Part shown: positions 1 through 32,000 of the stretch, piece by piece
Position numbering within the stretch: position 1 is the stretch's first letter
How the letters are laid out: each line of letters begins with the position of its first letter
The notes under the pieces: model-generated
The model's input: only the letters and a program-made list of their open reading frames with translations
What the model was told of the DNA's origin: nothing
Database searches by the model: none
From: Adhaeribacter aerolatus
GTDB taxonomy: Bacteria > Bacteroidota > Bacteroidia > Cytophagales > Hymenobacteraceae
Direction: 5' to 3'
Assembly: GCF_007991635.1 (NCBI RefSeq)
Contig: NZ_BJYS01000024.1
Location: 88,880-120,879, forward strand
Length of the DNA: 32,000 nucleotides
Translations under genes and position numbers: made by a program

Positions 1-843
1 TATTTCAACCGCATTTTTTTAAAGCAATTTCCGCAAAACTTTACCGCATTTTCCATTCATGCCGATGGCGTGGGCTGGCCGGAATTTAAGCGCGATTTGC
101 ACCATTATATTCATAATAAAGTTATTCAACGGGATTTGTTCACGCCCGACCGTACCTATCAATTGGTGGAAGATAGGTTAGAAGAACCCTTAGGGCAAAT
201 AGCAGATTTTATTTCAGGCTGTTTAGGTAAAATATATTGCACCAGCCATAGCCACGAAAAAGCGGCTTTCTTATTTGATTTGTTGCATGACCGGACTTTT
301 GTAGATTTTTTTCCCTTTGAGAAAACCGACTTCTCCCTGGCTATTCCGGAGCGGGACCAGGAAAAAAACGAGCTGATTGCCAAAATTGCGGCCGCCTCTG
401 CCCGGGAAGCCCTTGCCGGTGGTCATAAATTCTCGGATGAAGCACAAGCGGTTTTGCAATATTTATATCTCATGTTCCGAACCGCTCCGGATCGACTGGT
501 GGAGAAATACGAAATCATTGATAAAGTAAAAATAGCTTACCCCAACTTTACCGAGCAGCAACTGCGGGTTTGTATCCAACACCTGCGGGACAATGGGGTA
601 CTTATCGTTAGCATTCAAGGGAAGTCCGGCTATAAAATCCCGGACCGGGTAGAAGATATCGCCGGCTTTTACAACCGCTACCTAAACAGCATCGTGCCCA
701 TGATTAACCGCATTAATATCTGTAACCGCAAATTAATGGTTAGTAGCTTACAAGAAGTAGATATGTTGAGTGCAAATGCCAGTTATTCGTTACTCCATGA
801 ACTTATTAAGGCCCTGGATAAAGATAAGCAATCCCTATATTAA
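1..843 (+). CDS. Hypothetical protein, 5'-truncated by the window edge; DUF3800-like QxAD motif and a winged-helix-like C-terminal segment
   Basis: The ORF track starts at an internal GTG (70). I read frame 1 from nt 1 to 69 and found no stop, so the gene begins upstream of the window. 'LGQIADFISGCLG' resembles the DUF3800 QxAD motif. 'LRDNGVLIVSIQGKSGYKIP' looks like a winged-helix wing. Both are recalled patterns, not searched. Confidence 0.5.
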   Translation, partial: YFNRIFLKQFPQNFTAFSIHADGVGWPEFKRDLHHYIHNKVIQRDLFTPDRTYQLVEDRLEEPLGQIADFISGCLGKIYCTSHSHEKAAFLFDLLHDRTFVDFFPFEKTDFSLAIPERDQEKNELIAKIAAASAREALAGGHKFSDEAQAVLQYLYLMFRTAPDRLVEKYEIIDKVKIAYPNFTEQQLRVCIQHLRDNGVLIVSIQGKSGYKIPDRVEDIAGFYNRYLNSIVPMINRINICNRKLMVSSLQEVDMLSANASYSLLHELIKALDKDKQSLY

Positions 844-972
844 TAACTTACCTAAATAGGAAGGTGGTCTCCAGGTAATGTGTAAAAATGAGAAAGCCCC
901 AAGTATTATTAAGTTCCCACCCATTTTATTGGCCTATTTAATCATACTTAGATTTTAAAAGATGACTGTTTA

Positions 973-1869
973 ATGAATTTAGAATTAGTTAATAAAATCA
1001 AAGCGTTAGCAATTATTGCTTTAGCATCTGATGACCAGCTAATTGAAAATATTGTTCTAAAAGGCGGCAATGCCATAGATATTGCTTACCATGGTAATAA
1101 TTCTATTTCCAGGACTTCCTATGATTTAGATTTTTCGATTGAGGATGGCGATTTCCAGGAAGACGAGGATATTATAAGGGAACGCATTCAAAAAACTTTG
1201 GTGCAAACTTTTAGTGAAAACGGTTTCGCCATTATTGACTACAAATTTCTTAATAAACCCAAAGTAGCCACTGGCCCTCATGCTGAGTTTTGGGGAGGTT
1301 ATCTGGTTACTTTTAAAGTTTTAAACCAGAAAGCTTTTGATGAAAACAAAGGCAGTTTAAAAAATCAACGAAACCTGGCCATACCGGTGAAGCCAGGCCG
1401 TTCTTCTGTCGGGCCCTCTCCTACTTTCGAATTAGAGTTTAGTAAGTTTGAGTATGTAGGCCTTAAAAATCCGATTGATTTTGGCGGATATACGATATAT
1501 GTATACGCCCCGGAAATGATTGTTTTTGAAAAGCTGAGGGCAATTTGTCAACAATTGCCCTCATACAGGGAGATTATTAAATCTTTTACCCCGCGACCCC
1601 GGGCACGGGATTTCTATGATATTCACCTTATTATGGAGATGCGTCAAATTGATGTATCCTTGGATAAAAATAAAGAACTTATAACCAAGGTATTTGAAGC
1701 TAAGCGGGTTCCGCTATCATTCATCAAGGATATTAGTATAAATAAGGAATTCCATAAAGGGAATTGGGAAAGCGTTAAAGATACTGTTTCTAAGTTTGAC
1801 GAATCAGAAAACTTTGATTTCTACTTTGATTATGTCGTCAATACTTTCCAGCCGCTTACATTCCCTTAG
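973..1869 (+). CDS. abiEii: AbiEii/AbiGii-family nucleotidyltransferase toxin (type IV TA, DUF1814-like)
   Basis: 298 aa. The N-terminal 'LKGGNAIDIAY...ISRTSYDLDFSI' matches the family pattern KGGtAl...R.s.DlDf. The C-terminal 'RARDFYDIHLI' matches the conserved R.kDlyDl element. The ATG start is at 973. Confidence 0.75.
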   Translation: MNLELVNKIKALAIIALASDDQLIENIVLKGGNAIDIAYHGNNSISRTSYDLDFSIEDGDFQEDEDIIRERIQKTLVQTFSENGFAIIDYKFLNKPKVATGPHAEFWGGYLVTFKVLNQKAFDENKGSLKNQRNLAIPVKPGRSSVGPSPTFELEFSKFEYVGLKNPIDFGGYTIYVYAPEMIVFEKLRAICQQLPSYREIIKSFTPRPRARDFYDIHLIMEMRQIDVSLDKNKELITKVFEAKRVPLSFIKDISINKEFHKGNWESVKDTVSKFDESENFDFYFDYVVNTFQPLTFP

Positions 1870-2722
1870 GATAATACAGCTGCCAGTCCTCCGAAAAATC
1901 TTTCTCCATCATTTCGTAGGTCAGGTAAAATTTAAACGCTTGCTTCCGGCTGCGCAATTCCTCCAGTTTTTTGCCGGAGTAGCCGGCCCGTTCCAGGTAA
2001 AAACCAACGGCCTGGTGGTAAGGATAAATAAAATCCAGGTTGTCTAAAGTGGCCACCAGTTTATTTAGGGAGATACTGGATAAGGCATTTTGGTAAGCTT
2101 CCAGCACCGAGTAAATGCCCCCGGCATAACTTGGGCGTACGGTAATGTCAATCAGGGTACGCTCCAGGTTGGTTACCGGTATATTATCTATAGAATGGAT
2201 GCCAGCTCTGCCGGTGAACATACCATTTAGAATGAGGAAAGAAAAATCTCCGTAAATGGCCTCGGTTATTGCTCGGCGTTGTGGCTTAGCGAAGGCCGCG
2301 TCGATAGCCTCTTGCGTTAGTTGCCGGTTACCACCTGTTTTTTTGCTTTGCTCAAAGGTGATATAAATAGTTTTTGGTACCTGGGTAGTCAGGCCATTCA
2401 AAAACATAGCGCTATAATGGGATAGGTAAGACTTGTTAATCAAAGAGGTCGCTATCTCAAATTCATGCGCATCAGCCGTGATATACCGTTCCTTCTTATT
2501 GATATACCCGTCGAAGAGGATTTCAATTTTAGTCAGAATGCCTCTTTTCTGCAGCTGCTCAATAAATCTAAGGTCAGTGGTAGAAGCCGGTAAATTCCAG
2601 GCAATTCTTCTTTCTTCAAAAATTTCATTAAGTTGTTCGCGGGAAAAGACATTGCGCGGATTTTGTTTAAAGAAAGACTTCATACCACTCTCAGCAATAG
2701 CAAAGCGGGATTTTCCGGGCAT
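1856..2722 (-). CDS. abiEi: AbiEi-like antitoxin / transcriptional regulator (N-terminal wHTH, COG5340-like C-terminal domain)
   Basis: 288 aa. The N-terminal segment 'FSREQLNEIFEE...FIEQLQKRGILTKIEI' is wHTH-like. The C-terminal 'NLERTLIDITVRPSYAGG...AVGFYLERAGY' resembles the AbiEi C-terminal pattern (pErtllD...gg...RlGylLE). It sits next to an AbiEii gene. Confidence 0.6.
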   Translation of the reverse strand: MPGKSRFAIAESGMKSFFKQNPRNVFSREQLNEIFEERRIAWNLPASTTDLRFIEQLQKRGILTKIEILFDGYINKKERYITADAHEFEIATSLINKSYLSHYSAMFLNGLTTQVPKTIYITFEQSKKTGGNRQLTQEAIDAAFAKPQRRAITEAIYGDFSFLILNGMFTGRAGIHSIDNIPVTNLERTLIDITVRPSYAGGIYSVLEAYQNALSSISLNKLVATLDNLDFIYPYHQAVGFYLERAGYSGKKLEELRSRKQAFKFYLTYEMMEKDFSEDWQLYYPKGM

Positions 2723-2745
2723 AACGGTAAAGATTGTATTTTTAG

Positions 2746-2769
2746 ACGAGAAGTATATATACTTCTCGT
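2746..2769. promoter_or_regulatory. Perfect 24-bp palindrome (acgagaagtatatatacttctcgt), 24-47 nt upstream of the abiEi start; candidate operator
   Basis: I checked the reverse complement by hand. The core cgagaagtatatatacttctcg is self-complementary. It overlaps the expected promoter region of the minus-strand abiEi gene. Confidence 0.5.
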
Positions 2770-2851
2770 AAAGTTAATCATTTAAGATGATAAAGTCAAG
2801 TACTGCCTGCTAAGCGGCTGAAAATAAGAAAACGATTGAAATACTCTGAAG

Positions 2852-2877
2852 TATATAAAGTATATATACTTTATATA
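2852..2877. promoter_or_regulatory. Perfect 26-bp palindrome (tatataaagtatatatactttatata); second copy of the aagtatatatactt core, followed by the same gtaaagttaatNattta motif
   Basis: Self-complementary when read by hand. It shares the 14-nt core and the downstream 'gtaaagttaat(c/g)attta' with the 2746..2790 copy. The two centres are about 107 bp apart. Confidence 0.45.
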
Positions 2878-3006
2878 TGTAAAGTTAATGATTTATATTG
2901 TCAAAAGCAAGTAAAAATTATACTGTTAGACTAAAACAGAATACTAGAGGGAAAAATAAGAAATCATATACCGCTGGGACCGTAAAATATATAACCAATT
3001 ACTTAA

Positions 3007-3070
3007 TTAAATAATTAAATAATTATGTAATTATGTAATTATGTAATTATGTATTTAAGTATTTAAGTAA
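3007..3070. repeat. 8-bp-period tandem microsatellite: ttaaataa x2, ttatgtaa x3 (+1 variant), ttaagta(t/a) x2
   Basis: Read directly. There are eight consecutive 8-nt units. The last two overlap the stop codon and the final codons (..DYLNT*) of the serine recombinase gene. Confidence 0.85.
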
Positions 3071-3777
3071 TCAGGTGCCACAAGCTCATTTTTGCTTTCC
3101 ACACAGTATCGTTTAAAGATACGTTGTACCTGGGTGGCTTGAAACGCGCCGCCTTTGCTGGCTCTAAATCCCGATTGGTTTAATTTTTCGGCAATGCTTA
3201 ACCAGGTCAGACCCTGTTCCCGGTAAAGACGAACTAATTCAGCGGCCCGCCTATTGTTATCATTGGTGGCGGCTTTCTTTTTAATAGCTTCCACCCCAAG
3301 CTCCCGACCGGCAGCAGTTAAATTATTTAAGTTGCCCAATTTCTGACCGCGGGCTTTCAAAGCCTGCAGGGCTACCTTGGTGCGTTTGCTGATTTGCTCC
3401 CGCTCGTGTTGGGCCATCGTTCCCCAGATACCAATGTTGAGGGTATTCATTTCGGGAATGTCCAGGCAGAGCCAACTAATGTTATTTTTCTCTACCCGCT
3501 TTTTCAATTGGAACAGAAAGGCCACTTCCCGGCTTAAGCGGTCGAGCTTGGCAATGATTAAAGTGGCATTGTGTTTCTTCGCTTCCAAGATGGCTTGTTC
3601 TAATAAAGGGCGGTCATCGTTTTTGCCGGATTCATTTTCCTTAAATTCCCGGATGATGCTGGCTGGATTTTTAGCGAAAGAAATAACCGCTGCCTGTTGG
3701 GCTTCCAGGCCCAACCCGCTCCGGCCCTGCTTGAGGGTAGACACCCGGTAGTAGGCAATGTACTTTTGATACTCCAT
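3055..3777 (-). CDS. Small serine recombinase (resolvase/invertase family) with C-terminal HTH
   Basis: 240 aa. The N-terminal 'IAYYRVSTLKQGRSGLGLEAQ' is the classic catalytic-serine motif (YxRVSTxxQ). 'LIIAKLDRLSREV' matches the conserved resolvase core. The C-terminal 'LTWLSIAEKLNQSGF' is HTH-like. Confidence 0.9.
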   Translation of the reverse strand: MEYQKYIAYYRVSTLKQGRSGLGLEAQQAAVISFAKNPASIIREFKENESGKNDDRPLLEQAILEAKKHNATLIIAKLDRLSREVAFLFQLKKRVEKNNISWLCLDIPEMNTLNIGIWGTMAQHEREQISKRTKVALQALKARGQKLGNLNNLTAAGRELGVEAIKKKAATNDNNRRAAELVRLYREQGLTWLSIAEKLNQSGFRASKGGAFQATQVQRIFKRYCVESKNELVAPDYLNT

Positions 3778-3900
3778 ATATATATATTATAGCCGCAGGT
3801 AAGGAAATGATTTTTCAGGAAGCAGTTGTACTAGTACAACAGAATCCGAACATTGCTTCCTTATTACCCTTTTTTCAATAATTTTTACTAAAGTAAGCAT

Positions 3901-3942
3901 CATTTTACAAATCAGCAACGTGCGTTCCTGATTTGTAAAATG
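3901..3942. promoter_or_regulatory. 42-bp near-perfect palindrome (20+2+20, 19/20 symmetric) with central TG; candidate serine-recombinase crossover site
   Basis: The sequence is cattttacaaatcagcaacg-tg-cgttcctgatttgtaaaatg. The reverse complement of the right half differs from the left half at one position. It lies 124-165 bp upstream of the recombinase start codon. Confidence 0.45.
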
Positions 3943-4456
3943 ACCAACTTCTCTAAAAAAATAGCAAAAGTGGCGGGCGGACGAAAAGGCTGATGCTTTT
4001 TACAATTATGGAATGAACGTAGTGCTTATGTAAACAGCGGTCCGGCTGAGAAAATTTTACCAAAAAGGAGCGGGTAGCGGAAGAGGCTTCTACGCTTTAC
4101 AATTTCTCATTGTCCGTAGAGCTCATGTAAACAGGTTTAAAAATTTTTAAAAGGCTAAAATCCGGTAAGGTGTGAGGAGGTAAAAGCGGGGGGGGGGGCA
4201 CCGTTTTACTTTGACCTATAAATTATTTCATACTACAAACACCAGGTAAGTAAACGAGCCGGCAAACCCCGGCATAGGATCCTATTTATAATTAGGTAGG
4301 CAGTTTACAATTTAGAAGGTTCCTTTATGATTTGTAATTCTGCTGGTGCCTTTTGATGCTATTGAATAATTCCTAGAAAAATTGCACAAGTGGTATGGGT
4401 AGCAGAAATACCGTGGCTCTTACGATTTTTAATGGTGCATTTATGATTTGTAATTT
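3922..4456 (+). repeat. Degenerate tandem array of five units (about 98, 98, 202 and 116 bp, plus a partial fifth)
   Basis: Unit landmarks recur: (g)cgtt(t/c)(a/c)tg(a/g)tttgtaa(a)at ... aaaaa(t)(a/g)gcaaaagt(a/g)gcgg ... gatgctttttac(a/c)att. Unit boundaries are near 3922, 4019, 4117, 4319 and 4437. The third unit is expanded and carries the G11 tract. Confidence 0.7.
4188..4198. repeat. Homopolymeric G11 tract
   Basis: Counted from 'taaaagcggg ggggggggca'. It replaces the G-rich core (gcgggcgg / gcgggtagcgg) found in the neighbouring repeat units. Confidence 0.9.
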
Positions 4457-4712
4457 ACCTTTTACAACTACCTCCACCAGGTAGTAAATGGATACGTTTA
4501 TTAGTAAGAATACCAAGGCCTTTTAACATAATTCATGTTATCGGCGAAAACCCCTTTCCTGCGTTCTGAACATGGCTTGTTTTCGCCTCTTTTGGTACTA
4601 GAGGAGGATAACTTTTAATCCTTTATTGAAAAATAATTTTATTTTTTGTAACGTTGGAACTACGCTTCATATAAGCTAGATTAGCTAACAACCTAAATTT
4701 GGTAAATTTATA

Positions 4713-5570
4713 ATGAAAGAAGTCATAAAAAAGTATATACCAAATATCATTTCTGAATCAAAATTAAGTGAAGCAGAATTGGAAGATGCTTTTATAAAAT
4801 ACAGAACGAGATTAGATAGTCTAGTTCAAATTCAAAATTCACCTGACAAGCCTCATTGCTTATTTGATTGGGTGCTCTTAGCAAAAAGAGGTGATGAGAA
4901 AGCAATATCATTTTTAATGTACCTAGAGAGCGAAGTTTTTGAATTACTAGAAAGAACCGAGCAAAAGTTTCATAATCAAATTAGAGGAACAATTAAAAAA
5001 ATAGTATCGTCCATCGATACCAATGTTGAAATTCCTAATAATCCAAAGTACTTGAACTTCATTGGTGAAATCGTCGGGTTGAACCATATTATTTATTCTG
5101 CAGGAGAGAGATTTAAATTGAAAGCAATTGAACAAAAAATGCCCAATCCAAAAAGGGCTGATTTTGTGTTTTACGACAAAGAACTTGATGATGAAATTTA
5201 TGTAGATTTTGTAAGTATACACAATATTGATACAAAAAAATTAAGCAACGATGATGACTTAATAAGCTTCCTTGAAGGTCGTTTTAATCGAAAGTTAGAA
5301 AGTAAAACTCCGAATCTAGATGAAAATTTTCATAGAATAAAGCTTAAAGATGGCAAAGAAGTTAATTTTGCAATTCTTCCTTTAATATGGACAGAGATTT
5401 GTGATTTAATACCATTTAAATCTGCATTTAAAAAAATTGATAACAAATATGCAAATGTATTCTCTTGTTTGTCATTATTACCTCAACTGTTCGACGATGG
5501 AACAATAACTTATAACATTTGCAGAGTAAGTGATATACTTGATTGTTGGAAAGAACAAATTAACACATAA
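4713..5570 (+). CDS. Hypothetical protein (285 aa), AT-rich cassette gene
   Basis: Long ORF with an ATG start, about 28-30% GC, and K/N/I-rich. I recognise no motif. Confidence 0.6.
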   Translation: MKEVIKKYIPNIISESKLSEAELEDAFIKYRTRLDSLVQIQNSPDKPHCLFDWVLLAKRGDEKAISFLMYLESEVFELLERTEQKFHNQIRGTIKKIVSSIDTNVEIPNNPKYLNFIGEIVGLNHIIYSAGERFKLKAIEQKMPNPKRADFVFYDKELDDEIYVDFVSIHNIDTKKLSNDDDLISFLEGRFNRKLESKTPNLDENFHRIKLKDGKEVNFAILPLIWTEICDLIPFKSAFKKIDNKYANVFSCLSLLPQLFDDGTITYNICRVSDILDCWKEQINT

Positions 5571-5619
5571 ACAACATGTATAACGCGTTGAAATATGCTG
5601 TATGTTCTGCTAAGTATTC

Positions 5620-6204
5620 TTAAAACAATCCATCTTTAAGTGGTGAGCCACCATATGATTTACAAAGATGTAAAAACGCTTTTCTCAATGAATCATAACC
5701 TTCCTTAGTTAAATTTACAGGTATTTCAACAATACCATTATTATTATTAGGCTGAGTTTCATATTGGCCGCCCTCTTTAGGAGTTATTGTCTTATTTAAA
5801 AAATCGTTTTTAATATTAATAGCTAAATAGTTAAATTCCCTCCCATTATTATTTTTTTGAGAAGCAACTGTAACAGAATTAATTCCTTTTACATCAAAAG
5901 CCGAAAGAAGAACTAATATGGGTTTACCTTGATGTAATAGAGTTGCCTCAATTATAAAAATACGCTCCTGCTCATCCTTCTTTAATTCTTCACCAGCATA
6001 TATATTTACAACGTGTGGAAGTATTTTATCTCCAAATACGGCATCTGTTTTATAACTCTTTAATGGATTAACTTTAACTTTATCTATTATGTATTCTTTT
6101 GTTTCATTTATAGTTTGTGCATTTCCTAAGTTAATAGAAATAATACTAATTAATAAGGTTATTATTTTTGTATAGTATTTCATATTGGTTGATGTCTTTA
6201 TCAT
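5620..6204 (-). CDS. Hypothetical secreted protein (signal peptide); true start probably the second ATG at 6183
   Basis: 'MKYYTKIITLLISIISINLGNAQ' is a typical Sec signal peptide starting at Met8 of the ORF. AT-rich. Convergent with 4713..5570. Confidence 0.6.
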   Translation of the reverse strand: MIKTSTNMKYYTKIITLLISIISINLGNAQTINETKEYIIDKVKVNPLKSYKTDAVFGDKILPHVVNIYAGEELKKDEQERIFIIEATLLHQGKPILVLLSAFDVKGINSVTVASQKNNNGREFNYLAINIKNDFLNKTITPKEGGQYETQPNNNNGIVEIPVNLTKEGYDSLRKAFLHLCKSYGGSPLKDGLF

Positions 6205-6435
6205 TACTAAAAGTATTGAAAATAACGTTTAAGATGAATATGATAAAGAAATATTTAGCTTTCTCTCCCTTACACCTGAGGATATACACCGAACTATTTG
6301 CTTAATTATGATTATTTACAATTGTAAAAGAGGCATTAGGGAAGAAATTAAATCCTCCTACTTCCCCACTTGCGCTGCCGCACCAGATCTGATTAATCGC
6401 TTGATGCTTACCTAGCTTTTATTTTTGGCACCTGG

Positions 6436-6678
6436 CTAAATTAAAATCGGATAGAGTCCTCTCGATTTCTGCTGCTCCTGCTCTATCCTAGCCCTGGCCT
6501 GCTCCTGGATGGCTGCTACCCCGCTGTCTTTTACCGCATTACAATAAGCAAAATTTTCCTTCTGCTCCCGTTTATAGCCGATCTGCCGCCCGAACGCCTC
6601 TTCTCCCATCCGAACGAACGCTTCCCCGTCAAACATCCTCGATTTTATAGGTACATGTTGTAGTTTGCTATATAACAT
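6436..6678 (-). CDS. Doubtful small ORF (80 aa), possibly a gene remnant
   Basis: The ORF is GC-richer than its neighbours and has a low-complexity E/Q-rich C-terminus. Its start abuts the left arm of the 6685..7059 inverted repeat. No recognisable motif. Confidence 0.25.
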   Translation of the reverse strand: MLYSKLQHVPIKSRMFDGEAFVRMGEEAFGRQIGYKREQKENFAYCNAVKDSGVAAIQEQARARIEQEQQKSRGLYPILI

Positions 6679-6684
6679 AGGGCT

Positions 6685-7059
6685 TAACTACTCAATAGAA
6701 CCATTTTCCCCGCGAGTCGTCAATATAGCTAATTTAACTATTATAACTGGCTGTGCTTAGATATTCCGGTGACGCTTAACCAGTATGCTCCGGATTATCC
6801 AGTTGCTCTCTCAGCAGATAGGTAGTAGTTGAGTAATGGGAAGAATTAATCAACCTTATCTCTTAGCCGGCAACGCATACCTGGCATTTTATCAATTGGC
6901 AAATAGAATTTAATTTTAAGGAAAAGCGATTCACCCATACTTTTGATATAGAGGCTGTAATGCACCTTTTCAGGAGCTGAGAACCAATTATTTACCAGTA
7001 ACACGCAATTTAAATGGTTTTAGGAGCGCCGCGGGGAAAATGGTACGTTTGAGTAGTTA
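6685..7059. mobile_element. About 375-bp non-coding element bounded by 30-bp imperfect terminal inverted repeats (27/30); MITE-like, or a long-range RNA stem
   Basis: The left arm is taactactcaatagaaccattttccccgcg (6685..6714). The right arm is cgcggggaaaatggtacgtttgagtagtta (7030..7059). The hand reverse complement gives 15 + 1 + 11 matching positions. There is no ORF of 60 aa or more inside, and I saw no clear target-site duplication. Confidence 0.35.
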
Positions 7060-7073
7060 GACCCCATTGAGAG

Positions 7074-7186
7074 GCGTTTATGGTTTGTAAAATCACCTAC
7101 TACCCTAAAAAATGGCAAAAGTAGCGGACTGACAAAAAAGCCGATGCTTTTTACCATTCCTGAATGTGCGTTTATGGTTTGAAAAT
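7074..7186 (+). repeat. Dispersed copy (one full unit of 94 bp plus the start of the next) of the 3922..4456 repeat family
   Basis: The sequence gcgtttatggtttgtaaaatcacc...aaaaaatggcaaaagtagcggac...gccgatgctttttaccattcctgaatgtgcgtttatggtttgaaaat aligns by eye at roughly 80% to the 3922..4018 unit. Confidence 0.7.
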
Positions 7187-7535
7187 AAATACTGATTAAT
7201 TAGGTGTAGGTGGTATATAAATCCAGGGAAGATGGCGTGTTATCACCACTCAATGAAAAACCTGCTGCGGTTGGCGCACGATTAGCTACCACCGGATTTG
7301 GAACAGCGCCTTGGCGAATGGGTGCCGGATGATAACCAGCCGGGTTACCATGAATCTTGGCATAATGGTACGCCGGCTCAGGTTTAGGATAACAAAAGGG
7401 AAGAAAAACTAAAACAACGTGCCAATAGCAAGCAACGCGCTTTCACCCAACGCAGAAGAAGTGATAGGGCCCAGCGTTTACAAAATACTTAAATCCACCA
7501 CTTCCACTTTTAGCTTACGATTTACATTTAGCCTA

Positions 7536-9488
7536 TTATTTCTTATCGACGTAGGTTTTATCTTTTTTGTTTGGTACTTGGCTTGAAGGCTTATTGCTCT
7601 TAGGATATTTTTCTTGTTTTGAATCAATCAAAGCAGAACCTAATAATATTGTAAAACCCACATAGGAGATAAATATTAACCAATGAAGTGGAGTAATTCT
7701 TCTTGTGCCATATCTAGTTACTACATAAATGCAAAGAACAAATAACCCTAAACTAAAAGCAAATACAACCATGAATAGCATTGCCTGACTAAAGTTTTCA
7801 ACATTGTCATAAAGCTGAATGTTCCCTATAGCAAATAGAACTATAGCAGCAAAAATGCTTAATATTTCAATTTGATTTCCATTGTGTTGACTTATTTCTT
7901 TTCTTATAGATTCAATTTTGGTCCTTTCTTCATTTATTCTTTGTTGAATATCAAATTGGCTTTTTAGACTATTTAATTCATTATACATAAAATCAAGTTC
8001 TCTTCTTGCCTCTTCATAATTAATAGGAAGTATAAATGATGATGCTAAGAATATCGGTAGATCTTCCCCATCGATATTAATTCTATTGAATAAAGTGCAT
8101 TCCTTTTTGGGTAATTGAAAAGCTAAGAAATTTTTATCTTGGCACCATTCAAAGTTCTCAAATGACCGTTTTAGATTTTTTTCTAATTTGATGAAGAGCT
8201 TTTGAATCAGATTGACTTCTATACTATCTTCATTCAACCCTTTTTTTATCGATTTTAATAAATATTGACAAAAGCGGTAAAATGGAAAGTAGTTATAAAT
8301 ATGCGTCTCCTGTTGAACTAGTGAAATTCTATCTAAATACTTTTCTAACTCATTTGTAAATTCAATGGAAAATTTATTTTTATAGATTAACAGTGATAGC
8401 CTGTTATTGAGAAAGTAATTATATGATATATTGAAAGCTTTATTATCAAATTCCCGTTTTTGTAAGTATGGCCTTTCTTTAAAAACATCAGAAAAGCTTT
8501 CAGTTAAATTATTTACCTGTTCAAAACTTCTATTTTGGTCTTTATAGTAATTTATTAAAGTATGATAATCTCCCAGAAATAGTTTCTCTTTTGCTCTGAT
8601 TTTTTCATTGATTAACCTAATTTGGTTGTCATAGAATGGACCAAACCTGTCGCCAGAATAATAATGGTTCTCCGAATGTTCAAGGAATGGCTTAAAATAA
8701 GAGATTGATTGCTTAATTTCCTCTAACTTAAGTTCTTTATCTTTGTAATTATGGATATAGAGGAAATTCTTTTTGCCTTTTTCTAATCTATATAAAATTT
8801 TAAAAAGAAGATAATTACACTTATCAACTAAGATATCTGCAATCTGAGGCGTACTCTGGGAAAAATTATATGAATCATCTTCAAGTTTTTTTTGCAGCTT
8901 TAACAATACTTCTAAGTATTCCTTTTTTACGGCTATATTATGATCTATCCGTGCAAGTTGAATGTTTATTCCAAATAATTGACTTAAGTCATGAGTAATT
9001 GTATTCAGTGGATTAGAATTTGGGGCTATATCGTCTTCCGTGATTACATCAAATAAGTGAATAGATTTCGTAGGAGAAAGCCTATATTTTATCTGGCTTA
9101 TCAATAGCTTGAATTGAGAAATGGACTGTAATACAGGTAGGCTGAAGGAGCTTTGTAAGTCATCGAAAAGCTCATTTACAATTTCAATTTTGTCTTCTCC
9201 TAAAAATGGAATTCCTGAAATTATTTCGTTTATTTTAAGCTTCAGAGCATCTATTCTTTTCTCTAACTCGTCTATTTGAATGTAGTCACCTGTTATAATA
9301 GATTTATTAAGTGCTGAATAAATGGACTCGGAAGCCCTATTTATTTCCAAAATTGATATTAATGTACGATCTTCTTTTTGGTTTTCAGAAGCTGTAAGAT
9401 AGTTGGAAATTGCACTTTGAGAGTATAGTGTAGCTAAAGAATCAAGCTTTGTAATAGTGTCGTTAAAATAGAGAAAGCTTTTATGCAC
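7536..9488 (-). CDS. 650-aa protein: large all-alpha/coiled-coil N-terminal region plus three C-terminal TM helices and a Lys-rich tail; candidate membrane effector
   Basis: The GTG start lies inside the upstream gene's last codons (AGTGCATAA, 8-nt overlap). Hydrophobic segments are 'IEILSIFAAIVLFAIGNIQLY', 'AMLFMVVFAFSLGLFVLCIYVV' and 'LHWLIFISYVGFTILLGSALI' (about 7626..7871). GC is about 25-30%. No catalytic motif recognised. Confidence 0.7.
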   Translation of the reverse strand: MHKSFLYFNDTITKLDSLATLYSQSAISNYLTASENQKEDRTLISILEINRASESIYSALNKSIITGDYIQIDELEKRIDALKLKINEIISGIPFLGEDKIEIVNELFDDLQSSFSLPVLQSISQFKLLISQIKYRLSPTKSIHLFDVITEDDIAPNSNPLNTITHDLSQLFGINIQLARIDHNIAVKKEYLEVLLKLQKKLEDDSYNFSQSTPQIADILVDKCNYLLFKILYRLEKGKKNFLYIHNYKDKELKLEEIKQSISYFKPFLEHSENHYYSGDRFGPFYDNQIRLINEKIRAKEKLFLGDYHTLINYYKDQNRSFEQVNNLTESFSDVFKERPYLQKREFDNKAFNISYNYFLNNRLSLLIYKNKFSIEFTNELEKYLDRISLVQQETHIYNYFPFYRFCQYLLKSIKKGLNEDSIEVNLIQKLFIKLEKNLKRSFENFEWCQDKNFLAFQLPKKECTLFNRINIDGEDLPIFLASSFILPINYEEARRELDFMYNELNSLKSQFDIQQRINEERTKIESIRKEISQHNGNQIEILSIFAAIVLFAIGNIQLYDNVENFSQAMLFMVVFAFSLGLFVLCIYVVTRYGTRRITPLHWLIFISYVGFTILLGSALIDSKQEKYPKSNKPSSQVPNKKDKTYVDKK

Positions 9489-10044
9489 TTTGTAAACTGA
9501 ATTGCTTGTTTTCAGATTTAATCATTTCGTTTGGGATTTTGAGGCTATACTTATGGAATGACCTTGCTAATTTATACATAGCTCTCCATGAATACCATGA
9601 ATGGCTTAGTTCTACCAAGTCAATAGCCATATAATTGATTAAATCCTTATTTTTTGATTTTATTATTTGGAAAGAATTCAATATTTCCCTTTTTATAATT
9701 GGGTCTAAATTGGTAAAATACTCTTCACTATGTTCTTTAATAATATTTAATCTTTGGTTGGTTATCTCACAATAATTTAAATTTTCCAAATTTTTATAAA
9801 TATCGCTTTCTACATGGCCATAGGGCATTGCCCAGAAATTATCAAAAACACCCAGCAATCCATCCTCCCTTTCATTGGCGGTACTTGCACAGACAAAGAA
9901 GTGTAATTTAAGGACTTTAAGTCTGCTCAGATCATTTTTGTCTAACCCTTCTTGATTATTTTGCTCTTTATACCAAGTGACTAACTGTTTTATAAAAAAT
10001 TCAAATGCTTTAATTTTGCAGGTAATTCCTTGTAGTTGAAGCAT
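9481..10044 (-). CDS. Panacea (DUF4065 / SocA-PanA-like) domain protein; candidate antitoxin
   Basis: 187 aa. 'LSRLKVLKLHFFVCA...GLLGVFDNFWAMPYGHVESDIYKNL' parallels the recalled Panacea pattern klqKLlYfa...f.AW.yGPV.p.vY. It is translationally coupled to the downstream 650-aa gene. Confidence 0.55.
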   Translation of the reverse strand: MLQLQGITCKIKAFEFFIKQLVTWYKEQNNQEGLDKNDLSRLKVLKLHFFVCASTANEREDGLLGVFDNFWAMPYGHVESDIYKNLENLNYCEITNQRLNIIKEHSEEYFTNLDPIIKREILNSFQIIKSKNKDLINYMAIDLVELSHSWYSWRAMYKLARSFHKYSLKIPNEMIKSENKQFSLQSA

Positions 10045-10576
10045 ATATATAATAATCGTTTGTCTATTAAAGTAGCTATACGATAGACTTTAAGAAATGT
10101 GTTCTGTAGGAAGTAGCTTAGGCCTTATATTTAATTCAAATATAATAGATGGCCAATCATTTACAAGTGAAGATTTTTAGTAGTTGATAAAACCTTTTTA
10201 ACGTTTAAGTAGGTGTTTTTTTCGAGAAATATATCGGTTAAGTTTTTACTCGTATTCCAACCTTAATAGAATTTGTTACCCGGTAAGAGAAAAAGGCCAT
10301 GTAAATAGTCAATTTACAAAGCAATATGCATTTGTTTAGGGAGCAGGGACAATCCTTGGCCGTTCGTCCAAGCGGGGATTGTAGCGTCTGCCTGTACACC
10401 ATGGGCAAATTCTTGGCCGAGGTCTGGTACCAGGTAGAAAATAATCAAATAGAGGTAGTAAGAAGCTCTAAAAGTATGATTTGCTTGGAGCCCTCTTTGG
10501 CGATGGTAGACCTCTCCGACATCTGCCATTAAGCTTGGAGGTAATCATCCTTTCACCAGGCACCCTGATATCCCTT

Positions 10577-11431
10577 CTATTGCGTTAACCCTTTATCTAC
10601 TGGCGCCTCCAGGGCTACTTGCAACGGCTGAGAAAGCGAATTTAGTAAATCATAACCGGTTGCTCTTTCAATGGCATCGATACTGGTGCGGTAAGAACCC
10701 CAATCCGCCCGCACGGTTTGGCTGTTGGGCGTATTCACCGCGATGACTCGCGTGCTGCTAGTAATCCGGTTTAAATCATTCGGGCCTTCCGGCAGCACTA
10801 CCAGCACATTCCAGATTTGCGCCGGCACCGTGACCCGACCCGCAGTAAGGGTTTGTTTGGGGCCATTACTGCCAGTACCCCCGACCCCGTAATTGCCCAT
10901 GATAACATATACTTCATTACCAGCTTGGACTAAATCGCGGGTATACTCTTCCAGATTGGCCCACGTTTCCTGGTTATTGTTGGGAGCCTGGGGAATCATA
11001 TTGGTCATCAGGAAAGTCGCCGAATTATCTGCGGCTGACCTGGTTCTATCGGCGGAGGGTACATTGTGTCCCCGGTCAAAGCCACTGCCGCTATAAGCCG
11101 TTGGGGTTACCCGGTACCAGCCGGCTGGCAAGGTATTATCCGCCCGGAAATCATCCTGTCGGGGAGCATTGCCCAGCCAATCCGGACTCACGTGCCAGCT
11201 CACCCAATTAGGCGTGCCTCTATCCCGGCTTTAAGAAAGCGTGTACTGTGGTTTCTGTAGAAGAAAGTTATTCGCATTCACTTCGTCCGGGGTCGCCTGG
11301 CTGGGATTACCTAGCAACAGGTGCTCGTAGGGAATCAAATCTTTGGGAGCCGTGGGTGTTACTTCGCTTTCCTGACAGCCGGTAATCAGTAAGAGCAGGA
11401 AGAATAGAAGGTAAAGGTTTTTGTGGAACAT
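10577..11431 (-). pseudogene. DNA/RNA non-specific endonuclease (NucA / Endonuclease_NS family) lipoprotein gene, interrupted by a single in-frame TAA at 11231..11233
   Basis: The N-terminal ORF (11231..11431) carries a lipoprotein signal 'LLLLITGC'. The C-terminal ORF (10577..11203) carries the 'FDRGHNVPSADR' DRGH active-site motif. 11431-11203 = 228 = 3x76, so both are in the same frame. The 27 nt between them read SRDRGTPNW with no further stop. Confidence 0.8.
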
Positions 11432-11496
11432 GAAGTGAACGGAAGCTTTAGGTTTTAAGGTAATTGTATTATATTGAAATAAGGTTAAAAAGATGC

Positions 11497-11510
11497 TTTC
11501 CGGCCGGAAA
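11497..11510. promoter_or_regulatory. 14-bp perfect palindrome tttccggccggaaa upstream of the nuclease gene
   Basis: Read by hand. It lies about 70 nt upstream of the nuclease start codon (11431, minus strand). Function unknown. Confidence 0.3.
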
Positions 11511-11922
11511 ACTTGATGGCCCGAGGTAAATCTGTTTCATGGCTAAAGCATGGTTCTGATGGCAGCATTCATTTCCACCCATTATCTATTATTACTGGCC
11601 AGCGGGCTCAAAAATCTGGATGAACTGAATAGGCTGGAAAAAAGCTGGCGAAGCAGAAACTGAAGGTCATGGGGCTCGATAAGCATCTACCTAGCTTGAA
11701 TTGAGACAGTGTCCTTGGCTTAGTTTAAGTTGTCGTGATCCTTTGGATCCGCTAAACCTATTGAACCGAAAATTTTGGTACTTTATCTTACCTACCATAT
11801 TTCGGAAGCGCTTCCCTATTATATAGAAAGGCTGGAATTTCAGAAATAAGATTGCTGCAAAGGGTAAAATGTAGCGTATCTTTTGAACCATTACACTTTA
11901 TCGATAATGTAAGATTTGGCTA

Positions 11923-13650
11923 TTAAAGCCTTTCGCTTTTTATAAAAAATTTTTCAACCGTGCTTTTTACTTTGCTGTAATTGTTTTCTTCTAATAATTT
12001 AAGCAAGCTCTGTCCATCATAAAAAGCATTTAAATTTTGTGGTTTAAATGAACCATTGTTTATTCCGTTTAAAAAATTTATACCGTCTTCATAAAAGGAA
12101 GCAGAAGTAATAAAACAACCTCTGAATTTTTTCCCAGTATCTTGAATTTCTTTTTGAAAATGCCTTTTTGCAAATGGCAAAGTACGTCTAAAAAACCAGC
12201 TTAGAGTGTTTTTAGTATCTGAACTACCAATAGGAATTTTTGATAATGAAGAGTACCCTTTTAGTTCAACTATCAAAATCTCATTAGGGTTAGAAGATTT
12301 AATAATATAATCATACTCATAATTTTCTTTTCCACCCTCAGGCTTTACTATTGATAAAGTCTTACCATGTAGAATTTCTGCACTACTATAATAGTGCTTT
12401 AGTAGTGGATACAATAGGAATTCAAATAAAACTCCTCGTATGTCTTTTAAGCTATCTTCTTGTCCAGATGTTCTAATCGTAGTTAGTGCAGATTCAATTG
12501 TTACATTAAAGTCATCACTTATTGCAGCCACTTTTTTTAGCTGTAAAATGTTGAGCTTTTCGACAACATCGTAAATTGTTGTTCCAAAAATAGACCCTAA
12601 ATCAAAAGCAATAAATCCCAGTGAGCTTATTTTCTCTAAAACATCTACTGCTATTGTCTTGTAAATAATGATAGGAAGAATTTTGCGCCTTCCATTTTTA
12701 ACAGCATTTAAATTAATTTGTATCCTATTATAAAAACCGTCAAGATCTATTTGGGAGTAGTCTCTACTGATAACTACGTCTAAGACAACTAAGGTTTGTT
12801 TCTCTATAGTATCCGCTTTTTTCCCAAAGGTTGAGTTTATTCCAGTTGTTTTGGTATAGGCGAAAGCATCCCAAACCAAATTATTTTGCTTTGCGCCAAT
12901 TGAAGGTGTTTTCTTGTTGCGGTAAATTGTCTTGTAATTATCTATTATATTACTTTTTTGTAACCACCGCAGAATGTCTGGTAAAAACATCCCATCTATA
13001 ACCATCTTAGAAAAGTGAGCGCTTAGTAAGCTTTCTTCCTTACCTTCTTCCTTTTTACTTTCTTCCTTTAAAATATATTTGATATTATTTGAATCAGTCT
13101 TTTCATATATAAATTTCATTAATCTAAGCTCTTTTATTATTTCATCCAGTGTATTTACCTTTGTAGATGATTTTTCAAGTGGAGCAGCGACGATCTTTAA
13201 TGCTTCATAGTAGGATATAACTCCGTCATTTATATCAATTGCTTCTAACAATCGATAAATTGGTGGGCGATGCTTTTTAGAAACTTCTTTAACCAGGGAT
13301 AGAGTTAACCCATCCCTAGGATTTAAATATATAAATTGACCATTACCAAAGCTTAAGGGATTAGATGAGACGAGTATTCCTTTAACAACAGTTCGTTGAA
13401 TGATTTTTCTAGCATTATCATCCTTTATCTGGAATGTGTTTACTAACTCTTTGGTTAACTCCTTGCCTGAAAGATATCTTTTATCACTAATAAGCTTAGC
13501 TATATAAACCTCATATTGATTGAGTTCATTACTAAGTAGCTTTAATGTTTCTTGTCCCACTGCCCTTATAAATTTTATATTGCTAAATATACCGCAAACG
13601 TAAAAAGTTGAAATGTTGTAGTTTTTATTTAATAACATATTGTTAATCAA
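11923..13650 (-). CDS. 575-aa protein with a winged-helix-like N-terminal region and a C-terminal Mrr-like PD-(D/E)xK restriction-endonuclease domain
   Basis: The C-terminal 171 aa (about 11926..12438) read 'FEFLLYPLL' (helix Glu), 'YEYDYIIKS' (Asp strand), 'ILIVELKGY' (ExK), then 'GCFITSASFYEDGINFL...FYDGQSLLKLLEEN'. This parallels the Mrr_cat pattern fiTts.Ft..A..fa...liDg..L..ll. GC is about 30%. Confidence 0.6.
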   Translation of the reverse strand: MINNMLLNKNYNISTFYVCGIFSNIKFIRAVGQETLKLLSNELNQYEVYIAKLISDKRYLSGKELTKELVNTFQIKDDNARKIIQRTVVKGILVSSNPLSFGNGQFIYLNPRDGLTLSLVKEVSKKHRPPIYRLLEAIDINDGVISYYEALKIVAAPLEKSSTKVNTLDEIIKELRLMKFIYEKTDSNNIKYILKEESKKEEGKEESLLSAHFSKMVIDGMFLPDILRWLQKSNIIDNYKTIYRNKKTPSIGAKQNNLVWDAFAYTKTTGINSTFGKKADTIEKQTLVVLDVVISRDYSQIDLDGFYNRIQINLNAVKNGRRKILPIIIYKTIAVDVLEKISSLGFIAFDLGSIFGTTIYDVVEKLNILQLKKVAAISDDFNVTIESALTTIRTSGQEDSLKDIRGVLFEFLLYPLLKHYYSSAEILHGKTLSIVKPEGGKENYEYDYIIKSSNPNEILIVELKGYSSLSKIPIGSSDTKNTLSWFFRRTLPFAKRHFQKEIQDTGKKFRGCFITSASFYEDGINFLNGINNGSFKPQNLNAFYDGQSLLKLLEENNYSKVKSTVEKFFIKSERL

Positions 13651-14108
13651 ATACTTATTTTTTTAATTAGATAAATATTTGGTCCGTAATGCATTTTAAT
13701 ACTTAATAATTGTCACACCAGTAATTTAACAAGTATAATTGTCCTTATGATAGCATGCCAAGACACCCTGGTACATGAGGCGTGCGAGGCTGTCTGCTGA
13801 AGCATGTGGCTTATATGGATTGTGTGTACCCAGCATGGTACGGGTATATTTTGGAAGGAATATACTCAGATTATCCAGCGGGTGCAAATACCGTATTGGC
13901 GAGCCGCAAGCTGGTTTACCACAGGTTAAGCAGTAGAGGACCGAGCACGGGAGTGCGAAGGTGCGGCTGCCTCAGGATAGCCCAAGATAGAGCAGGAGAA
14001 GAAGCAGTAGCACCAGATTCAGGAACGGGAGCAACGAACTGGGGCCGCGGCATTAGAAAGTAGAGAGGTAGTGTCTAAGAAAGAGTGTAAATGGGTTCGG
14101 GAGTGTAT

Positions 14109-16136
14109 TTAGATCCTCAAAAAAGTAATCTCGCAATCTTTGCACTTCCGTTTTTCCTGATAAAGGTCAGCAGCATTAAATTTACCCTCGTACCGATCGA
14201 AAATATCAAGCCCGCGGCCCAGGTTTATTTTCCAGCCATTATCGGCCATAATGCTGCGGTCATGGACACTCCTGAACTCATAGGTTAAGTGTATACCTAT
14301 ATCAACCATGTTTTCTTTTAGGTCATCAAAATTGGCAATAGCTTCGGCCATGCGGTCTTCCGTATTCCAGGTTACAATATGCAAGTCTATCTCCTCATCG
14401 GGTTCCTTTATTTGTTCCAGCATAATGCAAAACTCCAGCAGGTTTTTAAACTGGTAATGCATTCGGATATATGGGTCCTGCAGAGTAATTTTGGAAGCGC
14501 CTTTCAAGTGTTGACCGAATAGCTTCCGATAAGAAATACCTGTTTGGTTATCCTTGATTAAGACCTGGTGCGGAGATGGATTTGCTTTAGATTCCTGGAT
14601 TACAAAATCATTCGTTTCATTTAGAGCCTCCTCTTTTTCCTCGGCCTCTTTTTTCTTATCCTTCAGGGCCGCCAAGTAATTTTGCATTTCCAGCGTTTCA
14701 ATAGATACTTCCCGACCACTAGCTTTTAATCGGTAGGTAAAATTAACCGGTTCGTTGCGGAAAGTTTCGTCAATGATGTATAACTGGTCCTTAACCCGCT
14801 TTCGGCCTTCTATGGCAAAATTGAGCAGCTCAATCAATTCATCCTGTGTTAATTCTTTGTGCGGATATAGTAATTTTACCAGTCCGGAAAATGACTTTCG
14901 GATAGCAGTTTTATCACGGGTAGATAAGGAACCGTCCAAATCTATAACCTGGTCCATTAAACCACTATAATCCGCTTTTCGCAGTTCGCGCAGGATTTCA
15001 GCTATGTAATCTACTATAAAACCATAGCTCGTGGAGAAAACCGAGTTCTTCAGAATTTTCACTTCCCAACCGGGTATGTACATATGCATCCGGTCCAGGA
15101 AAGCGCCTTTAATGTATCCGTCCGGGATGGATTCAAATAAATGGGAGTTCTTCAGCATGTAAGGCACCGTATGTTTGGTATTGCCGACAAAAGCTAAAGA
15201 AGCTGTAGCTTGGTAAGTCTCCTTGCCTCGGTTGAAGGATTGGTTAGCCATGTAGTTTTGCATAATTTTAACCAAATCACCGTCCACCCGGCGCCCTCCT
15301 ACTTCCTGCTCAAACTCGTCTAAAGCAATCACATCCCAGTATCCGACCAAGCCAATGCGGTTACCAGTATTATTTACAAATAACCTAGCTTTAGAAACAT
15401 CCCCACCAGAAACCAAAACACCATGCGGGGAAAGCTCCGAAAAAATATGGGATTTACCGGTTCCTTTTGGACCAAGCTCAATAAAATTGTAATTGTTTTC
15501 TACGTGCGTAATTAGCCTTGAAATCTGGATTAGTTTTCCTCGCTTGTTAAAAAACTCGGGGTTTAATCCTATACTGTGCATGAGCAAGTCTAGCCATTCA
15601 TCACTAGTGAACTCCTTTCGGGCCTCCAGGTAATCATCAAGCCTTACATTAGAAACCTGGATAGGTTTTATATCTTCTATCAACCAGCGCACCTGGGCAT
15701 CAGCCGCATGGGTGTACCCCATGGTTAGTATACACCACACACCGCCACCACTTAGCAGTTTCTGGTGCTCCATCACCATTTTATCAGCTATTGGTACATG
15801 GTTGATACCTAAATTGGCAAACTCGGCCTCGTAAATATTAGCCCTATCATTAAGGGAAACATTTACTTTATCGATGATTTTATAACTGCCCTGCTGCCGG
15901 ATGGTTGACTTTACTATTTCGGCTTCGCTTCTATGAACGTAATTATTTTTAATAACCGTTTTTACTTTCTCAATACCCGCTTTTATAATTTCTTCATCAT
16001 TAATAGCACAGTACTGTCCCAGTAAATATTCCAACACATAAGTAGGTACCACGGCATTGCCTTTAACACTGGAGGTTAAATCTTTGCGTACTACTTTCCC
16101 TTCAAAGTATTTTAAAATTTTATCTTGTAATTCCAT
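14109..16136 (-). CDS. brxL: BREX BrxL: BrxL N-domain plus AAA+ ATPase, with a non-canonical MIT_C/PLD-fold C-terminal domain
   Basis: The N-terminus 'FEGKVVRKDLTSSVKGNAVVPTYVLEYLLGQYC' is the BrxL signature. Walker A is 'GPKGTGKSH' and Walker B is 'VIALDEFE'. It is the last gene of the BREX operon. Its start overlaps the pglZ stop by 1 nt (TAATG). Confidence 0.85.
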   Translation of the reverse strand: MELQDKILKYFEGKVVRKDLTSSVKGNAVVPTYVLEYLLGQYCAINDEEIIKAGIEKVKTVIKNNYVHRSEAEIVKSTIRQQGSYKIIDKVNVSLNDRANIYEAEFANLGINHVPIADKMVMEHQKLLSGGGVWCILTMGYTHAADAQVRWLIEDIKPIQVSNVRLDDYLEARKEFTSDEWLDLLMHSIGLNPEFFNKRGKLIQISRLITHVENNYNFIELGPKGTGKSHIFSELSPHGVLVSGGDVSKARLFVNNTGNRIGLVGYWDVIALDEFEQEVGGRRVDGDLVKIMQNYMANQSFNRGKETYQATASLAFVGNTKHTVPYMLKNSHLFESIPDGYIKGAFLDRMHMYIPGWEVKILKNSVFSTSYGFIVDYIAEILRELRKADYSGLMDQVIDLDGSLSTRDKTAIRKSFSGLVKLLYPHKELTQDELIELLNFAIEGRKRVKDQLYIIDETFRNEPVNFTYRLKASGREVSIETLEMQNYLAALKDKKKEAEEKEEALNETNDFVIQESKANPSPHQVLIKDNQTGISYRKLFGQHLKGASKITLQDPYIRMHYQFKNLLEFCIMLEQIKEPDEEIDLHIVTWNTEDRMAEAIANFDDLKENMVDIGIHLTYEFRSVHDRSIMADNGWKINLGRGLDIFDRYEGKFNAADLYQEKRKCKDCEITFLRI
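14112..14570 (-). other. Segment encoding the BrxL C-terminal 153 aa: MITD1 C-terminal (MIT_C) PLD-like domain homologue
   Basis: 'NQTGISYRKLF...ITLQDPYIRMHYQFKNLLEFCIML...IDLHIVT...VHDRSIMADNGWKINLGRGLDIF' lines up motif-for-motif with human MITD1 as I recall it ('ATGFSYESLF...[22 protein letters not shown]...IHLLTS...[23 protein letters not shown]'). A K/E-rich linker precedes it. Confidence 0.7.
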
Positions 16137-18676
16137 TAAAAGTCTTGCTCAATCAGGGTATTGTTACTTACCGGTTCTTCAATTAAAGTATTCAGGTTAT
16201 CTTCTTTATCAAAAATCTTGAGCTTCAGATAAGTCTCCTGCGCGGCTGAATGCAACAAATTAAATTCTAATTTGTAGATGCGCTCAGTAGGCATACTAGA
16301 AGTTGAATTTAATAACAGGTTTGCTTCGTTGCTAACCAGTTCGGAATTTTTGTATATACCTGCCACTAACTCTCGTTCTTTCTCGGTCCGGGATACCTTG
16401 TTTTCCTGGAGGATACTTACCCGCATCACATTAGATACAATTTTGAGCGGAGCACTCTTTACCAAAACCGGTTTCACTTTCTGGGTAATATCCTGACGCT
16501 TCCGGGAGCTCTCAATAACCGGCACAACCAGTTCCTGTAAGCTGCCACCCCCATGCACAAACTGGTGTCCTACTCCCTGCTTTTTATACCGGTTAACCGA
16601 TGCCGGTATAACCACGGATAAAGAATCAGTAAAAAGAGAGGTAGCCGATAATTGTATCTTATAACCCAAGGTTGGTTGCCCCAAATCATCCACTATCTCA
16701 TACCGGTTATGGGTAGTAACTGCTTTTAAACCTGTGGCATTTTCCTTATCTTTTTCATCTATTTCCCGGTCATTGAATATGAACCCATGGTCAGCGGTGA
16801 TAATGACCCGGGCAACATTCAAGGAGCCATGTAATTTCTTCACCAATAATTTTAATTCCTCAACAGCTTCTTTGGCGGCAGTTAAAGTTTTACGCTCAGA
16901 TACCTTTTTGTCCCCAATCATATCAATGGCATCGTGGTAAATGTAAACCAGCTTAGCCTTAAATATCTCCCTATTCTGCTCCTGATTGTTCTGTTGGATA
17001 TCTGAAAATGGAACTACTCTTGCCTCTGGTTCCGCTTCAGTCAGCAATTTTTCCCGGTTTTCCAAGCCACTTGTAGAGAGTCCATCGATGGTAATGGCTC
17101 CCTGGTTGAATGCGAACTTTTTACCCGGGAGTAACTGTGCCATACCAATACTGGTTTTAGATGGTATAGAAGCTAATTGGTAGCGTATATCGGCGCTGTT
17201 TTTAGGGTCGCCGTGTAGTTCGGACAGCAATTCTTCTGCTACTTCATAGCGCAATGCATCAGAAATAATAACCACTAATTTTTGTTCAAAAGGCTCTATT
17301 TCCCTTTTATAAAACTCGTACTGCTTCGGAATATTTAGCCCTTTATAATCAAATTGATAGGCATTTAGACATTTTAACCATTCCCGATTACTTTTCTCCA
17401 GGAATTCTTCATAACGCTTGTTTACTAGACCAACCAGCTCTTCAAGTTTTATGTGGGTAGGAATTTCGGTATCATCCATACTCCGGTAAGCACACAAAGC
17501 CCGTCGATAAGCCTGGTCAATTTTATACCATTCCGAAGTATAAACTTTTACATAATCTTCTGGTTTATCTAAGATGTAACTGGAGATAGAATTTACCAGC
17601 TTCATCATTTCGGCGGCATGCAGCATAAAAGTTAGGCAACTATTCAGAGAAGCAGTGGTTGGCTCGGATGTACTTATTTTTTCCAGCCATTGGATAACAG
17701 CTTGTGGGTTATAATCCAGGTTTGCTGCCTGCTCAGCTATTAGTTGCCATTTCATGGGTAGGGTGTAAAAGGCAAAATCGGCCGTGGCTCCGTAAATCTC
17801 CAGCAGCTTAAGCTCCTGAACTGAGCCGGCGTTTACCTCAACGGCTTCCTGAAATTGTGCTCCTAAACCATCTTTCCGGGCTGCTTCTTCCTGCAACTGG
17901 TTCAGGCGGCTAAGTACTGCTGCCTTTTTAATTTTAAGACTTTTATAAGGATCTTCGGCAGCTGCATCCGGAATAAACTGGGCAAGGGAATTGTACTTAA
18001 AAACCTTTAATAGGTTGGCAAGCTTATCCGGCTCCAATTCATTTATTTCCTGGTCGAAATGTTGCTTTATTTGTTTGTTGAGCCACTCCAACAAATTGTT
18101 TTCGCGCACTTTCCGACCTACACGCTTTAGTTCTTCTTCTTGGCCGGGTCGTAGCAACGAAAACAATTTTGCCAACAGCAAGGACCAGTTTTCCGGAGCC
18201 TTAAATTTAAGGAATGCCGAAAATAAAGCCTGAACCAAGTTGGCCTCATCTAAAGACTCAGGTTTAAGTATGGGAGCACAAACTTCCTGCACCGAGCTGT
18301 ATTTCAGCTCGCGCATGTAGCGCTTTATAAGTGGCTGATGGTGGCGCTGCAACCGGTACTCTTCCATAAAAGCAGCTTCATCGTCTAGCAATAATTCTTT
18401 GTTGGCCAGGAGCAAATCCAGCAAAGGGAAGTTCAAGTATTCATCCTGTTTTTTGGGGCTCTCTTGGTTTAGGTACAAAAATACTTTTTGCTGTTTCCAC
18501 TCACCATGCAGCATGGCTTTCATGTAGAAATAGTTTTGTTGAAACTGAACTACCCGGATATCTTTTAAGGCTAATGCCGCTACCTCTTCTTTAAAATCTG
18601 CTTCTTTATCAAAAAAAAACAACACCCGTAATTGGGGGTGTGTTCGATAATATTTCTCTATTTTCTCCTGCAGCAT
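16136..18676 (-). CDS. pglZ: BREX PglZ (alkaline-phosphatase-superfamily PglZ domain protein)
   Basis: 846 aa. 'VVIISDALRYEVAEEL' and 'VIITADHGF' are PglZ / alkaline-phosphatase-type metal-site motifs. It sits between pglX and brxL. Confidence 0.9.
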   Translation of the reverse strand: MLQEKIEKYYRTHPQLRVLFFFDKEADFKEEVAALALKDIRVVQFQQNYFYMKAMLHGEWKQQKVFLYLNQESPKKQDEYLNFPLLDLLLANKELLLDDEAAFMEEYRLQRHHQPLIKRYMRELKYSSVQEVCAPILKPESLDEANLVQALFSAFLKFKAPENWSLLLAKLFSLLRPGQEEELKRVGRKVRENNLLEWLNKQIKQHFDQEINELEPDKLANLLKVFKYNSLAQFIPDAAAEDPYKSLKIKKAAVLSRLNQLQEEAARKDGLGAQFQEAVEVNAGSVQELKLLEIYGATADFAFYTLPMKWQLIAEQAANLDYNPQAVIQWLEKISTSEPTTASLNSCLTFMLHAAEMMKLVNSISSYILDKPEDYVKVYTSEWYKIDQAYRRALCAYRSMDDTEIPTHIKLEELVGLVNKRYEEFLEKSNREWLKCLNAYQFDYKGLNIPKQYEFYKREIEPFEQKLVVIISDALRYEVAEELLSELHGDPKNSADIRYQLASIPSKTSIGMAQLLPGKKFAFNQGAITIDGLSTSGLENREKLLTEAEPEARVVPFSDIQQNNQEQNREIFKAKLVYIYHDAIDMIGDKKVSERKTLTAAKEAVEELKLLVKKLHGSLNVARVIITADHGFIFNDREIDEKDKENATGLKAVTTHNRYEIVDDLGQPTLGYKIQLSATSLFTDSLSVVIPASVNRYKKQGVGHQFVHGGGSLQELVVPVIESSRKRQDITQKVKPVLVKSAPLKIVSNVMRVSILQENKVSRTEKERELVAGIYKNSELVSNEANLLLNSTSSMPTERIYKLEFNLLHSAAQETYLKLKIFDKEDNLNTLIEEPVSNNTLIEQDF

Positions 18677-18718
18677 TTACTTCTTTCTGATTCAACTAAT
18701 ATTTGAATTTTGGGCTTA

Positions 18719-21700
18719 TTACTTAATAGGGGCTACTACGCCTTTAAATAATTCGTAATTAGCAGTAACGCCATTATCCAAGTCAAACTCAATTTGTTGA
18801 TCGGCTTTATCCTTAAGCAGTAAATCGTATTGCTCACATTCTAGCAAATCTTTCCGCAGCTTATCTAGTTGCCGTGCTTCCGTCCGACCTAGGGCTGCTC
18901 CTTGAATTTCTAATTGGTCAATATGCTGGTTTAGATACTGCATATGGGGCAACAAATATTTGTCCCGAATTTTGCCTACCGTAAATCGATTCATGCGGTG
19001 CATGTATACCAAAACCTGAAAAGCACCTTTAGGCGAGGTGAACAACCAATATATTGGTTTCTTTTTATACGTACGCACATGGTCTTTCCAGAAATCACGC
19101 ACCAGATATTGCTCCAGGTCCTGGTTCAGACATTCCTGCAGGAAGTTCATGTTTATCGTTAAGGTTTCTTCGCCCCAAATAATTTCTATAAAATGAACTG
19201 TACGGTGAAGTACATCATCTGTGAAGCGACAGGACTTACCCATTAATGGTAGGATAGCGTCCTCATCAATAGAAAAGGCTAATTCTTTTGTACCAATGTG
19301 CAAAGGAGAAGCAATAGCATAAGAGGCGATTTCTTCTGGTGCAGGATTAGGATATGCGATTTGTAAGCCTGGCTTGTCCAATCGATATCGCCCTATAAAG
19401 CAGCCAATCGCATAAGAAATGAGCTGCTTTAACACTACATCTCTTTTGATAGGTAATTCAATCCTATCCCGATTTCCCTCACGAAATTTCAATTCTATTT
19501 TTTTGAGTTGATCATAATATAACTCATCCTGAAATAATGTAATTTGACTTAATGGCACTTCTGGATTTAGTTCCTCTTGAAGGCCATAAAGATTTATATA
19601 ATATTGATTTAATTGCTCTTCATTTTTAAGAACTTTAAAGAAATCTGTAGTAATTGCATTTAACCACTTTTTAAAACTTTCCTCCAAGCTGATGTCACAA
19701 CTTGTTAAAGAGGATATGTTAAAGTCCCAGCTTGTTTCTCTTGTATCCCAATCTTTTTTCGATATTTCAACATTTTCATTAATTAAAGTTCGTTTAACTT
19801 CATTAATACCATTGTTTAACAAATCTTGAATTATAGGAAAATCTCCGACGGTTCCAACTTCGAACTTTTGTCCAGGTGCAATAAGGCTAAAGATATGTTT
19901 ACTTACATTACTATTTAAAAGCCCTAACAAAGCTTTTTGGTCAAAAGCATTGAAAATTTTTGGACCAACAGCCTGCATCAGCTTCCCTTCACCAGTTTCT
20001 CTCGCGGCAAAACCACTTCTACTCACATCATTCCATGACAATCCATCAGCAAAATTGTAACTTATATTTTGGGGTCTAGATCTAAGTTTTCCTTTACTAT
20101 CTTTAAAGCTTCTAATTTCTTTGCCATCATCCTGCCAGTCCATAATTGCATACAAATTTCCATACCACTTGCGATAGTCTCCACCTCTTACTACAGGGAA
20201 CCACTTACCTTCATTAAACATGTTCGGTCTACCGAAGAGGTTAATTTTTCTACTATCTACTTCCCACCAGCTTCTAATAAATTTGTCATCATCTCCAGTC
20301 GTAATTCCTTTTCTTGGTTCTGCTACCGTTCTAAGATTGACTGATTTTTTATATGCTTCAATTACATTCGTACTCATCCAATAGACGAAGGGTGCAGACG
20401 GTATGTCTAAAAATATTTTTTGTTTAGCCGTATAAAAGCCAAAATCTTGATTAAAGAACCTAGCTTGCTTAATACTTGGAGCCTCAACCTTTACATGATG
20501 GTGATAGAGCTTTCTGTAAATTCCAACTTCACTATTATCACTTGTTTTTAAGACATTAAAGGCTACGGTACCAAAATCTGATCCGAATATACCTCTCCCA
20601 AAATCTAACAAACTTTTAATAAAAGTAGAAGTTAGCAACAACTCTCTTAAATCAACAAACGAGTCCTTTGTAAGCCAAGATGCTATGTTTATAATTGAAA
20701 TAGCACCATTATTTTTTGCTAGAGCTAAACAGACCTCCATAAATACAGTCATCAAATCTAGCTTTGATTTTATGTACTTATTCTCAATATAGGCTTTGAG
20801 GTTACCGTTCATATTAGACCTCCCCATGTATGGTGGGTTCGCTGCCACGGCCTCGTACTTTATCGTCAGTTGCTCCAGCACATTTATAAACGGACGAATC
20901 TTAGGCAGAACGGCCTCTTCAGAGAATTCCCTAAAAGGCTTAATCTCCAGCTCATCGAAGCGCTTAAGAATGAATTCCAGCTCCTTAGGCTTTAGGGAGA
21001 ACTGCATGATGGAGCCAAGGTTCTGTGCATCCTGCATCAGTGTAAGTGCCTTTGTCAACGACTCCTCATAAGAAACACCTTCTTTACCTAAAAAGTCCAG
21101 TACTTCTTGTCTGCTAAATTGCGCTGGCTCTGGCATAGCATACACCCGCGGCAGAATACCGCTCTTCAGGACGCCTTTATTCTTAGAGGCAGCCTTAAGT
21201 AGAATTGCAAAGCGAGATAGCTGCGCAGCTCGTTTATCAATATCCAAACCAAATAGGTTGTTGTTGAGAATACTCTCTACGGCCTCTTCGGGCGGGTAAT
21301 ACTCTTCCAGGTACATCTGGTAAAGCAAATCAAACCCTTCTACTAAAATATGCCCGGAGCCAACAGCAGGATCCAGTAATTTAATATCTGCTACTTCCTT
21401 AATAATAGGGTTACTGTATTGTTGCTCCGGAGCTTCCACTAAGTAGCGCATTTCCTGCTTTAAGGAGCTCTCCGGATTCAGGTCCAGCCACAATTTGCCT
21501 ACGGTGTTTTGCACCATGTATTTTACAATCCAGTTAGGCGTAAAAATTTGAGTGGCGGCCGGAATATCCGCTGCTTCAGCTTTTTTATTTTTTTTAAAAC
21601 CGGCAAAAACCTCATCTTTCCTGTCAGAAATATAAAACTGGTATAACCAGCCTATCAGTTCTACTTGTTTGTAATCTTCCTCCGAGATGGCATCCGTTGT

Positions 21701-22351
21701 ATTAAGCAGGTGCAGGAATCCTTTTTCCGATAAAATATCGTTGGGCAAAAGCAGTTCGGTATAATCATCAATGCCGCCAAACACCCGGTTAAGCAAGGTA
21801 TGGCTGTGGCAATAGCCAATCAGCAGAATTCCGAATGCTTCTGTTTCCTTCTCAAAATCAGAAATTATGGTTTGCAGGCGCTGTCTTTCTTCTTTATTTA
21901 AAAAATCGTATTGGCCCCGGCGGGCTCTTTGCAGAATTACCGGCAATAAACTGGTACCTTCAGCATATTCCAGTTGGGGCAGGTCGTAGTTGTTTTGCGC
22001 CAATATTTTTATGGCCATCATGCGGTTAAACCAGGTATAGGCCGCCTCTTCCACTACTTCTTTTATGCCTTTACGGTTAATGGCAGCTTTTAGTGCTTTC
22101 CATTTGTTCGGCAAAGTAGCATCATCAAATACATTGCCCCGGAACATATATCCCCCAGCAATAGCTTGCGGTTCTTCGGTTATGGTTCCTTTTTTATCAA
22201 AGCCCCAGTACATTACTTTTCGCTCTACCCCGGCCAATAGTATGGTTCTTGCTTTTTGGGCAAAGGTTTTAAGCCTGGATGTATTTATGCCGCTCCGGGT
22301 TGTTGGTTTTACTTCTGTATTATCTATGGTAGTATCAAAATTTACATCCAT
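18719..22351 (-). CDS. pglX: BREX PglX (BrxX) N6-adenine DNA methyltransferase / specificity subunit
   Basis: 1210 aa. SAM motif I is 'LLDPAVGSGHIL'. Catalytic motif IV is 'AANPPYMG' (NPPY encoded at 20828..20839). Size and position are typical of type 1 BREX. Confidence 0.9.
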   Translation of the reverse strand: MDVNFDTTIDNTEVKPTTRSGINTSRLKTFAQKARTILLAGVERKVMYWGFDKKGTITEEPQAIAGGYMFRGNVFDDATLPNKWKALKAAINRKGIKEVVEEAAYTWFNRMMAIKILAQNNYDLPQLEYAEGTSLLPVILQRARRGQYDFLNKEERQRLQTIISDFEKETEAFGILLIGYCHSHTLLNRVFGGIDDYTELLLPNDILSEKGFLHLLNTTDAISEEDYKQVELIGWLYQFYISDRKDEVFAGFKKNKKAEAADIPAATQIFTPNWIVKYMVQNTVGKLWLDLNPESSLKQEMRYLVEAPEQQYSNPIIKEVADIKLLDPAVGSGHILVEGFDLLYQMYLEEYYPPEEAVESILNNNLFGLDIDKRAAQLSRFAILLKAASKNKGVLKSGILPRVYAMPEPAQFSRQEVLDFLGKEGVSYEESLTKALTLMQDAQNLGSIMQFSLKPKELEFILKRFDELEIKPFREFSEEAVLPKIRPFINVLEQLTIKYEAVAANPPYMGRSNMNGNLKAYIENKYIKSKLDLMTVFMEVCLALAKNNGAISIINIASWLTKDSFVDLRELLLTSTFIKSLLDFGRGIFGSDFGTVAFNVLKTSDNSEVGIYRKLYHHHVKVEAPSIKQARFFNQDFGFYTAKQKIFLDIPSAPFVYWMSTNVIEAYKKSVNLRTVAEPRKGITTGDDDKFIRSWWEVDSRKINLFGRPNMFNEGKWFPVVRGGDYRKWYGNLYAIMDWQDDGKEIRSFKDSKGKLRSRPQNISYNFADGLSWNDVSRSGFAARETGEGKLMQAVGPKIFNAFDQKALLGLLNSNVSKHIFSLIAPGQKFEVGTVGDFPIIQDLLNNGINEVKRTLINENVEISKKDWDTRETSWDFNISSLTSCDISLEESFKKWLNAITTDFFKVLKNEEQLNQYYINLYGLQEELNPEVPLSQITLFQDELYYDQLKKIELKFREGNRDRIELPIKRDVVLKQLISYAIGCFIGRYRLDKPGLQIAYPNPAPEEIASYAIASPLHIGTKELAFSIDEDAILPLMGKSCRFTDDVLHRTVHFIEIIWGEETLTINMNFLQECLNQDLEQYLVRDFWKDHVRTYKKKPIYWLFTSPKGAFQVLVYMHRMNRFTVGKIRDKYLLPHMQYLNQHIDQLEIQGAALGRTEARQLDKLRKDLLECEQYDLLLKDKADQQIEFDLDNGVTANYELFKGVVAPIK

Positions 22352-22361
22352 GGCTTAAAAC

Positions 22362-25300
22362 TTATTTGATGATTATGGTCTTGTTTTGCTGCAGCAGGGC
22401 CAGCATTTCTTTTCTAACTTTTTGTAAATATTCTTCTAATTCCTCTTCGGTTGATATTTTAGACTTAATGCCTGTAATGTAATATTCCTGAGGTTCGCCT
22501 ACTGGTGTTAGCTTAACGTCTACTCCGGTACCGTTTTCTTTTGGTAGTACAGCAGCCTTTTTAGAGGCATGCGCAACTATCTTCTTAAGCTCACTAGATT
22601 TAAACTCTGATAGTTGGGCTTTTTTTAATTTGAGGTCTGTTATTGCACTCAGCGCTTGAATTGTTTTTATAGTGCGGTCTTCATCCGAATAAATATGTGG
22701 CTCATTTACTGCATAGCTTTCTGCATCTTTTTTAAGCTCTGCGAAAACTTCTGTGTATTGCTGTACCACACCTGCCTTCAGATTTTCTACCAATTCTTTT
22801 AGCTCGGCTTTCAACTCGTCATAAGCCTTCCGCACATGCCGGAACTCAAACCTAGGGTCTTCTAATTTTAAAAATTCACCCATCTTCTCGGCTTTCTCCT
22901 GGGCTGAAGGGGGTAAGGCTTTGAAGTTTTGCTGGTTATCCTGGTAGAAGCGTTTAATAGCATCGTAGTCGGCACGGGCCCGGTTGGCAAAATCCTTCAT
23001 TCCTTTTGCCTTGTCGAAAAGTTCTTTTACAACCAACTTTTCATTCTCCAGCAACTGGAAGAGTTGTTTCGGATTACGTTTAGTAGCCCATTCCTGCAGC
23101 TTGTTCCGCAAGGAGTAGAAAGATTCGCCGAAAGGATACTTTCCATGGTAATCGTTCTCCAGCGAAATATATTCTTTACTAATTTGAACCAGCTTGGCTA
23201 TTATTAATTCGCTAAGCTCATTTCCATCTGATGTGGCTGATAAGTCCAGGTTAAAAACCTCCCGGAAATTCATGATGGCTTTATCAATGGTTTGCTGGTC
23301 TATTGCCTCCCCAGCTTTAACAATACAAACCGGCCGCTCCGGAGTAGACAAAGCTTTATTAATAAACTCAGTTACGGAGAAACGTGGCTGGTTCCGGTAT
23401 TCAAATTCCCGCTTCTTCTTTTTTACTAATTTAACCAGCATCTCCAGCACGGCAGTATCACGCCAGCCAAAAGGAGCCTTTTCAAAATGGTTTATTAAAT
23501 CGCTCACCGCAACCTGATTCCCATGATTGGAGATAAAATCATCAACCATTTGTTCGGGTGGGGTTAAATCAGGCATTTCCTGTTGCAAACTTGCCGCTGA
23601 GGTGCGCAGTTCTATAGCCGTTTTGGCATAACTTGCCGATAGCCTGTGGTACTTATAAACCCGTTCCAGGTGTTTATCTAGCAAGCTTCTGAAGCGATCA
23701 TGCGGCAGCGTTCCATTAATTTCATTTGCTTCTAAAACCTGCTGTCCGGATAAAAAGCGGGTTAAACTATAATTGTTTTCCAGCTTGGCAACCAGCTTTT
23801 TTCGAAGGTCTTCATTGCGAGCCCTGAATTTCTCCAGGGTATTGGATCTTTCTCCTGTGGCGGCTTCGGAGTTGTTCCGGAAATACTTTTTGGTTTTACA
23901 AAACCACTCAAAATCTGTTTTAAACTGAGCATCCTGGTGGTACCATTCATTTACGCAGATACATAAATCGTTCCCGCTGTTGTTTAAAGCTTTCTGCTGT
24001 ATATCACTGGTGTCTGTAAACAACACCGTTAATTTAAAATCACCCGAACGGAAAAACTCCTTATCATCTACAGCATAAGCTACTCTAAAATCGTTTTGCC
24101 CGAAAGTATGCTTTGGCGCTATTTTGGTTAACTTTCTAAAGAATTCATCAAACTCAGAAAGTTTGTCATCAAAACCAACATTTAAGCTCTTAATCATCAT
24201 CTGCACATCTATTTCATCTTCGTTAAAGAAGAAATAGCTGCCTTTCTCTTCCCGGATTATGCTTTCCTCAATTAGCTTATCCAGTACTTCTTTTATCTTG
24301 TTTTGCAACTGAAGCTTATTTTGGTCCACATCCGTCATCATCAAAACCGTTAGGTTATCCAAGTTAGAGGGGAAGGTAAGCAGCGTTGGCTGGGGCAGGT
24401 TGGAAATCATAAAGAGCGTTTTAACTACCCGCTCTGCAAAAAGATTATTTTTTACATAAGATAAAGTAAGCCCGTTATCAATGGCCCTCCGGCCACGGTG
24501 GGTTAGGTTAGTTAGAAATTGCTTGTTAAAAAAGGCATCAAAAGGCATAAAATGCCCTACCTCCACCTCAGCGTTTTGCTTAGCGGTATAGTGGGTTATA
24601 CCCAAAACTGAGCGTTCGTTATCTTTTACTTCTTTAATTACAAATCTTAGCGACTGGAAAGATTCGAATACATGAGCAATTAGTTTAAATTGGTAAGGAA
24701 CAAAAGGATAAGCCAGAATAAATTCCTCTTCCCGATGGTAACCTTTATAAAGCTCATGCCGCATTTTAAATTGGTTTTCGATGGCATCCTTTTTATCGCG
24801 GTACATTTTACCCAATACCTCAATGCCCTTAGAGTTTTTATCTAAAACCCTTTTTTGAGTAATGTATGAAGCATCATTGCTTTCCAGGGAAATTCGAGTA
24901 TCGAAGCGACCCAGAATCTTACCGAATTCATCCTGGACATCAACAGAGCCTTTTGCTCCCGAAGAAACATCGTCTAGGGTTTGCTGAGCCGTACAGGTAA
25001 TCCAGACTTGGTTATTGCAGTCTTCGCTTACTCTTTCTACTATGTTCTGGAAGTTAAGCAGGATTTCTTTGTTGGTACCAATATATTGCGATACCTCATC
25101 TACTAGGAACACTAGCCGGTAATCTTTATCTTTACCTTGTAAGAATTCTCTTAGCTCTGGAATAAGCGAGGAGGTAATACTTATTTTAAAAGTATCAGGA
25201 TTTGTAAGCTTGGCATGCAGTGCAACCGTATCTAATTCCGGGACCAACTGTTTAGCAATACCCAGGACACTTTCCAGCTCGTAAGAGGCTACATCTGCTG

Positions 25301-25910
25301 CATCCGACTTCCAATCGTGTCCAAGTTCATCTGTAACTAATTGCTTAAATTCTCCAAACTTACCTTTATTATCCAGGTATTTCTCAAACAGGAGAGCTAA
25401 CGGAATGTCATTGGGATTATAGCCCCGGAACTTGTTAAACATATTCAGGAAGATCCGGGTCAGGCGCTCACCACTGCCGTCATCCGTTTCATCCTCCACG
25501 TTAAACATAATATTATCACATGCTGCCTGGGCCATACGCTTCCGCATTAAGGCAACATTGCTGGGAGTAATATTCTCGTTTTTACCAGCCTTGGTGGTGT
25601 CATATTTCATTACCGCTTCCATGAAATGGTCCAGGGCAGACGTGGATGTTTCTGGATTAAGGCAGTAGTGGATGTACTTAATAAAGTGAGATTTTCCGGA
25701 CCCGTAGTAACCGTTTACCCAAATACCAGTTTTCCCTTTCTTTTTATTTTGTACCGTATCTAATATCAAGTACAATTTTTCAATGAGTTCATCGGTAAAG
25801 ATGTATTCATTAATTTCTGCTTTAACTGTCTCGGCATTCTTGTTACTAACTACAACGGCAGGATTAATATCCCTATCAATAGGTTTGTCGTAAATCTCCC
25901 TAATTTTCAT
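22362..25910 (-). CDS. brxC: BREX BrxC/PglY large P-loop ATPase
   Basis: 1182 aa. Walker A is 'GYYGSGKSHFIKY' near the N-terminus, and 'LVFLVDEVSQY' is Walker B-like. Size and operon position are canonical. Confidence 0.9.
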   Translation of the reverse strand: MKIREIYDKPIDRDINPAVVVSNKNAETVKAEINEYIFTDELIEKLYLILDTVQNKKKGKTGIWVNGYYGSGKSHFIKYIHYCLNPETSTSALDHFMEAVMKYDTTKAGKNENITPSNVALMRKRMAQAACDNIMFNVEDETDDGSGERLTRIFLNMFNKFRGYNPNDIPLALLFEKYLDNKGKFGEFKQLVTDELGHDWKSDAADVASYELESVLGIAKQLVPELDTVALHAKLTNPDTFKISITSSLIPELREFLQGKDKDYRLVFLVDEVSQYIGTNKEILLNFQNIVERVSEDCNNQVWITCTAQQTLDDVSSGAKGSVDVQDEFGKILGRFDTRISLESNDASYITQKRVLDKNSKGIEVLGKMYRDKKDAIENQFKMRHELYKGYHREEEFILAYPFVPYQFKLIAHVFESFQSLRFVIKEVKDNERSVLGITHYTAKQNAEVEVGHFMPFDAFFNKQFLTNLTHRGRRAIDNGLTLSYVKNNLFAERVVKTLFMISNLPQPTLLTFPSNLDNLTVLMMTDVDQNKLQLQNKIKEVLDKLIEESIIREEKGSYFFFNEDEIDVQMMIKSLNVGFDDKLSEFDEFFRKLTKIAPKHTFGQNDFRVAYAVDDKEFFRSGDFKLTVLFTDTSDIQQKALNNSGNDLCICVNEWYHQDAQFKTDFEWFCKTKKYFRNNSEAATGERSNTLEKFRARNEDLRKKLVAKLENNYSLTRFLSGQQVLEANEINGTLPHDRFRSLLDKHLERVYKYHRLSASYAKTAIELRTSAASLQQEMPDLTPPEQMVDDFISNHGNQVAVSDLINHFEKAPFGWRDTAVLEMLVKLVKKKKREFEYRNQPRFSVTEFINKALSTPERPVCIVKAGEAIDQQTIDKAIMNFREVFNLDLSATSDGNELSELIIAKLVQISKEYISLENDYHGKYPFGESFYSLRNKLQEWATKRNPKQLFQLLENEKLVVKELFDKAKGMKDFANRARADYDAIKRFYQDNQQNFKALPPSAQEKAEKMGEFLKLEDPRFEFRHVRKAYDELKAELKELVENLKAGVVQQYTEVFAELKKDAESYAVNEPHIYSDEDRTIKTIQALSAITDLKLKKAQLSEFKSSELKKIVAHASKKAAVLPKENGTGVDVKLTPVGEPQEYYITGIKSKISTEEELEEYLQKVRKEMLALLQQNKTIIIK

Positions 25911-25915
25911 GGGTA

Positions 25916-26506
25916 CTAATTGAGTAATTTTATGGCTCTATAAAGATTTTCGTCGTTTAGCAGACCGAAAAGGTTATAATGTTCCTTGGCCTCGCCTGGA
26001 TAAAAAAGGATAATCTTGTATCTGGACGAGATGTATTTCTCGAAATTGTTTAAAAACTTGCTAGCACGTAAATAAGGGAAAATAGCTCCAAAGCCATGTA
26101 CTAACACATAACCCACCTCAAAATCTCCTGATACACTAAAGTGTTCCTGAATTCTGGTATGGAGATAATTTATAAATCTATCACTATTGGCATCACGTTT
26201 CAGCGATTCATCCACTTTTTCAGGTTTAATTGTTTCTTGCTCCAGGAAGAACTCATACTTGGTTTTCTTTCCAAAATTATTTCCCTTCAAAAAGGAAAGA
26301 AACTCCTGAAAAATATCAATCACTAAAACATTTAAGTAGCTATTAGGCCTATAAAGCCTATCCCGGATATTCTGAATCTCTGCCTGGATTTGATATTCCT
26401 GCTCTGGATCATACATGTACATGTAAGCCGGAAAATACAAATTACCAGTTGTAGGATCCTGAAAGTCTTTATTGGCTAACTGTTCATACAGCTGCGTAAT
26501 TGTCAT
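25916..26506 (-). CDS. brxB: BREX BrxB (DUF1788)
   Basis: 196 aa. The N-terminal 'YFPAYMYMYDPEQEYQIQAEIQNIRDRL' fits the DUF1788 pattern. A 4-nt ATGA overlap with brxA and its position between brxA and brxC support the call. Confidence 0.8.
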   Translation of the reverse strand: MTITQLYEQLANKDFQDPTTGNLYFPAYMYMYDPEQEYQIQAEIQNIRDRLYRPNSYLNVLVIDIFQEFLSFLKGNNFGKKTKYEFFLEQETIKPEKVDESLKRDANSDRFINYLHTRIQEHFSVSGDFEVGYVLVHGFGAIFPYLRASKFLNNFEKYISSRYKIILFYPGEAKEHYNLFGLLNDENLYRAIKLLN

Positions 26507-27162
26507 AAATAAGCTTCTCTCTCTGTTTTATTTACAAAGCATGCTTCTAAAAACCAAAGGTCTCCAGCAGTCACAAAGAATTTCCAAAAGGAAGAAGAAA
26601 TATTTTCTGGTTTTCTAAGTTGGTTTCTACTCAAAAAACCTGCATCCTTCAGCATGGTCATGAACACCGAAATAATCTTATTCCGGGAGTTATCTGTCCA
26701 TCCAGCCACAGTAGCATCTTGGGAAACAATTTCATCCAAGCGCATTTGTAAATCGAACTTTTCCAGGTGGTAATCCAAAGTTCGCCACTTTTTAAGAACT
26801 ACCTCAAAATGAAAATTTAATAATAATGGGTAAGTCTTAAGAATTATGTAATACAAAGCTAACCTTTGCTCCTTTTCCTCTAATCCCTCAAAATAGAACC
26901 AAAACTCCCTGTCTACTGAACCTGCCCTATTCCTTAACTCGTTCGCAATTCTGGCCCTGGAAGCCTGAGCATTGATTTTTAGAAGTAGGTTTTCTTTTAC
27001 TTCTTTTTCTAAAAGCTCTTTGAAGGAGGGTTCTTTAAGTAGGGGTAGAACAGCCCTAAATTCATTAAATAGCAATGCTCCACCCATAAACGAGGCATTG
27101 TATTTAGGTTTTGGTGCTGGTTTGTTATTCAAGGGTCGGCGTAAATGCAAATTCTCACCCAA
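26503..27162 (-). CDS. brxA: BREX BrxA (DUF1819); start codon uncertain (TTG at 27162; first ATG is codon 26)
   Basis: About 200-219 aa and the first gene of the operon. 'YNASFMGGALLFNEFRAVLPLL' fits the recalled BrxA N-terminal pattern and lies upstream of the first ATG. This argues for a non-ATG start. Confidence 0.75.
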   Translation of the reverse strand: MGENLHLRRPLNNKPAPKPKYNASFMGGALLFNEFRAVLPLLKEPSFKELLEKEVKENLLLKINAQASRARIANELRNRAGSVDREFWFYFEGLEEKEQRLALYYIILKTYPLLLNFHFEVVLKKWRTLDYHLEKFDLQMRLDEIVSQDATVAGWTDNSRNKIISVFMTMLKDAGFLSRNQLRKPENISSSFWKFFVTAGDLWFLEACFVNKTEREAYL

Positions 27163-27704
27163 TAAATTAATATTTCCTGTAATAACAAAGCTTTTAATTT
27201 ATGCGATAGCGCTTTAAAGCTAAACAAAATATTTTATAGTTTATTATAATATATATTTTATTTAATATACTAAAATTAAGCTTTTGTTTCTCAGTAGTTT
27301 ATTAATTTACATGAAGGACAACATGGTTTAAAAGCTTTATTTAAGTAAACCAGAGAAGATTTATTCGAAAGTCACAATAGTTATTTGTTTAAATCTTTAT
27401 AATCAGACTGTAGGATTATATCCAGAACTTACCAGTTGCCGAGCATTAATTTAGAGGGATAGGCTCATTACTGAAAGCTGTAGAACCTAAAATATAGGTA
27501 TTGCCATCATCAGAGATATTACGCTTAAAAGCACCAGCATTATTGAAAACTACGCAAATTATGGAGTATCTAATAGACGTATTTTCCAAACCCAGGATTC
27601 GTTCCTGAAGAGAAACTACCATCCACGCTAAGTTCTAACCTACTCGGTTACTACCCAGATTTACCTGTTAAGACATTTTCAGGAAGTATATGGAATATTA
27701 AAAA

Positions 27705-28058
27705 TTATTGTTTTGGATGAGGAGTGTAAAATATTTTTGCATAATAGGCTGGAGGAACTTCTAAAGGCTTTGCCTCATGCTTTTGTGGATATTTACTCTC
27801 TTTTGAAGCATTCAAATAACTTTCAAACTCGTATTTAAAGCAACTTATGTGCTCCTGGGTAACTATAGAAAGTAGAGAAGCATTTTTATTTTTCTTCCTT
27901 ATTAACTTTAGAATAATATGCTTTTCAAACCCCATAAAGTCTGCTGCTTCTAAAACGGTCATACCTATTAAGATTTTTAAATATTCTGGTAAGGATGGTT
28001 CTTCAGGTACTATTTCCCTTCTTTTGCGGATTCTTTTTATCTTCTTTTTTGCTGGCAT
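27705..28058 (-). CDS. Small basic HTH protein (HTH_17 / excisionase-like)
   Basis: 117 aa. It has a Lys/Arg-rich N-terminus, and 'MTVLEAADFMGFEKHIILKLIRK' resembles the HTH_17 pattern lt..EaA..lgvs..tlyrlir. Same orientation as BREX, about 540 bp upstream of brxA. Confidence 0.45.
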   Translation of the reverse strand: MPAKKKIKRIRKRREIVPEEPSLPEYLKILIGMTVLEAADFMGFEKHIILKLIRKKNKNASLLSIVTQEHISCFKYEFESYLNASKESKYPQKHEAKPLEVPPAYYAKIFYTPHPKQ

Positions 28059-28317
28059 AAAATATTTTGCTATTCACCCAATTCTTCAAAAGGTAGGGCA
28101 TAGGTTATAAATGATCTTTTCCTTAAATATATTTAATATATTAGGAAAAACTAATATCATGTTTTATTTTTCGATGCCCAATGCATAAAGCTTATGACAT
28201 CAATAGGGCATAATAGTTCGAATAAAATTTTAAACGTGAACTGCTCCATTAACGAATATACAAAGGCCCGTTCTTTTAGCCTCCTTCGCCCTGACAATTA
28301 GGTTTATTTCTCTTAAT

Positions 28318-28989
28318 ATGACTTTTCTTAAAATAACAGATTTAACCTATGAATCGGTAACCGATAGCTTTTATCAGATTGCACAAAGACTTTTTGCCGA
28401 TTACGTTCTGAAGGTTAATGAGCACCTTTACCGGCTTTTGGACATCGAGTTCTACTATTATGCCCCTGGTCGCTTTGAGGATGTATACGCCCACCTGCAC
28501 AAACATCAGCTCCAAAACGGCAAGTGGTACTTCCATGGCTCCGGCATCGATATCACCTTCGGGAACGGCATCAACCATGGGGGCATCCTGATCCGTGCCA
28601 TCGGCCGGCTGACGGGAGAGGCCCATGCCCGTAATAACATCCAAAAGGATATCCATGGGCCTCTAAACGTAAAAACGGAGATATGCTCCCATCTCCATGG
28701 GGTGTTCGACCAGCAGCCCAACGTGTTTCACCTGGAAGATGTCAGCAGGAAGCGAAAGGAGGCCGGCATGGTGGTGCCGGAATATATTGTCAAGACGAAA
28801 CGCATCGGCTTAAACCCTTCGAAGGATGAGTTGGAGCAGCGCTTCTGCAATGGCAAGTTTCGTTATGTCATTTTCCCCTACTTGAAACTAAAGGATAAAA
28901 CAACCATTGCCCATGATATGCTCGCCCAGTTTCCCGTACTCGGGAAAGAGGGTGTAAACAAGGAGCTCGGCTCCATCTTCCTGAAATAA
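28318..28989 (+). CDS. Hypothetical protein with AAG/Mpg (3-methyladenine DNA glycosylase)-like motif order
   Basis: 223 aa, about 50% GC. 'IAQRLFADYVLKV...LLDIEFYYYAPGRFEDVYAHLHK...GKWYFHGSGIDITFG...GGILIRAI' parallels the recalled Pur_DNA_glyco pattern LLGk.Lv...ivEtEAY.g..D.AsHa...G..YvY..YG...clNvv...avLiRa. Confidence 0.5.
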   Translation: MTFLKITDLTYESVTDSFYQIAQRLFADYVLKVNEHLYRLLDIEFYYYAPGRFEDVYAHLHKHQLQNGKWYFHGSGIDITFGNGINHGGILIRAIGRLTGEAHARNNIQKDIHGPLNVKTEICSHLHGVFDQQPNVFHLEDVSRKRKEAGMVVPEYIVKTKRIGLNPSKDELEQRFCNGKFRYVIFPYLKLKDKTTIAHDMLAQFPVLGKEGVNKELGSIFLK

Positions 28990-29007
28990 AGAAACATTAC
29001 CTCCTAA

Positions 29008-29640
29008 ATGAGTTTTCAATCCATCGCCGACTACATCAATAACCATTCGGAAGCAATAGTAAACAATCTGGAGCCCGAAAGCATTGCGGTATACAAATAC
29101 CTGAAAAGCGAATTTCATCGCACCAACGTGGCTGAGAACCTCGTCTTTCAGTTTCTCTACCGAAGCTTCTACCGGCTCGACAATGCCGGGTTAAGCCCTC
29201 ACTTTAAGAACGAGTACTTCAAAATTCTGGAAGAGGAAAAAGGCCGGGATGCGCATGACATAGCAACCATCCTTCGCAGGCTCTACGGCTTTAAAAACAG
29301 GAAGGACCAGAACAGCCTTCAGTTTTCCTTCGCCACGAAGCTGCTGAACACAATCGATAACGACCTTCCTATTTATGACAGCGAAGTAGCCAGGGTGTTC
29401 GGTTACGCCAGGCCATACCAGACCAACTTCGAGGCAAAGCTGGCAGCCTACCAGAACCAGTTGCAGCACATAACGGATGTTTATAAAACAATCGTCAAGG
29501 AGGGGTTGATTGAACCGGCACTTACCTGCTTTGACCTTAAATTCAAGGAGCATGGCCTGCCGGAAATGAAGCGAATGGACTTCCTCTTTTGGTCCGCAGG
29601 AAAGCTCATGAAAAGGGCTCCGGTAAGTGAGCTGGTGTAA
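29008..29640 (+). CDS. Hypothetical protein (210 aa), co-directional with 28318..28989
   Basis: An 18-nt gap from the upstream gene suggests an operon, and the GC content is the same. 'LQFSFATKLLNTIDNDLPIYDSEV' faintly recalls HhH/OGG-fold glycosylase helices. I cannot support that call from memory alone. Confidence 0.5.
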   Translation: MSFQSIADYINNHSEAIVNNLEPESIAVYKYLKSEFHRTNVAENLVFQFLYRSFYRLDNAGLSPHFKNEYFKILEEEKGRDAHDIATILRRLYGFKNRKDQNSLQFSFATKLLNTIDNDLPIYDSEVARVFGYARPYQTNFEAKLAAYQNQLQHITDVYKTIVKEGLIEPALTCFDLKFKEHGLPEMKRMDFLFWSAGKLMKRAPVSELV

Positions 29641-29955
29641 AGGCCTGGGAACTTCCCGTATGCAACCACTTAAAGCCCTTGCCGCATAGTAACCGACCGA
29701 GAAACCAACTTCGCCTTTAGCTGCCGAAAGGTGGTAGCACCTGCTCACAGATACAGAGAAAACAGAACTGGAAGCGCCATTTTGCTTCAGGCCCCAGCTC
29801 TCCCCCGTTGTGCTGGACGACGACAACCTGGTCCGCTCCCTTAGGGATTTGATTATCCTTAATTTTTAGTTAGCCAAATATTTCGTTTAAGATATTTGTA
29901 ATATTGCTATTATAATTATCTTGCTAATTAAATATACCTTCTAAATTTTCTGCAA

Positions 29956-30426
29956 TTGGAGTCTACAGCGCCTGAAAAGCTATTTAAAAGTTGTATGTTC
30001 ATTATCCGCCAAAGTAACTCTACCGAGCAGGATATCCTGGATGAGTTTAATAATCTTATTAAGAAACAGAAAAGGGAAAGATTAGAGAACGGGAAGTTAC
30101 TTTTAACCATTTACGGGACCTTTTTTAAAGCTACATTTAGTTTAGACATCACTACTAAAACTATGAAAATGCTGACTGTTGAAACTCGCAAAGAAGCCTT
30201 TCTGGAGATGCGTTCTTATGCTAGAGCAATGCAGTTACGAATGTATGAAGACTTCCACAATGTTTACAGGGACGTTAGGACAGAGTGGAAAAAAAGTTTT
30301 ATACCTGGAAAGCAGGAATTTATACTAAAACAATTTATGGATGAACCACCATTCGAAATTGTGGTTAGCTTCAATAATATATTTGGCTATTGTACTGTAA
30401 TCTTCGGTCAACGCAAGCTTAGCTAA
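29956..30426 (+). CDS. Hypothetical protein; likely true start is the ATG at 29995 (143 aa)
   Basis: The ORF-track start is TTG and the first ATG is at 29995..29997. AT-rich, with no recognisable motif. Confidence 0.4.
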   Translation: MESTAPEKLFKSCMFIIRQSNSTEQDILDEFNNLIKKQKRERLENGKLLLTIYGTFFKATFSLDITTKTMKMLTVETRKEAFLEMRSYARAMQLRMYEDFHNVYRDVRTEWKKSFIPGKQEFILKQFMDEPPFEIVVSFNNIFGYCTVIFGQRKLS

Positions 30427-30440
30427 CCTTATTCACCTCA

Positions 30441-32000
30441 TTAGGTAGCGTAGTTTTTACTTAGAAGCTGCTCAAATTGAAGGTCTTTTATATATAAACA
30501 TCCTGCATCAGTAACAGTTTCTTCTTCAAAGAAATATTTACCTCCGCTTATAAAAATAGATGTACTAAAAACATCAAAGGATGAAATGTCATACAAAGTC
30601 GTATTAAAGTCTAAAAGAACTATTGAGTTTTTATTCTCTATTAAATAATATTTCTGAGGAATAAAAAAGTTTCTTTGCATAATTTCAACTGAAGTAAAAT
30701 CTTCAGAAAATATCAAGGAGCTAAATTCATTAAAATCACAATACTCAATTTTGAACTTATTTTCTCTACTCTCCAATTCATTTATTTTTAATTCATCTTT
30801 GATAATTTGGCTTTGGCATCCTAGAGATTCATATTCTTTATCAGATAAACTTTTTTTAAGCTTATGGAAGATTTCTTGTCTTAACCATAGAAAGTCTTTA
30901 GACTTTCCGTATTTGTTAGCATTGTCAATATCTTGGAAAGCCATAAAATTTTTGTTATTCTTCAAAGAATCTATCGCTTTTACATAAAAAAGCCAAGGGT
31001 TATTGGTTTGGTATGCATCAATTCTGCTAAGGATCGTTTTTGTATTTCCTTCATCATACAGGCCTTGATATATCATCAAAGCTTTAAATAGTAAATATGG
31101 AGAATCAGAATCAATCCTCAATGCCAAATCAATGTGCTTTTTTGCTGATTCACTTTCTCCAACAGAAGAGTAAGCATTAGCTAATTCTATATGACACAAA
31201 GCATGGTTTGGGTACTTGCTTAAAATAGCTACAAGATTCTCAATTACACTTTTTCTGTCAAAACACGCATATTCATCGTACATGTCGGCGAACAAATAAG
31301 CGACTTCCTTATATATTTCAGCTAATACATTGTTAGGATCAATCTTTAAAGCCAATTCAAAAAGTTTTTTCGACACTATATAGTCTTCCCATTTTATTGT
31401 TTCGAAAGTTGGAAAGAATTCATTTTTAAAATTAAAATAACCGTCAAGTACTGTTTGTTTTGGAATTCCAAATAGGTTCTTGGAGTTTAAAATATAAAAT
31501 CCTATATTAAACAGTTGCTGAGATTGATAATTAACTTCTCTGCCCAGTTCATTTTGAAGAATCTGAGCAATTTTACTTTCTACTCTGTTTATTACATCGT
31601 CTAAAGTATTATTGATAATTTTTGAAGCTTCTAATGCTTTTTCAGTAGGATTAAATTTTTCATTTACTTTTCTTATTAGATATTTTATTTTATAACTATC
31701 TGTTTTAATTTCTTCCAATGAGCTTTTTTCACTTGTGGAGTCAATTCTTTGATTGAAGCCGTGAACATCATTTATAAATAAAGCAACAGCTGCAAAAGTG
31801 TACTGGTTACAAACATGCTGATGTTGAGGGGAGCTAGGCTTTTGAAGGTTTGGGAAATTTTCAAAAATTGTTACTTTACTAATTAAAGATTCAAATTCAT
31901 AAATCCTCTGTTTGAAATTAAGCTTCTGTGCATTGGCAAATATCTCTTTGAGTCCGTGGAGATTTTTTACTAAAAAGCTCGTTATGAATTCTTGCTCCAT
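30441..32000 (-). CDS. TPR-repeat protein (at least 519 aa); the ATG lies exactly at the window edge, so the N-terminus may extend beyond it
   Basis: Segments such as 'LFELALKIDPNNVLAEIYKEVAYLF' and 'HIELANAYSSVGESESAKKHIDLALRIDSDSPYLLFKALMIY' are TPR-like. GC is about 28-30%. Confidence 0.6.
   Translation of the reverse strand: MEQEFITSFLVKNLHGLKEIFANAQKLNFKQRIYEFESLISKVTIFENFPNLQKPSSPQHQHVCNQYTFAAVALFINDVHGFNQRIDSTSEKSSLEEIKTDSYKIKYLIRKVNEKFNPTEKALEASKIINNTLDDVINRVESKIAQILQNELGREVNYQSQQLFNIGFYILNSKNLFGIPKQTVLDGYFNFKNEFFPTFETIKWEDYIVSKKLFELALKIDPNNVLAEIYKEVAYLFADMYDEYACFDRKSVIENLVAILSKYPNHALCHIELANAYSSVGESESAKKHIDLALRIDSDSPYLLFKALMIYQGLYDEGNTKTILSRIDAYQTNNPWLFYVKAIDSLKNNKNFMAFQDIDNANKYGKSKDFLWLRQEIFHKLKKSLSDKEYESLGCQSQIIKDELKINELESRENKFKIEYCDFNEFSSLIFSEDFTSVEIMQRNFFIPQKYYLIENKNSIVLLDFNTTLYDISSFDVFSTSIFISGGKYFFEEETVTDAGCLYIKDLQFEQLLSKNYAT

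Follow-up and report, generated by a model that had tools for sequence, protein, structure and literature searches.

A panA-like gene and the gene directly downstream of it in Adhaeribacter aerolatus form a real, conserved two-gene module, which is most likely a toxin–antitoxin or phage-defence pair. The two genes, whose products are referred to below as PanA (187 aa) and the partner (650 aa), lie in the 32,000-nucleotide stretch of DNA that was analysed (the window), with the following elements:

9481–10044, minus strand: panA-like gene (AAE02nite_32070), ATG start, encoding a stand-alone Panacea-domain protein of 187 aa
7536–9488, minus strand: partner gene (AAE02nite_32060), GTG start, encoding a membrane-anchored protein of 650 aa
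9481–9488, minus strand: 8-nt overlap of the panA stop codon and the partner GTG, read as ...CAAAGTGCATAA
7884–9488, minus strand: cytoplasmic all-alpha domain of the partner (aa 1–535), predicted from the AF2 model and alignments
7626–7868, minus strand: three predicted transmembrane (TM) helices of the partner, from hydropathy and conservation
7539–7625, minus strand: Lys-rich C-terminal tail of the partner (aa 622–650), from hydropathy analysis and alignment
10137–10144, minus strand: candidate Bacteroidota-type -7 promoter box TATATTTG, 93 nt upstream of the panA ATG, of low weight

Reading of the sequence bore out both minus-strand open reading frames and the 8-nt overlap of stop codon and GTG start reported in the initial annotation, as well as its description of an AT-rich block between GC-richer flanks, the GC content being 27.8–32.4% across positions 7501–10000, 44% at 7001–7500 and 50–52% at 10501–11500. 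Since a 650-codon frame in DNA of 29% GC is accompanied by hundreds of full-length homologues, the partner is not a chance ORF. Its N-terminus is kept from residue 2 (MHKSF or MYKSF) in its two closest homologues, and at locus L012 the partner GTG stands immediately 3' of the PanA stop codon, so that an earlier start is impossible for that ORF. The candidate panA promoter box is the one instance of TAnnTTTG on the minus strand between 7116 and 12585; across the window this motif is not enriched (36 observed vs 41.7 expected). A scan for sigma-70 promoters and terminators, based on a model ill-suited to Bacteroidota, gave nothing above shuffled sequences, no Rfam families or tRNAs were found within the window, and no direct repeats, sought as marks of insertion, were found to flank the AT-rich block.

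The pairing of the two genes is conserved far beyond Adhaeribacter. A gene of the PanA subfamily lies directly upstream of the partner gene, on the same strand, in every one of the 24 distinct loci that include upstream DNA, which represent several Bacteroidota orders and also one pair placed by NCBI in Ignavibacterium; the adjacency across genomes, which the initial annotation had proposed as a check, thus holds throughout this set. In the 17 intact pairs, the junction gap ranges from -14 to +19 nt and includes TAATG, TGATG and 8-nt overlaps, and such a tight, conserved junction supports the earlier suggestion that expression of PanA and the partner may be coupled. Presumably, the two genes would be read as one operon transcript with coupled translation. 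Moreover, the two proteins have diverged together, their pairwise identities being correlated (r = 0.88, Mantel p ~2e-4). Because the flanking genes vary between loci, the unit is the two genes.

Such an order of genes, their tight coupling and the fact that none of the 24 loci has a partner without PanA are what is typically seen in toxin control, and they argue against a reading in which the partner is a non-toxic membrane protein with a non-lethal role (e.g. superinfection exclusion or signalling) and the Panacea protein its regulator, sensor or assembly factor. The same reading would be favored by the proposal of Ernits et al. 2023 of a primarily sensory function for the Panacea domain, and by the observation that 8 of 25 PanT candidates tested in E. 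coli were non-toxic (Kurata et al., PMC8832971); however, several loci keep PanA beside a pseudogenised partner, and the orphan PanA on phage sequences, described below, fits the neutralising of a harmful effector, so that we consider a harmless partner very unlikely. At L006, L017, L035, L037 and L039, frameshifts or fragmentation have broken the partner gene next to an undamaged PanA; these disrupted genes were not accepted as proof of toxicity, since their excess loses significance once the 3.4-fold greater length of the partner gene is taken into account (binomial P ~0.37, calculated by hand).

The Panacea identity that had been assigned to the 187-aa protein stands at the family level and falls just short for the single sequence, whose own PF13274 match (residues 45–152, profile positions 2–111 of 113, E 3.5e-5) scores 25.1 bits, 0.6 bits under the gathering score of 25.7 bits. 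PF13274 is matched by 44 of 57 aligned relatives (E ≤ 0.01, best 9.6e-9), and many of the 61 homologues found (E 1e-19 to 1e-80) bear precomputed PF13274 matches and SocA or Panacea names. The protein itself matches the NCBIfam model SocA_antitoxin (NF047745; E 1.2e-8, 34.9 bits), and a match to phrog_1281 (E 8.8e-7) was also obtained. We searched for the Panacea core motifs LK..KL.., aromatic-x-x-G-P-V and SH...W; the segment LKVLKLHFF...FDNFWAMPYGHVESDIY is found in the protein, and its subfamily has His in place of the usual Pro (YGHV). Indeed, when the subfamily profile was compared by hhalign with a canonical Panacea protein (L010:418-987; E 0.0038), three motif pairs were aligned in register, namely, LSKLKVLKLHFF with LSKTKLLKLLYI, AMPYGHVESDVY with VWKFGPVSEELF and LVELSHSW with LVSYTHRVNSPW. 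The AF2 model (pLDDT 93.4) has the Panacea core at about aa 45–152, with a subfamily-specific N-terminal helix (aa 7–28) and C-terminal helices (aa 151–177); a Foldseek search of the PDB with this model returned no match at E ≤ 0.001, and a PDB sequence-profile search was also empty. These profile comparisons support, at the family level, the assignment of the 187-aa protein to a distinct Panacea (PF13274) subfamily.

SocAB of Caulobacter, the founder of PF13274, is a type VI toxin–antitoxin system in which SocA serves as a ClpXP adaptor and not as a binder-inhibitor (Kurata et al. 2022). The Panacea/SocA domain is common to SocA and the 187-aa protein, whereas the score of the latter is far below the 190-bit cut-off of the SocA equivalog NF047745, and the partner is unrelated to SocB, with no SocB match.

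The partner belongs to a family of 781 representatives (50% identity, E ≤ 1e-3), nearly all of them full length at 590–680 aa. Its helical region, three TM helices and Lys-rich tail, all noted previously, were confirmed by hydropathy, the AF2 model and the composition of the tail. Apart from a single beta hairpin, the model (pLDDT 76.3, pTM 0.72) is all-alpha, and its soluble part consists of an N-terminal helical bundle (1–137), a central helical domain with the beta hairpin (165–480) and a 42-residue stalk helix (491–532). Kyte–Doolittle windows placed hydrophobic segments at about 541–560, 567–589 and 600–621; three C-terminal hydrophobic segments recur in nearly all family representatives, and about 145 of them share the order of a large helical domain and then three TM helices. 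The charge distribution favors an N-terminus inside and a C-terminus outside. The tail that follows TM3 has 9 K/R in 29 aa, with neither its length nor its sequence kept across the family. In the 145 representatives, the conservation of TM1 and TM2 equals that of the best soluble motifs; the conserved residues of the TM region are E541 (92%), F546, F552 and F583 (each at least 98%), A548, and R592 at a loop. On these grounds of conservation, the TM module looks functional and more than an anchor.

No Pfam, PADLOC, NCBIfam or PHROG family was found for the partner, nor any housekeeping family. Pfam matches to ABCC10_N, MFS_1, DUF2157 and 7tm_3 were sub-threshold, confined to the TM region and inconsistent among members, and were treated as compositional. 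Foldseek comparison of the 650-aa model with the PDB gave nothing at E ≤ 1e-3, the matches being generic helical repeats (best E 0.05, TM-score ≤ 0.2), and a PDB sequence-profile search with the partner family found nothing. A model and a function for this large family, which is without a Pfam, PADLOC or PHROG model, would annotate many Bacteroidota genes, gut taxa included.

The conserved motifs of the partner comprise LSGEY, DKCNYL..K..R, HY, YKD, FD..NY..NN..S, Q.ET.I.NYFP, N.EW, FQLP..EC and SSF.LP.NY, and about 535 conserved cytoplasmic residues with such specific polar motifs are far beyond the needs of a pore-former, so that effector activity could sit there. The effector might then be the 535-aa cytoplasmic domain itself, as a new-fold enzyme or ligand-binder acting on a membrane-proximal target (lipid, nucleotide or nucleic acid), with the TM helices serving for localisation only and PanA as an inhibitor or sensor. 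This possibility agrees with the near-invariant polar residues K223, K230, R234, Y276, H309, K313, K316, Y358, N361, N362, S365, Q392 and N399, with a domain much larger than in the validated membrane PanTs, which are in many cases small peptides, and with a fold that has no solved relative. We regard it as unlikely, however, as neither a recognisable catalytic motif nor an enzyme-family match was found in the partner, conserved acidic residues are few, and TM1 and TM2 are among its most conserved segments, which would be unexpected for a mere anchor. For a membrane-acting toxin under PanA control, the reading that we prefer, the large cytoplasmic domain is probably a regulatory, sensing or oligomerisation platform more than a simple anchor.

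The module had initially been called a candidate new one, but its family is not new. Among the Dataset S1 rows listed, Kurata et al. 2022 (PNAS 119:e2102212119, PMC8832971) give a predicted PanT cluster pT14/T15, in which T15 has 13 entries among the matches listed, all marked 'notest'; the PanAs of these rows are 'noNTD' (stand-alone Panacea) and the members are all Bacteroidetes. The T15 cluster goes without discussion in the text of that paper. The T15 entry from Flavobacterium seoulense EM1321, composed of PanA WP_051627437.1 and WP_035656793.1 in the order A|T at a distance of 11, corresponds exactly to our locus L027, where exactly 11 nt separate the PanA gene from a downstream 675-aa gene matching the partner-family HMM (E 2.4e-117). 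This correspondence identifies the partner family as T15, and the pair family is accordingly one already listed as a predicted cluster in 2022 in those rows of Dataset S1, among which neither Adhaeribacter nor Rufibacter appeared. Neither the NetFlax supplements nor a search of full texts for the T15 accessions yielded a further mention of the family. In comparison with the T15 listing, new here are the family size (781 representatives), the Ignavibacterium-assigned pair, the architecture, the motifs and the orphan PanAs of phages. With the kind of module (PanAT) known and the family predicted in those Dataset S1 rows, the advance would be one of characterisation and not of a new principle.

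The validated membrane PanATs (Helicobacter sp. 13S00482-2, B. choladocola D11, E. coli and Bartonella) likewise combine a Panacea antitoxin with a toxin having C-terminal TM helices. The Helicobacter sp. 13S00482-2 PanT, with an N-terminal coiled coil and C-terminal TM helices, depolarises cells (PMC8832971), and like the partner it has a helical or coiled-coil N-terminal region. Stand-alone Panacea antitoxins directly neutralise PanTs that depolarise membranes, as seen with the B. choladocola PanT D11, where the antitoxin touches the segment that precedes the TM region (PMC10440598). Many validated PanTs are by their descriptions small peptides, in contrast to the 650-aa partner, in which a conserved globular all-alpha domain of about 535 aa precedes three TM helices. 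On balance, we consider it probable that the pair is a self-contained PanA–PanT type II toxin–antitoxin module with a membrane-acting toxin. We infer that the partner is toxic, that PanA binds and neutralises it directly, that the membrane is its target and that the pair has a role in phage defence. PanA would bind the cytoplasmic part of the partner and thereby hold it inactive; upon loss or displacement of PanA, either through host shut-off or proteolysis in phage infection or through the sensing of a phage product by PanA, the TM1–TM2–TM3 module on its long stalk helix would be freed to depolarise or permeabilise the inner membrane, and growth would stop or the infection would be aborted. 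If the partner is such a PanA-controlled membrane toxin, the range of validated PanTs, now small peptides and single-domain enzymes, would come to include a protein of 600–680 aa with a conserved domain of unsolved fold.

RmrT of RosmerTA, RexAB and the TM effectors of CBASS and Pycsar similarly join a small sensor or inhibitor to an effector with a C-terminal TM segment that is thought to collapse the membrane potential; RmrT, which comes from phage Kita, causes cells to depolarise and gives defence against phage. The pair has no homology to RosmerTA, RexAB, CBASS or Pycsar and differs from them in its antitoxin or sensor domain. Its role would probably be abortive infection.

The membrane effectors of RosmerTA, RexAB, CBASS and Pycsar likewise occur in defence islands or on mobile elements, and the genes around the pair in the window are as follows:

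973–1869: AbiEii
1856–2722: AbiEi
3055–3777: resolvase
10577–11203: DNA/RNA non-specific endonuclease gene (Endonuclease_NS) with a lipoprotein signal, interrupted by an in-frame stop
14109–27162: BrxA, BrxB, BrxC, PglX, PglZ and BrxL, a complete type 1 BREX system

The defence island of the initial annotation is thus retained with respect to BREX and AbiE, both present, and not with respect to the neighbouring nuclease, for the broken Endonuclease_NS gene with its lipoprotein signal is not a defence nuclease. Within a small sample, defence or mobile-element genes adjoin the pair in the window and at L001, L003, L008, L010, L013, L020, L022 and L024, among them Abi_2, type I HsdR, NB-ARC and Fic (L003), SIR2 (L024), CTD1, MComp1 and SMC (L022), and integrases or a resolvase (L001, L008, L013 and L020); such surroundings would suit a mobile defence gene. 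Such genes are absent beside the pair at L018 and L027, and the L018 copy is surrounded by housekeeping genes. PADLOC-DB 2.0 models gave no family at E ≤ 1 for either the 187-aa or the 650-aa protein.

These surroundings bear also on the possibility that the pair is a true PanAT whose role is to stabilise, as an addiction module, the mobile element or island on which it resides and not to defend against phages. Integrases, resolvases or replication genes of integrative elements adjoin the pair at L001, L008, L013 and L020, a resolvase is present in the window, and no PADLOC model exists for the pair; moreover, Kurata et al. 2022 found PanATs near transposons and prophages and considered that they may be addiction modules. 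BREX, AbiE, Abi_2, type I restriction–modification, NB-ARC and SIR2 genes, however, adjoin the pair as well, and the orphan PanA on phage sequences suggests a phage counter-measure. We judge a role in addiction instead of defence to be rather unlikely, noting that one pair could serve in both roles.

Orphan or truncated PanA-subfamily genes are present on two phage sequences and may serve as decoys. The phage-like contig L019 combines a whole PanA with no more than 36 nt of the partner; it could be an assembly chimera, and its junction was not found in IMG/VR. In the crAss-like phage cr128_1, gp_25416 matches the N-terminal half of the PanA-subfamily HMM (E 1.6e-25). The partner gene was found in none of 50,697 phage records, a tblastn search of phage and plasmid collections with the partner gave no match, and viral contigs scanned with the partner alignment A1 contained no relative. 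A concrete hypothesis, open to testing, of counter-defence by antitoxin mimicry is offered by these orphan PanAs, one of them crAss-like. In its fullest and tentative form, which we hold to be possible yet doubtful, the T15-type partner would be a widespread Bacteroidota abortive-infection effector of new fold, whose 535-aa cytoplasmic domain detects infection and controls the opening of a three-helix membrane pore while PanA serves as its safety catch, and Bacteroidota phages, including the crAss-like gut phage, would carry orphan or truncated PanA decoys to disarm the partner. If this reading were true, it would define an uncharacterised axis of the phage–host arms race in human gut and soil. 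Finally, a Foldseek search of BFVD returned one real match to the partner, A0A8S5VY37 (634 aa, E 8.9e-7), which has no annotation and looks like a member of the family within a viral metagenome record.

The gene pair is best supported, on its sequence features, as a type II PanAT module with a predicted membrane-acting partner. It comprises two ORFs:

9481-10044, minus strand: panA-like ORF with an ATG start, 187 aa
7536-9488, minus strand: partner ORF with a GTG start, 650 aa

The products are identical to AAE02nite_32070 (small) and AAE02nite_32060 (large) of Adhaeribacter aerolatus (Bacteroidota, Hymenobacteraceae). As the initial annotation described, the ORFs overlap by 8 nt at the stop and the GTG start, read as CAAAGTGCATAA, and lie in an AT-rich block between GC-richer flanks (27.8–32.4% GC versus 44% on one side and 50–52% on the other). 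The GTG start is credible, since the N-terminus is shared from residue 2 with the two closest homologues (MHKSF/MYKSF) and since, in one of these (locus L012), the GTG directly abuts the PanA stop codon, making an earlier ORF start impossible.

The Panacea core proposed for the 187-aa product was borne out by profile searches. Pfam PF13274 (SocA_Panacea) matched residues 45–152 over nearly the entire profile, with 25.1 bits against a cut-off of 25.7 bits. Homology search found 61 relatives of 172–228 aa, many of them with source names SocA or Panacea or with precomputed PF13274 matches; in individual scans, 44 of 57 relatives matched PF13274 (best E 9.6e-9), and profile alignment placed three core motifs of the subfamily in register with those of a canonical Panacea protein. 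SocA orthology was ruled out, because the match to NCBIfam SocA_antitoxin (E 1.2e-8) scored far below the equivalog cut-off. The subfamily is distinct within Panacea: it has an N-terminal helix and C-terminal helices that are conserved and specific to it, and its HMM missed the canonical Panacea gene adjoining the subfamily pair in locus L010. The AF2 model of PanA is confident (pLDDT 93.4), and no solved structure resembling it was found in the PDB by Foldseek or sequence search. Weak matches to the BrxC winged-HTH domain (PF25791) were seen at subfamily residues about 19–87 in 8 of 57 members (E 0.029 for the window PanA), and the N-terminal part of this subfamily may thus be wHTH-like.

The 650-aa partner matched no family in Pfam, PADLOC, NCBIfam, or PHROG and no PDB entry by sequence or Foldseek. 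Its AF2 model, computed from only 8 sequences (pLDDT 76, pTM 0.72), together with hydropathy, gave the following architecture:

aa 1-137: N-terminal helical bundle (AF2)
aa 165-480: central all-alpha domain with one beta hairpin (AF2)
aa 491-532: 42-residue helix (AF2)
C-terminal: three hydrophobic helices (AF2)
about aa 541-560, 567-589, and 600-621: TM segments (hydropathy)

A word-indexed search yielded only 8 relatives; an exhaustive profile search extended the set to 781 cluster representatives at E<=1e-3, of which 354 pass E<=1e-30. Almost all have lengths of 590–680 aa, align over their full length, and carry three hydrophobic segments in matching C-terminal positions, so that the helical region followed by three TM helices, as originally described, is a family feature; the Lys-rich tail also noted there was not conserved in the homologue alignment. 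Among 145 representatives, the most conserved residues were G67, K223, L227, K230, N361, S365, N399, S483, and P488 and, on the TM side, E541, F546, A548, F552, and F583, with TM1 and TM2 ranking among the most conserved 20-residue blocks. The K+R distribution (4.4 before TM1, 0.9 in loop 1, and 2.7 in loop 2) fits a topology in which the N-terminal domain is cytoplasmic and the C-terminus external.

The two genes proved to be syntenic elsewhere. A subfamily PanA gene lies directly upstream in all seven non-identical homologues from the word-indexed search (182–189 aa in these), and likewise in every metagenome locus having upstream sequence; four species-representative loci (Hymenobacter crusticola, Rufibacter sediminis, and two Bacteroidota MAGs) hold the same pair. 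Conversely, a look-up from the PanA side with five relatives (Ignavibacterium album by NCBI assignment, Flavobacterium covae, Albibacterium bauzanense, a metagenome protein, and F. seoulense) found each followed by a large-family member of 596–682 aa. Altogether, each of the 24 distinct loci that include upstream DNA has the pair. The 17 intact pairs have junctions of -14 to +19 nt, frequently TAATG or TGATG, and the pairwise identities of PanA and partner are correlated (r = 0.88, Mantel p about 2e-4). Flanking genes differ everywhere, and the unit is therefore the gene pair:

L001 and L020: integrative elements
L008: resolvase
L013: integrase
L003: Abi_2, type I HsdR, NB-ARC protein, Fic
L024: SIR2
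L022 (Albibacterium bauzanense): CTD1, MComp1, SMC
L010: second PanA pair
L018: plain housekeeping genes

In L022, CTD1, MComp1, and SMC_N form a trio (11508–14525), a predicted conflict system, about 2 kb downstream of the module. L010 carries tandem PanA modules: at 418–1430 a 189-aa canonical Panacea protein and its soluble partner of 146 aa and, directly after them, a subfamily PanA with a 638-aa membrane partner (1905–4381).

The pair is not new as first suggested. In Kurata et al. 2022 (PMC8832971), Dataset S1 lists PanA WP_051627437.1 and the 'hypothetical protein' WP_035656793.1 of F. seoulense EM1321 as toxin cluster pT14/T15, order A|T, distance 11, 'notest'. In L027, from the same assembly, the gene that begins exactly 11 nt after PanA encodes a 675-aa protein matching the large-family HMM (E 2.4e-117); the partner family is therefore cluster T15. 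Similarly, the Alistipes onderdonkii T15 entry there (distance 3) fits the 3-nt gap of human-gut locus L029. The dataset lists 13 Bacteroidetes entries for T15, all 'notest', and the text of the paper does not discuss this cluster; full-text search for the T15 accessions returned no other mention. The finding is real and its initial interpretation essentially right, except that the pair already belongs to a predicted PanAT cluster.

Stand-alone Panacea antitoxins were reported by the same group to bind and neutralise membrane-depolarising toxins via the segment preceding the TM region (PMC10440598), and a Helicobacter PanT has an N-terminal coiled coil and C-terminal TM helices (PMC8832971), the latter being common to the 650-aa partner. 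In the PanAT model, PanA would restrain a membrane-acting partner, and once PanA is lost or displaced the conserved three-helix module would be free to perturb the membrane. The cytoplasmic domain is large and conserved, which suggests a role beyond anchoring: it could serve in sensing or as a platform for oligomerisation, or could itself be the true effector, with the TM helices only localising it.

The partner is frameshifted or split into 2–4 pieces in L006/L007, L017, L035, L037, L038, L039, and L041. PanA is intact in those with upstream sequence (lacking in L038) except L041, where it is also split. The frameshift of L006 and L007 sits at an A9 run, and the disruptions could reflect toxin decay, phase variation, or sequencing error; fragmentation of the partner with PanA intact was not statistically significant once gene lengths were counted.

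Two phage-borne copies of PanA fit a defence role of the module, judging from their sequences. The phage-like contig L019 (JGI 3300029892 Ga0246235_101009), encoding exonuclease, NinG/Rap, NinB/Orf, and DNA methyltransferase, shares 1.1 kb (2326–3426) at 99.7% identity with the Ignavibacterium-type chromosomal locus L018 (6481–7582). This stretch holds a partial Rrf2 gene, the whole PanA (181 aa; the NCBI-assigned Ignavibacterium album protein), and just 36 nt from the start of the partner gene; it may represent an antitoxin captured by a phage, or else a chimeric assembly. The other, gp_25416 of crAss-like phage cr128_1 (L042 3989–4282; MT774392.1 36789–37082), is a 97-aa ORF among small auxiliary genes that matches positions 5–87 of 180 of the PanA-subfamily HMM, the N-terminal half (E 1.6e-25). 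It contains the FDNFYAMPYGPVESDVY motif and is a candidate for a truncated decoy antitoxin. A search of 50,697 phage records turned up no partner gene.

The surroundings in the window are as follows:

14109-27162, same strand as the module: type 1 BREX, six genes (BrxA, BrxB, BrxC, PglX, PglZ, BrxL)
973-1869, plus strand: AbiEii, at the opposite end from BREX
1856-2722, minus strand: AbiEi-like gene, at the opposite end from BREX
3055-3777: serine resolvase
10577-11203, minus strand: Endonuclease_NS gene (51% GC), with upstream ORF to 11431

Of the defence island first described, BREX and AbiE stood, but the neighbouring nuclease did not. The Endonuclease_NS ORF corresponds to the distal portion of a gene whose same-frame upstream ORF bears a lipoprotein signal (LLLITGC); an in-frame stop (...QYTLS*SRDRG...) separates the two. 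This makes it a pseudogene of a secreted non-specific nuclease rather than a defence nuclease. No tRNA or Rfam family was found in the window. AbiEii and the AbiEi-like gene are convergent with overlapping 3' ends, the usual order being an AbiEi-AbiEii operon; upstream of AbiEii lies a 257-aa ORF (70–843, plus strand) without a family match. Between BrxL and the nuclease pseudogene, a 575-aa ORF (11923–13650, minus strand, 31–33% GC) matched no Pfam or PADLOC family, with just a weak GntR/PdhR-like N-terminal match (E 6.7e-4); it may be a defence gene not yet characterised, either associated with BREX or independent of it. Downstream of the module, in a GC-richer, ORF-poor stretch, a 38-nt inverted repeat (arms 6677–6714 and 7030–7067, 84% complementary, enclosing 315 nt) may be a small mobile-element remnant.

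Follow-up and report, generated by a model that had tools for sequence, protein, structure and literature searches.

BREX systems arrest phages with no DNA cleavage observed, and a review of these systems asks what BrxL targets. The question takes a particular form in a 32,000-nucleotide stretch of the Adhaeribacter aerolatus genome (contig NZ_BJYS01000024.1; hereafter, the window), where a BrxL protein was predicted from the DNA letters to end in a MITD1-type MIT_C domain at the place expected for a Lon-protease-like domain. What is this tail, and what may it do? Coordinates below are positions in the window, and all features are on its minus strand.

BrxL is encoded at the end of a complete type-1 BREX operon

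The operon brxA-brxB-brxC-pglX-pglZ-brxL is a complete type-1 BREX system, contiguous on one strand, with brxL as the last gene. PADLOC models identify the five upstream genes: brxA (26503..27162, 219 aa, E 2.4e-37), brxB (25916..26506, 196 aa, E 7.3e-47), brxC (22362..25910, 1182 aa, E 8e-248), the methyltransferase gene pglX (18719..22351, 1210 aa, E 0, 1123 bits), and pglZ (16136..18676, 846 aa, E 6.5e-143). The brxL gene (14109..16136) encodes 675 aa plus a stop codon and was assigned to the MIT_C-tailed subclass from its open reading frame and profile matches. Its product is 100% identical to a protein recorded for A. aerolatus. The PADLOC BrxL model PDLC02508, an already existing full-length model for this architecture, spans residues 2-674 (E 4.7e-279). 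The NCBIfam model TIGR02688 scores 566.6 and passes its cut-off of 329.3, whereas the Lon-type model TIGR02653 scores 563, fails its cut-off of 628, and covers only positions 3-478 of 675.

The protein contains both parts by which BrxL is recognized: a BrxL_N domain (residues 9-141, 15714..16112, Pfam PF20442, E 3.7e-48) and a BrxL-type, MCM-like AAA+ ATPase domain (residues 151-462, 14751..15686, Pfam PF13337 (BrxL_ATPase), E 6.8e-122), which carries the Walker A motif GPKGTGKS (15450-15473) and the Walker B motif ALDEFE (15309-15326). The first ~470 residues had been called BrxL, and these two Pfam matches agree, as do alignments with Lon-type BrxL proteins, which cover ~460-470 residues. 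In the alignment with E. coli HS BrxL, homology to the Lon-type protein stops at residue ~468. The linker that follows (residues 470-532, 14541..14729) consists of a conserved short beta-hairpin, a K/E-rich variable helix, a low-confidence segment, and the start of the PLD fold. The K/E enrichment, which had also been predicted, is located at residues ~487-512. The consensus is variable over residues ~490-520, and residues 503-517 have a pLDDT below 50 in the full-length AF2 model. As the pLDDT of this model is also below 50 over ATPase-core residues 215-363, the model was used for the linker only.

The tail is an MIT_C domain with a PLD fold

Residues 533-673 (14118..14540) form a PLD-fold MIT_C domain (PF16565), as indicated by Pfam, the sequence match to MITD1, and Foldseek. 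The Pfam match has an E value of 2.1e-38 and a score of 131.9 bits (cut-off 25), and it covers profile positions 1-141 of 142. The segment named in the original prediction (14112-14570, residues 523-675) alone scores MIT_C at 1e-39. Lon_C is absent from the Pfam matches of the A. aerolatus protein, even at E<=1, and the profile check suggested together with the prediction returned MIT_C for the tail. A sequence search of the PDB gave MITD1 (2YMB/4A5Z) as the best match, over residues 508-669 (E 2.6e-21). All the MITD1-like motifs quoted earlier are present, including TGISYRKLF, DPYIR..YQ..N.LEFC.ML, HDRSIMADNGWKINLGRGLDIF, and a C-terminal Cys in CKDC. We considered a degenerate Lon_C domain as the identity of the tail and rejected it because no similarity to Lon_C was found by Pfam or in the E. 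coli HS alignment. A chance resemblance to the MITD1 motifs was ruled out by the E values of 1e-21 to 1e-39.

The AF2 model of the tail (residues 513-675) has a pLDDT of 85 and a pTM of 0.81. In line with expectation, the top Foldseek match of this model is the C-terminal domain of MITD1 (4A5Z/2YMB, E 2.6e-16, TM 0.79-0.83), followed by PLD2, PLD1, F13, SauUSI, Streptomyces PLD, TDP1, and PLD3 (E 7e-5 to 7e-3). The model has the PLD alpha/beta fold and, more specifically, the fold of the MITD1 C-terminal domain. The top matches of the tail in a viral library are PLD phosphodiesterase proteins. DUF5452 (E 0.01) and a PADLOC CARF model (E 2.6e-4) also matched the tail, both weakly, and we took neither match as informative.

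The tail carries a variant PLD motif and conserved polar residues

Residue conservation was calculated from 133 MIT_C representatives that share at most 50% identity. The segment HDRSIMAD (14241..14264) reads HxR(x)4D, in which Arg stands for the Lys of the PLD signature HxK(x)4D; its residues are H625 (conserved in 100% of the representatives), R627 (99%), and D632 (84%, with N in 14%). His and Asp are correctly spaced for a PLD enzyme, and Arg takes the place of Lys in 99% of MIT_C members. It had been stated that the tail contains no HKD motif. This is right in that the Lys is absent and HDR is not HxK, but the segment differs from HxK(x)4D by a single residue and is nearly invariant at its His and Arg. 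The HRD motif of such tails has also been reported in PMC12839542.

DPYIR (D554-R558, 14463..14477) follows strand beta2, and its D554 is 98% conserved; a conserved D/E after beta2 was described by Li et al. 2025 (NAR; PMC12065111). GRGLD (G640-D644, 14205..14219) is found at the position of the PLD GSxN element (R641 95%, G642 99%, D644 98%). The GSxN sequence itself is not present, GRGLD taking its place in an alignment to the GSFN of Nuc, and the exact equivalences are uncertain because this alignment is of low confidence. Similarly, when the MIT_C alignment was compared with one Nuc sequence by hhalign, HDR fell on QHDKVIIVDN, a placement that is suggestive only because the match is not significant (Prob 0.5, P 0.11). 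Other conserved positions are Q562 (99%), T589 (97%), R663 (95%), and N565 (92%). The C-terminal CKDC (C665 and C668, 14133..14144) is invariant in 55 close BrxL homologues; C665, which is shared with MITD1, is 78% conserved among diverse MIT_C representatives. Because HxR(x)4D is retained with such conservation of H625 and R627, the MIT_C tail may be catalytic.

Virtually no doubt attaches to the following assignment: the A. aerolatus protein is a BrxL, it is encoded in a complete type-1 BREX operon, and it belongs to a known subclass in which the inactive Lon-like C-terminal domain gives way, beyond residue ~470 and a flexible linker with many K and E residues, to an MIT_C tail of PLD fold that contains HxR(x)4D.

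MIT_C tails are widespread in BrxL and found with nucleic acid partners

MIT_C-type BrxL proteins were found in Bacteroidota, Proteobacteria, Actinomycetota, Cyanobacteria, and Verrucomicrobiota, a broad phyletic picture that comes from plasmid tblastn searches. Type-1 BREX systems of the MIT_C type are present, for example, in Tenacibaculum and Flavobacterium and on plasmids of Methylomonas and Rhodococcus. A contig scan with the single tail sequence found four close loci only (Rufibacter, Flavobacterium, Aquiflexum, and one MAG), and the A. aerolatus brxL DNA has no blastn match in all complete E. coli genomes. MIT_C was noted in many BrxL proteins, such as WP_019470419.1, by Li et al. (NAR 2025, PMC12065111). 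In a 2026 NAR survey (PMC12839542), 1030 of 2913 type-1 BREX taxa have an "HKD-endoDNase" (HRD motif) instead of LonP, with WP_205503389.1 as the example in Fig. 2G; neither H3081 (B. cereus H3081.97, whose BREX is the system with Southern-blot evidence against cleavage) nor Adhaeribacter appears in its supplements. Both the architecture and the nuclease hypothesis had already appeared in print (2025 and 2026), so our observation is not new, and A. aerolatus adds one more member to a subclass already known. The inference of a distinct BrxL subclass was correct, with the MIT_C tail replacing the Lon-like domain in about one third of type-1 BrxL proteins. The survey of homologues that had been proposed shows an architecture that is real and common; it is not novel, and it is spread over five phyla.

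The best 150 MIT_C representatives, all matching MIT_C, include proteins with BrxL_ATPase (26), BrxA (3), PglZ, GmrSD_N, SLFN_AlbA_2, Helicase_C, and S1 (1 each). Among these 150 best prokaryotic representatives, neither a MIT domain nor a membrane-related partner was found. In the GmrSD_N fusion, MIT_C is at the C-terminus, which is where GmrSD enzymes usually carry their nuclease domain. One protein contains two tandem MIT_C copies, both with HxR, together with five S1 domains, and so mimics the PLD enzymes with two HKD motifs. Standalone MIT_C proteins also exist. Judged from these domain combinations, the fusion partners point to nucleic acids rather than membranes.

Proposed mechanism and alternatives

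We tentatively favor a mechanism, whose chance of being right as a whole we place slightly below even, in which the tail is a dimerizing PLD-type phosphodiesterase or nuclease mounted on the MCM-like ring. The N-domain and the MCM-like AAA+ ring would load on unmodified phage DNA and translocate, as in Lon-type BrxL. The MIT_C tails would homodimerize, like single-HKD PLD nucleases and like the CTD-CTD contacts between two Lon-type BrxL rings, and each pair of tails would form a phosphate-binding pocket made of H625, R627, D554, Q562, N565, R641, D644, and R663. Through this pocket, the tails would attack the DNA that the ring holds, as a PLD-type phosphodiesterase or nuclease, and about one third of type-1 BREX systems would then possess a built-in cleavage effector besides PglZ. 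The catalytic reading is supported by the active-site-like conservation of the polar residues (92-100% among the 133 MIT_C representatives) and by the fold, which is nearest to PLD enzymes, including the nuclease SauUSI, after MITD1. The nucleic acid context of the fusion partners counts on the same side, as does the spacing that HxR(x)4D shares with HxK(x)4D. The nuclease prediction agrees with PMC12065111 and PMC12839542.

Several observations argue against catalysis. The phosphate-binding Asn of GSxN is lost, and GRGLD has an acidic residue instead. Human MITD1 retains the same residues; to our knowledge, it is described as a dimer that binds membranes, and no enzymatic activity has been reported for it. 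In PLD1, K898R, the same K-to-R change, is the standard catalytically dead allele, so that calling the Arg a conservative substitution is an unsafe argument, and the published view that activity is likely preserved after K-to-R is overstated. In addition, the C-terminal domains of Lon-type BrxL lie far from the DNA in the chamber.

These points leave an appreciable, though on balance improbable, place for a non-catalytic assembly module, in which MIT_C would join two BrxL rings tail to tail or pair subunits, His, Arg, and Asp would serve an interface or passive binding of phosphate or DNA, and restriction would be a replication block without cleavage. The C-terminal domain of MITD1 forms a dimer, and its PDB entries contain several chains each, which would suit such a module. 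The lost Asn and the inactivation of PLD1 by K-to-R would fit it as well. In Acinetobacter BrxL, the Lon-like C-terminal domains form ring-to-ring contacts, which we count as support for tail pairing in the favored mechanism; they dimerize the rings tail to tail without catalytic residues, which also speaks for pure assembly. DNA cleavage by type-1 BREX has been found neither in vivo nor in vitro, according to the review, and type-4 BrxL is functional without any C-terminal domain (PMC12839542). However, the polar His/Arg/Asp/Gln/Asn set is 98-100% identical from bacteria to humans and in more than 10 unrelated fusion contexts, which is rare for interface residues. MIT_C also occupies the effector position in several contexts, such as after GmrSD_N or a helicase C-domain, and its standalone and tandem versions speak against a mere connector of rings.

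Another possibility, quite unlikely in our assessment, is that the tail senses a phosphate ligand, or hydrolyzes a substrate other than DNA, and thereby regulates the ATPase ring. Candidates would be nucleotides, signaling molecules, and proteins or DNA ends bearing a phosphate, such as a PglZ-related phospho-intermediate. HxR and the R641/D644 in place of S/N differ from canonical HKD, and this departure suggests altered chemistry. PglZ, a phosphatase/nuclease family, is found alongside MIT_C and in occasional fusions with it. The PADLOC CARF-type match of the tail could be read in the same direction, but this match is weak and is probably due to a general alpha/beta resemblance, and the fusion partners favor polymeric nucleic acid. 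Very unlikely is membrane or lipid targeting, suggested with the original prediction, in which acidic phospholipids would be the ligands of the tail and BrxL would be held at the inner membrane, close to where phage DNA enters: the MITD1 C-terminal domain, to which the tail is 30% identical (TM ~0.8), reportedly binds phosphoinositide-containing membranes, but the prokaryotic MIT_C partners handle DNA or RNA, BrxL is a DNA-encircling ring, and the residues shared with MITD1 are those of the pocket and not an identified basic surface patch.

The favored nuclease mechanism can be extended to a bolder form, which we consider unlikely to hold in full. In a double hexamer loaded on DNA, the MIT_C tails of one ring would pair with those of the other at the equator and complete composite (HxR)2 PLD-type sites. 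As the sites would be complete only on ring pairing, cleavage would be licensed by ring dimerization on unmodified phage DNA. This would make about one third of type-1 BREX systems cleaving restriction machines and, by extension, would turn human MITD1 from a mere membrane adaptor into a protein whose MIT_C domain is a cryptic phosphodiesterase. The nuclease idea itself is already in print, while we infer here the gating by assembly and its link to the CTD-CTD pairing in 8EMC.

If the tail is active, many BREX systems contain a second, built-in nuclease, and what has been learned from the Lon-type models (E. coli HS, Salmonella, Acinetobacter) may not apply in about one third of type-1 systems. 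As the pocket residues are conserved in human MITD1, an assay of the bacterial domain could reveal an overlooked activity of this cytokinesis protein. Annotation was expected to hide the domain, and it does: such proteins are named "BREX system Lon protease-like protein BrxL" or "ATP-dependent Lon protease", and the one in the source genome is a "hypothetical protein", all of which mask MIT_C.

Comparison with known systems

Lon-type BrxL proteins (Acinetobacter sp. 394, 8EMC/8EMH; E. coli HS, WP_001193073.1; Salmonella StySA) share a homologous N-domain and AAA+ core with A. aerolatus BrxL and take the same place in brxABC-pglXZ-brxL. Their cores are at most 49% identical to that of A. aerolatus, compared with 54-79% for MIT_C-type proteins. 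A canonical BrxL containing the same tail would have made the architecture no variant at all, and the two well-studied proteins that were checked differ from it: Acinetobacter BrxL (8EMC) aligns to residues 2-456 only (E 3e-131), and E. coli HS BrxL, 45% identical over residues 9-468 only, consists of BrxL_N, BrxL_ATPase, and Lon_C (Pfam 1e-13). After residue ~470, the Lon-type tails have an inactive Lon_C/ribosomal-S5-D2 fold, whereas the A. aerolatus tail has a PLD fold, and similarity between the two is undetectable. According to published work, the Lon-type tails have lost the Ser-Lys dyad, in contrast to the conserved polar residues of MIT_C.

The C-terminal domain of human MITD1 (2YMB, 4A5Z) belongs to the same Pfam family as the tail (30% identity, TM 0.79-0.83) and has DPYIR, HDR, NGW, GRGLD, and the C-terminal Cys in common with it, but D632 is N in MITD1. 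The partners of the two domains are different. In MITD1, which acts in cytokinesis, the N-terminal partner is a MIT domain with affinity for ESCRT-III, whereas the tail is joined to a DNA-loading AAA+ ring in a phage-defense operon.

Single-HKD PLD nucleases (Nuc of IncN plasmids, BfiI, and the nuclease domain of SauUSI) share the PLD fold with the tail (Foldseek E 1e-3 for SauUSI 7CLG, with PLD2 at 7e-5), and the spacing of HxR(x)4D is that of HxK(x)4D. Both have one His motif per domain, so that completing a site would require dimerization. The tail differs in having Arg for Lys and GRGLD for GSxN, its similarity to Nuc is not significant, and its nuclease activity is putative. PB-PLD1 of Menshen NsnC, compared here by its published description (Li et al. 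2025), is another predicted defense effector of PLD fold, with D/E after beta2 and HDR before beta5. It was reported as similar to MIT_C with an HHsearch probability of 89%, but it is a separate family, fused to ParB-like proteins in a different defense system.

Closest of all are the published MIT_C or "HKD-endoDNase" BrxL proteins. Nothing substantial sets A. aerolatus BrxL apart from them, and it shares with them BrxL_N, the MCM-like AAA+ domain, the PLD-fold tail with HRD, the operon position, and the subclass.

Domain architecture of BrxL

The 675-residue ORF at 14109-16136 (-) has five contiguous, PADLOC-identified BREX genes upstream on the same strand: PglZ (16136-18676), PglX (18719-22351), BrxC (22362-25910), BrxB (25916-26506), and BrxA (26503-27162). 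The ORF thus encodes BrxL and completes a type-1 BREX operon. A protein of identical sequence is recorded from Adhaeribacter aerolatus (Bacteroidota) as 'hypothetical protein AAE02nite_32120'. In Pfam, the protein contains BrxL_N (residues 9-141, 3.7e-48), BrxL_ATPase (residues 151-462, 6.8e-122), and MIT_C (PF16565, residues 533-673, 2.1e-38; the score of 131.9 bits compares with a cut-off of 25, and the match spans 1-141 of the 142 profile positions). The segment at the gene's 3′ end (14112-14570, residues 523-675) matches MIT_C by itself at 1e-39, and no Lon_C was found in the protein by Pfam profile search, even at E≤1. In a PDB search, MITD1 (2YMB, 4A5Z) aligns with residues 508-669 (E 2.6e-21), with DPYIR, HDR, NGW, and GRGLD all kept; motif and domain coordinates were checked by translation. 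The AF2 model of residues 513-675 (pLDDT 85.4, pTM 0.81) has the MITD1 C-terminal domain as its best structural match (E 2.6e-16, TM 0.79-0.83, 30% identity), followed by PLD2, PLD1, vaccinia F13, the nuclease SauUSI, TDP1, and PLD3. Profile, PDB, and fold evidence thus agree with the original prediction of a MITD1-type tail where a Lon-like domain is expected.

The canonical BrxL proteins of E. coli HS and Acinetobacter do not share this tail. E. coli HS BrxL (NC_009800.1) consists of BrxL_N, BrxL_ATPase, and Lon_C (1e-13), and is 45% identical to the window BrxL over residues 9-468 only, with no alignment between the two beyond residue 468. The solved Acinetobacter BrxL (8EMC/8EMH) aligns with residues 2-456 only in a PDB sequence search, and Salmonella StySA BrxL is likewise reported with Pfam Lon_C (PMC9009780). 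Because Lon-type proteins stop aligning there, we place the swap point between the two types near residue 470. Beyond it come a conserved short hairpin, a helix that is variable and K/E-rich, a low-confidence segment, and the PLD fold; linker residues 503-517 have pLDDT below 50 in the full-length AF2 model. We note that AAA+ core residues 215-363 also fall below 50 in this model (mf90eab0edfa6) despite a Pfam match of 1e-122, which is likely a technical caveat of the shallow alignment behind it (56 sequences, 71-89% identity) rather than biology.

MIT_C-type BrxL as a subclass

The MIT_C-tailed architecture is already in print and is not rare. The PADLOC-DB (2023) BrxL model PDLC02508 (698 positions) covers residues 2-674, and the tail alone fits its positions 540-694 (1.6e-44). 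Li et al. (NAR 2025) describe MIT_C in many BrxL proteins, citing WP_019470419.1 as an example, and in a 2026 NAR survey 1030 of 2913 type-1 BREX taxa were reported to have BrxL with an 'HKD-endoDNase' (HRD motif) in place of LonP (PMC12839542). Our own sampling of homologues and plasmids agrees with this commonness. All 120 best homologues (71-100% identity) contain PF20442, PF13337, and PF16565, and come from Rufibacter, Algoriphagus, Flavobacterium, Lewinellaceae, Marinifilum, Lutibacter, and Microcystis. The tail is encoded in 25 plasmid records, compared with 317 for the BrxL core, nearly always within genes annotated brxL, in Bacteroidota, Alpha- and Gammaproteobacteria, and Actinomycetota.

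MIT_C-type cores share 54-79% identity with the window core, whereas those of the Lon type reach at most 49%. The tail types therefore largely track two old BrxL lineages, which are those of two NCBIfam models. The predicted distinct subclass is supported. TIGR02688 (449 positions, N and ATPase parts) passes its cut-off on the window BrxL; TIGR02653 (675 positions, Lon-related BrxL) matches only at positions 3-478 and fails (563 against 628). The more divergent MIT_C-type protein of Hymenobacter monticola (core 41% identical) hints at more than one such lineage. Additionally, an 858-residue BrxL from a Verrucomicrobiales MAG (P0218, MEN8713848.1) has MIT_C at 540-685 and then ~170 more C-terminal residues.

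Fusion partners and conserved residues

When the 153-residue tail was compared by phmmer with 1.84 billion representatives, 1057 matched at E≤1e-3 (487 at E≤1e-10). The 150 best all contain Pfam MIT_C, and none contains a MIT domain. Their partner domains are BrxL_ATPase (26), BrxL_N (8), DUF2196 (6), BrxA (3), IF2_N (2), and, once each, PglZ, GmrSD_N, SLFN_AlbA_2, Helicase_C, and S1. Across the matched representatives P0121-P0270, MIT_C behaves as a mobile module. Many of these proteins are of 170-370 residues and have N-termini without an assigned domain, and a '...VWWLNI...' N-domain recurs in P0129, P0131, and P0132. MIT_C is joined to Helicase_C in P0190 and to a weak EVE domain in P0155. 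In P0211 it follows GmrSD_N at the C-terminus, the usual place of the nuclease domain in GmrSD enzymes. The metagenomic P0188 (790 residues) contains two tandem MIT_C copies, both H-G-R, then five S1 RNA-binding domains; its internal duplication mimics PLD enzymes of the classical two-HKD kind, and a tail that binds nucleic acid is added.

Over 133 MIT_C representatives at ≤50% identity, the conserved set comprises H625 (100%), R627 and Q562 (99%), D554 and D644 (98%), T589 (97%), R641 and R663 (95%), N565 (92%), and D632 (84%, with N in 14%). The middle position of H-x-R is D, G, or A. This residue set is polar and pocket-like.

Neighbouring genes

The window constitutes a defence island, which may be mobile. 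Directly downstream of brxL, a 575-residue ORF (11923-13650, -; GC about 0.32 against 0.42 in the BREX genes) has no match in Pfam, PADLOC, or PDB, and its only NCBIfam match is faint and GntR-like (E 7e-4). By eye, its C-terminus shows a PD-(D/E)xK-like 'YEYDYII...ILIVELKGY' pattern, and the protein may belong to the auxiliary nucleases reported beside BREX loci (PMC12839542). The 458-nt gap between the two genes (13651-14108) has no Rfam match. By eye, ~13760-14060 is more GC-rich than its flanks, with no second copy within the window; a 93-residue ORF (+) there has no real family match, and 82 nt (13822-13903) are 85.5% identical to an unannotated site on an Adhaeribacter radiodurans plasmid.

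A DNA/RNA non-specific endonuclease (10577-11203, -; PF01223, 1.4e-44) begins at profile position 39 with GTG, and either is N-terminally truncated or has its start and signal peptide miscalled. At 7536-10044 (-), a 187-residue SocA/Panacea antitoxin-domain protein (below cut-off both in Pfam, narrowly, at 3.5e-5 and for NCBIfam SocA_antitoxin at 1.2e-8) shares 8 nt with a 650-residue ORF that is very AT-rich and has no family match; the two may form a Panacea-type toxin-antitoxin pair, with this ORF as the candidate toxin. An AbiEii nucleotidyltransferase toxin (PF08843, 4e-20) with a serine resolvase nearby (PF00239, 4e-26) is found at 70-1869 (+) and 3055-3777 (-). The 257-residue ORF preceding the toxin gene has no family match and is probably its AbiEi partner.

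Possible function of the MIT_C tail

The domain call is accurate, with one correction on the motif. The original description of the motif as HDR, not HxK, is literally true, but HDRSIMAD reads HxR(x)4D, one substitution away from the PLD signature. An hhalign alignment, not significant by itself, sets VHDRSIMADN on QHDKVIIVDN of Nuc from plasmid R46. Li et al. stress the HDR motif and a conserved D/E after beta2, and hypothesise that both MITD1 and BrxL may act as enzymes; activity is also predicted for the HRD-motif domain (PMC12839542). We tentatively favor a PLD-type phosphodiesterase or nuclease acting on paired tails. Four points argue for activity: His and Arg are almost invariant, MIT_C takes effector-like positions in fusions, P0188 carries tandem copies, and Lon-type tails, by contrast, are reported to have lost their catalytic dyad.

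Several observations argue against it. MITD1 retains the same residues and is not known to have enzymatic activity. Within GRGLD, the asparagine of GSxN has been replaced. In PLD1, K898R is the allele used as the standard for catalytic inactivity (PMC2172799), which makes it unsafe to claim, as has been published, that K-to-R 'likely preserves' activity. According to a review, type-1 BREX cleaves DNA neither in vivo nor in vitro. A purely structural pairing module is, in our estimate, less likely than the PLD-type enzyme. Some other phosphate-ligand function seems improbable. Membrane targeting, suggested by the original analogy with MITD1, is very improbable, as the domains fused to MIT_C indicate nucleic acid rather than membrane.

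The favored reading, catalysis by paired tails, can be compared with known systems. In single-motif PLD enzymes such as Nuc and BfiI, pairing completes the active site. A homodimerising PLD-fold tail could likewise assume the ring-pairing role of Lon-type C-terminal domains, and pairing that serves as both ring contact and active-site completion would bring together the nuclease idea of the literature and the predicted different logic of oligomerisation. By inference, double-ring assembly on DNA might gate any such activity. The C-terminal domain of Acinetobacter BrxL is a monomer when isolated, and in the assembly these domains supply the tail-to-tail contacts joining two heptameric or hexameric rings, at the wide equator and distant from DNA (PMC10164562).
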